From: Escherichia coli | GTDB lineage: Bacteria > Pseudomonadota > Gammaproteobacteria > Enterobacterales > Enterobacteriaceae | Length of the DNA: 64,000 bases | Assembly (NCBI RefSeq): GCF_050920415.1 | Contig: NZ_CP169309.1 | Strand: one strand, 5' to 3' | Shown: piece by piece, positions 1 to 64,000 of the stretch | How the letters are laid out: every line of letters begins with the position of its first letter | Numbering within the stretch: the stretch's first letter is position 1 | The notes under the pieces: model-generated | Databases searched by the model: none | What the model was told of the DNA's origin: nothing | What the model saw: only the letters and a program-made list of their open reading frames with translations | Translations under genes and position numbers: made by a program

Positions 1-8296: not shown

Positions 8297-10615
8297 ATGA
8301 AAATTAGCGACGGAAACTGGTTGATTCAACCTGGCCTCAATTTGATTCACCCGCTTCAGGTGTTCGAGGTTGAACCGCAGGGTAATGAAATGGTGGTCTA
8401 TGCTGCCCCCCGTGATGTGCGTGAACGTACCTGGCAGCTTGATACGCCTTTATTTACGCTGCGCTTTTTCTCCCCACAGGAAGGTATTGTCGGTGTACGG
8501 ATTGAGCATTTTCAGGGGGCGCTGAATAACGGTCCTCATTACCCGCTCAATATTTTGCAGGACGTGAAGGTCACAATCGAAAACACAGAACGTTACGCTG
8601 AGTTTAAAAGTGGCAACTTAAGTGCGCGTGTCAGCAAAGGTGAGTTCTGGTCACTGGATTTTCTGCGCAACGGCGAACGTATTACCGGTAGTCAGGTGAA
8701 AAATAATGGCTACGTGCAGGACACGAATAATCAACGAAATTATATGTTTGAGCGGCTGGATCTTGGCGTTGGCGAAACAGTTTACGGTCTGGGAGAGCGC
8801 TTTACTGCCCTGGTGCGCAATGGCCAGACGGTAGAGACCTGGAACCGGGACGGCGGCACAAGTACTGAACAGGCGTATAAAAATATCCCGTTCTATATGA
8901 CTAACCGTGGTTATGGTGTACTGGTCAATCATCCCCAATGCGTCTCTTTTGAAGTGGGATCGGAGAAAGTCTCCAAAGTGCAGTTCAGCGTTGAGAGTGA
9001 ATATCTCGAATACTTTGTTATCGACGGCCCGACGCCGAAAGCGGTACTTGATCGTTATACCCGTTTTACTGGTCGTCCGGCGCTGCCGCCCGCGTGGTCC
9101 TTCGGCCTGTGGCTAACCACTTCATTTACCACCAACTACGACGAAGCGACGGTAAACAGCTTTATCGATGGTATGGCGGAACGCAATCTGCCACTGCATG
9201 TTTTCCACTTTGACTGTTTCTGGATGAAAGCCTTCCAGTGGTGCGATTTTGAGTGGGATCCGCTGACCTTCCCGGACCCGGAAGGGATGATCCGCCGCCT
9301 GAAAGCGAAAGGGCTGAAAATCTGCGTCTGGATTAACCCCTATATCGGGCAAAAATCCCCTGTCTTTAAAGAGTTACAAGAGAAAGGTTATTTACTCAAA
9401 CGCCCGGACGGTTCGCTGTGGCAGTGGGATAAATGGCAGCCAGGTCTGGCGATTTATGACTTTACCAATCCGGATGCCTGCAAATGGTACGCCGACAAAC
9501 TGAAAGGTCTGGTCGCGATGGGCGTTGATTGCTTTAAGACCGACTTTGGCGAACGTATTCCAACCGATGTTCAATGGTTTGACGGTTCCGATCCGCAGAA
9601 AATGCATAACCATTATGCGTACATCTACAACGAACTGGTGTGGAACGTGCTCAAGGAAACCGTCGGCGAGGAAGAAGCCGTCTTGTTTGCCCGCTCGGCC
9701 TCCGTCGGTGCGCAGAAATTCCCGGTACATTGGGGTGGCGACTGTTACGCTAACTACGAATCAATGGCGGAAAGCCTGCGCGGTGGTTTGTCTATTGGCC
9801 TTTCAGGTTTTGGTTTCTGGAGCCACGATATCGGCGGCTTTGAGAATACCGCTCCGGCGCACGTTTACAAACGCTGGTGCGCGTTTGGTTTGCTCTCCAG
9901 CCATAGCCGTTTACACGGCAGCAAATCTTATCGTGTGCCGTGGGCCTATGATGATGAGTCCTGTGATGTGGTGCGCTTCTTCACGCAACTGAAATGCCGC
10001 ATGATGCCGTATCTGTATCGTGAGGCTGCTCGTGCGAACGCGCGGGGTACGCCGATGATGCGGGCCATGATGATGGAGTTTCCGGACGATCCGGCTTGTG
10101 ATTACCTTGACCGTCAATACATGTTAGGCGACAACGTGATGGTTGCTCCGGTGTTCACTGAATCGGGCGATGTGCAGTTCTACTTGCCGGAAGGTCGCTG
10201 GACACACCTGTGGCACAACGATGAACTCGATGGTAGTCGCTGGCATAAACAGCAGCACGGCTTCCTGAGTCTGCCCGTTTATGTGCGTGATAACACCCTA
10301 CTGGCGCTGGGCAACAACGAGCAACGTCCCGATTACGCGTGGCACGAAGGCACGGCATTCCAGCTCTTTAATCTGCAAGACGGGCATGAAGCCATCTGTG
10401 AAGTGCCCGCTGCCGATGGTTCCGTTCTTTTCACCCTGAAAGCGGCGCGTACTGGCAACACAATTACTGTGAATGGTGCGGGCGTGGTGAAGAACTGGAC
10501 GCTGTGCTTGCGCAATGTTGTGAAAGTAAATGGTCTGCAAGGCGGTTCGCAGGCTGAAAGTGAGTTGGGGGTAGTGGTGATGCCAGCGGCTAACTTGCTG
10601 ACAATCACGTTGTAA
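8297..10615 (+). CDS. yicI: Alpha-xylosidase, glycoside hydrolase family 31
   Basis: 772 aa; GH31 motifs (WIDMNE-like region, KTDFGE). Confidence 0.93.
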
Positions 10616-10666
10616 TCTATTGAAGAAATGCCGGGTATGTCTGAGCGTACCCGGCGAAATTGACTT

Positions 10667-12376
10667 TTACTGCACCGGCTCCGTCGACGTAACTTCACCA
10701 CTGGAAACTACGCCCGCATTCATGGTTTGAGTCACTTGCTGCTTTGCGGCATTCACGGCATGCAATTGCCCGCTAACCGTAGGTTTCAGCGGGACATTGA
10801 CCTGAATATCGCCACTGGCGGTAAGCTGAATATTGCCGTCGCCAGTCAACGGTAGTTCAGGCCATCCCCACTGTTGCAAAATATTCACCGGCACACCGCG
10901 TCCATTCAGGCTGATATGGGTCTGACGTTGTGGCGTTTGTGAAACACTGGCGGTGGCTTCCAGAATGCCTTTTTCAGTAAATGCACTCAGTTCGCTGATA
11001 TTCACCGTGCTGCTGTTGGCAGTTAGCGCCAGCGACGGACGACGGACATCAACACGATTAAACGTTGCGGCGGCGGCATTCAGATTCGCCGAGCCACTCC
11101 AGACGCCCCATTTATGATCGGTAACCAGCGTCAGATTGGCACCGTAACCATCGAGCGCGGTGAGCTGCCACGGGAAGTCAGGGTCGATATCAATGATCAG
11201 ATTGCGGCTGGCGCTAAATCTCTTCAGTTGCAGGCTGTTTAACCAACCGGGTGTCGTTTCCATCCATAACTGTTGCCAGTTTTTTGGCAAGGTATATTCC
11301 AGTCCGGCAATTGCCGCATCATCAAGGATCAACATTTTCCCGTCACGCAACCAGTTCCCTGACGTTCTGACCATGCCCCCTTCCCAGCGGCTGGTGAACT
11401 GGCGCAGTGCTACGCCCTGCGGGGAAAATTCCGCGTTTATAATCGGGTCAAATAAATGCAGCGAACCATAAATGAACTCGCTGGCGTTCATCGACAGTTT
11501 GCCTTCCTGTGTCTGCCAGTCATCTTTACTGAAGGTCATGTTGCGCAAGCTGAGATCGAGGTCGGTCACCGCCCAGTCCGGACCTTGCAGACGAGCGTCA
11601 ATGACTTCCAGGCGACCAATCTGCAACGACGGGACAGAGCGTAATGGCGCAAAGAAGTCGGTTAGCGATTTTTCGCTTTGTAGACGGATATCCGCCAGCC
11701 GCAGATTTTCCACTTGCCAGCTGCCGTCGGCGTTACGCTGCGCGTTTCCGGTTAATGTCCCGCGGGCGATGTCGGCACCCAGGTTAGTCAGCGTAACGCG
11801 ATCGTTATCAATACTGCCTTCAATCAGTACATTGGTGGCAGGAACATCATTGAGCGAAAGCGATCCGGCGCTGAATTGAATTTGCGCCTTCGTACCCAGC
11901 ACTTTACCGGCTTCTGGTGACCACGGAACCACGCCGCCATTTACCCGTTGCGCGCTCAGTTTCCATTCGCTATTCGGGCTATTAAACGCCATATCACGCA
12001 GTTGCAGACGATCGGCTTTGAACGGCAGCGGCGCGGTCTGGTCGGTGAGATTCAGCGTCCCGTTTTCCAGCAGGATGGTATCGACATGGCGTGGTTCGGT
12101 CAGTTGCCGACTGCTTAGCGCAATGTCGACACTTTTTGCCACCAGGGTAGCGGGCTGACCATCACGACCAAACGTGACGTTCTCCAGCACGATATGAGAT
12201 GGCGCGGAAAAACGGTGATCCATCGCCCCGAAGGCCAGATGATAGTCGCTATTATCGGAAACCCATGCGCTGATATGTTCTGCTCCCCAGCGGGTTTGCA
12301 GAAGGAAATAGAGGCCAGCGATCGCCACTAACAGAGCGATGAGAATGTAGAGAAGCAGCTTCCCAATAAATTTCAT
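10667..12376 (-). CDS. yicH: AsmA-family membrane protein YicH
   Basis: Track ORF trimmed to MKFIGKLLLYILIALLV (N-terminal TM anchor), 569 aa. Confidence 0.88.
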   Translation of the reverse strand: MKFIGKLLLYILIALLVAIAGLYFLLQTRWGAEHISAWVSDNSDYHLAFGAMDHRFSAPSHIVLENVTFGRDGQPATLVAKSVDIALSSRQLTEPRHVDTILLENGTLNLTDQTAPLPFKADRLQLRDMAFNSPNSEWKLSAQRVNGGVVPWSPEAGKVLGTKAQIQFSAGSLSLNDVPATNVLIEGSIDNDRVTLTNLGADIARGTLTGNAQRNADGSWQVENLRLADIRLQSEKSLTDFFAPLRSVPSLQIGRLEVIDARLQGPDWAVTDLDLSLRNMTFSKDDWQTQEGKLSMNASEFIYGSLHLFDPIINAEFSPQGVALRQFTSRWEGGMVRTSGNWLRDGKMLILDDAAIAGLEYTLPKNWQQLWMETTPGWLNSLQLKRFSASRNLIIDIDPDFPWQLTALDGYGANLTLVTDHKWGVWSGSANLNAAAATFNRVDVRRPSLALTANSSTVNISELSAFTEKGILEATASVSQTPQRQTHISLNGRGVPVNILQQWGWPELPLTGDGNIQLTASGDIQVNVPLKPTVSGQLHAVNAAKQQVTQTMNAGVVSSGEVTSTEPVQ

Positions 12377-12496
12377 GGTCTTCCATCCCGTGAAATGCAC
12401 ATAAGGGAGTTATGCACGATTTACGCGCAATCCTCAAGGCGGGAATGGTGAAAGAGGTGAGACTACGGCGGTAATTATCTTACCGCCGCCAGTGAA

Positions 12497-13888
12497 TTAC
12501 TGTTTTTCTGGTGGGAAAATCAGATTCAGCACGATGGCAGTAATACCGCCCGCGGCGATCCCGGAGGAGAGCAGGTTTTTCAGCCATTCAGGGGCAAACT
12601 GCAAAATCAGCGGCTGCTGAGACACGCCCAGACCGACCGCCAGCGACAGCGCGATAATCAGAATCGCCCGACGGTTCAGCGGCTCACGAGAAACGATACG
12701 CACACCGGAGGCGGCGATGGTGCCAAACATTACAAGCGTTGCACCGCCCAGAACCGGTTCTGGAATGTGTTGTACAAAACCGCTCACTGCCGGGAACAGA
12801 CCCAGCACGATCAACATCAGCGCGACGACAAAACCGACATAGCGGCTGGCAACACCGGTCAACTGGATCACACCGTTGTTCTGCCCGAAGCAGGAATTCG
12901 GGAAAGTGTTAAACACCGCCGAAACAAACGAGTTCAGGCCGTTTGCCAGCACGCCGCCTTTCAGGCGTTTCATGTACAGCGGACCGGATACAGGCTGTTC
13001 GGAAACGTCAGACGTCGCCGTGATATCGCCAATAGTTTCCAGCGAAGTGATCATAAAGACCAGCATCAGCGGCAGCAGCAGGCTCCATTCAATGCCAAGA
13101 CCGTAGTAGAGCGGGGATGGCACCATAATCAGTTCTTGCGTCATCGGTTCGTTGCTTTCTGGCAACATGCCCATAAACCACGCCAGCGCATATCCTGCCG
13201 CCATCGCAATCACCAGTGAAGCCACGCGCAAATATGGGTTACGCTGACGGTTAAGCAGGATAATTAAGGCCAAGACCACGCCTGCCAGCAACAGATTTTT
13301 CGGTGCGCCGAAGGTGTTATCGCTCATGGCTGCGTAACCGCCGCCAATGGATGTTAGCCCAACCTGAATTAGCGACAGGCCGATAATCATCACCACAACG
13401 CCAGAAACCAGCGGCGTAATAATGCGGCGCGCCAGATGCAGAACACGGGAGATCACCATCTCGGTGCAACTTGCCAGCATCAACGTGCCGAACAAAGCCG
13501 CCATCATGGTAGGAACATCAGCACCACCGGTCTTCAGCGCTGTGCCGCCCATAATCAGCGGGGCAACAAAGTTGAAGCTGGTGCCCTGAATAGACAACAG
13601 CCCGGAGCCAACCGGACCCCAGGCCTTAATTTGAATAATCGACGCCACACCGGAGGCAAACAGCGACATACTAATAATGTGTTGCGTGTCTTGTGCCGGT
13701 AAACCCAGCGCCTGGCAGATTAATAGCGCTGGCGTGATCACCGCAACGAACATCGCCAGCAGATGCTGACAGGCGGCAAACAGAGTTTGAGGAAGCGGCG
13801 GACGATCTTCAAGACGGTAAATCAGTTCGCTGTTTTGAGTCTGCGCAACCGGTTGCGCATTTTCTGACTCGAGGGTGGAAACAGACAT
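12497..13888 (-). CDS. xanP: Xanthine permease (NCS2 family)
   Basis: Trimmed to [10 protein letters not shown]..., 463 aa; nucleobase:cation symporter-2 family. Confidence 0.9.
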
Positions 13889-14167
13889 CGAAAACAATCC
13901 CGTGGAAGCAAAGCGGGCATTTTAGCTGAGCAAAAGAGAAAAGCAAACGTTTGCTACACCTTCTTCTAAATATTTAAATGAGATAAATGCACTTTTTTAT
14001 ATAACTTTTGGTATTTTTCTGCTTAAAATCCATGCCATTTGTTCATTAACAGCTGAGAATTTGACCCAGGAAAGCATGACTCGATACCCGTCATATTTCA
14101 TGAAGGTGCCACTGCGCGATGAAGTATGACGAGTATGAAAGAGTGATGCGGATACAAAGGAGTAACT

Positions 14168-15373
14168 ATGTTTCATCTCGATACTTTAGCAACGCTTGTT
14201 GCTGCAACGCTGACGTTGCTGCTCGGGCGTAAGTTGGTCCATTCCGTCTCCTTTTTGAAGAAATACACCATACCGGAACCTGTTGCGGGTGGTTTGTTGG
14301 TGGCGCTGGCGCTACTGGTACTGAAAAAAAGCATGGGCTGGGAAGTCAACTTTGATATGTCCCTGCGCGATCCGTTAATGCTGGCTTTCTTCGCCACCAT
14401 TGGCCTGAACGCCAACATTGCCAGTCTGCGCGCTGGTGGGCGTGTGGTTGGTATTTTCCTGATTGTGGTTGTTGGCCTATTGGTGATGCAAAATGCCATT
14501 GGCATTGGTATGGCTAGCCTGTTAGGGCTTGATCCACTGATGGGGCTGCTGGCCGGTTCTATTACGCTTTCGGGCGGTCACGGTACGGGTGCTGCCTGGA
14601 GTAAATTGTTCATTGAACGTTATGGCTTCACCAATGCGACGGAAGTGGCGATGGCCTGTGCAACGTTCGGTTTGGTGCTGGGCGGCTTGATTGGCGGTCC
14701 GGTGGCGCGCTATCTGGTGAAACACTCCACTACACCGAACGGTATTCCGGATGACCAGGAAGTCCCGACGGCGTTCGAAAAGCCGGATGTGGGCCGCATG
14801 ATCACCTCGCTGGTGCTGATTGAAACTATCGCGTTGATTGCTATCTGTCTGACGGTGGGGAAGATCGTTGCGCAACTTTTGGCTGGCACCGCTTTTGAAC
14901 TGCCAACCTTCGTTTGTGTGTTGTTTGTTGGCGTGATTCTGAGCAACGGTCTGTCAATGATGGGCTTTTATCGCGTTTTTGAGCGTGCGGTATCCGTTCT
15001 GGGTAACGTAAGTCTGTCGTTGTTCCTGGCGATGGCGCTGATGGGGCTGAAACTATGGGAGCTGGCTTCGCTGGCGCTGCCGATGCTGGCGATTCTGGTG
15101 GTACAGACCATCTTCATGGCGTTGTATGCCATTTTCGTCACCTGGCGCATGATGGGTAAAAACTACGATGCGGCAGTGCTGGCAGCGGGTCACTGTGGTT
15201 TTGGCCTTGGTGCAACGCCAACGGCAATCGCCAACATGCAAGCAATCACCGAACGTTTTGGCCCGTCGCACATGGCGTTCCTGGTCGTGCCGATGGTTGG
15301 TGCGTTCTTTATCGATATTGTCAATGCGCTGGTGATTAAGCTGTATTTGATGTTGCCGATTTTTGCGGGTTAA
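14168..15373 (+). CDS. gltS: Sodium/glutamate symporter
   Basis: 401 aa polytopic membrane protein, GltS family. Confidence 0.93.
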   Translation: MFHLDTLATLVAATLTLLLGRKLVHSVSFLKKYTIPEPVAGGLLVALALLVLKKSMGWEVNFDMSLRDPLMLAFFATIGLNANIASLRAGGRVVGIFLIVVVGLLVMQNAIGIGMASLLGLDPLMGLLAGSITLSGGHGTGAAWSKLFIERYGFTNATEVAMACATFGLVLGGLIGGPVARYLVKHSTTPNGIPDDQEVPTAFEKPDVGRMITSLVLIETIALIAICLTVGKIVAQLLAGTAFELPTFVCVLFVGVILSNGLSMMGFYRVFERAVSVLGNVSLSLFLAMALMGLKLWELASLALPMLAILVVQTIFMALYAIFVTWRMMGKNYDAAVLAAGHCGFGLGATPTAIANMQAITERFGPSHMAFLVVPMVGAFFIDIVNALVIKLYLMLPIFAG

Positions 15374-15485
15374 CCGATGAAGCGGCGGTAGAAGTGCCGC
15401 CGCAACAAAGACAAAAGCCTGATATGCTTCGCTTATCATGCCTGCGCATTGATTCACAATTTATTGAATTTGTAGTTTTTTTTAG

Positions 15486-15513
15486 GACGGATAAGGCGTT
15501 CACGCCGCATCCT
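15486..15513. repeat. REP (repetitive extragenic palindromic) element between convergent gltS and recG
   Basis: CGGATAAGGCGTTCACGCCGCATCC is the reverse complement of the canonical E. coli REP core GGATGCGGCGTGAACGCCTTATCCG. Confidence 0.6.
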
Positions 15514-15561
15514 ACAGGAAGGTAGGGTAACCTGAAATGGCGGTTTTCTCACCGCCGCTTT

Positions 15562-17643
15562 TTACGCATTCGAGTAACGTTCCGTTTCCGGCATCCAGCG
15601 TTCTATCAGGGCTTTTGCCTGCTGTGGGTAACGTTCGTGAATATGGCGTGCCAGGCGCTGAACTTCCGGGATCATCGCCTGATCGCGCAGTAAATCTGCC
15701 ACTTTAAATTCGGCATTCCCTGTCTGACGCGTACCTAGTAGCTCACCTGGGCCGCGTATCTCCAAATCTTTCTGTGCAATCACAAAACCGTCGTTGCTGT
15801 CGCGCAGCACTTGCAGGCGAATTTGCGCCGTTTTAGAAAGCGGTGTTTTGTAGAGCAACACGCAGTGAGAAGCCACCGCGCCACGACCTACACGCCCGCG
15901 CAGCTGGTGTAACTGCGCCAGACCCAGACGCTCAGGGTTTTCGATAATCATCAGGCTGGCGTTAGGCACATCAACGCCGACTTCAATAACGGTCGTGGCA
16001 ACCAGCAGGTGTAACTCGCCTTGTTTAAATGATGCCATGACGGCCTGCTTCTCGGCTGGTTTCATCCGTCCGTGTACCAGACCAACATTCAACTCTGGTA
16101 GCGCCAGTTTCAACTCTTCCCAGGTAGCTTCCGCCGCCTGTGCTTCCAGTAATTCTGATTCTTCAATGAGTGTGCACACCCAGTACGCCTGACGCCCTTC
16201 AGTCATACAGGCGTGGCGCACGCGGTCGATAATGTCGTTGCGGCGGGTATCCGGGATTGCCACTGTCGTCACTGGCGTGCGGCCTGGCGGCAGCTCATCT
16301 ATCACCGAGGTATCGAGATCGGCATATGCAGTCATTGCCAGCGTGCGGGGGATCGGCGTGGCGGTCATGATCAACTGATGCGGATGGAAGCCCTGCTGCT
16401 GGCCTTTCTCCCATAACGCCAGACGCTGATGCACGCCAAAACGATGCTGTTCGTCGATAATCACCAGCGCCAGGCCGTTAAACTGCACCTGTTCCTGGAA
16501 GATGGCGTGTGTACCGACAATCATCTGCACCTGACCGCTGGCGATGGCTTCCTGCTGTGCCAGTCGTGCTTTACCTTTCTGTTTACCGGCGAGCCAGCCC
16601 ACTTCGATACCGAGCGGAGCAAACCAGTTACGGAAGTTATTGGCGTGCTGCTCGGCGAGTAATTCGGTTGGTGCCATCAATGCCACCTGTTTGCCGTGCG
16701 CAATCGCACGCAACGCGGCGAGGGCGGCGACCAGCGTTTTACCGGAACCTACATCGCCCTGCACCAGGCGCATCATCGGCACATCCAGCGCCATATCGCG
16801 CTCGATCTCCGCCACCACGCGTGCCTGTGCGCCCGTTGGCTTGAACGGTAAGGCTGCGAGGAGTTTATTTTTCAGCGCGTCATTGGCGCTCAGCGGCTGG
16901 GCATGAAAACGCTGTGCTCCGGCACGTAAGGCTAACATGCTGAGGTTGTGCGCCAGCAACTCTTCCAGAATCAGTCGGCGTTGTGCCGGATGCTGCCCGG
17001 TTTCGAGATCGCTAAGCTGTAGCGTCGGCGGCGGGCGGTGCAAAGTGCGCAACGCTTCCGGTAGCGTCATCATTCCTTGTGACAGTTCCGGCGGCAGGAG
17101 TTCTTCAATGGCGCAGGTGTCGAGCAGATCCAGCGCCTGGTCGGTTAATTTACGCAGCGTGGCCTGCTTTACGCCTTCCGTAGTTGGGTAAACCGGCGTG
17201 AGCGTCTCCTGCAACTCTGGCATACTGAGATCGCCCTGCACGCGGTATTCCGGGTGGATCATCTCCGCACCATATTTACCGCGCTTTGCTTCGCCATAGG
17301 CCAGCACGCGGCGGCCAGTCGCCAGGCTATTTTTCATTGCCGCGTTGAAGTTGAAAAAGCGCATGGTGAGAATGCCGGAACCGTCGCTGATCTGGCAGGT
17401 CATCATCCGCCGACCGCCGAAGGAGATATTGCAATTCAGCACTTCGCCTTCCACCGTGGCGTAAACGCCCGGCAGTAGTTCACCGATGGGGTAGAGATGG
17501 GTGCGATCTTCGTAGCGCAGAGGAAGGTGTAAGAGTAAATCCTGCACGGTATGCAGATTGATTTTCGCCAGCTTATTACTTTGCGCCGCGCCAACGCCCG
17601 TTAGCGAACTGAGCGGAACAGCATCTAACAGGCGACCTTTCAT
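15562..17643 (-). CDS. recG: ATP-dependent DNA helicase RecG
   Basis: Trimmed to MKGRLLDAVPLSSLTGVG..., 693 aa; helicase motifs (GDVGSGKT, DEQHRFG). Confidence 0.95.
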   Translation of the reverse strand: MKGRLLDAVPLSSLTGVGAAQSNKLAKINLHTVQDLLLHLPLRYEDRTHLYPIGELLPGVYATVEGEVLNCNISFGGRRMMTCQISDGSGILTMRFFNFNAAMKNSLATGRRVLAYGEAKRGKYGAEMIHPEYRVQGDLSMPELQETLTPVYPTTEGVKQATLRKLTDQALDLLDTCAIEELLPPELSQGMMTLPEALRTLHRPPPTLQLSDLETGQHPAQRRLILEELLAHNLSMLALRAGAQRFHAQPLSANDALKNKLLAALPFKPTGAQARVVAEIERDMALDVPMMRLVQGDVGSGKTLVAALAALRAIAHGKQVALMAPTELLAEQHANNFRNWFAPLGIEVGWLAGKQKGKARLAQQEAIASGQVQMIVGTHAIFQEQVQFNGLALVIIDEQHRFGVHQRLALWEKGQQQGFHPHQLIMTATPIPRTLAMTAYADLDTSVIDELPPGRTPVTTVAIPDTRRNDIIDRVRHACMTEGRQAYWVCTLIEESELLEAQAAEATWEELKLALPELNVGLVHGRMKPAEKQAVMASFKQGELHLLVATTVIEVGVDVPNASLMIIENPERLGLAQLHQLRGRVGRGAVASHCVLLYKTPLSKTAQIRLQVLRDSNDGFVIAQKDLEIRGPGELLGTRQTGNAEFKVADLLRDQAMIPEVQRLARHIHERYPQQAKALIERWMPETERYSNA

Positions 17644-17648
17644 GGCGC

Positions 17649-18338
17649 TTACCCTGCTGCCTGCATAGTGGCCCACCAGTCGGCATCAGCTTCAATTTCG
17701 CCTTGCTGATTAACGTGGGGGTAGGGCAGGCCTTTGCGTTTTGCGACTTTCGCCAGCACCGGATAGCCGCCTTCAAACAGCAGGCGTTGTTGCTCTGCTT
17801 CCGGCAACATGCTGTTTTCACGCAGATACATACCTGCGTTTTGCCGCTGGCGCTGGGCTTCGTAAAGAATGAGGGCTGAGGCAACGGAAACATTCAGCGA
17901 CTGCACCATACCGATCATCGGTATAATGATGTCCCGATCCGCCAGGGCTAACGCTTCCTGAGTGATGCCCGTTTTCTCCTGACCCATCAAAATACAGGTC
18001 GGGCGGGTGTAATCAATTTCGCGGAAATCGACAGCGTTATCAGAAAGATGGGTTGCCAGAATCTGCATGCCCTGGCCTTTCAGATGAGCAACGGCATCGC
18101 CAATGGTGCGGTGTGTTTTCACCTGCACCCAACTGTTGCTGCCAGCCGCAGCCGAAGCCATGGTGCGCATCCGACTGCCAGGCCAGACAGCATGAACTTC
18201 ATGTACGCCAACGGCATCTGCAGTACGAATAATCGCAGAAACGTTATGAGGTTTGTGGACCTGCTCCATGCAGACGGTCAGATCAGGCTGCCGCCTGGCG
18301 AGCATTTCGCAGATGCGTGCATAACGTGTTGAGTTCAT
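17649..18338 (-). CDS. trmH: tRNA (guanosine18-2'-O)-methyltransferase TrmH (SpoU)
   Basis: 229 aa SPOUT methyltransferase; spoT operon context. Confidence 0.93.
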   Translation of the reverse strand: MNSTRYARICEMLARRQPDLTVCMEQVHKPHNVSAIIRTADAVGVHEVHAVWPGSRMRTMASAAAGSNSWVQVKTHRTIGDAVAHLKGQGMQILATHLSDNAVDFREIDYTRPTCILMGQEKTGITQEALALADRDIIIPMIGMVQSLNVSVASALILYEAQRQRQNAGMYLRENSMLPEAEQQRLLFEGGYPVLAKVAKRKGLPYPHVNQQGEIEADADWWATMQAAG

Positions 18339-18344
18339 AAAACA

Positions 18345-20453
18345 TTAATTTCGGTTTCGGGTGACTTTAATCACGTCTGGCATCACGCGGATTTTGCGCA
18401 TGATATTCGCCAGATGCACACGGTCACGGGCGGTCAGACGAATAAAGGCGCTGTAGACGCGACCATCCTTTTCTTCTGTATTCAAACTTTGAATATTGGA
18501 GTTGGTCGTATTGATCGCTGCCGTCAGGTTAGCTAATGCCCCCTGATGATTGAACATCTCCACTTTGATCTCGGTGATGAACTCCTGTGCCGTCTCTTTA
18601 TCCCATTCTACAGCCATAAATTTCTCTGGCTCTTTCTGGTAGCCACGGATGTTACGGCAGGATTCATGGTGGATCACCAGACCTTTACCGGGGCTGACGT
18701 GAGCGATAATCGGATCGCCAGGAATGGGGCGGCAGCATTTCGCAAAGGTGATCAACACGCCATCAGCACCTTTAATCGGCAGATGCCCGTGGCTTTGAGT
18801 CGCCGGCGGAATGGAGGCGTCCCCATGTTGCAGATTTTTCGCGACCACCACGCTCATTGCGTTACCAAGGCCGATTTCAGCCAGCAGATCGTCAAGCGTT
18901 GCCAGCTTCATGCGGTCCAGCTCGCGCTGAATATTTTCCGGCGGGATTTCATTGAGCTTACGGCTGCCACCTAACGCATGATTGAGCAGACGACGGCCCA
19001 GGCTTACAGAATCATCACGCTTGAGGTTTTTCAGCAACTGACGAATTTTGGCGCGCGCTTTCGAGCTAACGACAAAGTTCAGCCATGCGGCATTCGGGCG
19101 AGCGCCCGGTGCGGTAATGATTTCAACGGTTTGGCCACTGGAGAGCGGCTGCGACAGCGGGTAAGGCTGACGGTCGACGCGAGCGCCCACGCAGGCATGA
19201 CCGATATCGGTATGCACCGCATAAGCGAAGTCGACGGGCGTTGCACCGGCAGGCAGCTCTACAATGCGCCCTTCCGGTGTGAAAACGTAAATCTCATCCG
19301 GGAAGAGATCGGATTTAACGCTCTCGATAAATTCAAATGAGCTACCGGCACTCTGTTGCAGCTCCAGCAGGCTTTGCATCCAGCGCTGGGCGCGAATTTG
19401 TGCGGTAGTACTGGTTTCGCCGTGCTCTTTATAAGCCCAGTGCGCAGCAACACCCATCTCTGCCATCTGATCCATATCTTCGGTACGGATCTGGACCTCA
19501 ACCGGCACGCCGTGCGGGCCAATCATCGAGGTGTGCAAAGACTGATAGCCGTTCGCTTTTGGAATAGCGATGTAGTCTTTCACGCGACCCGGACGCGGCT
19601 TGTACAGGCTATGCATTTGCCCGAGCACGCGATAACAGGTGTCGGAATCATTGACGATCACGCGGAAGGCGTAGATGTCCATGATCGAGTGAAAACGCTG
19701 CTCTTTGAGCACCATTTTGCAGTAGATCGAATAAAGATGCTTCTCGCGACCACTGACGCGGCACGGTATTCCCGCTTCCTGCAAACGCCCTTCGATTTCC
19801 GAGAGGATTTTTTGGATCATCTCTTTACGGTTGCCGCGCGCGGCTTTCACCACTTCTTTAATTACGCGGTAACGGTTGGGATACAGCGCCTCAAAACCCA
19901 GCTCTTCGAGTTCGGTTTTAATGTGGTGGATACCTAAACGGTGCGCCAGCGGGCTGTAAATTTCGAGCGTTTCACGGGCGATGCGGCGACGTTTGTCCGG
20001 GCGAAGTGAGCCCAGCGTGCGCATGTTGTGGGTACGGTCGGCAAGTTTGATGAGAATGACGCGGATATCCTGCACCATCGCCATAATCATCTTGCGAAAG
20101 TTTTCGGCCTGCGCCTCTTTCTTATCGCGGAACTTGAGTTTATCAAGTTTCGACACCCCCTCTACCAGCTCGGCGACGCTTTTACCAAAAAGCTGTTCCA
20201 TGTCCTGGTAGGTGGCGGGTGTATCTTCAATCACGTCATGCAGCAGCGCCGCCATTAGCGTTTCATAGTCGAGTTTCATCTCGGCCAGAATGCAGGCAAC
20301 CGCTACCGGGTGCGTGATATAGGGTTCACCGCTTGAACGTGTTTGCCCCTCGTGAGCATCACGTGCAACGAGATACGCCTGCCGCAGACGCTTGATTTGG
20401 TCTTCCGGCAGGTAGGTTTGAATCAGTTGATTCAGGCTTTCAAACAGATACAA
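18345..20453 (-). CDS. spoT: Bifunctional (p)ppGpp synthetase/hydrolase SpoT
   Basis: 702 aa; HD domain (HDVIEDT), RelA/SpoT synthetase domain, TGS and ACT regions. Confidence 0.95.
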   Translation of the reverse strand: MYLFESLNQLIQTYLPEDQIKRLRQAYLVARDAHEGQTRSSGEPYITHPVAVACILAEMKLDYETLMAALLHDVIEDTPATYQDMEQLFGKSVAELVEGVSKLDKLKFRDKKEAQAENFRKMIMAMVQDIRVILIKLADRTHNMRTLGSLRPDKRRRIARETLEIYSPLAHRLGIHHIKTELEELGFEALYPNRYRVIKEVVKAARGNRKEMIQKILSEIEGRLQEAGIPCRVSGREKHLYSIYCKMVLKEQRFHSIMDIYAFRVIVNDSDTCYRVLGQMHSLYKPRPGRVKDYIAIPKANGYQSLHTSMIGPHGVPVEVQIRTEDMDQMAEMGVAAHWAYKEHGETSTTAQIRAQRWMQSLLELQQSAGSSFEFIESVKSDLFPDEIYVFTPEGRIVELPAGATPVDFAYAVHTDIGHACVGARVDRQPYPLSQPLSSGQTVEIITAPGARPNAAWLNFVVSSKARAKIRQLLKNLKRDDSVSLGRRLLNHALGGSRKLNEIPPENIQRELDRMKLATLDDLLAEIGLGNAMSVVVAKNLQHGDASIPPATQSHGHLPIKGADGVLITFAKCCRPIPGDPIIAHVSPGKGLVIHHESCRNIRGYQKEPEKFMAVEWDKETAQEFITEIKVEMFNHQGALANLTAAINTTNSNIQSLNTEEKDGRVYSAFIRLTARDRVHLANIMRKIRVMPDVIKVTRNRN

Positions 20454-20471
20454 GGGCGACCCGCTTTGTGA

Positions 20472-20747
20472 TTAACGACGACCTTCAGCAATAGCGGTAA
20501 CGGCTTGTAATTCAGCGGCTTCCTGCTCTTGCTGTTCCTGGCGTTCGCGAACGTCGAGGATCTGGTTGTTGATCAGACCTTCTTCGATTTCGCGCAGCGC
20601 GATTACTGTGGTTTTATCGTTTTCTTCCGGTACCAGCGGATCCTTTCCGCCTACCTGCATCTGACGAGCGCGACGCGCGGCGACCAGTACCAGGTCAAAA
20701 CGGTTACCAATTTTCTCTACAGCGTCCTGAACAGTTACGCGTGCCAT
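20472..20747 (-). CDS. rpoZ: RNA polymerase omega subunit
   Basis: 91 aa [29 protein letters not shown]. Confidence 0.95.
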
Positions 20748-20801
20748 ACTTAAAAAGCTCCACAGGTGAAGAAATGACTGGGCATGATACTGAAATCAGG
20801 T

Positions 20802-21566
<765 letters not shown>

Positions 21567-21590
21567 GATTCACTGCAATAAAGACGATTC

Positions 21591-23979
<2,389 letters not shown>

Positions 23980-24269
23980 GGTTCTCTCCCTAAAAATCTG
24001 TCTGGCAGGGTAGCGATTTGTGCACATTGTCACGATTGAGATTTTTTAAGGTGAGAGGGAATTGATAATTTGTAGTTATGTGAAATCGTTGTTTTCTGTA
24101 GCGTAGATGCATTCTTCTGACTTCTTGTCTGAGAAAATGCATAAGAAAAAGTAGGTTAAAACTGAGGGGTGGAAAAGAAAGGTGCAATGTTAGCCATTGT
24201 GTTCACTGCACCTGGACCTTGGCTTACGCATCGGGTGTCTCAATCAACAAAAAGAGTTTTTAGTTTCTG

Positions 24270-25094
24270 CTATTTTTTCTCTGTAATTTTTACACTGTTT
24301 TCCAACTGCTTGATGCTAACCTGCGGGGTCGGCAACTCCTCAGGCATGGTTCCGCCAAGTTCCTGAATGGTTTGCCTCACCTTGCGACCCACGTCAAAGT
24401 GTGTGGTGTTAGCTTGCTGTTTTGAATTCACGCCATCCCGCTTGAGTTTTTCTTCTGTTTGGGTAGCTCGAAAGAGATTAGCCGCCAGTTCTGTTGAACC
24501 CATATGATCCAGGATCTTCTGACTCTTTTTCAGCCCCTTCCGCTGATGGATGGCTTTCTGATCTAATCCACCATACAGTCCCCGGTAACCATGATTCTGA
24601 AATATGGCGAAATCGATAGCTGTCGCTACCCCAGCTTGCTGCGCTGCCTCAACTAATTGTTTGTTATGTTCTTTCAACTCATTTCTCAGAAAAAGACGCT
24701 TTTCGTCTTCACGAAGTTGCCTGAAAGCTTCATCGTCAGCCAGCTCCTGCCGTCGGGTCTGGATAGCAAAATAAGTTTGCCCTGCCGCAATAACCGGTTT
24801 CGCAGGGTCGCCGTTTTGTACTACCAGGTAACAGGCATAGCGGGAGAGATGAACATCTTCAAGTTCTCGTTGAGCCCCTGAACCTAATACAACCATTTTG
24901 GTGGTTTCAACGAAATGGTCAGATGCAGCTTGATTGCTGGCTTCGCACGCTTGAGTCGCGCGGGCCAGTACCTTTTGAAAATTGCGCCAGTCCCGATAAT
25001 CCAGTAACGGTGCCAATTCTCTCGCTGACCAAAATTCTTGCCCTTCAGTGCCATAATGCCGTATTTCTTCAAAAGGTTGATGATGTTCGTTCAT
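24270..25094 (-). CDS. dinD: DNA-damage-inducible protein D
   Basis: 274 aa from MNEHHQPFEE...; LexA box in promoter. Confidence 0.85.
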   Translation of the reverse strand: MNEHHQPFEEIRHYGTEGQEFWSARELAPLLDYRDWRNFQKVLARATQACEASNQAASDHFVETTKMVVLGSGAQRELEDVHLSRYACYLVVQNGDPAKPVIAAGQTYFAIQTRRQELADDEAFRQLREDEKRLFLRNELKEHNKQLVEAAQQAGVATAIDFAIFQNHGYRGLYGGLDQKAIHQRKGLKKSQKILDHMGSTELAANLFRATQTEEKLKRDGVNSKQQANTTHFDVGRKVRQTIQELGGTMPEELPTPQVSIKQLENSVKITEKK

Positions 25095-25137
25095 TGCCCA
25101 CTCCATGTGATATCGATTGCAAAGAAAGTAAATCTGT

Positions 25138-25157
25138 AACTGTATTTGTATACAGTT
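25138..25157 (-). promoter_or_regulatory. LexA (SOS) box upstream of dinD
   Basis: AACTGTATTTGTATACAGTT: CTGT-N8-ACAG palindrome about 45 bp upstream of the dinD start. Confidence 0.65.
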
Positions 25158-25314
25158 GTGAGTATCTCACGTTCTCAGTGTGCTGGGCAAAAAAACATCG
25201 CAAAATCTGGAGCAGGCACGCAAAACAGAATTGAAGTTGCGGGGAAGAAAAATGCCGCTCTGTTTGAGTGGGCGGCATTTGTGAAGGCTGAAAAGTAAGA
25301 ATTGGCGTTACGAG

Positions 25315-26178
25315 TTATTCAATGTTCTGAATCTGCTCGCGCATCTGCTCAATCAACACTTTCAGCTCGATGGCAGAGTTTGTCACTTCGGCATTGATAG
25401 ACTTCGAGGCCAGGGTGTTTGACTCGCGGTTGAACTCCTGCATCATAAAGTCCAGACGACGACCAACGGCTTCTTTTTTCTTCAGAATGTTGTAGGTCTC
25501 TTTAACATGCGCTTCGAGGCGGTCCAACTCTTCGGCAACGTCAATTCGTTGTGCCAGCAGAACCAACTCCTGCTCCAGACGGTTGTTCTCCAACTGAACC
25601 TGAGCATCTTCCAGCTTAGCCACCAGACGCTCACGCTGCCATTGCAGGATTTCCGGCATATGGGCGCGGACTTTGACCACTTCGGCGGTAACGCCTTCCA
25701 GACGCTGCTCGATCAATGCTTTCAGCGCCTGACCTTCGGTTTCGCGCGCGACGATAAAGTCATCCAGCGTACCATCCAGCGCCGCGAGAATTTCAGCGGC
25801 AATCGCGTCGAGATCCTGTTCCTGGGCCGCCATCACGCCTGGCCAGCGGAGAATATCAACCGGGTTGATTTCCCCTTCGTCACTCTGCATTTTTACCCAG
25901 TTCGCGGCAGTTACCAGCTGTTTAGCCAGTTTTTCGTTGAGGATCAGCTCACCTTGCGCGCTGACATCGGGCTCATAGCGCAGGGTACATTCCACTTTAC
26001 CGCGCGTCAGGCGAGAACGAATACGCTCACGAACGACAGGTTCAAGGCTACGGAACTGCTCCGGCAGACGAAAGTAAGTTTCCAGATAACGCTGGTTTAC
26101 CGAGCGCATTTCCCAGGTTGCGCTCCCCCATTCACCCTTGATTTCACGCCGGGCGTAGGCGGTCATACTGCGGATCAT
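25315..26178 (-). CDS. yicC: YicC-family stress-induced protein
   Basis: 287 aa, YicC N- and C-terminal domain architecture. Confidence 0.9.
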   Translation of the reverse strand: MIRSMTAYARREIKGEWGSATWEMRSVNQRYLETYFRLPEQFRSLEPVVRERIRSRLTRGKVECTLRYEPDVSAQGELILNEKLAKQLVTAANWVKMQSDEGEINPVDILRWPGVMAAQEQDLDAIAAEILAALDGTLDDFIVARETEGQALKALIEQRLEGVTAEVVKVRAHMPEILQWQRERLVAKLEDAQVQLENNRLEQELVLLAQRIDVAEELDRLEAHVKETYNILKKKEAVGRRLDFMMQEFNRESNTLASKSINAEVTNSAIELKVLIEQMREQIQNIE

Positions 26179-26304
26179 AGACGTTCCTGTTTATAAAAGG
26201 AGAGGTGGAAGGATTATAGCCATCGATGCCTTGTCAGGATAGGAATAACCGCCGGAAGTCCGTATAATGCGCAGCCACATTTGTTTCAAGCCGGAGATTT
26301 CAAT

Positions 26305-27021
26305 ATGCGTCCAGCAGGCCGTAGCAATAATCAGGTGCGTCCCGTTACCCTGACTCGTAACTATACAAAACATGCAGAAGGCTCGGTGCTGGTCGAATTT
26401 GGCGATACCAAAGTGTTGTGTACCGCCTCTATTGAAGAAGGCGTGCCGCGCTTCCTGAAAGGTCAGGGCCAGGGCTGGATCACCGCAGAATACGGTATGC
26501 TGCCGCGTTCTACTCATACCCGTAATGCCCGTGAAGCGGCGAAAGGTAAGCAGGGGGGACGCACAATGGAAATCCAGCGTCTGATCGCCCGTGCTCTTCG
26601 CGCGGCAGTAGATTTGAAAGCGCTGGGTGAGTTCACCATTACGCTGGACTGCGACGTGCTTCAGGCTGATGGTGGCACGCGTACCGCTTCTATCACCGGT
26701 GCTTGTGTTGCACTAGCCGATGCCCTGAATAAACTGGTTGAAAATGGCAAGCTGAAAACCAACCCGATGAAAGGGATGGTAGCCGCGGTTTCTGTCGGGA
26801 TTGTGAACGGCGAAGCGGTTTGCGATCTGGAATACGTTGAAGACTCTGCCGCTGAAACGGACATGAACGTGGTGATGACCGAAGACGGGCGCATCATTGA
26901 AGTGCAGGGAACGGCAGAAGGCGAGCCGTTTACCCATGAAGAGCTACTCACCTTGTTGGCGCTGGCCCGAGGGGGAATCGAATCCATTGTAGCGACGCAG
27001 AAGGCGGCGCTGGCAAACTGA
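26305..27021 (+). CDS. rph: Ribonuclease PH, full-length 238 aa (intact allele)
   Basis: From [14 protein letters not shown]... to ...[15 protein letters not shown] with no frameshift. Confidence 0.92.
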
Positions 27022-27027
27022 TTTTTA

Positions 27028-27054
27028 AGGCGACTGATGAGTCGCCTTTTTTTT
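27028..27054 (+). terminator. pyrE leader attenuator (rho-independent hairpin and T-tract) between rph and pyrE
   Basis: GGCGACTGATGAGTCGCC followed by TTTTTTTT. Confidence 0.75.
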
Positions 27055-27086
27055 GTCTGTAGAAAAGTAAGATGAGGAGCGAAGGC

Positions 27087-27728
27087 ATGAAACCATATCA
27101 GCGCCAGTTTATTGAATTTGCGCTTGGCAAGCAGGTATTAAAGTTTGGCGAGTTTACGCTGAAGTCCGGGCGCAAAAGCCCCTATTTCTTCAACGCCGGG
27201 CTGTTTAATACCGGGCGCGATCTGGCACTGTTAGGCCGTTTTTACGCTGAAGCGTTAGTGGATTCCGGCATTGAGTTCGATCTGCTGTTTGGCCCTGCTT
27301 ACAAAGGGATCCCAATTGCCACTACTACCGCTGTAGCGCTGGCGGAGCATCATGACCTGGACCTGCCGTACTGCTTTAACCGCAAAGAAGCAAAAGATCA
27401 CGGTGAAGGCGGCAATCTGGTCGGTAGCGCATTACAAGGACGCGTAATGCTGGTGGATGATGTGATTACCGCCGGAACGGCGATTCGCGAGTCGATGGAA
27501 ATTATTCAGGCCAATGGCGCGACGCTTGCTGGTGTGTTAATTTCGCTCGATCGTCAGGAGCGCGGGCGCGGCGAGATTTCGGCGATTCAGGAAGTTGAGC
27601 GTGATTACAACTGCAAAGTGATCTCTATCATCACCCTGAAAGACCTGATTGCTTACCTTGAAGAGAAGCCGGAAATGGCGGAACATCTGGCGGCGGTTAA
27701 GGCCTATCGCGAAGAGTTCGGCGTTTAA
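27087..27728 (+). CDS. pyrE: Orotate phosphoribosyltransferase
   Basis: 213 aa from [11 protein letters not shown]...; PRPP-binding motif [12 protein letters not shown]. Confidence 0.95.
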
Positions 27729-27764
27729 AGAAACTCGCCGGATGAAAAGTCATCCGGCGTCATA

Positions 27765-28361
27765 TTACTGCAACTGTGCAGCAATTAGCGGCCAGCGGGC
27801 GTCAAAGTCATCCGTCGGGCGGTATTTAAACTCGCTGCGGACAAAGCGTGACAGCATACCTTCACAGAAGGCCAGGATCTGGCTTGCCAGCAGGGTTTCA
27901 TCCGTCGCGTAGCCTTCGCCCTCACGCATTCTCTTTTCACGCAATACCTGACGCAACTGCGCTTCAATACGCTCGAATAGCTGGTTGATGCGCCCTTGCA
28001 GGCGATCCTGTTCAAACATTAGTGCATGACCAGTGAGGATGCGGGTCAGGCCAGGATTACGCTCACCAAAACCGAGAAGCAGCAACACAATCAGACGCAG
28101 GCGCGCTGTGGTGTCTTTCTCATCTTTCAGAATCAGATTGATGCGAGTAATCAGGCTATCTTCGATAAACTCAATCAGGCTATCGAACATGCGGGTCTTA
28201 CTGGGGAAGTGGCGATACAGTGCCGCTTCGGAAACGCCGACAGAGGCGGCCAGTTTTGCCGTCGTGATACGTTGGCTTCCATCGCTGGATTCCAGCATCA
28301 GCGCCAGAGACTGAAGTATTTCTTCGCGACGGTTCCTTTTCGCAGTTTGTTTTTCTGCCAT
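27765..28361 (-). CDS. slmA: Nucleoid occlusion factor SlmA (TetR family)
   Basis: 198 aa from [17 protein letters not shown]...; TetR HTH. Confidence 0.9.
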
Positions 28362-28467
28362 GTTACAAAATACCCCTGAAAATAAGCACTTGCCAGGCGG
28401 CACCCACGCTATGACCGCAAACGAAATGTTTGCGGCTATGTTATGACGTTATTCGGATGCGTATGTG

Positions 28468-28926
28468 TTATTGACGACCAGAGTGACCAAAGCCGCCTTC
28501 ACCGCGGTCGGTGGCGTCGAAATCTTCCACCAGATTAAATTCAGCCTGTACTACCGGAACAAAAATCATTTGGGCGATACGTTCGCCAGGTTGAATGGTG
28601 AAGCTGTCCTGACCACGGTTCCACACAGAGATCATCAACTGGCCCTGATAGTCAGAATCGATCAATCCTACCAGGTTACCGAGCACGATACCGTGCTTAT
28701 GTCCCAATCCGGAACGCGGCAGCATCATGGCTGCCAGTGAAGGATCGGCAATATGAATCGCCAGCCCGGTTGGAACCAGAGTAGTGGCACCCGGTGCCAG
28801 TTCTACGGCGTCGTCGAGACAGGCGCGCAGGTCAAGTCCGGCAGAGCCAGAGGTGGCATAAGTCGGGAGTGGAAATTCCTTCCCAACGCGCGGGTCCAGA
28901 ATCTTAACGTCGATTTTTTTCATCAT
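28468..28926 (-). CDS. dut: dUTP diphosphatase
   Basis: 152 aa [15 protein letters not shown]...; dUTPase motifs. Confidence 0.95.
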
Positions 28927-30124
28927 AACGGGTCACGATCTCGTCGAGTAATAATTGGCCAAGGAGCTCTTTGCGCTCAAGCGGTAAGACTTTATCTCCG
29001 TCCTGCCAGAAAAGGTGTAATGCGTTGTTGTCGCTGTTAAATCCTTGAGTTGGCTGGGAAACATCGTTCGCGCAGATCAGATCAAGGTTTTTACGGATAC
29101 GTTTTTGCCGGGCGTATTCTTCCACATTATTTGTTTCGGCGGCAAATCCAACGACGTAGGGTCGATGGTCTTTTAGTGTGGCAACGCCTGCGACGATATC
29201 GGGGTTTTTAACCATTTTTATTGTTAATTCATCACCCTGCGTGGCCTGCTTTTTGATTTTCTCTGGGGCCACGGTAGCTGCGCGATAATCCGCCACGGCG
29301 GCGCAACCGATAAAAATATTTTGCTGCTGTACAGAAGCATTCACGGCGGCTTCCATTTCCAGCGCAGTCATTACATCAACACGTTTAACAAACGGTGGCG
29401 TCGGTAGTGAAACCGGACCTGATACCAGCGTGACGTTCGCGCCACGACGGGCAGCAGCGGCGGCGATAGCAAAACCCATCTTGCCGGAGCTGTGATTAGA
29501 GATATAACGCACCGGATCGAGCGGTTCACGCGTCGGGCCGGCGGTAATCATAATGTTCAGATGTTTCAGGTCGTTGACGGGCGAAAAATGCGCTACCGCC
29601 ATATCAACAATGGTTAACGGATCGAGCATTCGCCCAGGGCCGATATCACCACAAGCCTGACTGCCACTGTCTGGCCCCCAGATGAGCAAACCACGGGAAG
29701 CAAGCACCTCTAAATTATGCTGCGTGGCAGCGGCACGGTACATCTGCTGGTTCATGGCGGGGAGCACGGCTACAGGCGCAGGTGTAGCCAGGCAAATCGT
29801 CGATACCAGGTCATTCGCCATTCCGGCAGCAACACGGGCAATCAAATCTGCCGTGGCAGGGGCGAGAATCACTAAATCAGCCCATTTACCCAGCTCAATA
29901 TGGCCCATAGCGGCTTCGGCTGCCGGGTCAAGCAGACTGTCGGAAACGGGATACCCCGAAACTGCCTGCAAGCTAAGTGGGGTAATAAAGGCTTTTGCCG
30001 CTTCGGTCATGGCTACGCGGACGTCGGCCCCGCGATCGCGCAAACGACGCACCAGTTCAGGGGTTTTATAGGCAGCAATGCCGCCGCTAACGCCGAGAAC
30101 GATTTTTTTACCGGCCAGGCTCAT
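28904..30124 (-). CDS. coaBC: Bifunctional phosphopantothenoylcysteine decarboxylase / phosphopantothenate-cysteine ligase
   Basis: 406 aa from [20 protein letters not shown] (flavoprotein N-domain). Confidence 0.95.
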
Positions 30125-30295
30125 GATGATTTTTCCTGTTGGGTGACACCAGAAGTTGGCGATTTTATCACAATACTTTTGTTGTCGTGCCTTCACCTGA
30201 GAATCACTTTGCGAGGCGCTTTCCAGGATTGAAAACTGGCCGTCGATTTAACGGAACGGCTATGACAGGATGCGAGCACCACAAAGGAGGTGAAG

Positions 30296-30964
30296 GTGAA
30301 AAACAATGCACAGCTGTTGATGCCGCGCGAAAAAATGCTGAAGTTTGGTATTAGCGCCTTAACGGATGTCGAGCTGCTGGCGCTATTTCTGCGTACCGGA
30401 ACGCGCGGTAAAGATGTATTAACCCTGGCAAAAGAGATGCTGGAGAATTTCGGCTCTCTTTATGGCTTGTTAACCTCTGAATATGAACAGTTTAGTGGCG
30501 TTCATGGAATTGGCGTGGCGAAATTTGCCCAGTTAAAGGGGATTGCTGAACTGGCGCGGCGTTACTACAACGTGCGGATGCGTGAAGAAAGCCCTTTACT
30601 CAGCCCGGAGATGACGAGGGAATTTTTACAAAGCCAGCTCACGGGCGAGGAGCGGGAGATCTTTATGGTGATCTTTCTCGACTCCCAACACAGGGTTATA
30701 ACGCATAGCCGTCTTTTTTCCGGCACGCTAAACCATGTTGAAGTCCATCCTCGGGAAATTATCCGCGAAGCGATAAAAATAAACGCCTCGGCGCTGATCC
30801 TTGCACATAATCACCCTTCGGGTTGTGCTGAACCCAGTAAAGCGGATAAACTCATTACCGAACGGATAATAAAAAGTTGTCAGTTCATGGATTTACGCGT
30901 GCTCGACCATATCGTGATTGGGCGTGGAGAGTATGTTTCTTTTGCCGAACGCGGCTGGATTTAA
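30296..30964 (+). CDS. yicR: UPF0758 / RadC-like JAB-domain protein YicR
   Basis: GTG start at 30296 with AAGGAGG RBS; 222 aa; HNHPSG JAMM-like motif. Confidence 0.85.
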
Positions 30965-31159
30965 CCCGCTATGCGCGATCCTTCGGGATCTTTGTCTGTT
31001 CGGGACTTGAGCACATCGCTGAGTCAGCGTATACTACGCCACCTTTGAGAATCTCGGGTTTGGCATTTGGGCCTGGCAATCGAGAGTTCACATAGAACTG
31101 CGATGACCGGGCTGTAAAGCCTGACGAGGCGCCAATACCCCATACGAAGCTCGAGCTAA

Positions 31160-31417
<258 letters not shown>

Positions 31418-31434
31418 GTACTTAGAGGAAATAA

Positions 31435-31605
<171 letters not shown>

Positions 31606-31629
31606 TTCTCGCTTTGATGTAACGAAAAA

Positions 31630-31651
31630 CCTCGCTCCGGCGGGGTTTTTT
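31630..31651 (+). terminator. Rho-independent terminator after rpmBG
   Basis: CCTCGC-TCCG-GCGGGG hairpin (one G-T wobble) followed by TTTTTT. Confidence 0.6.
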
Positions 31652-31702
31652 GTTATCTGCTTGCCCCCATATTGACTGCATCTGTTCATTCCCGGAGATG
31701 CT

Positions 31703-32512
31703 ATGCCTGAATTACCCGAAGTTGAAACCAGCCGACGCGGCATCGAACCGCATCTCGTTGGTGCAACCATTCTTCATGCGGTGGTGCGCAACGGTCGCTT
31801 GCGCTGGCCGGTTTCAGAAGAGATCTACTGTTTAAGCGACCAACCAGTGCTTAGCGTGCAGCGCCGGGCTAAATATCTGCTGCTGGAGCTGCCTGAGGGC
31901 TGGATTATTATTCATCTGGGGATGTCTGGCAGCCTGCGCATCCTTTCAGAAGAACTTCCTCCCGAAAAGCATGACCATGTTGATTTGGTGATGAGCAACG
32001 GCAAAGTACTGCGCTATACCGATCCGCGCCGTTTTGGTGCCTGGCTGTGGACCAAAGAGCTGGAAGGGCATAATGTGCTGGCCCACCTTGGACCGGAGCC
32101 GCTTAGCGACGATTTCAACGGTGAGTACCTGCATCAGAAGTGCGCGAAGAAAAAAACGGCGATTAAACCGTGGCTGATGGATAACAAGCTGGTGGTAGGC
32201 GTAGGGAATATCTATGCCAGCGAATCTCTGTTTGCGGCGGGGATCCATCCGGATCGGCTGGCGTCATCACTGTCGCTGGCAGAGTGTGAATTGTTAGCTC
32301 GGGTGATTAAAGCGGTGTTGCTGCGTTCGATTGAGCAGGGCGGTACAACGCTGAAAGATTTTCTGCAAAGTGATGGTAAACCGGGCTATTTCGCTCAGGA
32401 ATTGCAGGTTTACGGGCGAAAAGGTGAGCCGTGTCGGGTGTGCGGTACGCCGATTGTGGCGACGAAACATGCACAACGGGCAACGTTTTATTGTCGGCAG
32501 TGCCAGAAGTAA
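31703..32512 (+). CDS. mutM: Formamidopyrimidine-DNA glycosylase
   Basis: 269 aa; N-terminal PELPEVE and C-terminal zinc finger CxxC...CxxC. Confidence 0.95.
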
Positions 32513-32521
32513 TTGATGCGC

Positions 32522-32543
32522 GCCGGATGGCATACCATCCGGC
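32522..32543. terminator. Palindromic hairpin between convergent mutM and coaD (likely bidirectional terminator)
   Basis: GCCGGATGG-CATA-CCATCCGGC perfect inverted repeat. Confidence 0.5.
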
Positions 32544-32550
32544 ATAAACG

Positions 32551-34315
<1,765 letters not shown>

Positions 34316-34661
34316 AGTAAATAGCTGACTTATGGATGTGCTGGGGATTCTATGTATTTAGCGGTGGCTTTACCATTACTTTTCCCGTTTTTGACTTAAA
34401 TAGCTTCAGTTTGGTCTGATCTGCCGCTACATCTTCATTTTTTTTGTATTTTTATGCGATTCATTGAAACTCAGCCCCATTTTCAACTCTACATAAGCCA
34501 TACCGACCTTATCGGTATGATATTTTTTATCTATTTGAATTTTATAATTAAAAAATATTTTGTGTATAAAAATCATTCGGGTCGGATTGCTGCGAAAGAA
34601 ATGATACACTAGCACGTCAAAGTAAGTGCGTTATCAGTATTCAGGTAGCTGTTGAGCCTGG

Positions 34662-34673
34662 GGCGGTAGCGTG
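34662..34673 (+). promoter_or_regulatory. ops element (RfaH-dependent antitermination site, within JUMPstart) in waaQ operon leader
   Basis: GGCGGTAGCGTG, about 85 bp upstream of waaQ. Confidence 0.7.
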
Positions 34674-34756
34674 CTTTTTTTCTGCTTAACTAACCAGACA
34701 ATCACACAAAAGAGTCGCTAGTGGAAAAGCCATTTCGAAAAATCCTGGTCATAAAG

Positions 34757-35791
34757 ATGCGATATCATGGAGATATGTTATTAACTACTCCTGTCATCAG
34801 TACGCTCAAGCAGAATTATCCTGATGCAAAAATCGATATGCTGCTTTATCAGGACACCATCCCTATTTTGTCTGAAAACCCGGAAATTAATGCGCTCTAC
34901 GGGATAAGCAATAAAGGTGCGGGAACATTCGATAAAATTAAAAATGTGCTTTCGTTGATAAAAACTCTGCGCGGAAATAATTATGACCTGGTCATTAATC
35001 TTACGGATCAGTGGATGGTGGCGCTGCTGGTACGTTGTTTACCTGCACGGATGAAAATATCGCAACTTTATGGTCATCGGCAGCATGGCATTTGGAAAAA
35101 AAGCTTCACTCACTTAGCGCCAATACACGGTACACATATTGTTGAGCGGAATTTATCGGTCCTTGAGCCATTAGGTATTACCGATTTCTACACTGACACA
35201 ACAATGAGTTACGCCGAAGATTGCTGGAAGAAGATGCGCCAGGAATTAGATGCCCTGGGCGTAAAAGATCATTATGTTGTCATCCAACCGACAGCGCGTC
35301 AGATATTTAAGTGTTGGGATAACGATAAATTTTCTAAGGTTATTGATGCGCTGCAACAGCGAGGATATCAGGTTGTGCTGACCTGTGGGCCTTCGGCAGA
35401 CGATCTCTCTTGTGTAGATGAGATTGCGCAAGGTTGCAAAACGAAACCCATTACTGGCCTTGCAGGTAAAACACGTTTTCCTGAACTGGGTGCGTTAATT
35501 GATCATGCAGTGCTTTTTATTGGCGTAGATTCTGCGCCGGGACATATTGCAGCGGCAGTGAAAACGCCAGTCATTAGTCTATTTGGTGCAACGGACCACG
35601 TATTCTGGCGCCCCTGGACCGAGAATATTATTCAATTCTGGGCGGGGAATTATCAGAAAATGCCGACCCGGCATGAACTTGACCGCAACAAAAAATATCT
35701 TTCTGTTATCCCAGCGGAAGATGTGATCGCCGCTACGGAAAAGCTGTTGCCAGAAGATGCCCCTTCAGCTGACAGGAATGCACAATTATGA
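34757..35791 (+). CDS. waaQ: LPS heptosyltransferase III
   Basis: Track ORF starts at an upstream GTG (34721); trimmed to ATG giving 344 aa as recalled for K-12; GT9 family. Confidence 0.85.
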   Translation: MRYHGDMLLTTPVISTLKQNYPDAKIDMLLYQDTIPILSENPEINALYGISNKGAGTFDKIKNVLSLIKTLRGNNYDLVINLTDQWMVALLVRCLPARMKISQLYGHRQHGIWKKSFTHLAPIHGTHIVERNLSVLEPLGITDFYTDTTMSYAEDCWKKMRQELDALGVKDHYVVIQPTARQIFKCWDNDKFSKVIDALQQRGYQVVLTCGPSADDLSCVDEIAQGCKTKPITGLAGKTRFPELGALIDHAVLFIGVDSAPGHIAAAVKTPVISLFGATDHVFWRPWTENIIQFWAGNYQKMPTRHELDRNKKYLSVIPAEDVIAATEKLLPEDAPSADRNAQL

Positions 35792-36912
35792 TCGTGGCGT
35801 TTTGTTTATATAAATATTTTCCATTTGGTGGGCTTCAACGTGACTTTATGCGTATTGCATCAACAGTTGCCGCTCGGGGCCACCATGTTCGGGTCTATAC
35901 GCAGTCGTGGGAAGGTGATTGCCCAAAAGCATTTGAGCTTATTCAGGTGCCAGTTAAGTCCCATACCAACCATGGACGCAATGCAGAGTATTATGCCTGG
36001 GTACAAAATCATCTCAAAGAGCATCCCGCAGATCGCGTTGTTGGGTTTAATAAGATGCCAGGTCTGGATGTTTATTTTGCTGCTGATGTTTGTTACGCCG
36101 AGAAAGTTGCGCAAGAAAAAGGTTTTTTATATCGTTTAACATCACGATATCGCCATTATGCCGCATTTGAGCGGGCGACTTTCGAGCAGGGTAAATCGAC
36201 GAAACTTATGATGCTGACCGATAAGCAAATCGCCGATTTCCAGAAGCATTATCAAACCGAACCTGAACGTTTTCAAATTCTTCCTCCCGGTATTTATCCG
36301 GACAGAAAATACAGCGAGCAAATCCCAAACAGTCGTGAAATTTATCGCCAGAAAAATGGCATAAAAGAGCAACAAAACTTATTACTGCAGGTTGGATCAG
36401 ATTTTGGCCGTAAAGGTGTGGATCGCTCAATTGAAGCTTTGGCATCGTTATCGGAATCATTACGTCACAATACGCTTTTATTTGTTGTTGGCCAGGATAA
36501 GCCGCGAAAATTTGAAGCGCTGGCAGAAAAGCTCGGCGTGCGGAGCAATGTGCATTTCTTCTCCGGTCGCAATGATGTGTCAGAATTAATGGCAGCCGCT
36601 GATTTATTACTGCATCCCGCTTATCAGGAAGCCGCGGGTATCGTTCTTCTTGAAGCAATCACTGCTGGATTACCTGTTTTAACAACTGCGGTATGTGGGT
36701 ACGCGCATTATATTGCGGATGCCAATTGTGGAACGGTTATCGCTGAACCATTCTCCCAGGAACAGTTAAATGAAGTTTTACGTAAAGCGTTAACTCAGTC
36801 TCCATTACGAATGGCCTGGGCGGAGAATGCTCGCCATTATGCCGATACTCAGGATTTGTATAGCCTGCCAGAGAAAGCCGCAGATATCATTACAGGTGGT
36901 TTAGATGGTTGA
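35788..36912 (+). CDS. waaG: LPS core glucosyltransferase I
   Basis: 374 aa GT4 glycosyltransferase. Confidence 0.93.
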
Positions 36913-37702
36913 ATTAAAAGAGCCGCTTGCCACACTTTGGCGTGGTAAAGATGCTTTTGAAGAAGTCAAAAAACTGAATGGCGAGGTCTTTCGTGAACTC
37001 GAGACGCGTCGCACATTACGCTTTGAACTGGCCGGGAAAAGCTATTTTCTTAAATGGCACAAAGGGACGACATTAAAAGAGATTGTAAAAAATCTACTCT
37101 CATTACGGATGCCCGTTTTGGGCGCAGACAGAGAGTGGCACGCTATTCATCGCCTGAGTGATGTTGGCGTTGATACAATGAAGGGCATTGGGTTTGGTGA
37201 AAAAGGGTTAAATCCATTAACTCGCACATCATTTATTATTACCGAAGATCTCACTCCCACGATTAGCCTTGAAGATTATTGTGCTGATTGGGCAGTCAAC
37301 CCGCCTGATATACGTGTAAAGCGTATGCTGATTACACGAGTGGCAACCATGGTGCGTAAAATGCACGCCGCAGGGATAAATCACCGCGACTGCTACATTT
37401 GCCACTTTTTGCTTCATTTACCATTTACTGGCCGGGAAGATGAATTAAAAATTTCGGTTATCGATCTGCATCGGGCACAGATACGTGCAAAAGTACCGCG
37501 CCGTTGGCGCGATAAAGACCTGATTGGTTTATATTTCTCATCAATGAATATTGGCCTGACGCAAAGAGACATATGGCGATTTATGAAGGTTTATTTTGGG
37601 ATGCCTTTGCGAAAAATATTGTCTCTTGAACAGAACTTATTGAACATGACAAGCGTTAAGGCCGAGCGTATTAAAGAGCGAACACAACGTAAAGGATTAT
37701 AA
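36905..37702 (+). CDS. waaP: LPS core heptose(I) kinase
   Basis: 265 aa kinase-like. Confidence 0.93.
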
Positions 37703-37738
37703 AAATATTTATCAGTATGTACTGGAACTAACTTCATT

Positions 37739-38674
37739 ATGACTATTTATTTTATAAACTGGGTTGCAGATTATGAATTAAAAATGATCCAGTACCTGAA
37801 AAAAAAGTACAAGATAAAAAACATAACGACACCAAAAAAATACAACTGGATTAATAAGAAAATCTCAAAAATAGGGATGGATAATGCATGGCTGGGGCGA
37901 TTATTCATCAAACATTACCTAAATGATATTAAAAAAGATGACATAATTATCTTTAATGACAGTGTTATTAATAAAGGTATCAATAAACAAATATTAAAAA
38001 ACATTAACTGTCATAAAGTTTTGCTTCTAAGAAATACTGTTAGCGAAGATTTTATTTTTGATAACGCCAATTATTTCGATGTTATATATGATTTTGAACA
38101 TAGATTTATAGGGAATGAAAAGACCAAAGCAATAGAACAATTTTTTCCTATAGGGATGGAGGAGATTACGAATTATAACTTATCTGACAAAAATAACAGT
38201 CAGCCAATATGTTTCTTTCTTGGTCGAGATAAAGGGCGTCTTCAAATAATTAATGAGTTAGCCGATAGACTAGCAACACTAGGATGTAAGTTAGATTTTA
38301 ATGTTGTCAAAGATAAGACATCATCACCGACTTCAAAGTATTTGATTGAAAAACAAATGCCTTATGAAGAGAATATTAGAAGAACATTAAATGCTAATAT
38401 AATTGTTGATATAACTAAAGAAAACCAATCTGGTTGGACTCTTCGTATACTTGAGGCGCTATTTTTCAATAAGAAATTAATCACCAATAATATAAATATA
38501 CTTACTTCAGAAATCTATAGTGAGTCTCGCTTTTTTATAATAGGTCATGATGATTGGGATAAGTTAGAGTATTTTATTAACTCATCTGTTAAACCAATGG
38601 ATTATGATAGTTTATATAAATTCAGTCCAGATAAAATGATGTCAACGATTGTTTCTGATTTTATAGATAAATAA
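37739..38674 (+). CDS. waaS: LPS core biosynthesis protein WaaS (K-12-type)
   Basis: 311 aa MTIYFINW...; AT-rich coding region; position as in K-12 waa cluster. Confidence 0.8.
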
Positions 38675-38717
38675 AACCGTTAAAACAGTGAGTTTTACTC
38701 AATTAATGAGATCTTCT

Positions 38718-39797
38718 ATGAAAATAGCGTTTATCGGCGAAGCCGTTTCTGGATTTGGCGGCATGGAAACAGTCATCCGTGATGTCATTAGCAACTTCAG
38801 GCAACAACATATCCAAAGTGAAATGTTTTTCTTTTGTCGTAATGACAAAATGGATAAGGGATGGCTAGAGGGTATACAGTACTCGTGTTCATTTTCCAAT
38901 ATTCGTTTAGGCTTTTTACGTCGGGCGAAACATATTTATGCTTTAAGCAAATGGCTGCGGGATTATCAACCGGATATCGTTATTTGTATTGATGTGATCT
39001 CCTGCCTGTTTGCCGCAAAAGCACGTAAAAAATCAGGAATTGATGTGCCAGTATTTTCATGGCCACATTTTTCTTTAGATCACAAAAAACATGCTGAATA
39101 TATCACCTGTGCCGACTATCATTTAGCAATCAGCTCTGGCATTAAACAGCAAATGATTAATCGGGGTGTAGCAGAATCGACGATAAATGTTATTTTTAAT
39201 CCCGTCGAAGCCAAAGATTCAGTCATTCCCGCGCCCGAGGAAGCCGAAACGGCAACGTTCATTTATGTTGGGCGTATGAAATTTGAAGGCCAGAAGAGAG
39301 TTAAAGACCTGCTTGATGGCTTATCACAAGCGCAAGGTAACTGGAAACTCCATGTATTGGGTGATGGTTCCGATTTTGAAAAATGCCAGGCTTATAGTAG
39401 AGAACTAAATATTGATGATCGAATTGTCTGGTATGGTTGGCAACAACATCCCTGGGAATTGGTCCAGCAAGATATTAAAAAAGTGAGTGCATTATTGCTC
39501 ACGTCATCTTTTGAAGGTTTCCCAATGACCCTACTTGAAGCCTTGTCATGGGGGATTCCTTGTATCAGTGCCGATTGTGTCTCCGGGCCTGCTGACATTA
39601 TTCAACCTGATGTCAATGGTCATCTGTATCAACCGGGAGATATTGCTGGTTTTGTAACTCTTCTAAATAAATATATAGCAGGTGAAATTCATATCGAACA
39701 TGAAAAAATTCCTGCGTCGATCGATAAGTTTTACCAATCGAAGTATTACGATAGATTACATAAGATAATTATTTCTGCTATTTCCCGGAGGAAATAA
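38718..39797 (+). CDS. waaB: LPS 1,6-galactosyltransferase
   Basis: Trimmed to MKIAFIGEAVSGFGGMETV, 359 aa; GT4. Confidence 0.85.
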   Translation: MKIAFIGEAVSGFGGMETVIRDVISNFRQQHIQSEMFFFCRNDKMDKGWLEGIQYSCSFSNIRLGFLRRAKHIYALSKWLRDYQPDIVICIDVISCLFAAKARKKSGIDVPVFSWPHFSLDHKKHAEYITCADYHLAISSGIKQQMINRGVAESTINVIFNPVEAKDSVIPAPEEAETATFIYVGRMKFEGQKRVKDLLDGLSQAQGNWKLHVLGDGSDFEKCQAYSRELNIDDRIVWYGWQQHPWELVQQDIKKVSALLLTSSFEGFPMTLLEALSWGIPCISADCVSGPADIIQPDVNGHLYQPGDIAGFVTLLNKYIAGEIHIEHEKIPASIDKFYQSKYYDRLHKIIISAISRRK

Positions 39798-40816
39798 TGC
39801 AGCAGGTGTTTTTCCAGGAAACTGAGTTTCTTAATTCAGTTATTGATTATAATCATAAAGTAGAAACAGAAAATCTTTGTCTGGACATCGCTTATGGAAC
39901 TGACAAAAATTTTCTATTTGGTTGCGGAATTTCGATTGCTTCAATATTAAAGTATAATGAAGGAAGTCGATTGTGTTTCCATATTTTTACTGATTATTTT
40001 GGTGATGATGATCGTAAGTATTTTGATGCCCTGGCGTTGCAGTATGAAACCAGAATTAAAATATATCTGATTAATGGTGATCGACTGCGCTCATTGCCTA
40101 GCACAAAGAATTGGACTCATGCAATATATTTTCGTTTTGTTATTGCAGATTACTTTATTAATAAGGCGTCTAAAGTCCTTTATCTGGATGCAGATATCAT
40201 TTGTCAGGGGAATATTGAGCCACTAATTAATTTCTCATTTCCTGGCGATAAAGTCGCAATGGTTGTTACAGAAGGGCAAGCTGACTGGTGGGAAAAACGC
40301 GCCCATTCGTTAGGTGTTGTGGGAATTGCTAAAGGTTACTTTAACTCGGGTTTTTTATTGATTAATACTGCCCAATGGGCGGCTCAGCAGGTTTCTGCCC
40401 GAGCCATTGCAATGCTAAATGAGCCAGAAATAATCAAAAAGATAACACATCCTGATCAGGATGTATTAAATATGTTGCTGGCAGATAAACTTATTTTTGC
40501 TGATATTAAATATAACACCCAGTTTAGCTTAAATTATCAACTTAAAGAAAGCTTTATAAACCCAGTAACCAACGATACTATTTTTATCCATTATATCGGA
40601 CCAACCAAGCCCTGGCATGATTGGGCCTGGGATTATCCTGTATCACAAGCCTTTATGGAGGCAAAAAATGCTTCGCCATGGAAGAATACGGCGTTGCTGA
40701 AACCGAACAATAGCAATCAATTAAGATATAGCGCAAAACATATGCTTAAAAAGCATAGATATCTAAAAGGATTTAGCAACTATCTTTTTTATTTTATTGA
40801 AAAGATAAAGCATTAA
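39797..40816 (+). CDS. waaO: LPS 1,3-glucosyltransferase (WaaO/WaaI), GT8
   Basis: 339 aa; GT8 family (DxD-containing) paralogue pair with the next gene. Confidence 0.85.
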   Translation: MQQVFFQETEFLNSVIDYNHKVETENLCLDIAYGTDKNFLFGCGISIASILKYNEGSRLCFHIFTDYFGDDDRKYFDALALQYETRIKIYLINGDRLRSLPSTKNWTHAIYFRFVIADYFINKASKVLYLDADIICQGNIEPLINFSFPGDKVAMVVTEGQADWWEKRAHSLGVVGIAKGYFNSGFLLINTAQWAAQQVSARAIAMLNEPEIIKKITHPDQDVLNMLLADKLIFADIKYNTQFSLNYQLKESFINPVTNDTIFIHYIGPTKPWHDWAWDYPVSQAFMEAKNASPWKNTALLKPNNSNQLRYSAKHMLKKHRYLKGFSNYLFYFIEKIKH

Positions 40817-40855
40817 AACTGGGAAACTATAAAGTAATGATATAAGGGTAGCATT

Positions 40856-41872
40856 GTGGACTCATTTCCTGCCATAGAGATAGATAAAGTTAAAGCCTGG
40901 GATTTTCGGCTTGCTAATATAAATACTTCTGAATGTTTAAATGTTGCCTATGGTGTCGATGCTAATTATCTTGATGGTGTAGGTATTTCCATCACATCAA
41001 TTGTCCTAAATAATCGACATATTAATCTTGATTTTTATATTATTGCTGATGTTTATAATGATGGTTTTTTTCAAAAAGTTGCAAAGCTTGCAGAGCAATA
41101 CCAATTAAGAATCACGTTATATAGAATTAACACTGATAAGCTCCAGTGCTTGCCTTGTACACAGGTCTGGTCAAGAGCAATGTACTTCCGTTTATTTGCA
41201 TTTCAATTATTGGGTTTAACGCTTGATCGTTTGCTTTATCTTGATGCAGATGTTGTTTGTAAAGGCGATATTAGCCAACTATTGCATCTGGATTTAAACG
41301 GAGCGGTTGCTGCTGTTGTTAAAGATGTTGAGCCAATGCAGGAAAAGGCGGTATCCAGGTTGTCTGATCCTGAATTACTTGGGCAGTACTTTAATTCTGG
41401 TGTCGTTTATTTAGATTTAAAAAAATGGGCTGACGCAAAACTAACAGAAAAAGCGTTGTCTATTCTTATGAGTAAAGATAATGTTTATAAATACCCTGAT
41501 CAGGATGTTATGAATGTCTTACTGAAAGGGATGACAATATTTTTGCCTCGTGAGTACAATACAATTTATACAATTAAAAGTGAATTAAAAGATAAAACAC
41601 ATCAAAACTATAAAAAGCTGATTACAGAAAGTACTCTTCTTATTCATTATACAGGTGCAACTAAACCGTGGCACAAATGGGCAATTTATCCATCGGTAAA
41701 ATACTATAAAATAGCTTTAGAAAATTCGCCATGGAAAGATGACTCGCCACGAGATGCAAAATCAATTATTGAATTTAAAAAAAGATATAAACATCTTTTA
41801 GTGCAGCGTCACTATATCTCAGGAATTATAGCAGGAGTCTGTTATCTTTGCCGAAAATATTACCGTAAATAA
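40856..41872 (+). CDS. waaJ: LPS 1,2-glucosyltransferase (WaaJ/WaaR), GT8
   Basis: 338 aa, GTG start; GT8. Confidence 0.85.
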   Translation: MDSFPAIEIDKVKAWDFRLANINTSECLNVAYGVDANYLDGVGISITSIVLNNRHINLDFYIIADVYNDGFFQKVAKLAEQYQLRITLYRINTDKLQCLPCTQVWSRAMYFRLFAFQLLGLTLDRLLYLDADVVCKGDISQLLHLDLNGAVAAVVKDVEPMQEKAVSRLSDPELLGQYFNSGVVYLDLKKWADAKLTEKALSILMSKDNVYKYPDQDVMNVLLKGMTIFLPREYNTIYTIKSELKDKTHQNYKKLITESTLLIHYTGATKPWHKWAIYPSVKYYKIALENSPWKDDSPRDAKSIIEFKKRYKHLLVQRHYISGIIAGVCYLCRKYYRK

Positions 41873-41889
41873 CATTTAACTGGTTTATT

Positions 41890-42588
41890 ATGATTCAGAA
41901 GAGCAAGATCAAAGACTTGGTTGTTTTTACCGATGAAAACAATTCAAAGTATCTCAATGTATTAAATGACTTTCTTTCTTATGATATTAATATCATCAAA
42001 GTTTTTCGTTCTATAGATGATACAAAAGTCATGCTTATTGATACCGATTACGGTAAATTGATACTTAAAGTTTTTTCTCCTAAAGTTAAACGCAACGAAC
42101 GTTTCTTTAAATCTCTTTTAAAGGGAGATTATTATGAACGCCTTTTTGAGCAAACTCAAAAAGTGCGTAACGAGGGGCTACATTCTCTCAATGACTTCTA
42201 TTTGTTAGCAGAACGGAAAACATTACGTTTTGTCCATACTTACATCATGCTTATCGAATATATCGATGGCGTTGAGTTGTGTGATATCCCCGATATTGAT
42301 GAAACGTTAAAAAATAAAATTCAACAATCAATCCGTTCATTGCACGAACATGGTATGGTATCTGGTGATCCTCACCGTGGTAATTTTATTATTGAAAATG
42401 GTGAAGTACGCATTATTGATCTTTCAGGAAAACGGGCATCTTCACAACGTAAAGCGAAAGATCGTATTGATCTAGAACGACATTATGGTATTAAGAATGA
42501 GATTAAAGATCTCGGTTATTATCTTTTAGTTTATCGTAAAAAAATACGTAATCTTATGCGCCGCTTGAAAGGAAAGCCAGCACGATAA
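41890..42588 (+). CDS. waaY: LPS core heptose(II) kinase
   Basis: 232 aa kinase-like. Confidence 0.85.
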   Translation: MIQKSKIKDLVVFTDENNSKYLNVLNDFLSYDINIIKVFRSIDDTKVMLIDTDYGKLILKVFSPKVKRNERFFKSLLKGDYYERLFEQTQKVRNEGLHSLNDFYLLAERKTLRFVHTYIMLIEYIDGVELCDIPDIDETLKNKIQQSIRSLHEHGMVSGDPHRGNFIIENGEVRIIDLSGKRASSQRKAKDRIDLERHYGIKNEIKDLGYYLLVYRKKIRNLMRRLKGKPAR

Positions 42589-42659
42589 AGTAAAAGTCTT
42601 ACATTTAAACGTCTTCGTCAGAACATTTCTATGCGGAGTTATTATTTCACAGGTTTATC

Positions 42660-43511
42660 ATGAAGAATATTAGATACATTGACAAAAAAGATGTTGAAAA
42701 CCTGATAGAAAGTAAAACGTCTGATGATGTTATTATTTTTCTTTCCGGCCCCACATCGCAAAAAACACCATTGTCAGTTCTGCAGACAAGGGATGTTATT
42801 GCTGTCAATGGTTCCGCGCAATATCTACTAAGTCATAATATTATTCCCTATATTTATGTACTTACTGATGTTCGCTTCTTGCATCAGCGTCGTGATGATT
42901 TTTATAAATTTAGCCAGAGAAGTCGTTATACCATAGTAAACGTCGACGTTTATGAACACGCTTCCAAAGAAGATAAACTTTATATCCTCCAAAACTGCCT
43001 CGTATTACGGTCCTTTTACCGCCGAGAAAAAGGCGGTTTGATAAAGAAGATAAAATTTAATATATTAAGTCAGATTCATAAAGAACTGCTGATCTCTGTA
43101 CCGTTGTCTAAAAAAGGTCGTCTGGTCGGATTTAGCAAGGACATCAGTCTTGGTTATTGCTCATGCCATACTATTGCCTTTGCTGCAATTCAAATAGCAT
43201 ATACACTTAAGTATGCGCGGATTATTTGTTCTGGTCTTGATTTAACTGGTAGTTGTTCTCGTTTCTATGACGAAAGTAACAATCCTATGCCCTCGGAATT
43301 GAGTAGGGATTTGTATAAAATCTTGCCATTTTTCCGTTTTATGCGTGATAATGTAGAAGATATTAATATTTATAATTTGTCAGATGATACGGCTATTTCT
43401 TACGATGTAATTCCATTTATTAAACCTCTCGATATCAGTACAGAAGAGTCAAAGGATAAGATAAGAAAAAAAATGGAATATAAAGCTTCAACTGATTCTT
43501 ATGCTAATTAA
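42660..43511 (+). CDS. waaZ: LPS core biosynthesis protein WaaZ
   Basis: 283 aa; K-12 and R2-type core clusters carry waaZ at this position. Confidence 0.8.
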   Translation: MKNIRYIDKKDVENLIESKTSDDVIIFLSGPTSQKTPLSVLQTRDVIAVNGSAQYLLSHNIIPYIYVLTDVRFLHQRRDDFYKFSQRSRYTIVNVDVYEHASKEDKLYILQNCLVLRSFYRREKGGLIKKIKFNILSQIHKELLISVPLSKKGRLVGFSKDISLGYCSCHTIAFAAIQIAYTLKYARIICSGLDLTGSCSRFYDESNNPMPSELSRDLYKILPFFRFMRDNVEDINIYNLSDDTAISYDVIPFIKPLDISTEESKDKIRKKMEYKASTDSYAN

Positions 43512-43543
43512 TCATCCTGAAACTAAAATTATATGGTATAAAA

Positions 43544-44617
43544 ATGCGTTTAGGAACTTTTCACAAAAAGAAAAGATTTTATATAAACAAAATCAAGATT
43601 AATTTTCTTTCTTTTTTATTTCGTAAAAAAATCAATAACCAAGTTACAGATCTCGCACAAGTTAAATCATGCCTTATCATTCATGATAATAATAAACTCG
43701 GTGATTTAATTGTATTAAGTTCGATTTATCGTGAGCTTTATAGTAAAGGAGTTAAAATAACCATTCTCACAAATAGAAAGGGAGGGGAGTTTCTCTCTAA
43801 CAATAAAAATATATTTGGATTCTGTATTAAAGAATCAACAGGTTTCCTTAAAATGCTTACTCTATGTAAGCATTTGCGGGATTTACAGTTCGATATTGTA
43901 TTAGACCCCTTTGAAACTATGCCCTCATTTAAGCATAGCTTAATATTATCAAGTTTAAAAGATTCTTACATTCTGGGTTTTGATCAATGGTATAAGCGTT
44001 ACTATTCATTTTACCATCCCCATGATGAATGTTTAAAAGAACATATGAGTACACGAGCAATAGAAATACTGAAGCATATTTATGGTGAGGGTGAATTTTC
44101 CACCGACTACGACTTGCATTTGCCTGTAGATGTTGAAAATAAAATAATAGATTTTATTGGGAATACAAGGATAGTCATCATTAACCCATTAGGTGCAAAA
44201 AAAATATGCCGACTTACGTTTGAGCAAATAAAAGTTATATATCAAGAAGTGAAAGTACAATTTGAGAATTATCGAGTGATATTTACTGGGTTGCCGCAAG
44301 ATTTATTGACAATACCAATACCTGAAATCGAAACACTACCATTTGATGAGTTTATTTATACCGTTGCGTTGACCAGGTATAGTGATTTTGTCATTTCTGT
44401 TGATACAGCTCTTGTTCATATCGCTGCGGCTTATCATAAACCAACGCTTGCATTTTATCCTAATTCACGCACTCCGGAATATCCCTCACATTTAATTTGG
44501 TCCCCAAATAATCATCGGTCTATACAAATAGTATCCCCAACATTTACGGTAAAAGATATCGATCCTGAAACTTTAACTGATTCAGTAAAGAGATTAAGTT
44601 GTATAGATAAGAAGTGA
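43544..44617 (+). CDS. waaU: LPS heptosyltransferase IV (WaaU; named rfaK in older K-12 annotation)
   Basis: 357 aa GT9 heptosyltransferase-like; last gene of the waaQ operon. Confidence 0.8.
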   Translation: MRLGTFHKKKRFYINKIKINFLSFLFRKKINNQVTDLAQVKSCLIIHDNNKLGDLIVLSSIYRELYSKGVKITILTNRKGGEFLSNNKNIFGFCIKESTGFLKMLTLCKHLRDLQFDIVLDPFETMPSFKHSLILSSLKDSYILGFDQWYKRYYSFYHPHDECLKEHMSTRAIEILKHIYGEGEFSTDYDLHLPVDVENKIIDFIGNTRIVIINPLGAKKICRLTFEQIKVIYQEVKVQFENYRVIFTGLPQDLLTIPIPEIETLPFDEFIYTVALTRYSDFVISVDTALVHIAAAYHKPTLAFYPNSRTPEYPSHLIWSPNNHRSIQIVSPTFTVKDIDPETLTDSVKRLSCIDKK

Positions 44618-44634
44618 GTTTTAACTCACTTCTT
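44609..44634. terminator. Perfect palindrome spanning the waaU stop, between convergent waaU and waaL (bidirectional terminator)
   Basis: AAGAAGTGAGTT-TTAA-CTCACTTCTT. Confidence 0.55.
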
Positions 44635-44642
44635 AAACTTGT

Positions 44643-45908
44643 CTATTCTTGATTAATAGTATTGTTGCGATTATTAATAACGAGTAAGAGGACTATAGCT
44701 GATATAACGATAATTGGAATGCTGCGTGCCCATATGATTACATCACTGAGTCCAATCCCCACTATGCCAAGCGTTAATATCAACAAACCCAATGCGCGTT
44801 TTTTATATGCTGTATAAAATAGTGAATAATAGAGGAAAAGGGTAGAAAAAATCCCCATCAGACCTTTTAGTGACGCTGCTTCAATTATCTCATTATGTAG
44901 GTGTACGTTAGAAAACTCCAATGCCCCTCTTAGCCTGTTGTGTTCTGCAACTAACAAATTCATACTTTCAGCGCGCGACTCTGCAGATCTAAATGAAAAA
45001 GGTGACTTTTTGAATATATCCAAACCAATTTCGTACATTGCCAGCCTTGCACCTAAGGAAGTCACGCTATTAGCATTGGTATAACTGTTTAAATCATTTA
45101 ATGCTTCATTATAGCGATTCTGTATTGGTTTATTAAATATAATTACAATACTCGCCAATATAGCAATTAGAAGAACAATAGCGGAAGTAAATTTCTTAGG
45201 TGATTTATTATAATAAGCTATTAATGTAACAGCACAAATTCCAGGAAACAGGAGTAGTGTTGCTCTGGTTTGTGTTAGTGCCAGAACATAAAGTACCGCG
45301 CAACTATTTAATAAAAATAAAAAAGGATGGTTCTTCTTAGTATAAAGAATCGCAACACCACTAACTATCCCTATTAGCATTGTTGAATATGCCGCTCCTG
45401 TTGCCGTTCCTACACCAAAAGAAATACGGTCATATTCATGAATGCTATTAATATACATTGCATATCCAGCAATTATAAATGACAGAGAATATAAAATGTA
45501 TAATACACTCTCTTTTTTATTTTTTAGCTGACTAGTTAGTGCTAAAAAAACAATAAAAGAACCAAATATAAATATTTTGGCAGTATTTAAATAACTATGG
45601 TAAGTAGCACGAAATGGCGAGTTATCTACTTTAAATATAGAATACCAAATTAAATCAAGCAAGCCTATAAAAAATATAGAAAGGGGCAGAATAATATTTT
45701 TTATATTGTAATTTCCTTGTCTGCCACGTAAAATTAGTGATAATAGGCAAACTATAGCAGTGATATTATATATCTTTATGCTGAAAGTGTTATCGACGAA
45801 TGCAATTATCAATGAAAGAAAACATAATATATAAGTTATTACCTCTAAAATCATAGATGATTTCAGAGTGTAAGGTTTCCATGAATGAAGTTTAATGAAG
45901 GTTGGCAT
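44643..45908 (-). CDS. waaL: O-antigen ligase
   Basis: 421 aa polytopic membrane protein; very AT-rich; Wzy_C-like. Confidence 0.9.
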   Translation of the reverse strand: MPTFIKLHSWKPYTLKSSMILEVITYILCFLSLIIAFVDNTFSIKIYNITAIVCLLSLILRGRQGNYNIKNIILPLSIFFIGLLDLIWYSIFKVDNSPFRATYHSYLNTAKIFIFGSFIVFLALTSQLKNKKESVLYILYSLSFIIAGYAMYINSIHEYDRISFGVGTATGAAYSTMLIGIVSGVAILYTKKNHPFLFLLNSCAVLYVLALTQTRATLLLFPGICAVTLIAYYNKSPKKFTSAIVLLIAILASIVIIFNKPIQNRYNEALNDLNSYTNANSVTSLGARLAMYEIGLDIFKKSPFSFRSAESRAESMNLLVAEHNRLRGALEFSNVHLHNEIIEAASLKGLMGIFSTLFLYYSLFYTAYKKRALGLLILTLGIVGIGLSDVIIWARSIPIIVISAIVLLLVINNRNNTINQE

Positions 45909-45917
45909 GTTTTACCT

Positions 45918-46877
45918 TTATAATGATGATAGTTTTTCCAAAACTGCTTGACCGTTGAGATTAATTAAACTTTTTCCCGGTGCCATGCAAACTACCTGAT
46001 TCTTCCCATACCCACCAATTAATCCCGGATCGGTAGGTCCATAAACCGTGATATTGGGTCTATCCAGTGCCGCCGTTAAATGGCTTAACCCCGTATCCAC
46101 CGACACCACAAATTTAGCGCCCGCCAGCACACGAGCAACGCCTTCCAGACTCATCTTCGGCAATACTTCAACATAAGCAAATCCTTCCGCCAGTCGTTTC
46201 GCCCGTTCTTCCTCATGCGGCGCGCCCCACGGAAGTTTAATCCGTATTCCTGAATCAGCCAGTAAACCAATCAATTCTCGCCAGTGTTCTTCCGGCCAGT
46301 GTTTATCATCACGGGTCGTCGCATGAAGAAATACGGCATATTCGCCAGCATCTGTAGGCAGGTTCGTCAGGAAATGCTGTGCGATAGCATAATCGCCCTG
46401 GGTTTGCGGTTTGCTATAGCCCAGACTTTTGGCAAACAGTTCGCGGGTGCGTTCTACGGCGTGCTGCTGTTTTGCAATATGATGCTTACGATTGTAAAAC
46501 AGGCTGGCTAAGGGTTCGCGAGCGGTTTGCCAGTCCATTCCATGCTTTACGCCATGCGCCAGACGCGTCACCAGCGCCGCGCTTTTTACCAGCCCCTGAG
46601 CGTCGATAACTGCGTCATAGTTCTCTGCTTGTAGCGCTTCACGAAACGCTTTGCGTTCAGCTTTTATGGGGGCCGAGAACCAGGCTTTACGCCAGCGACG
46701 TATTGCCACAGGAATAACTCGCTCAACGGCAGCGTGCCAGGAAGGAATCTGTGCGAACCCTTCTTCCACCACCCAGTCAAACTTAATCCCTGGGATTGCC
46801 TGCTGGGCATCAGTGAGTGCGGGCAGCGTATGGAGAACATCGCCCATCGACGATGTTTTAACGATCAGAACCCGCAT
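45918..46877 (-). CDS. waaC: LPS heptosyltransferase I
   Basis: 319 aa GT9. Confidence 0.95.
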   Translation of the reverse strand: MRVLIVKTSSMGDVLHTLPALTDAQQAIPGIKFDWVVEEGFAQIPSWHAAVERVIPVAIRRWRKAWFSAPIKAERKAFREALQAENYDAVIDAQGLVKSAALVTRLAHGVKHGMDWQTAREPLASLFYNRKHHIAKQQHAVERTRELFAKSLGYSKPQTQGDYAIAQHFLTNLPTDAGEYAVFLHATTRDDKHWPEEHWRELIGLLADSGIRIKLPWGAPHEEERAKRLAEGFAYVEVLPKMSLEGVARVLAGAKFVVSVDTGLSHLTAALDRPNITVYGPTDPGLIGGYGKNQVVCMAPGKSLINLNGQAVLEKLSSL

Positions 46878-46880
46878 CCG

Positions 46881-47927
46881 TCAGGTTTCCTCTTGTAACA
46901 ATAGCGCGTTGAGTTCTTCCAGTACGCGCTGGGGAGTAATGTCGATCAAGCTCTGGTGATAACCCTCCGCAGCGTCACCTTTACGCACTTTGTGATAGCC
47001 GGTAATCAGGCGGATCACGCGCGCTTTATGGGATAGTGGCGGTGTGAAGTCCGGGCTACTCGGACCATACAGGGCAACCAAAGGACGATTGAGCGCCGCC
47101 GCAACGTGCATCAGGCCAGAATCGTTAGTGACAATGGCTTTACAGGCTGCAATCAGGATAACTGCTTGATCAAGCTGTGTTTCCCCCGCCAGGTTCCGGC
47201 ACCATGCCTGCTGCTCGGTATTCAAAGCGGCAAGAATCTCATTGCCCGCTTCATGATCTTTCGCCGAGCCAAACAGAACCACCTGATAACCTTCATCAAT
47301 CAGCTGCTTTGCCAGCTCCGCATAGTGGTAGTGTGGCCAGCGTTTTGCCGGACCAAACTCCGCTCCGGGGCAAAAGCCAATCATCGGACGTTCTGATGAA
47401 AGCGAAAATTGATTACAGGTATATGATTTTTCACCTTCGCTCACCTGCAACTGCGGCCATAACAATGGCTGCGGCAGATCTTGTGCGGTACGCATAATGC
47501 CTTTGTCATAGGCCAGCGCGACATAGCGTTCCACCATTAGCGGCCAGGCTTCTTTATCGAGCACGCGTACATCGTTAAGTAAACCGTAGCGCATCTCGCC
47601 GCGCCAGCCGGTGCGATGAGGAATACCCGCGAAGAAAGGCACTAATGCGGACTTGAAGGAGTTGGGTAAGACGTAGGCGCGGTCGTAGCGCTTTTCACGC
47701 AGACTATGACCCAGTTTGCGGCGTTCGCCGATTTCCAGCGCTCCGTGACCGAGAGGCATAGGGATAGCTTCGTTAACTTCCGGCATCCGCGATAATAACG
47801 GACGGCACCATGCCGGTGCCATCACGTCGATTATCGCCTGGGGATAGCGCGCCTGGAGCGTGCGATAGAGACTTTGCGACATCATCATGTCGCCAACCCA
47901 AGACGGGCCGATCACCAGTATTTTCAT
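46881..47927 (-). CDS. waaF: LPS heptosyltransferase II
   Basis: 348 aa GT9. Confidence 0.95.
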   Translation of the reverse strand: MKILVIGPSWVGDMMMSQSLYRTLQARYPQAIIDVMAPAWCRPLLSRMPEVNEAIPMPLGHGALEIGERRKLGHSLREKRYDRAYVLPNSFKSALVPFFAGIPHRTGWRGEMRYGLLNDVRVLDKEAWPLMVERYVALAYDKGIMRTAQDLPQPLLWPQLQVSEGEKSYTCNQFSLSSERPMIGFCPGAEFGPAKRWPHYHYAELAKQLIDEGYQVVLFGSAKDHEAGNEILAALNTEQQAWCRNLAGETQLDQAVILIAACKAIVTNDSGLMHVAAALNRPLVALYGPSSPDFTPPLSHKARVIRLITGYHKVRKGDAAEGYHQSLIDITPQRVLEELNALLLQEET

Positions 47928-47936
47928 GCAGAGCTC

Positions 47937-48869
47937 TTATGCGTCGCGATTCAGCCAGGCCATGTATTCCGTTACACCTTCAGCAACGGTTTTGAACGGT
48001 TTGTCGTAACCCGCCGCGCGCAGATTCGTCAGATCTGCCTGAGTGAACGCCTGATAGCGGCCTTTCAGTTTATCCGGGAACGGAATGTATTCGATCTGGC
48101 CTTTCTTGTGATAAGCAAGCGTAGCATCTGCTACTGCCTGGAAGGATTCTGCACGACCGGTGCCGAGGTTGAAGATGCCGGAAACGCCATTTTCCAGGAA
48201 CCACAGATTCACATCAGCCACGTCGCCCACATAGACGAAGTCACGTTTGAAGTTCTCGCTACCTTCGAACAGCTTCGGTGATTCACCGTTGTTAAGCTGA
48301 GTGTTGAGATGGAAAGCGACGCTCGCCATGCTGCCTTTATGGCCTTCACGCGGTCCATAAACGTTGAAATAGCGGAAGCCAACAATCTGCGAGTTCGCTT
48401 CTGGCAGGATTTGGCGAACATATTCATCAAACAGGAATTTTGAGTAACCGTAGACGTTCAACGGTTTTTCGTACTCGCGGGATTCAATAAAGTCGGAGGT
48501 GCGACCGCCGTAAGTGGCCGCGGAAGAGGCATACAGGAACGGGATTTCGCGTTCCAGACAGTAGTGCAGCAGCTCTTTGGAGTATTGATAGTTGTTATCC
48601 ATCATATACTTGCCATCCCACTCGGTGGTGGAAGAGCACGCGCCTTCGTGGAAAATCGCTTCGACATCGCCGAACTCTTCGCCAGCCATAATCTGGATCA
48701 GGAAGTCTTCCTTATCCATATAGTCCGCGATATCCAGATCGACCAGGTTCACAAACTTGGTGCCGTCTTTCAGGTTGTCCACCACCAGAATATCGGTGAT
48801 GCCTTTATCATTCAGGGCCTTAACGATATTGCTGCCGATAAAGCCCGCGCCGCCGGTAACGATGATCAT
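47937..48869 (-). CDS. hldD: ADP-L-glycero-D-manno-heptose 6-epimerase
   Basis: 310 aa; Rossmann fold GGAGFIGS. Confidence 0.95.
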
Positions 48870-49082
48870 AACTGTAACCTTCGAATTATGGAGTCAGAGA
48901 CAATCTCAGACACGAATGCTTCTATCATATCACTACACGGCGTTCGCTTCAGCCATTCGCCAAAAGTGAGATTGATGGACGTTATTTATCCTGAATTTTG
49001 CAGAAGTGTTAACGCGTCATCTCGTCGCAACCTATAAGTTTGGGTAATATGTGCTGGAATTTGCCCTGTCTGGAGAATCGCA

Positions 49083-50279
49083 ATGCGTGGAGAATTTTAT
49101 CAGCAGTTAACCAACGATCTGGAAACCGCAAGGGTGGAAGGGTTGTTTAAAGAAGAGCGCATTATTACGTCTGCGCAACAAGCAGACATCACGGTGGCTG
49201 ATGGAAGCCACGTCATTAACTTTTGTGCCAATAACTATCTCGGACTGGCGAATCATCCGGATCTGATTGCGGCGGCAAAGGCGGGAATGGATTCTCACGG
49301 TTTCGGCATGGCTTCGGTGCGTTTTATTTGCGGCACTCAGGACAGCCATAAAGAGCTTGAACAAAAACTGGCGGCCTTCCTGGGGATGGAAGATGCGATT
49401 CTCTACTCTTCCTGCTTTGATGCTAACGGTGGCCTGTTCGAAACGCTGTTGGGCGCGGAAGACGCCATTATCTCCGACGCACTGAACCACGCGTCTATTA
49501 TTGATGGTGTGCGTCTGTGCAAAGCTAAACGCTATCGTTATGCCAACAACGATATGCAGGAGCTGGAAGCACGTCTGAAAGAAGCGCGTGAAGCCGGTGC
49601 GCGTCATGTGCTGATTGCCACCGATGGTGTGTTCTCGATGGACGGCGTGATTGCCAACCTGAAAGGTGTTTGCGATCTGGCAGATAAATACGATGCCCTG
49701 GTGATGGTAGACGACTCCCACGCCGTTGGTTTTGTCGGTGAAAATGGTCGTGGTTCCCATGAATACTGCGATGTGATGGGCCGGGTCGATATTATCACCG
49801 GCACGCTCGGTAAAGCGCTGGGCGGGGCTTCTGGTGGTTATACCGCGGCGCGCAAAGAAGTGGTTGAGTGGCTGCGCCAGCGTTCTCGTCCGTACCTGTT
49901 CTCCAACTCGTTGGCACCGGCCATTGTTGCCGCTTCCATCAAAGTGCTGGAGATGGTTGAAGCGGGTAGCGAGTTGCGTGACCGTCTGTGGGCGAACGCG
50001 CGTCAGTTCCGTGAGCAAATGTCGGCGGCGGGCTTTACCCTGGCGGGTGCCGATCACGCCATTATTCCGGTCATGCTTGGCGATGCTGTAGTGGCGCAAA
50101 AATTTGCACGTGAACTGCAAAAAGAGGGCATTTACGTCACCGGTTTCTTCTATCCGGTCGTTCCGAAAGGTCAGGCGCGTATTCGTACCCAGATGTCTGC
50201 GGCGCATACCCCTGAGCAAATTACGCGTGCGGTAGAAGCGTTCACGCGTATTGGTAAACAACTGGGCGTAATCGCCTGA
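49083..50279 (+). CDS. kbl: 2-amino-3-ketobutyrate CoA ligase (glycine C-acetyltransferase)
   Basis: 398 aa PLP-dependent aminotransferase class II. Confidence 0.95.
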
Positions 50280-50292
50280 GTGAGGATGTGAG

Positions 50293-51318
50293 ATGAAAGC
50301 GTTATCCAAACTGAAAGCGGAAGAGGGCATCTGGATGACCGACGTTCCTGAACCGGAACTCGGACATAACGATCTGCTGATTAAAATCCGTAAAACAGCC
50401 ATCTGCGGGACTGACGTTCACATCTATAACTGGGATGAGTGGTCGCAAAAAACCATCCCAGTACCGATGGTTGTAGGCCATGAATATGTCGGTGAGGTGG
50501 TTGGCATCGGTCAGGAAGTGAAAGGCTTCAAGATCGGCGATCGCGTTTCTGGCGAAGGCCATATCACTTGTGGTCATTGCCGCAACTGTCGTGGCGGTCG
50601 TACACATCTGTGCCGCAACACGATCGGCGTCGGCGTTAACCGTCCGGGCTGCTTCGCCGAGTATCTGGTGATTCCGGCGTTCAACGCTTTCAAAATCCCC
50701 GACAATATCTCCGATGATCTGGCTTCCATTTTTGATCCCTTCGGTAACGCCGTGCATACCGCGCTGTCGTTTGATCTGGTGGGCGAGGATGTGCTGGTCT
50801 CTGGTGCAGGCCCGATAGGTATTATGGCTGCGGCGGTGGCGAAACACGTCGGTGCACGCAACGTGGTGATCACGGATGTTAATGAATACCGCCTTGAGCT
50901 GGCGCGTAAAATGGGTATCACCCGTGCGGTTAACGTCGCCAAAGAAAATCTCAATGACGTGATGGCGGAGTTAGGCATGACCGAAGGCTTTGATGTCGGT
51001 CTGGAAATGTCCGGTGCGCCGCCAGCGTTTCGTACCATGCTCGACACCATGAACCACGGCGGTCGCATTGCGATGCTGGGTATTCCGCCGTCTGATATGT
51101 CTATCGACTGGACCAAAGTGATCTTTAAAGGCTTGTTCATTAAAGGTATTTACGGTCGTGAGATGTTTGAAACCTGGTACAAGATGGCGGCGCTGATTCA
51201 GTCTGGCCTCGATCTCTCGCCGATCATTACCCATCGTTTCTCTATCGATGATTTCCAGAAGGGCTTTGACGCTATGCGTTCGGGCCAGTCCGGGAAAGTT
51301 ATTCTGAGCTGGGATTAA
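50293..51318 (+). CDS. tdh: L-threonine 3-dehydrogenase
   Basis: 341 aa zinc-dependent MDR dehydrogenase. Confidence 0.95.
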
Positions 51319-51327
51319 CACGAACAA

Positions 51328-51350
51328 GGGCTGGTATTCCAGCCCTTTTT
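51328..51350 (+). terminator. Rho-independent terminator after kbl-tdh
   Basis: GGGCTGG-TATT-CCAGCCC followed by TTTTT. Confidence 0.65.
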
Positions 51351-51555
51351 CCTGAGGATAATCCGTTAAATATGTAAAATCCTGTCAGTGTAATAAAGAT
51401 ATCGTAATTGCGCTGATCTCTTATATAGCTGCTCTCATTATCTCTCTACCCTGAAGTGACTCTCTCACCTGTAAAAATAATATCTCACAGGCTTAATGGT
51501 TTCTTAATACAAAGCCTGTAAAACATCAGGATAACTTCAGAGGTCGTCGGTATTT

Positions 51556-52590
51556 ATGATGAACAGCACCAATAAACTCAGTGTTATTATCCCGTTATAT
51601 AATGCGGGAGATGATTTCCGTACTTGCATGGAATCTTTAATCGCGCAAACCTGGACTGCTCTGGAAATCATTATTATTAACGATGGTTCAACGGATAATT
51701 CTGTTGAAATAGCAAAGCATTACGCGGAAAACTATCCGCACGTTCGTTTGCTGCATCAGGCGAATGCCGGCGCATCGGTGGCGCGTAATCGTGGGATCGA
51801 GGCGGCGACGGGTAAATATGTCGCTTTTGTCGATGCTGACGATGAGGTCTATCCCACTATGTACGAAACGCTGATGACCATGGCGTTAGAGGACGACCTC
51901 GACGTGGCGCAGTGCAACGCTGACTGGTGTTTTCGTGAAACGGGAGAAACCTGGCAATCCATCCCCAGCGATCGCCTTCGCTCAACCGGCGTATTAACCG
52001 GCCCTGATTGGTTGCGGATGGGGCTTTCTTCCCGCCGTTGGACTCATGTTGTCTGGATGGGCATTTATCGTCGTGATGTCATTGTTAAAAATAACATTAA
52101 ATTTATTGCCGGATTACATCATCAGGATATTGTCTGGACAACAGAATTTATGTTTAACGCGCAACGCGTGCGATATACCGAGCAATCGTTATATAAATAT
52201 TATTTGCATAATACGGCAGTGAGCCGATTGAATAGACAGGGAAATAAAAACCTTAATTATCAACGCCACTATATTAAGATTACCCGACTGTTGGAAAAGT
52301 TAAATCGCGATTACGCAGACAGAATAGTGATTTACCCGGAATTTCATCAACAAATAACTTACGAAGCATTACGTGTTTGCCATGCGGTACGTAAAGAGCC
52401 AGATATTATTACCCGCCAACGGATGATTGCTGAGATATTTACTTCCGGTATGTATAAGCGCCTGATTTCCAATGTACGCAGCATAAAGGTGGGTTATCAG
52501 GCGTTACTGTGGTCTTTCCGCTTATGGCAATGGCGCGACAAAACACGGTCGCACCATCGCATTACGCGTAGCGCCTTTAATTTGCGCTAG
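51556..52590 (+). CDS. waaH: GT2-family glycosyltransferase WaaH (YibD)
   Basis: 344 aa; GT2 motifs ([13 protein letters not shown]). Confidence 0.85.
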
Positions 52591-53536
52591 CGTTAAGTTT
52601 TGCCGCTTCGGGCTGCTTGCCCCAGCCTTGCCACTGATGCTGGAAGTAAACGATCAGCGTGCTCTGGCTGATGCTTTCGCTTAATACTTCAAAGAAGCGA
52701 TTAGCATAAACCGGTTCCAGCGGTTTCTTCGGTTTACACAGTTTCACGCCACGGAACGGATTATGCGGTGCATCAGGCACAGCGTTTATCGGCGGTGTAG
52801 AAGTATCAACCTGCGGTTCATTCAGCAAGCTGCTGGCTTTCACCAGTGTAATGTCTGGCGGCAGGTTATAAACCATCTGTTGCAACACGCGTACCGTTGA
52901 AGGGTGAGGATGCCCAATGGCAATGGTTGAACCGTTGCGACGCGCCAGGTCAATTGCACGATTAAACTGCACACGGATGTCTGCTTCGTTCTGTGAATCG
53001 TCGAGGAACACCTTCCGTTTAATAACCTTCACGCCAGTGCCTTGCGCGGCGCGCATCGCCTGGGTATTACCGATGGTTACGCTGTCGAGGAAGTAAAGAT
53101 TGTAACGCTCCAGTGCCTGCATCACTTTCTGCATACCAAACAGGTTAGAGGTCATCTTGCTGCCCATGTGGTTGTTGATCCCCACGGCATAGGGCACGTT
53201 ATTGACCGCACTACGAATAATGCGCTCAATTTCGTCGCTGCTCATCTCCGGGCGCAGCGTATTTTTCTCCAGCGGCTGTTTACTCAACGGTGCCATCGGC
53301 AGATGAATCAACACTTCGTGACCGCTGTTATGCGCTTTGGTCGCCATCTCTCTGGCGTGCGGTGAATCGGGTAATACAGCGACGGAGATAGCGGAAGGCA
53401 TCGCCAGCACCTGGTTTTCGTTGTGTGGGCGATACCCAAAATCATCAATGACGATGGCAAGTTTGCCAGCAAGTACAGGGGAGGAGAGCGCCAACAGAGC
53501 GGCAAATGCAAGAACGTTACGACGAAATGGAAACAA
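52577..53536 (-). CDS. yibQ: Divergent polysaccharide deacetylase family protein YibQ
   Basis: 319 aa with signal peptide; operon with envC and gpmM. Confidence 0.85.
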
Positions 53537-53539
53537 AAC

Positions 53540-54799
53540 TTATCTTCCCAACCACGGCTGTGGATTGACCGCCTGACCCTGGCGGCGAATTTCGAAATAA
53601 AGTGAAGGCCGACCCTGACCGCCACTGCTGCCCACCAGTGCAATTGGCTGGCCCGCGCGAACCTGCGAACCAACGCTCACCAGTGCGCTCTGATTATAGC
53701 CGTAAAGACTCATGTCGCCTTTACCATGCTCAACCACCACCACCAGACCGTAGCCTTGCAGCCAGTCAGCCAGAATCACCCGACCGTCGGCAATCGCTTT
53801 AACTTCAGTACCTTCAGAAGCACCAATCACCATCCCTTTCCAGCGCAGCTCACCCTGTAGCTGCTCGCCATAACGATGCAGCGTCGGCCCGCGAACCGGC
53901 CAGAATGCCTGACCACGCGGCGCTCCCAGGCCACCAGTTCGGGACATCAGCGATTTTTCGCTTTCGGTCGGTTTGTAGGTGGTGCCTTTGCGCGTCGCTT
54001 CTTTCTGACGGTCGCGAACCGCCTGGGCTTCGCGCGCCTCACGTTCAGCACGCGCTTTCGCCGCCGCTTCCGCACGGGCAATGCTGTTACGTAGACGAGA
54101 TTCGTTGGCGCGCAGCTCGCTCAACTGTTGTTGACCTTGCTGGATGGAAGACTCTAGCCCAGCCAGCGTCTTTTTACGATCGTTCAGCGCCTGGGTCAGC
54201 TTCGCCTGTTGGGCTCGCTGCTCATATAACAGTGTTTGTTGCTCGCTCTGTTTCTCTTCCAGCTCGGCGCGTTGCATAGCGACTTCTTCACGCGTTTGTT
54301 TCAACTGAGCAATGGTTTCTTGTCGCGCCTGGTTGAGATAGCCGAAATAAGCCTGTAAACGCTGTCCACGCTGGCTTTCTTCACCGCTGAGAATCAGCTG
54401 AATACCGGTATGCTCGCCCTGACGGAATGCGGCATCCAGTTGTGCGGCGAGGCTGCGCTCCTGGGCGGCTTTTTGCTGCTCCAGTTTGGCAATCGACGCG
54501 TTCATCTCATCAATCTGTTTATTCAGTTGATTGAGCGTGTTTTGCGTTTCGCGCAGCTTACGGGTGGCTTCCGAGATCGCTTCTTCCTGCTTTTTCAACT
54601 GAGCAAGCAGGCTGGAGCGTTGTTGTTGTTTTTGGCGTACCGCGCGCTCTTTCGCGGCGATATCGGCCTGAATGGATTTGAGTTGGTCGCGATCATCCGC
54701 GTGGGCGGAAAAGGCGCACAACAATACGCCAGCGCTAAGAACGCTGGCGTAGATGATGGGCCTGATTGCAAACCTGCGCGGTTTCACGGCCCGTGTCAT
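53540..54799 (-). CDS. envC: Murein hydrolase activator EnvC (LytM/M23 domain, coiled coil)
   Basis: Trimmed to MTRAVKPRRF..., 419 aa; Q-rich coiled coil and C-terminal M23-like domain. Confidence 0.9.
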   Translation of the reverse strand: MTRAVKPRRFAIRPIIYASVLSAGVLLCAFSAHADDRDQLKSIQADIAAKERAVRQKQQQRSSLLAQLKKQEEAISEATRKLRETQNTLNQLNKQIDEMNASIAKLEQQKAAQERSLAAQLDAAFRQGEHTGIQLILSGEESQRGQRLQAYFGYLNQARQETIAQLKQTREEVAMQRAELEEKQSEQQTLLYEQRAQQAKLTQALNDRKKTLAGLESSIQQGQQQLSELRANESRLRNSIARAEAAAKARAEREAREAQAVRDRQKEATRKGTTYKPTESEKSLMSRTGGLGAPRGQAFWPVRGPTLHRYGEQLQGELRWKGMVIGASEGTEVKAIADGRVILADWLQGYGLVVVVEHGKGDMSLYGYNQSALVSVGSQVRAGQPIALVGSSGGQGRPSLYFEIRRQGQAVNPQPWLGR

Positions 54800-54832
54800 G
54801 GTATTAATCGCCTTTCCCCTCATGGGGAGGGA

Positions 54833-56377
54833 TTATTCCACGATGAACAGCGGCTTACCAGTCATCTCTTGCGGGATTTCCATACCCATCAGCGACAACA
54901 TGGTCGGCGCGATGTCAGAAAGTTTGCCGCCTTCAACCGCTTTCACGTTCTTATCACCAACGTAAATCAGCGGAACTGGCAGGTTGGTGTGTGCCGTGTG
55001 TGCCTGACCCGTTGCCGGATCGCGCATCTGTTCAGCGTTACCGTGGTCAGCGGTGATCAGCAGTTGTCCACCTACAGACTCAACCGCTTTCGCAACTTCA
55101 TCCACGCAGTGATCCAGCGCTTCAACGGCTTTAACCGCTGCTTCCATCACCCCGGTGTGACCTACCATGTCGCCGTTAGGATAGTTACAGATGATAGTGT
55201 CGTATTTGCCGCTCTTGATGGCCGCAACCAGTTTTTCGGTCAGCTCTGCGGAACTCATTTCTGGCTGCAGGTCGTAAGTTGCCACTTTCGGCGAGTTGAT
55301 CAGAATGCGGTCTTCGCCTTTGAACGACTCTTCTACACCACCGTTAAAGAAGAAAGTGACGTGAGCATATTTTTCGGTTTCGGAAATACGCAGTTGAGTT
55401 TTGTCGTTTTTCGCCATCCACTCGCCGAAGGTGTTAACCAGAGAAGCTGGCGGGTAAGCAACCGCAGTTTTGATATCAGCGGCGTATTCGGTCAGCATCA
55501 CGAAATCGATCTTAACCACTTTCTTACGCGCGAAGCCGTCGAAATCAGCGTTCACGAAAGCACGAGTGATTTCACGCGCGCGGTCAGCACGGAAGTTCAT
55601 GAAAATCAGCGCATCGCCGTCTTCCATTGCCGCGTCTGGCTGGCCTTCAGCACGGATAACGGTCGCTTTCACGAATTCGTCGTTTTCGTCGCGAGCATAA
55701 GCAGCCTGCAAACCGGCAACAGCGGTGTCGGCCTGGAATTCGCCCTGCGCCAGCGTCAGCAGGTCATACGCTTTTTCAACGCGATCCCAACGATTGTCGC
55801 GGTCCATTGCGTAGTAACGACCAATGATGGACGCTACGCGGCCTTTGCCCAGCGCGGCAAATTTCTCTTCGAATTTTTTCAGCGAGGATTCAGCACTGCG
55901 CGGCGGGGTGTCGCGACCGTCAAGGAATGCGTGCAGGTAGATTTTTTCTGCGCCGCGTTCCGCTGCCAGTTCTACCATCGCCATGATGTGAACTTCGTGG
56001 CTGTGTACACCACCTGCGGAGAGCAGACCCATAATGTGTACTGCTTTGCCTGCGTTTTTCGCTTTATCTACCGCACCAGTCAGCACCGGATTAGCGAAGA
56101 AAGCGCGATCTTTGATTTCAACGTCCAGACGAGTCAGGTCCTGATACACGATGCGGCCGGCACCCAGGTTAACGTGGCCTACTTCGGAGTTACCCATTTG
56201 ACGGTCAGGCAGACCGACTTCCAGACCGGAAGCGTCGATCAGGGTATGCGGACGATTGGCCCACAGTGCATCCATTACCGGGGTTTTAGCACTAAAAATG
56301 GCGTTATCCTGCTGTTCTTCGCGATAGCCATAGCCATCCAGAATCACCAGTACCATAGGTTTTTTAGAAACCGACAT
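54833..56377 (-). CDS. gpmM: 2,3-bisphosphoglycerate-independent phosphoglycerate mutase
   Basis: Track ORF (562 aa) trimmed to [19 protein letters not shown], 514 aa. Confidence 0.95.
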
Positions 56378-56621
56378 TGCGACAACCTCATACTCAAGAG
56401 TCAAAATTTGCGTAATTTTACTACAGCTGAATCGATAAAATAGCCTCTGAAGATCAAAATATACGACCGCTCGCGGCAAGCCGATGCCAGATTTACGCTT
56501 TTTTTTCGTAGCGCCCCGCAAAATTGCATTCCAGTTAACGCGCTGGCTGTATTTGCCGCACCGCGCAGGTATACTCCTTTCCTGGTTTTTTTAATCACTA
56601 CGTCGGGAGTTGTTACCCCCC

Positions 56622-57053
56622 ATGCAAGAAATTATGCAATTTGTTGGCCGTCATCCCATACTGAGTATCGCCTGGATCGCGTTACTGGTGGCGGTTCTTG
56701 TGACTACGTTTAAGAGCCTGACCTCGAAAGTGAAGGTGATTACTCGTGGTGAAGCTACACGTCTGATCAACAAAGAAGACGCTGTGGTTGTGGATTTACG
56801 TCAGCGTGATGACTTCCGTAAAGGCCATATCGCAGGTTCTATCAATCTGTTGCCGAGCGAAATCAAAGCCAATAATGTTGGTGAGCTTGAGAAGCACAAA
56901 GACAAGCCGGTTATCGTGGTAGACGGTTCTGGCATGCAGTGCCAGGAGCCTGCAAACGCGCTGACGAAAGCAGGTTTTGCGCAAGTATTCGTGCTGAAAG
57001 AGGGCGTCGCTGGCTGGGCTGGTGAAAACTTGCCTCTGGTGCGCGGCAAATAA
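56622..57053 (+). CDS. yibN: Rhodanese-domain membrane-anchored protein YibN
   Basis: 143 aa from [15 protein letters not shown]-terminal TM plus rhodanese domain. Confidence 0.85.
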
Positions 57054-57194
57054 TTTACCTGTCGTCTTTCATGATGCAGGCCGTTAGCTGCAATTAGGCC
57101 CCCTGAGACTTATTGTTATAAGCTTCTGGGGACACTCCATTTTGCTGCCGCCCTGCAACATGAAATTTCAGGGTAAAAAAACAGGAGCTAATTT

Positions 57195-57446
57195 ATGGCC
57201 AATGTTGAAATCTATACCAAAGAAACCTGCCCGTATTGCCATCGTGCGAAAGCACTGCTGAGCAGCAAGGGTGTGAGTTTTCAGGAGTTGCCGATCGATG
57301 GCAACGCCGCTAAGCGTGAAGAGATGATCAAACGCAGCGGTCGCACCACGGTTCCCCAGATTTTTATTGACGCACAGCACATTGGCGGCTGTGATGACTT
57401 GTATGCATTGGATGCACGTGGTGGACTGGATCCCCTGCTGAAATAA
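57195..57446 (+). CDS. grxC: Glutaredoxin 3
   Basis: 83 aa, CPYC active site. Confidence 0.95.
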   Translation: MANVEIYTKETCPYCHRAKALLSSKGVSFQELPIDGNAAKREEMIKRSGRTTVPQIFIDAQHIGGCDDLYALDARGGLDPLLK

Positions 57447-57508
57447 CGTGTGAACGTTGGCATTACATTGTGCAGTATTGAAGGACAACACTTAAGGGTT
57501 TTCTACAC

Positions 57509-57976
57509 ATGTCAGAACAAAACAACACTGAAATGACTTTCCAGATCCAACGTATTTATACCAAGGATATCTCTTTCGAAGCGCCAAACGCGCCGCACGT
57601 TTTCCAGAAAGATTGGCAGCCAGAAGTTAAACTTGATCTTGATACGGCATCTTCTCAACTGGCAGATGACGTTTACGAAGTGGTACTGCGTGTTACCGTA
57701 ACGGCATCCCTGGGCGAAGAAACTGCGTTCCTGTGCGAAGTTCAGCAGGGCGGTATTTTCTCCATCGCGGGTATCGAAGGCACCCAGATGGCACATTGCC
57801 TGGGCGCGTACTGCCCGAACATTCTGTTCCCGTATGCTCGTGAGTGCATCACCAGCATGGTATCCCGCGGTACATTCCCGCAACTGAACCTTGCGCCGGT
57901 TAACTTCGATGCGCTGTTCATGAACTATTTGCAGCAGCAGGCTGGCGAAGGTACTGAAGAACATCAGGATGCCTGA
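57509..57976 (+). CDS. secB: Protein-export chaperone SecB
   Basis: 155 aa [20 protein letters not shown]... Confidence 0.95.
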
Positions 57977-58995
57977 TGAACCAACGTAATGCTTCAATGA
58001 CTGTGATCGGTGCCGGCTCGTACGGCACTGCTCTTGCCATCACCCTGGCAAGAAATGGCCACGAGGTTGTTCTCTGGGGCCATGACCCTGAACATATCGC
58101 GACGCTTGAACGCGACCGCTGTAACGCCGCGTTTCTCCCCGATGTGCCTTTTCCCGATACGCTCCATCTTGAAAGCGATCTCGCTACCGCACTGGCAGCC
58201 AGCCGTAATATTCTTGCCGTCGTGCCAAGCCATGTCTTTGGTGAAGTGCTGCGCCAGATTAAACCGCTGATGCGCCCTGATGCGCGTCTGGTGTGGGCGA
58301 CCAAAGGTCTGGAAGCGGAAACCGGACGTCTGTTACAGGACGTGGCGCGTGAGGCCTTAGGCGATCAAATTCCGCTGGCAGTTATCTCTGGCCCAACGTT
58401 TGCGAAAGAACTGGCGGCAGGTTTACCGACGGCCATTTCGCTGGCCTCTACCGACCAGACCTTTGCTGATGATCTCCAGCAACTGCTGCACTGCGGCAAA
58501 AGTTTCCGCGTTTACAGCAATCCGGATTTCATCGGTGTGCAGCTTGGCGGCGCGGTGAAAAACGTCATTGCCATTGGCGCGGGAATGTCCGACGGTATCG
58601 GTTTTGGTGCGAATGCGCGTACGGCGCTGATCACTCGTGGGCTGGCTGAGATGTCGCGTCTTGGCGCGGCGCTGGGGGCCGATCCTGCCACCTTTATGGG
58701 CATGGCGGGGCTGGGTGATCTGGTACTTACCTGTACCGACAACCAGTCGCGTAACCGCCGTTTTGGCATGATGCTCGGTCAGGGCATGGATGTACAAAGC
58801 GCGCAGGAGAAAATTGGTCAGGTGGTGGAAGGCTACCGCAATACGAAAGAAGTCCGCGAACTGGCGCATCGCTTCGGCGTTGAAATGCCAATAACCGAGG
58901 AAATTTATCAAGTATTATATTGCGGAAAAAACGCGCGCGAGGCAGCATTGACTTTACTAGGTCGTGCACGCAAGGACGAGCGCAGCAGCCACTAA
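57976..58995 (+). CDS. gpsA: NAD(P)H-dependent glycerol-3-phosphate dehydrogenase
   Basis: 339 aa; [10 protein letters not shown] dinucleotide fold. Confidence 0.95.
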
Positions 58996-59074
58996 ACCCA
59001 GGGAACCTTTGTTACCGCTATGACCCGGCCCGCGCAGAACGGGCCGGTCATTATCTCATCGTGTGGAGTAAGCA

Positions 59075-59896
59075 ATGTCGTGTGAAGAACTGGAAATTGT
59101 CTGGAACAATATTAAAGCTGAAGCCAGAACGCTGGCGGACTGTGAGCCAATGCTGGCCAGTTTTTACCACGCGACGCTACTCAAGCACGAAAACCTGGGC
59201 AGTGCACTGAGCTACATGCTGGCGAACAAGCTGTCATCGCCAATTATGCCTGCCATTGCTATCCGCGAAGTGGTGGAAGAAGCCTACGCCGCCGACCCGG
59301 AAATGATTGCTTCTGCGGCCTGTGATATTCAGGCAGTGCGTACCCGCGACCCTGCAGTCGATAAATACTCAACCCCATTGTTATATCTGAAAGGTTTTCA
59401 CGCCTTGCAGGCGTATCGCATCGGTCACTGGCTGTGGAATCAGGGCCGTCGCGCGCTGGCTATTTTTCTGCAAAACCAGGTATCTGTGACGTTCCAGGTG
59501 GATATTCATCCGGCGGCAAAAATTGGTCGCGGTATCATGCTCGACCACGCGACGGGCATTGTGGTGGGTGAAACTGCGGTGATTGAAAATGACGTGTCGA
59601 TTCTGCAATCCGTTACCCTTGGCGGTACGGGAAAATCTGGCGGCGACCGTCACCCGAAAATTCGTGAAGGCGTGATGATTGGCGCAGGTGCGAAAATTCT
59701 CGGTAATATTGAAGTTGGTCGCGGTGCGAAGATTGGCGCAGGTTCCGTGGTGCTGCAACCGGTACCGCCACATACCACCGCCGCTGGCGTTCCGGCACGC
59801 ATTGTCGGTAAACCAGACAGCGATAAGCCATCAATGGATATGGATCAGCATTTCAACGGCATTAACCATACGTTTGAATATGGGGATGGGATCTGA
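59075..59896 (+). CDS. cysE: Serine O-acetyltransferase
   Basis: 273 aa; hexapeptide-repeat acetyltransferase. Confidence 0.95.
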   Translation: MSCEELEIVWNNIKAEARTLADCEPMLASFYHATLLKHENLGSALSYMLANKLSSPIMPAIAIREVVEEAYAADPEMIASAACDIQAVRTRDPAVDKYSTPLLYLKGFHALQAYRIGHWLWNQGRRALAIFLQNQVSVTFQVDIHPAAKIGRGIMLDHATGIVVGETAVIENDVSILQSVTLGGTGKSGGDRHPKIREGVMIGAGAKILGNIEVGRGAKIGAGSVVLQPVPPHTTAAGVPARIVGKPDSDKPSMDMDQHFNGINHTFEYGDGI

Positions 59897-59948
59897 CGTC
59901 CTGTGATTGTGCCGGATGCGATGTAATCATCTATCCGGCATACAGTAA

Positions 59949-60422
59949 CTAATCTCTCAACACCGCTCCCGGATACCCCAGCTGCCGCCAGGCTTCATAC
60001 ACCACGACCGACACCGCATTGGACAGGTTCATGCTGCGGCTGTCCGGCACCATTGGAATGCGAATTTTTTGTTCAGCGGGCAGGGCATCGAGAATGCTCG
60101 CGGGCAGGCCGCGTGTTTCCGGGCCAAACATCAGATAGTCGCCATCCTGATAACTTACGGCGCTGTGAGCAGGCGTACCTTTCGTGGTGAGGGCAAACAG
60201 ACGCTGCGGGTTTTCAGCCTCAAGAAACGCGGCATAGTTATGATGGCGCGTAACGGCGGTAAATTCGTGGTAGTCCAGCCCCGCACGGCGCAGGCGCTTA
60301 TCGTCCCAGGCAAATCCCATCGGTTCGATGATATGCAGGCGAAAGCCGGTGTTGGCGCAAAGACGGATGATGTTGCCAGTATTTGGCGGAATTTCTGGTT
60401 CGTAAAGTACGATGTTTAGCAT
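59949..60422 (-). CDS. trmL: tRNA (cytidine/uridine-2'-O)-methyltransferase TrmL
   Basis: 157 aa SPOUT methyltransferase. Confidence 0.9.
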
Positions 60423-60480
60423 ACTGCCCCCTTAGTGCGGGGGCAGGATAGCAGAAAATTGAGAAGTGGTGCGGCCTTTT

Positions 60481-60518
60481 CCCCTCACCCCGGCCCTCTC
60501 CCCGGAGGGGCGAGGGGG
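60481..60518. repeat. GC-rich imperfect palindrome in the lldD-trmL intergenic region
   Basis: CCCCTCACCCCGGCCCTCTCCCCGGAGGGGCGAGGGGG; arms CCCTCTCCCC / GGGGCGAGGG with one mismatch. Confidence 0.4.
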
Positions 60519-60524
60519 AAACGA

Positions 60525-61715
60525 CTATGCGGCATTCCCTTTCGCCATCGGAGCCAGCGCCGCAGGCAACTCTTTACCCAGCCCTTGCACCAGCGAATCT
60601 TGCGTAATTTCGCTAATCGATTTCGCGCCAGTGAGCGTCATCGCCACTTTCATCTCTTTCTCTATCAGATTAAGCAGATTTGCCACGCCCGCCTGGCCCG
60701 CCGTTGCCAGCGCATACAGGAAAGCACGACCCAGCAGTACAGTATCGGCACCGAGTGCAATCATACGCACGACATCAAGCCCGTTACGAATGCCGCTATC
60801 TGCCAGAATGGCGATATCACCTTTCACCGCATCTGCAATAGCAGGCAACGCACGGGCAGAAGAGAGTACACCGTCCAGCTGGCGGCCACCGTGGTTAGAA
60901 ACCACAATGCCATCTGCGCCAAAACGTACCGCATCACGCGCATCTTCTGGGTCGAGGATCCCTTTGATCACCATCGGGCCATCCCAGAAATCGCGGATCC
61001 ACTCAAGGTCTTTCCATGAGATAGAAGGATCGAAGTTATTCCCTAGCCAGCCGATGTAATCTTCCAGTCCGGTCGGTTTGCCGAGATAAGCCGAGATATT
61101 ACCGAGATCATGCGGACGACCATTCAGGCCCACATCCCACGCCCATTGCGGATGCGTTACCGCCTGCAAGTAGCGGCGCATTGCCGCGTTCGGGCCGCTC
61201 ATTCCAGAGTGCGCATCACGGTAACGCGCACCAGGCGTTGGCATATCCACAGTGAAGACCAGAGTTGAACAGCCTGCCGCTTTTGCACGCTCCAGCGCGT
61301 TACGCATAAAGCCGCGATCGCGCAGCACATATAACTGGAACCACATCGGACGCTTGATGGCGGGGGCGACTTCTTCAATTGGGCAAACAGAAACGGTCGA
61401 GAGAGTAAACGGAATGCCATGTGCATCCGCCGCTTTTGCGGCCTGAACTTCGCCGCGTCGCGCATACATGCCACACAAACCTACCGGACCTAGCGCCACC
61501 GGCATCGACAATTTCTCATTAAACAGCGTCGTTTCCAGGCTTAAGTCGGACATGTTTTTCAGAATTCGCTGGCGCAGCGCCACCTCTGACAAATCTTCCA
61601 CGTTGCGGCGCAGGGTGTATTCAGAATATGCCCCCCCATCCATATAGTGGAACAGGAATGGCGGCAGAATGCGTTGTGCTGCGGCGCGATAATCGCTGGC
61701 TGCGGAAATAATCAT
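60525..61715 (-). CDS. lldD: FMN-dependent L-lactate dehydrogenase
   Basis: 396 aa alpha-hydroxy acid oxidase family. Confidence 0.95.

Positions 61716-64000: not shown

Follow-up and report, generated by a model that had tools for sequence, protein, structure and literature searches.

The genes rph and pyrE are co-transcribed, and the account of pyrE control by translation-coupled attenuation reportedly rests on the work of Jensen in 1993 and on earlier studies of pyrE attenuation. According to this account, when UTP is scarce, a ribosome translating rph to its natural stop would stay close behind the RNA polymerase, and at the end of rph it would cover the left arm of a hairpin, allowing read-through into pyrE. 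With abundant UTP, the polymerase would outpace the ribosome, the hairpin would form, and transcription would end. In the rph-1 allele, translation would end 29 nt earlier, so that coupling would be lost, termination would stay high, and pyrE would be under-expressed.

The rph-1 allele is found in the EMG2/W1485/MG1655/W3110 lineage of Escherichia coli K-12 (Jensen 1993, as cited in PMC9997739). A truncated RNase PH, lowered pyrE expression, and pyrimidine starvation have been described as its phenotype (PMC9997739). When MG1655 adapts to glucose minimal medium, mutations in rph-pyrE arise most often, as they alleviate a partial auxotrophy for pyrimidines (PMC5933015). In the present study, the rph-pyrE region was analyzed within a stretch of 64,000 nucleotides (the window). 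Our results indicate, with a probability of about 95%, that the rph-pyrE operon in the window is of the ordinary wild type and comes from a natural Escherichia isolate.

The rph-pyrE operon

The features of the operon are as follows.
26263-26268, + strand: TATAAT hexamer without mismatch, located 37 nt before the rph ATG, identical in MG1655, read from the sequence
26305-27021, + strand: rph, from the ATG at 26305 to the TGA at 27019-27021 (717 nt, 238 codons plus stop)
26971-26975, + strand: five-G run, wild type at the site where rph-1 has only four G, located by the gap in the MG1655 alignment
26990-26992, + strand: TAG, out of frame in the window, in use as the premature stop in rph-1
27027-27054, + strand: pyrE attenuator, GC-rich hairpin plus T8 run, matched in the terminator scan and 100% identical to MG1655
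27074-27079, + strand: pyrE Shine-Dalgarno sequence GAGGAG, 7 nt before the ATG, read from the sequence and identical to MG1655
27087-27728, + strand: pyrE, orotate phosphoribosyltransferase, 213 aa (TIGR00336, E=2.6e-71), annotated as pyrE in a near-identical genome
27736-27759, - strand: hairpin resembling a terminator, between pyrE and the convergently transcribed slmA, a consensus match only

The rph reading frame is uninterrupted over 238 codons in both the list of open reading frames and the translation, and the encoded RNase PH ends in ...ATQKAALAN. The product matched the RNase PH equivalog TIGR01966 over positions 1-235 of 236 (E=1.8e-114; 380.9 bits, cutoff 141.5), and both Pfam domains, RNase_PH (PF01138) and RNase_PH_C (PF03725), were recognized. 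In addition, its residues 2-237 could be aligned with the solved structure of RNase PH from P. aeruginosa (PDB 1r6l). The gene has the 238-codon frame, the score above the equivalog cutoff, and the two domains of a full-length RNase PH gene. These results confirmed that rph is an ordinary wild-type full-length RNase PH gene, a state that is already known, and the description of rph as intact with 238 aa in the initial annotation was borne out by the frame, the full-length TIGR01966 match, and the structural alignment. Upstream of the gene, the TATAAT hexamer may be the -10 element of the rph-pyrE promoter; an rph promoter was absent from the output of the consensus promoter scan, and an acceptable -35 hexamer was not found near the hexamer at 26263-26268.

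The region 26250-27120 of the window was aligned to the rph-pyrE region of MG1655. The sole indel within rph-pyrE is one additional G in the window, GGGGG at 26971-26975 compared with GGGG in MG1655 (context CCCGAGGGGGAATC in the window and CCCGAGGGGAATC in MG1655). The run is separated from the rph stop codon by 43 nt, a spacing in agreement with that reportedly described by Jensen for rph-1. The MG1655 gene is annotated as "truncated RNase PH" (687 nt). Because MG1655 is without the fifth G, the TAG equivalent to 26990-26992 falls in frame, and its translation stops at 228 aa (...LLALARGESNPL*). The window shows neither a contraction of the five-G run by one G nor a premature in-frame TAG after 228 aa and is without the rph-1 deletion. 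This direct alignment upholds the earlier proposal that the gene is not the MG1655/W3110 rph-1 allele, with five G compared with four. The accompanying statement that the MG1655 gene is frameshifted and truncated, with lowered pyrE expression, agrees with the annotated gene and its 228-aa product and with the literature (PMC9997739).

The aligned rph region also contains 37 substitutions relative to MG1655, and the two RNase PH proteins differ at three amino acids (ALADALNKL vs ALVDALQKL; LLTLL vs LLILL). Eighteen of these 37 substitutions are located within 58 nt (26688-26745), mainly at third codon positions, and two of them result in amino-acid changes. The patch allele was matched by only 36 of the 5,426 complete genomes, among them clade I strains and EPEC E2348/69, and the patch looks like an old recombination mosaic within rph.

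Every base of the 65-nt spacer between rph and pyrE (27022-27086) is as in MG1655. The attenuator hairpin is composed of 9 bp (27027-27048; AAGGCGACU-GAUG-AGUCGCCUU), and its stem enters the T8 run at 27047-27054, the last T of which is exactly the end coordinate (27054) given in the initial annotation. RNA folding of the attenuator yielded a centroid of -14.7 kcal/mol and a z-score of -3.26 compared with shuffled sequences. Only 5 nt separate the rph stop codon (27019-27021) from the start of the stem (27027). A GC-rich hairpin followed by a T run is therefore present between rph and pyrE, and the upstream reading frame ends within the ribosome footprint of the hairpin, the size of this footprint being general knowledge. 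The identity of the spacer to that of MG1655 makes the earlier remark that the hairpin follows at the normal distance literally true. The pyrE gene begins 32 nt past the T8 run and codes for a protein with 99.5% amino-acid identity to MG1655 PyrE. The attenuator belongs to no curated family, as only tRNA-Sec and JUMPstart were returned by the Rfam scan of the whole window at the gathering threshold. Given the five-G run and the identical spacer, RNase PH would be expected to be enzymatically active and pyrE to be normally regulated in the source, as far as can be judged from the sequence.

Flanking loci

Two loci elsewhere in the window bear on the nature of the source, and their features are as follows.
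1-2035, - strand: right-hand end of the eip/selC-B T3SS-related locus, from reading frames and profile matches
2-1291, - strand: SipB-like translocator gene, of which the first 430 codons are present before it runs off the window (PF16535 T3SSipB, E=5.8e-13)
1346-1528, - strand: 60-aa reading frame, from the list of open reading frames
1538-2035, - strand: intact eicA-like gene for a SicA/LcrH-type chaperone (NF011859 SicA, E=6.9e-44; TIGR02552 above cutoff)
33038-48869, strand not given: waa cluster with the K-12-type gene set (waaA; waaQGPSBOJYZU; waaL; waaC, waaF, rfaD), from annotation and BLAST

The eip/selC-B locus is a published ETT2-associated locus (PMC7058095). In the window, genes for a SicA-type chaperone and a SipB-type translocator lie beside yicS and near selC. 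In the genome of MFDS1022581, the locus continues beyond the window end with a hypothetical gene, an IpaD/SipD-like gene, eilA, and the adhesin gene iatC, all between yicS and nepI. MG1655 is without the locus, and its yicS directly abuts nepI. The T3SS island mentioned in the initial annotation corresponds to the known eip/selC-B locus, of which the window contains only about 2 kb.

The eicA-like chaperone gene is intact in the window and split by IS2 in MFDS1022581, which is otherwise 99.99% identical (extracted segment 202-2035). The selC gene for tRNA-Sec is located at 6522-6612 (- strand) and is followed by a short fragment of a RhuM-family gene at 6278-6439, as annotated in the near-identical genome. 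This fragment may be what is left of an island that had inserted at selC. Neither the LEE nor any other large island at selC is present in the window.

The waa cluster was aligned with that of MG1655 in one collinear BLAST alignment at 96.2%. All of its genes are intact, and their products have 91-99.7% amino-acid identity to the K-12 orthologues (WaaU 93.6%, WaaL 93.1%). The genes that define a K-12-type LPS core (waaS, waaB, waaZ, waaU, and a K-12-type waaL) were all found, which confirms by gene content the K-12-like core type assigned earlier; this gene set is insufficient for K-12 membership. Within the cluster (41890-43511), the divergence from MG1655 is clearly greater for waaY (86.4% nucleotide identity) and waaZ (91.3%) than for the neighbouring waaO and waaJ (98.1%), which suggests mosaic recombination inside the cluster. 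A JUMPstart element was detected by Rfam upstream of waaQ, in the leader of the waaQ operon (34635-34673, + strand; 55.2 bits, gathering threshold 35).

Two further differences from MG1655 were observed. The htrL gene, which in MG1655 sits between kbl and rfaD, is missing from the window at 48870-49082, and the kbl-rfaD intergenic region spans 213 bp in the window compared with 1,435 bp in MG1655. In addition, approximately 210 bp between dinD and yicC (24849-25061) had no BLAST alignment to MG1655, the blocks breaking in both sequences. This spacer is locally replaced or highly diverged.

Lineage of the source and the G run in other genomes

When the window was compared by BLAST with the syntenic 72 kb of MG1655, four collinear blocks were obtained, with identities of 95.96%, 96.19%, 95.97%, and 94.42%. 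The identity is 95.9-96.2% over 58 kb and falls to 94.4% in the final 3.5 kb, corresponding to roughly 2,400 mismatches. The near-identity to the MG1655 chromosome that characterizes the K-12 lineage was not observed in these blocks (94.4-96.2%). The backbone had been called K-12-like, which holds for the gene order but not for the sequence (approximately 96%), and the window is about equally distant from K-12, B1, and B2 strains. The closest genome is that of MFDS1022581, an isolate from animal-source food in Korea, which was 99.99% identical over 1787-64000 (62 kb) with 6 mismatches, an IS2 insertion that the window lacks being the only other difference. The earlier suggestion of a wild strain as the source is supported by the approximately 96% identity to MG1655, the 99.99% identity to a food isolate, and the eip T3SS genes that MG1655 lacks.

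An 11.5-kb core segment from xanP to yicG (window 12500-24000) was used for the lineage comparison. Only 2 of 5,424 genomes were at least 99% identical to this segment. The identity to N96 was 99.6%, and that to A, B1, and B2 strains was 95.6-95.9%. For comparison, MG1655 (A) was 98.9% identical to an O111:H11 strain (B1) and 96.75% identical to SE15 (B2) on the same segment. Strain 2013C-4282, with 98.39% (98.4%) identity, and EC42405 have been reported among the complete genomes of Escherichia cryptic clade I, for which ANI values are >98.3% within the clade and >95.9% to E. coli sensu stricto (PMC10100065). On the 11.5-kb core segment only, the identities of the window correspond to those of clade I (~98.3% to clade I and ~96% to sensu stricto), and the value for 2013C-4282 lies right at the published within-clade ANI floor. 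Judging from the 64-kb window only, the source, with its K-12-type LPS core and eip/selC-B, very likely belongs to Escherichia cryptic clade I. This assignment is kept short of certainty because 64 kb were examined, a region that recombination could have made atypical of the genome, and because the marker gene specific to clade I lies elsewhere in the genome.

The same data bear on whether the source might instead be a wild E. coli sensu stricto, for example of phylogroup D or F, some of which carry eip/ETT2, with the 4% divergence arising from local recombination. The divergence is uniform across the four blocks spanning the window (94.4-96.2%), which argues against such a local event, although a single 64-kb region underlies the lineage comparison. 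The distances to A, B1, and B2 are nearly the same and exceed that between A and B2. Moreover, in all 38 genomes sampled at even rank steps below the top match, including K-12, B, O111, O145, and SE15 strains, the core segment was 95.4-96.3% identical. The eip/selC-B locus is compatible with a sensu stricto source, being known in phylogroup D strains, EAEC 042 and ST69 (PMC7058095), and roughly a dozen genomes of unchecked lineage match the rph-pyrE allele at 98.6% identity. However, the only close relatives identified include the published clade I strain 2013C-4282, and the published clade I genome EC42405 also has the rare internal rph patch. A sensu stricto source is therefore considered unlikely, and membership of cryptic clade I is preferred. 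The origin of the DNA from a deep-branching wild lineage, probably cryptic clade I and not a K-12-like strain, is a more informative result than the intact rph gene.

The rph-pyrE segment was found in 5,424 of 5,426 complete RefSeq E. coli genomes. Genomes with four G were counted by megablast with a 48-nt query that had the four-G allele in its middle, for which a five-G genome cannot yield the required 28-nt exact seed. The four-G allele was present in 169 of the 5,426 genomes, 167 of them with the K-12 flanking haplotype, and its carriers among the matches listed were mostly MG1655, W3110, J53, EMG2, and laboratory derivatives. An intact rph gene is the default state in approximately 97% of complete E. 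coli genomes, and it is a weak strain discriminator.

One of the two four-G genomes without K-12 flanks is that of the human clinical isolate 2015C-3101 (NZ_CP027221.1; 854-1569 of the extracted segment). In this genome, the G5-to-G4 contraction is accompanied by non-K-12 flanking SNPs, and rph is annotated as "frameshifted". Either an rph-1-like mutation has recurred independently in nature in this genome, or the homopolymer was misassembled. The same contraction between wild-type-like flanks in a non-K-12 genome could mean that the five-G run is a recurrent natural mutation hot spot and not a one-off laboratory accident. If so, slippage in the run could reversibly switch pyrE to lower expression and abolish RNase PH in wild populations. 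However, an assembly error explains the observation equally well, the proposal concerns other genomes, and the G run of the window is unmutated; we regard a hot spot as quite improbable.

Homopolymers are error-prone, and with one clinical genome showing four G at this site, the fifth G of the window might itself be a sequencing or assembly error that conceals a frameshifted rph. Against this, five G are present in approximately 97% of complete genomes and also in MFDS1022581, N96, and 2013C-4282, three independently sequenced close relatives, and the five-G C-terminus aligns to residue 237 with a solved RNase PH. An error at the G run was rejected on the agreement of the three related genomes and is extremely improbable. 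The five-G run is taken as the true state of the window.

The initial annotation had used the intact gene to set the source apart from the laboratory strains MG1655 and W3110. Its conclusion holds, but its logic does not, since an intact rph is the default state and K-12 strain WG1, similar to NCM3722, has no rph frameshift (PMC9997739), so that intact rph alone cannot exclude K-12. The chance of a K-12 source in which rph-1 never arose or was repaired, like WG1, NCM3722, or an rph+ MG1655 (a true rph-1 reversion has been engineered; PMC5933015), is nonetheless practically negligible: the gene order and waa core gene set are as in K-12, but nucleotide differences of approximately 4% from MG1655 run along the whole window, 37 substitutions lie in the aligned rph region, the eip genes absent from K-12 are present, and htrL is lacking. 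K-12 origin is excluded by this whole-window sequence divergence and not by the intact rph gene. The decisive measure is the percent identity to K-12 (approximately 96%), and the intact rph gene serves as a strain-typing note only. As the source is outside the MG1655/W3110 laboratory lineage, the artefacts of pyrimidine limitation and RNase PH deficiency should not apply to it. Taken together, the intact-rph finding is correct but ordinary, and everything found is already known.

Comparison with known systems

The window shares its gene order, 238-codon rph, spacer, hairpin, T8 run, and Shine-Dalgarno sequence with the wild-type E. coli rph-pyrE operon, and no structural or regulatory difference from that operon was detected. 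With the rph-1 allele of the K-12 EMG2/W1485/MG1655/W3110 lineage, the window has the locus, the attenuator, and the G-run site in common. However, rph-1 has four G, a frameshift, and a product of 228 aa, whereas the window has five G, no frameshift, and a product of 238 aa.

The eip/selC-B locus of EAEC 042 and ST69 occupies the same position as that of the window, beside yicS-nlpA-yicL-setC-selC, and SicA-like and SipB-like genes are present. The likeness extends to the IpaD/SipD-like gene, eilA, and the large inverse-autotransporter adhesin gene, which come next in the near-identical MFDS1022581. Only about 2 kb of the locus lie in the window, and this likeness is one of position and gene content.

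Among the cryptic clade I genomes compared (2013C-4282, N96, and MFDS1022581), the annotated RNase PH has the same accession, WP_001247087.1, which is identical to that of the window. The window differs from MFDS1022581 in being without the IS2 that splits the chaperone gene there, and the waa gene sets of N96 and 2013C-4282 are unlike its K-12-type set. At approximately 96% identity to K-12, the genome of the source would be of the cryptic clade I type, with the K-12-type LPS core cluster and the T3SS-related eip locus as incidental features.

Follow-up and report, generated by a model that had tools for sequence, protein, structure and literature searches.

We found that a 64,000-nucleotide stretch of Escherichia coli DNA, hereafter the window, very probably carries at 34316-45908 an intact chromosomal waa (rfa) locus of the K-12 core type, made up of a predicted RfaH-dependent waaQ operon and a convergent waaL gene. 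The locus is a within-type mosaic, not K-12's own allele, and its E. coli background is a rare one; the E. coli strain MFDS1022581 matches the window at 100% identity. The K-12-type gene cluster is textbook biology and is already annotated in public genomes. Core type affects typing schemes, the receptors of phages and colicins, and O-antigen ligation; the strain may be entered as having the K-12 core type, an assignment of little significance beyond bookkeeping.

Gene content and core type of the locus

A preliminary description of this DNA had given the gene order as waaQ-G-P-S-B-O-J-Y-Z-U with a convergent waaL, and the open reading frames at 34316-45908 agree with it. All 11 are intact, with no internal stops; the ten operon genes are on the + strand and waaL is on the - strand, and the set sits between waaA and waaC, as expected for the K-12 core type. 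RefSeq annotation of the identical DNA (NZ_CP169399.1) names them rfaQ, rfaG, rfaP, rfaS, waaB, waaO, rfaJ, rfaY, waaZ, waaU and waaL. The protein lengths claimed for WaaG to WaaL (374, 265, 311, 359, 339, 338, 232, 283, 357 and 421 aa) were reproduced, but the 344 aa claimed for WaaQ results only from a start at ATG 34757; PGAP places the start at GTG 34721, giving 356 aa. Because the NCBIfam RfaQ model (NF007742) aligned to the 356-aa protein from residue 1, and because the 12 additional N-terminal codons are conserved at the protein level across core types, GTG 34721 appears the more likely start.

The curated NCBIfam cut-offs were passed for RfaQ, RfaP, WaaS/CpsH, WaaB, WaaO, RfaY and WaaZ. 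The first three genes encode a predicted heptosyltransferase III (waaQ or rfaQ, 34721-35791; equivalog NF007742, 679 bits against a cut-off of 467), a GT4 glucosyltransferase I (waaG, 35788-36912; Pfam Glycos_transf_1 and Glyco_transf_4, and the PGAP name) and a heptose(I) kinase (waaP, 36905-37702; equivalog NF011703, 466.8 bits, cut-off 170). They are followed by waaS (37739-38674; GC 0.279), whose product belongs to the WaaS/CpsH family of glycosyltransferases (NF053598, 184.8 bits, cut-off 60) and gave no match in a Pfam search; in K-12, WaaS is a rhamnosyltransferase (PMC6358824). Next come waaB (38718-39797), a predicted LPS 1,6-galactosyltransferase (equivalog NF007396, 607.6 bits, cut-off 385), and waaO (rfaI, 39797-40816), a GT8 alpha-1,3 hexosyltransferase predicted to add the second outer-core hexose (NF011718, 578.6 bits, cut-off 461). 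The name of the WaaO model, '3-alpha-galactosyltransferase', is that of the Salmonella enzyme and is no guide to sugar specificity. The GTG-initiated waaJ (waaR, 40856-41872) encodes a GT8 alpha-1,2 glucosyltransferase (Pfam Glyco_transf_8 and Glyco_transf_8C), waaY (41890-42588) a heptose(II) kinase (NF007684, 395.6 bits, cut-off 248), and waaZ (42660-43511) a Kdo III transferase (NF007333, 540.8 bits, cut-off 473; TIGR04437). The last operon gene, waaU (43544-44617), is GT9 heptosyltransferase-like (Pfam Glyco_transf_9, PF01075, 36.9 bits, cut-off 22), and waaL (44643-45908, - strand) encodes a predicted O-antigen ligase (Pfam Wzy_C, 51.3 bits, cut-off 31.7). PGAP labels this WaaL 'O-antigen ligase family protein' and the K-12 protein 'O-antigen ligase'.

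The core type had been given as K-12, and comparison with reference loci for five types (K-12 C600, R1 UPEC 536, R2 strain 158, R3 F3398 and R4 N96) upheld this: WaaS, WaaU and WaaL are orthologous to the K-12 type only. Matches to WaaS and WaaU were confined to K-12-type loci (93-100% aa identity; 94-100% for WaaU), and searches for both in the R1-R4 reference loci returned nothing, or only a GT9 cross-hit at 12% coverage. Against K-12-type ligases WaaL shows 92-95% identity, a figure that falls to 30-33% with those of R1 and R4; the R2 and R3 ligases gave no match. The assignment had been made contingent on where WaaS, WaaZ and the last operon gene (WaaU) would find their best matches, and all three match K-12-type alleles best, WaaZ at 99.6-100% in isolate R32_14_1F and 91% in K-12, versus 89% in R2. 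For the outer-core proteins, identity to 536, F3398 and N96 does not exceed 59%.

Core typing by PCR, which had been proposed as a check, was carried out in silico with published primers (PMC13293308), and each reference locus gave its expected product. The window yielded the K-12 product only, of 1443 bp (the published waaY-to-waaU amplicon is 1442 bp), and no R1-R4 primer pair matched. Primer K12-R matches exactly at 42448-42470; K12-F matches at 43870-43890 with one mismatch, which belongs to the window's allele lineage. The window has no waaK as last gene, no wabA after waaP and no R2-type waaL; for R1, R3 and R4, defined by waaT/W/V, waaD, waaX and their typing amplicons, there were no typing-primer matches in the window.

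One part of the earlier reasoning has to be amended. Of the genes held to be diagnostic, waaS and the GT9 last gene (waaU) stand, but waaZ does not, since it occurs in R2 as well, as do waaB, waaO, waaJ and waaY. The discriminators of the K-12 type are waaS, waaU and waaL, and waaZ alone is not diagnostic. Of 5426 complete E. coli genomes, 1030 have waaS, equal to the number with a full K-12-type locus, and 1031-1032 have waaU-waaL; waaY-waaZ is found in about 1530 genomes, versus about 1030 with waaS or waaU-waaL. As a K-12 marker waaZ is thus unsuitable, whereas waaS and the waaU-waaL pair follow the type.

Operon leader and predicted working of the locus

The divergent waaA-waaQ intergenic region, with the waaQ operon leader on the + strand (34316-34720), was read directly and has a GC of 0.368. 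An ops element had been reported in this leader, and GGCGGTAGCGTG is indeed present as a single exact 12-mer in the window (34662-34673, + strand), with 47 nt between it and the GTG of waaQ downstream, where it would serve as an RfaH recruitment site. The motif GGCGGTAG(nnTG) lies on the non-template strand upstream of waaQ, and ops is invariant across six aligned loci of the K-12, R2 and R4 types. A full-length, 39-nt JUMPStart match (34635-34673, + strand; Rfam RF01707, 55.2 bits, gathering score 35, E = 1.4e-10) has the ops element as its 3' end. In the leader alignment the middle part is variable and the 3' part is conserved in all core types; the K-12 leader is nearly identical to that of the window from about 34560 onwards.

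A second ops-like site at 62722, with one mismatch and antisense within lldP, was taken as chance, as was the only other Rfam match, STnc290 at 44606-44657 (27 bits; gathering score 60). Scanning the locus for consensus sequences gave promoter-like sites at background level (53 sites, 47.1 expected) and terminator-like sites likewise (9 sites, 8.0 expected).

The functions of WaaZ, WaaS, RfaH, ops and RirA have been described, and the waaQ operon of K-12 is known to be RfaH-dependent (PMC6358824); by analogy, we infer the same dependence for the operon of the window. Transcription would start in the waaA-waaQ intergenic region, and RNA polymerase, pausing at the ops site of the JUMPStart leader, would recruit RfaH, which would suppress termination and polarity along the long, AT-rich operon. 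WaaG, WaaB, WaaO and WaaJ would then extend the heptose region by a Glc-(Gal)-Glc-Glc outer core; WaaQ would contribute HepIII, and WaaP and WaaY would phosphorylate HepI and HepII. WaaU would supply the HepIV cap, the O-antigen acceptor, and WaaL would join the O-antigen, while WaaZ and WaaS would give rise to alternative Kdo III/rhamnose glycoforms. In the core of the K-12 type, HepIV is carried by GlcIII and Gal by GlcI. The final core structure and the sugar specificities given here are predictions from orthology with the characterised K-12 enzymes.

Allelic origin and base composition

Nucleotide identity to K-12 is 95.0% over the whole locus and 96-97% for the flanking DNA, which rules out a K-12 laboratory strain as the source of the window. 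At the protein level the identities to K-12 are 98.6% (WaaQ), 99.7% (WaaG), 97.4% (WaaP), 94.5% (WaaS), 95.8% (WaaB), 98.2% (WaaO), 98.2% (WaaJ), 93.1% (WaaY), 91.2% (WaaZ) and 93.6% (WaaU). The most divergent gene is waaY, at 86.4% nucleotide identity, with waaZ at 91.3% and waaL at 92.9%; WaaL differs from its 419-aa K-12 counterpart by 27 substitutions and a C-terminal QE extension, and like WaaY, WaaZ and WaaU it falls in the 91-94% range of protein identity to K-12.

The sub-segment waaY-waaZ-waaU (41900-44500) has another allelic origin than waaQ-waaJ: it is 99-100% identical to R32_14_1F and 85-95% identical to K-12. From 34500 to 41900 the identities to K-12 span 93-99%, mostly 95-99%, and those to R32_14_1F span 86-95%, mostly 90-93%. 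WaaY, for its part, has 99.1% aa identity to R32_14_1F and 98.3% to R2 strain 158. These identities indicate that the window is a recombinant between the R32_14_1F allele lineage and a K-12-like lineage. Among complete genomes, 18 carry the waaU-waaL of the window at 95-97% identity and the other 1014 at 90-95%; some 80-93 public contigs encode exactly these proteins, without exception in a waaF-waaC-waaL-waaU-waaZ context.

There is a small chance that the mosaic allele, with its 421-aa WaaL and with WaaZ, WaaU and WaaY at 91-94% identity to K-12, gives a subtly different core or ligation specificity. More doubtful still is a K-12-like gene set whose divergent WaaZ/WaaU/WaaL lineage, with its 421-aa ligase, is functionally unlike K-12's in how the core is built or used, whether through ligation specificity, glycoform balance or some other property. 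The 27 substitutions and 2-aa extension of WaaL, the 93.6% and 91.2% identities of WaaU and WaaZ, and the separate allele group formed with only the 18 genomes noted above speak for such a divergence; however, every protein is full length and passed the same family models, identities of 91-95% likewise separate K-12 from an NR3838-like group (about 88% nucleotide identity over the whole locus), and the published typing scheme counts K-12 as a single type (PMC13293308).

An exchange of about 12 kb is evident relative to N96, the nearest complete-genome relative, which types as R4 both by annotation and by in silico PCR and is the only genome at least 99% identical over recG-ligB; phylotyping markers are absent from the window. 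N96 and the window differ at 8 positions across 15849-34404 (18.5 kb); differences are dense between 34405 and about 46400, after which identity is about 99%. The mismatch map, sliding identity and the N96 annotation together delimit an exchanged block of ~12 kb (34405-46520), with a left breakpoint at 34364-34405 and a right breakpoint at about 46390-46520, inside waaC. Because N96 carries an R4 cassette between near-identical flanks, a recent switch of core type by homologous replacement of about 12 kb is well supported, and the mere 8 flank differences in 18.5 kb suggest that the switch of the whole cassette was very recent. The same comparison gives good support for regarding MFDS1022581 (K-12 core) and N96 (R4 core) as a natural near-isogenic pair, in which the effect of core type could be compared in a nearly constant genetic background.

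The segment from waaS to waaL had been described as conspicuously AT-rich and hypervariable, and both properties were confirmed. Its GC is 0.337 (37739-45908) and changes sharply at waaP/waaS and waaL/waaC, the remainder of the window standing at 0.513; waaQGP has a GC of 0.443, and GC3 is 0.25-0.35 in the outer-core genes versus 0.48-0.63 in the flanking genes. Matches to waaQGP were found in 5424 of 5426 complete E. coli genomes, and to the remainder in only 1030. The equivalent outer-core block has a GC of 0.33-0.35 in all of K-12, R1, R2, R3 and R4; AT-richness is common to the five core types and no K-12 hallmark.

The drop in GC with its sharp boundaries, and the evident exchange relative to N96, might be read as a recent, strain-specific import of the AT-rich block from a low-GC foreign donor, which is highly improbable. 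Since 0.33-0.35 GC is shared by all five types, low GC is an old property of the locus, and the 95-100% identity of the exchanged DNA to alleles of other E. coli genomes points to within-species donors and to homologous recombination through conserved sequence on either side, namely waaC and the intergenic region between waaA and waaQ.

Scarcely credible is an R2-type locus or K-12/R2 hybrid, for example with waaK for waaU or an R2-like waaL: such hybrids exist (PMC13293308), WaaY is 98.3% identical to that of R2 strain 158, and waaY and 5' waaZ are nearer to that strain (95-97% nt) than to K-12 (85-89% nt), but gene content rejects the hybrid, the last operon gene being GT9 waaU and not GT4 waaK, WaaL having no detectable similarity to the R2 ligase, waaS standing where R2 has the GT8 gene wabA, no R2 primer pair matching (R2-F absent, R2-R with 3 mismatches), and the waaY-Z-U allele recurring at 99-100% identity in R32_14_1F, itself with a full K-12-type gene set.

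Comparison with known waa loci

The K-12-type assignment and the mosaic structure can be set against the known loci. K-12 (C600/MG1655) has the same gene order and orientation, with 10 of the 11 protein lengths identical (WaaL 419 versus 421 aa), the same ops/JUMPStart leader and a similar outer-core block (GC 0.332 versus 0.337 in the window); K-12 additionally has htrL/yibB downstream of rfaD, a gene that the window lacks. The goat isolate R32_14_1F has the full K-12-type set, a 421-aa WaaL and a waaY-waaZ-waaU segment 99-100% identical to that of the window, but differs in waaQ-waaJ (mostly about 90-93%, range 86-95%) and in waaL (about 92-97%). About half of the genomes of K-12 type fall in the NR3838-like group, which shares waaS-B-O-J-Y-Z-U and a 421-aa waaL product at 92-96% aa identity, whereas its waaQGP belongs to another allele class, common to R1, R3 and R4 (WaaQ 73% aa; 66-81% nt).

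The R2 locus (strain 158) has waaQ-G-P and waaB-O-J-Y-Z in common with the window, at 87-98% aa identity, and its waaL is convergent too. It differs in having the GT8 gene wabA in the waaS slot (PMC13293308), the GT4 GlcNAc transferase gene waaK for waaU, and an unrelated WaaL; it is typed by a 610-bp waaZ-waaK amplicon. The R1, R3 and R4 loci (UPEC 536, F3398 and N96) occupy the same waaA-waaC site and likewise have conserved waaQGP, an ops leader and an AT-rich outer-core block, but they lack waaS, waaB, waaZ and waaU. Their WaaO, WaaJ and WaaY are only 41-59% identical to those of the window, and their WaaL is 30-33% identical or undetectable; in R1 and R4 the waaL gene runs in the same direction as the operon.

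Gene content and core type of the waa locus

The plus strand of the window carries ten co-oriented open reading frames between 34721 and 44617, with a convergent frame at 44643-45908, and all 11 are intact. The 11.6-kb query matched the chromosome of E. coli MFDS1022581 (NZ_CP169399.1), from animal-source food in South Korea, at 100%. On that chromosome RefSeq names the genes rfaQ, rfaG, rfaP, rfaS, waaB, waaO, rfaJ, rfaY, waaZ, waaU and waaL; the neighbors are waaA-coaD-mutM at one end and rfaC-rfaF-rfaD at the opposite end. Gene order and orientation are the same as in K-12 strain C600. RfaQ, RfaP, WaaS/CpsH, WaaB, WaaO, RfaY and WaaZ passed curated NCBIfam cut-offs, and Pfam placed WaaJ in GT8, WaaU in GT9, WaaL in Wzy_C and WaaG in GT4; WaaS had no family match in the Pfam search.

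The protein lengths in the preliminary description are correct for every gene except waaQ, for which 344 amino acids assumes a start at ATG 34757. PGAP places the start at GTG 34721, giving 356 amino acids. Because the alignment to the NCBIfam RfaQ model starts at residue 1 of this form, and because the twelve additional codons are kept as protein, with conservative replacements, in the loci of other core types, the longer form is the better call.

To assign the core type, we used five reference loci, one per type, each verified with published typing primers (PMC13293308): C600 (K-12; amplicon of 1442 bp), UPEC 536 (R1; 842 bp), strain 158 (R2; 610 bp), F3398 (R3; 1021 bp) and N96 (R4; 380 bp). 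The window gave a K-12 product only, of 1443 bp. Primer K12-R matches exactly at 42448-42470, and K12-F has one mismatch at 43870-43890 (primer G17 opposite A), which is also found in R32_14_1F, another K-12-type locus; in a further such locus, NR3838, both K-12 primers have one mismatch each. Typing by exact matches only could overlook the lineages of the window, R32_14_1F and NR3838. In the protein comparison across the five types, orthologues of WaaS and WaaU were confined to K-12-type loci (94-100% amino acid identity). WaaL was 92-95% identical to K-12-type ligases and 30-33% to those of R1/R4, and had no detectable similarity to the R2 or R3 ligases of the reference loci. WaaB and WaaZ are common to the window and R2, and WaaO, WaaJ and WaaY showed 87-98% identity to R2 but only 41-59% to R1/R3/R4.

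These comparisons uphold the K-12 assignment of the preliminary description: WaaS and WaaU have orthologues in K-12-type loci alone, the only amplicon is that of K-12, and at the protein level neither WaaS, WaaZ nor the product of the last operon gene favored a different type, and the K-12 call stands. Both the observation and its interpretation hold, with one correction: waaZ is not by itself diagnostic of the K-12 type, since R2 shares it. The waaY-waaZ pair is present in about 1530 of 5426 complete genomes, and waaS or waaU-waaL in only 1030-1032; the surplus carriers are R2-type loci, which have the GT8 gene wabA at the waaS position and waaK where the window has waaU.

The AT-richness attributed to the outer-core genes is likewise real. 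GC content is 0.337 from waaS to waaL (37739-45908), 0.443 in waaQGP and 0.513 in the remaining window, and GC3 is 0.25-0.35 in outer-core genes versus 0.48-0.63 in neighboring genes. It is not a K-12-specific feature, as the waaP-to-waaC block has a GC content of 0.33-0.35 in all of the verified K-12, R1, R2, R3 and R4 loci; AT-richness of the outer-core block is generic to the five core types.

Leader of the waaQ operon

The ops element (RfaH recruitment site) described in the operon leader was confirmed. The stretch GGCGGTAG belongs to this element, and the full ops 12-mer, GGCGGTAGCGTG, has a single exact occurrence, at 34662-34673 on the plus strand, 47 nt upstream of the waaQ GTG. The Rfam JUMPStart model is matched over its full length at 34635-34673 (55.2 bits; gathering score 35; E = 1.4e-10), with the 12-mer at the 3' end of the match, and the 12-mer is unchanged in all six K-12-, R2- and R4-type loci that were aligned. 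In K-12, this ops/JUMPStart leader makes the waaQ operon RfaH-dependent, and the 5' UTR of the operon is also the source of RirA, an RfaH-titrating sRNA (review PMC6358824). From the near-identity of the leaders, we infer that both RfaH dependence and RirA may extend to the window strain.

At 34499-34528 (plus strand), 5' of JUMPStart, the intergenic region between waaA and waaQ contains a terminator-like hairpin with a trailing T-run (CATACCGACCTTATCGGTATG ATATTTTTTA). This feature lies in the variable central part of the region and is not conserved in R2/R4 leaders. Another ops-like 12-mer, GGCGGTAGCCTG, with one mismatch, is located at 62722-62733 (plus strand), antisense inside lldP; as 0.16 sites are expected per window at one mismatch or fewer, it is probably a chance occurrence.

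Allelic mosaic and exchange of the type-determining block

Locus-wide identity to K-12 is 95.0%, with nucleotide identities of 97-98% for waaQ, G, O and J, 86.4% for waaY, 91.3% for waaZ, 94.3% for waaU and 92.9% for waaL. In a sliding-window comparison, K-12 was nearest from 34.4 to 41.9 kb (93-99%, mostly 95-99%), the R32_14_1F allele matched at 99-100% from 41.9 to 44.5 kb, waaY was nearer to R2 strain 158 than to K-12, and waaL was 92-97% identical to every sampled sequence. The WaaL of the window carries 27 substitutions compared with its K-12 counterpart and is extended by QE at the C terminus; NR3838 and R32_14_1F likewise have the 421-amino-acid form. The locus is a mosaic, distinct from the K-12 allele. 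The allele is not rare across public data overall: exact WaaL, WaaU, WaaZ, WaaY and WaaS each occur in about 80-93 public contigs, in constant gene context, and 18 complete genomes carry waaU-waaL at 95-97% identity. The inner-core waaQGP genes fall into two allele classes decoupled from outer-core type. One is common to K-12, R2 and the window; NR3838-like K-12-type loci have the class of R1/R3/R4, with WaaQ 73% identical to that of the window in amino acids and a nucleotide identity of 66-81% (NR3838 locus, 4414-7383, versus window 34721-37702).

The background lineage is rare among complete genomes: N96, from a Tibetan pig, alone carries recG-ligB at 99% identity or more. Across 15849-34404, only 8 positions distinguish N96 from the window. 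Dense divergence begins at 34405, in the waaA-waaQ intergenic region, N96 has nothing that aligns with the outer core of the window, and identity returns to about 99% from approximately 46.4-46.5 kb, within waaC. The N96 locus, which types as R4, contains waaO, waaT, waaY, a GT8 gene, a GT25 gene and a co-oriented waaL. Near-identical flanks around a divergent K-12/R4 block imply that a segment of about 12 kb with the entire type-determining block was swapped by homologous recombination after MFDS1022581 and N96 split; from two genomes, either direction is possible.

Outside the locus, about 37 mismatches to N96 cluster densely at 15349-15838, at the gltS-recG junction inside an otherwise near-identical 24-kb stretch, and probably represent a separate small recombination patch; comparable identity dips occur at 50500-51000 and 54500-55000. 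The htrL/yibB gene is missing between rfaD and kbl (48870-49082), as in N96, R32_14_1F, NR3838, 158 and 536, and is present at this site in C600 and F3398. An intact waaH (UDP-glucuronate:LPS(HepIII) glycosyltransferase; 51556-52590, 344 amino acids) provides an additional inner-core modification gene outside the waa cluster. Elsewhere in the window, an IS2 (IS3-family) transposase at 548-1776 interrupts a CesD/SycD/LcrH-type type III secretion chaperone gene (TPR protein; region 202-2035), annotated as pseudogene fragments at 202-462 and 1787-2035, and an internal rhuM fragment (6278-6439) adjoins tRNA-Sec (selC, 6518-6612), a site that looks like the remnant of a former selC-integrated island.

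This textbook system was already annotated in RefSeq, and our additions to it are modest: the waaZ correction, the generic AT-richness, the start codon of waaQ, the mosaic nature of the allele and the R4/K-12 swap seen against N96. An earlier case of recombination at waa, the K-12/R2 hybrid loci, was ascribed to transposition or horizontal gene transfer (PMC13293308).

Follow-up and report, generated by a model that had tools for sequence, protein, structure and literature searches.

A BoxC repeat and a candidate read-through-silencing hairpin in the lldD-trmL spacer of Escherichia coli

Fold-back inhibition, reportedly described by Davis, Simons and Kleckner in 1985, is said to protect the transposase gene of IS10/IS50-type insertion sequences from outside transcripts: the native start lies inside an inverted repeat, so that the native mRNA is without the 5' arm, and transcripts arriving from outside fold a hairpin which hides the ribosome-binding site. 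Stable hairpins also commonly mark the trimmed ends of Rho-terminated RNAs. A GC-rich discriminator following an extended −10 element makes a promoter resemble the stringently controlled promoters of the rRNA/tRNA type.

Dispersed structured repeats are a further system of relevance here. Holder et al. 2015 (NAR 43:10126, PMC4666352) equate their TMECO elements with two earlier names, the BoxC repeat of the 1990s and the Maher laboratory's PIT elements. In E. coli K-12 there are 23 copies, and at five sites a type-A and a type-B copy form an inverted pair; the lldD-trmL spacer is one of these five, with TMECO nos. 17 and 18 (PMC4666352). According to Holder et al. 2015 (PMC4666352), strains differ far more at TMECO loci than at control loci, and the lldD-trmL spacer is a hypervariable locus which has already been used for strain typing (PMC7168681). 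Kaplan et al. 2016 (NAR 44:9083, PMC5100583) placed HPGQ no. 43 and no. 44 in the same spacer.

The window, i.e. the whole stretch of 64,000 nucleotides of E. coli DNA analysed here, ends in the gpsA-cysE (plus strand) / trmL-lldD-lldR-lldP (minus strand) region. We consider it somewhat better than an even bet that the spacer between lldD and trmL combines two unrelated things, a copy of a dispersed repeat and a trmL control module with a hairpin. The layout, in which both genes lie as the original prediction had given them, is as follows:

59949-60422, minus strand: trmL
60420-60422, minus strand: trmL start codon ATG, from the gene layout and TrmL protein matches
60423-60524: lldD-trmL spacer, 102 nt
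60454-60480, minus strand: variable linker between the core promoter and BoxC, including an AAAAGG tail adjoining the repeat
60525-60527, minus strand: lldD stop codon, TAG here and TAA in the 47-nt allele, the upstream edge of the polymorphic segment
60525-61715, minus strand: lldD

The trmL start is secure, because the gene product matches the NCBIfam TrmL equivalog over 1-157/157 in a profile search and PDB 4KDZ over 1-157. Two structures had been predicted in this spacer, a hairpin directly before the trmL ATG and a GC-rich palindrome further upstream. Both are present where they had been placed, the proximal one exactly at 60424-60446.

The distal palindrome, CCCTCTCCCCGGAGGGGCGAGGG at 60494-60516, proved to be part of a three-block element:

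60481-60516, minus strand: BoxC / PIT / TMECO type B(mm) repeat CCCTCGCCCCTCCGGGGAGAGGGCCGGGGTGAGGGG, a 36/36 match to TMECO no. 18
60482-60502, minus strand: HPG2 G-quadruplex core GGGAGAGGGCCGGGGTGAGGG, an exact match to Kaplan et al. 2016, where this copy is motif no. 44
60517-60507 and 60491-60481, minus strand: arms of the BoxC MFE RNA stem

The blocks follow the order known for BoxC, that is a C-rich block, a short loop, a G-rich block, a CCG loop and a second G-rich block (~34-37 nt in all). The repeat is of type B with one mismatched triplet, identical over 36 of 36 positions to TMECO no. 18, which lies at the orthologous site of K-12 (3,781,121-3,781,156; Holder et al. 2015, Table 1, PMC4666352). 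It is intergenic, between the lldD stop and the trmL start, and is the only copy in the 64-kb window. In E. coli genomes the distal half of the K-12 spacer, which holds the sister copy, has matches at a median of 12 sites, the maximum being 23. With the perfect match to no. 18, the exact HPG2 core, the intergenic position and the variability between strains, the element resembles the BoxC/PIT/TMECO (HPG1/HPG2) family, the difference from K-12 being that an inverted type-A and type-B pair stands there, of which the window has lost the type-A copy. The BoxC RNA folds at −27.7 kcal/mol, which against composition-matched shuffles corresponds to z = −1.65 for 45 nt and 0.02 for 65 nt; the palindrome is a non-random sequence all the same, being identical to a dispersed repeat.

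Spacers of 47, 72, 102 (the window), 154, 185 and 197 nt (K-12) were seen among E. coli strains, and depending on the allele BoxC is absent, partial, single or paired. The 47-nt allele of Nissle/UPEC-type strains is without BoxC, whereas one arm is left in the 72-nt allele; the exact allele of the window occurs in ~16 of 5,426 complete E. coli genomes (~0.3%). E. albertii and the GTDB E. coli representative have the 47-nt spacer, and from such spacer comparisons the repeat-free form is probably the ancestral state. The polymorphic block is sharply bounded by the lldD stop codon (TAA or TAG) on one side and by promoter position −17 on the other. What the window lacks relative to K-12 is the type-A copy (TMECO no. 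17) with ~95 nt between the copies; it keeps only the type-B member of the inverted pair. A comparison with the K-12 spacer had been suggested as a check, and its outcome was mixed: the proximal hairpin region agrees, the two sequences being identical from −16 past the ATG, whereas the part upstream of −17, with BoxC and the linker, differs (197 versus 102 nt in total spacer length). The linker at 60454-60480 reads TTGAGAAGTGG here versus TTGGTGAGCAG in K-12, and the 47-nt allele is without it. A plausible history would be that BoxC inserted beside trmL in some E. coli lineages and was later rearranged.

A G-quadruplex/hairpin/triplex switch regulating trmL, as proposed for HPG motifs, is one role that could be ascribed to this element. 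In its favour, G4, hairpin and triplex formation has been seen in vitro with consensus oligonucleotides (PMC5100583, PMC4666352), in this spacer the sense strand is the G-rich one, and variants of the motif were reported in radiation-evolved E. coli. However, strains of E. coli with identical trmL promoters may have no copy of the element, part of one, or two copies, TMECO copies lie 10 to 310 nt from genes with no functional bias (PMC4666352), and the RNA hairpin at −27.7 kcal/mol beats the G4 at −12.6 kcal/mol, so that a hairpin is favoured in silico. PIT elements were also without promoter or terminator activity in the reporter assays of the Maher laboratory, as far as these are cited in PMC4666352. 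We regard such a switch as most improbable. The distal palindrome is best seen, from its sequence, as a BoxC copy, i.e. a selfish or neutral structured repeat, and it is not a dedicated lldPRD terminator. As RNA it would form a long GC hairpin able to stop 3' exonucleases. What is new in this half of the spacer is confined to a rare allele at a hypervariable locus already known.

The proximal structure is of a different nature. On the strand shown it reads CTGCCCCC / TTAGTGC / GGGGGCAG, and the minus-strand RNA from 60446 down to 60420 reads CUGCCCCC-GCACUAA-GGGGGCAG-U-AUG:

60424-60446, minus strand: proximal hairpin, from sequence, RNA fold and conservation in E. coli and Enterobacterales
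60446-60439, minus strand: 5' arm CUGCCCCC
60438-60432, minus strand: loop GCACUAA
60431-60424, minus strand: 3' arm GGGGGCAG
60427-60433, minus strand: trmL Shine-Dalgarno (SD) AAGGGGG

The SD had been predicted to lie inside the stem, and this is essentially right, the five G's being in the 3' arm and the two A's in the loop. Its duplex with the anti-SD has an energy of −11.1 kcal/mol versus −13.3 kcal/mol for the consensus SD. RNA folding gave the hairpin −18.1 kcal/mol (z = −3.84), a value that 200 dinucleotide shuffles all failed to reach. Thus, of the two structures for which folding against shuffled controls had been proposed, the proximal one stands out, and the distal one, as described above, folds no better than its composition-matched shuffles. 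Hairpins with a perfect 8-bp stem are common in the window (35 versus 8.7 ± 2.8 in shuffles), the one at trmL being approximately the sixth most stable among them; its significance must therefore come from position and conservation, and the sequence alone is indecisive. A function on the plus strand was considered and rejected, as no T-tract follows the stem there and the fold is no better.

The 5' arm of this hairpin overlaps a promoter element. The relevant features are:

60445-60453, minus strand: extended −10 element TGCTATCCT, with TG at 60453-60452 and the hexamer TATCCT at 60450-60445
60439-60444, minus strand: GC-rich discriminator GCCCCC, the core of the 5' arm, assigned from its position relative to the −10 element
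60438, minus strand: probable trmL transcription start, a G, the first loop base, equivalent to K-12 position 3,781,199, giving a 16-nt 5' UTR

The last two bases of the hexamer are the first two of the hairpin 5' arm. We retrieved 80 trmL loci from other species, 57 of which bear the hairpin, and in an alignment of 53 species T-12, A-11 and T-7 are invariant and T-15/G-14 at least 90% conserved. From the end of the −10 element to the ATG there are 22-25 nt in most species and 28-29 nt in Erwinia and Serratia. Among E. coli alleles conservation stops at approximately −17, and the sequence further upstream differs. The promoter scan found neither a −35 hexamer nor a two-hexamer promoter in the spacer, as is to be expected from a scan that requires a −35, which the conserved extended −10 element lacks. 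With its TGnTATnnT element lacking a −35, its GC-rich segment and its location upstream of a gene of the translation apparatus, the arrangement resembles sigma-70 extended −10 promoters. The discriminator is GCCCCC in the window and mostly GCGCCCC in relatives. By analogy with stringently controlled promoters, a discriminator doubling as the 5' arm may put trmL under growth-rate/ppGpp control; we found no paper addressing ppGpp/DksA regulation of the trmL promoter.

Position 60438 has the canonical +1 spacing, 7 nt after the −10 hexamer. The primer with which Adams et al. 2021 (PMC7815308) cloned the 'entire 5' UTR + ORF' of trmL begins GCACTAAGGGGGCAG, and its start is the first loop G, exactly 7 nt past the hexamer. 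From promoter geometry and this published primer, trmL transcription probably starts at the loop G, 60438. If so, the hairpin 5' arm should be missing from trmL's own mRNA, and hairpin formation should be confined to read-through RNA. The predicted folds differ accordingly: RNA starting at 60438 has −7.2 kcal/mol (z = +0.47) and a free SD, whereas RNA with the 5' arm has −20.4 kcal/mol (z = −3.15) and a locked SD. The expectation that the hairpin occludes the trmL SD is thereby borne out in silico.

The start could instead lie further upstream, so that the hairpin would belong to trmL's own 5' UTR and exert constitutive throttling or temperature-dependent translation. TrmL being a low-demand enzyme, throttling would suit it. 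On the other hand, the pattern of conservation is that of a −10 element (T-12, A-11, T-7 and the TG) and ends at −17, nothing conserved further upstream is able to act as a promoter, and the loop G, with which the 5' UTR of Adams et al. opens, has the canonical spacing of a +1. A hairpin within the 5' UTR of trmL's own transcript is therefore highly improbable.

Conservation of the hairpin extends far beyond E. coli. The hairpin and the 16 nt upstream of it are identical in 8/8 E. coli spacer alleles examined, and the hairpin itself is identical also in the GTDB E. coli representative and E. albertii. A trmL-adjacent hairpin overlapping the SD was found in ~50 Enterobacterales species, with energies of −9 to −24 kcal/mol and a median of 1.5 nt between its end and the trmL ATG, the SD G-run being in the 3' arm. 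The genera range from Escherichia to Yersinia, Erwinia, Pantoea, Serratia, Photorhabdus, Hafnia, Edwardsiella and Budvicia; the hairpins of Yersinia are weak (−9.4 kcal/mol), and the stem of Pantoea sp. IMH reaches 12 bp. Folding of the loci retrieved from Pasteurellaceae, Xenorhabdus, Providencia, Moellerella and Rheinheimera gave no hairpin at trmL. The gene upstream of trmL is lldD in only 13 of the 57 hairpin-bearing loci; in most others it is cpxA (NCBIfam equivalog, 563 bits, cut-off 486), and some have a PcaK-like MFS transporter scoring below its curated cut-off. Judged by these neighbourhoods, the hairpin accompanies trmL, not lldD.

RNAalifold on the MAFFT alignment returned no consensus structure, owing to shifts of 1-3 nt in the stem register from lineage to lineage, and it was replaced by a native-versus-chimera folding test and a position-indexed table of pairs. 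Native pairs of arms had a mean of −16.06 kcal/mol versus −13.39 kcal/mol for cross-species chimeras, with a permutation z of −7.9 and 0/10,000 permutations as low, values in which shared ancestry is uncorrected. At position −4 the Watson-Crick pair flips between C-G (19 sequences) and G-C (28), at −3 C-G, G-C and U-A pairs occur, and at −1 there is U-A in Tatumella; U-A pairs keep the arms paired in both Rahnella and Tatumella. The hairpin arms co-vary. As the species share ancestry, the independent compensatory events are far fewer than 53.

It might be argued that the complementarity is a by-product of a C-rich discriminator facing a G-rich SD, and that the hairpin has no function. Indeed, the chimeras still reach −13.4 kcal/mol, meaning that most of the stability comes from a C-run facing a G-run, several Enterobacteriaceae hairpins carry uncompensated mismatches, and with the start in the loop trmL's own mRNA never forms the hairpin. 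Yet native pairs are 2.7 kcal/mol more stable than chimeras (the permutation result given above), pairing is kept through the flips at −4 and the U-A pairs of Rahnella and Tatumella, the stems extend past the C/G runs, and an RNA 3' end at the foot of the stem, described below, indicates that the hairpin forms in vivo. A mere by-product therefore appears very unlikely.

The 3' ends in question were mapped in K-12 by Term-seq (LB, OD 0.4; Adams et al. 2021, eLife 10:e62438, PMC7815308, supplementary files 1 and 3), with an intrinsic-terminator score cut-off of 3; all in vivo data considered here are from K-12 alone. The 'primary' lldD 3' end lies at 3,781,065, with a Rho score of 1.49 and an intrinsic score of 1.32 (PMC7815308), 4 nt past the hairpin of the type-A BoxC copy which the window is without. 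A second end, at 3,781,218, is supported by 1,468 reads and scores 3.68 for Rho and 1.92 for intrinsic termination, and coverage upstream/downstream of it was 425/96 without bicyclomycin (BCM) and 942/784 with it (PMC7815308). Its equivalent in the window is:

60419, minus strand: position of K-12 3' end 3,781,218 (trmL +3), 5 nt past the proximal stem

Both ends are within a Rho-termination region, and a Rho region was also called inside trmL, at 3,781,497 (PMC7815308). A lacZ fusion transcribed from trmL's own start site showed no Rho dependence, which the authors could not explain (PMC7815308).

The original prediction held both structures to be probable lldPRD terminators, which could also limit trmL translation in read-through transcripts; were they simply terminators, the overlap with the SD would be a side effect. 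They do coincide with K-12 RNA 3' ends, which map 4 nt beyond a BoxC hairpin and 5 nt beyond the proximal one, both offer a GC-rich stem-loop (an 8-bp stem of −18.1 kcal/mol and the BoxC stem of −27.7 kcal/mol), and coverage falls ~4-fold across the hairpin without BCM. However, no U-tract follows the proximal stem, which continues as UAUGCUAAAC, and the terminator scan found no terminator-like site in the spacer; with intrinsic scores of 1.92 and 1.32, below the cut-off of 3, and the location of both ends in a Rho region, it follows that neither structure is an intrinsic terminator. Moreover, the hairpin is kept beside trmL where the upstream gene is cpxA or the MFS transporter, the 47-nt allele has no BoxC, the window is without the BoxC copy at which the K-12 lldD 3' end maps, and terminator activity was not seen for PIT elements in the reporter assays cited above. 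That the two structures serve as lldPRD terminators is thus quite unlikely: the published ends are indeed found at the feet of the hairpins, but they are associated with Rho and the proximal hairpin follows trmL.

A related possibility is that the hairpin only protects or stabilises the 3' end of the upstream gene and leaves trmL translation untouched. In 49 of 53 scorable loci the upstream gene points the same way as trmL, its stop being 35-60 nt before the trmL ATG in most, and a 3' end maps at the foot of the hairpin, which is where trimmed Rho-terminated RNAs commonly end. Such ends are well matched here by a position 5 nt past a GC stem, the lack of a U-tract, the Rho score of 3.68 and the sensitivity to BCM. 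In contrast to ordinary hairpin-protected Rho ends, the stem at trmL holds also the downstream SD and the last two −10 bases, which links 3'-end formation with translational occlusion. In all of the ~50 species, however, the SD G-run forms the 3' arm and the stem directly adjoins the −10 element. A stabiliser could sit anywhere in the spacer, and such constancy would be difficult to account for if the hairpin had nothing to do with trmL expression; a purely protective role is accordingly unlikely. As to the +3 end itself, it might conceivably come from a 20-nt transcript of the trmL promoter instead of from trimmed read-through RNA.

These observations would be explained best by a compact trmL module, in which an extended −10 element without a −35 is followed by a C-rich discriminator that is also the 5' arm, the start is the first loop base and the SD is in the 3' arm. 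The mRNA from trmL's own promoter would lack the 5' arm, and its ribosome-binding site would be open. Read-through RNA, plausibly to be expected from an upstream gene that is co-directional and close (lldD here, cpxA in most relatives), would have both arms, and a hairpin of −18 kcal/mol would hide the SD. It is therefore plausible, in terms of this model, that the hairpin silences trmL translation on read-through RNA only. The original prediction would be right in this part, and its restriction to read-through transcripts proves to be the essential element. The untranslated trmL segment of such RNA would be exposed to Rho termination, and exonucleases would trim back to the hairpin, leaving a 3' end at trmL +3 and a stabilised upstream mRNA; we infer this chain from Rho through trimming to the +3 end. 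The Rho-insensitivity of the reporter would also be accounted for, because in the model the RNA from trmL's own start has an open SD and Rho acts on read-through RNA. The whole model, a BoxC repeat next to a read-through-silencing hairpin module, seems to us rather probable. The wider proposal, that this is a conserved insulation device of Enterobacterales, with a promoter placed in a hairpin and upstream read-through silenced, Rho-terminated inside trmL and trimmed back to the hairpin, is more tentative, and we would put its chances at somewhat below even.

The logic proposed for trmL is that of the IS10/IS50 fold-back, with a native start inside an inverted repeat and outside transcripts folding a hairpin over the ribosome-binding site. 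The likeness is a functional analogy only: trmL is a housekeeping tRNA-modification gene, not a mobile element, and its 5' arm is also the promoter discriminator. If the insulation reading is true, TrmL levels would be uncoupled from lactate or envelope-stress induction, and the strong Rho scores at trmL versus the Rho-insensitive reporter in Adams et al. would be explained. TrmL is required for efficient RpoS translation, and whether stress factors regulate TrmL itself was listed as an open question in a 2024 review; the hairpin half of our findings provides a testable hypothesis for TrmL control. The module would be a chromosomal case of four roles combined, those of discriminator, start site, ribosome-binding site and 3'-end structure of the upstream gene, and synthetic operons could borrow its design for a compact insulator. 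While BoxC was already known down to the exact copy, the trmL hairpin is absent from the literature we found, no paper discussing it having been encountered.

Two minor observations concern the loop and the surroundings of the spacer. As the loops of many Enterobacteriaceae end in UUAA or UCAA, the 7-nt loop was considered as a mimic of the tRNA-Leu anticodon loop for TrmL autoregulation. This candidate was rejected: UAAGG is the extended SD, E. coli has C, not U, before UAA, and the loops of Erwinia, Serratia and Pantoea are without the motif. Searches for known elements in the spacer gave chance-level matches only for Rfam (E ≤ 10) and no REP-like match to the REP consensus palindrome; the sole weak REP-type match, naRNA4 with E = 0.085, lies at 59905-59940, between cysE and trmL.

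Alleles of the lldD-trmL spacer which bear the BoxC repeat have TAG as the stop codon of lldD (window 60525-60527), versus TAA in the 47-nt spacer allele (L003:471-473, a trmL locus of another genome), and the LldD protein has the same accession, WP_000586976.1, with both forms. Therefore, the replaced block begins exactly at the stop codon of lldD.

A further rearrangement of this block was found in about 800 of the 5,426 complete E. coli genomes compared, in which a 35-bp palindrome takes the place of the middle of the BoxC pair, exemplified by the following locus.

L004:495-560: region with the 35-bp palindrome, CTGTCTCTTGATCAG-GAGAT-CTGATCAAGAGACAG, in the 154-nt spacer allele of E. coli 33F4

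The arms of this palindrome match the inside end of IS50, and its core also matches regions annotated as IS4-family transposases elsewhere, including those on plasmids. It resembles a minimal end-to-end footprint of an IS, or a MITE, seated within the BoxC palindrome.

Variation has also been reported for the BoxC copy present in the window. In a radiation-evolution study (PMC11344242), four 'variants' were placed in K-12 3,781,121-3,781,156 (corresponding to window 60481-60516), where A, C, T and A were each changed to G; these were reported for all isolates, arising at ~8% in each of the four subpopulations. In every case, a loop base lying between G-tracts becomes G. A systematic artefact of sequencing or mapping in this G-rich repeat, or gene conversion, seems a likelier source of the pattern than selection.

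Outside the Escherichia/Enterobacter group, cpxA lies directly upstream of trmL and on the same strand in most Enterobacterales (loci L037-L058, fetched from other genomes, and similar ones). In these loci the cpxA stop codon falls in the upstream region of the trmL promoter, ~35-60 nt before trmL. The insertion of lldPRD between cpxA and trmL is lineage-specific.

On its other side, trmL is convergent with cysE, and two features near cysE were noted.

Window 59905-59940: palindrome GCCGGATGCGATGTAATCATCTATCCGGC, between convergent cysE and trmL
Window 59022-59050, plus strand: strong GC hairpin, GACCCGGCCCG-CGCAGAA-CGGGCCGGTC, in the gpsA-cysE spacer

The former is matched weakly by the REP-type Rfam family naRNA4 (E = 0.085, far under the gathering score). 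In K-12, a region of Rho termination on the strand antisense to trmL was mapped at 3,781,526 (minus strand; approximately window 60110) with a score of 3.36 (Adams et al. 2021, PMC7815308), and presumably arises from read-through from cysE. The gpsA-cysE hairpin has an energy of -18.3 kcal/mol, and is contained in the sequence string given in the same Term-seq study for an abundant 'orphan' 3' end on the hairpin strand (K-12 3,782,582; ~47,000 reads). Between gpsA and cysE, it likely acts as a terminator or attenuator.
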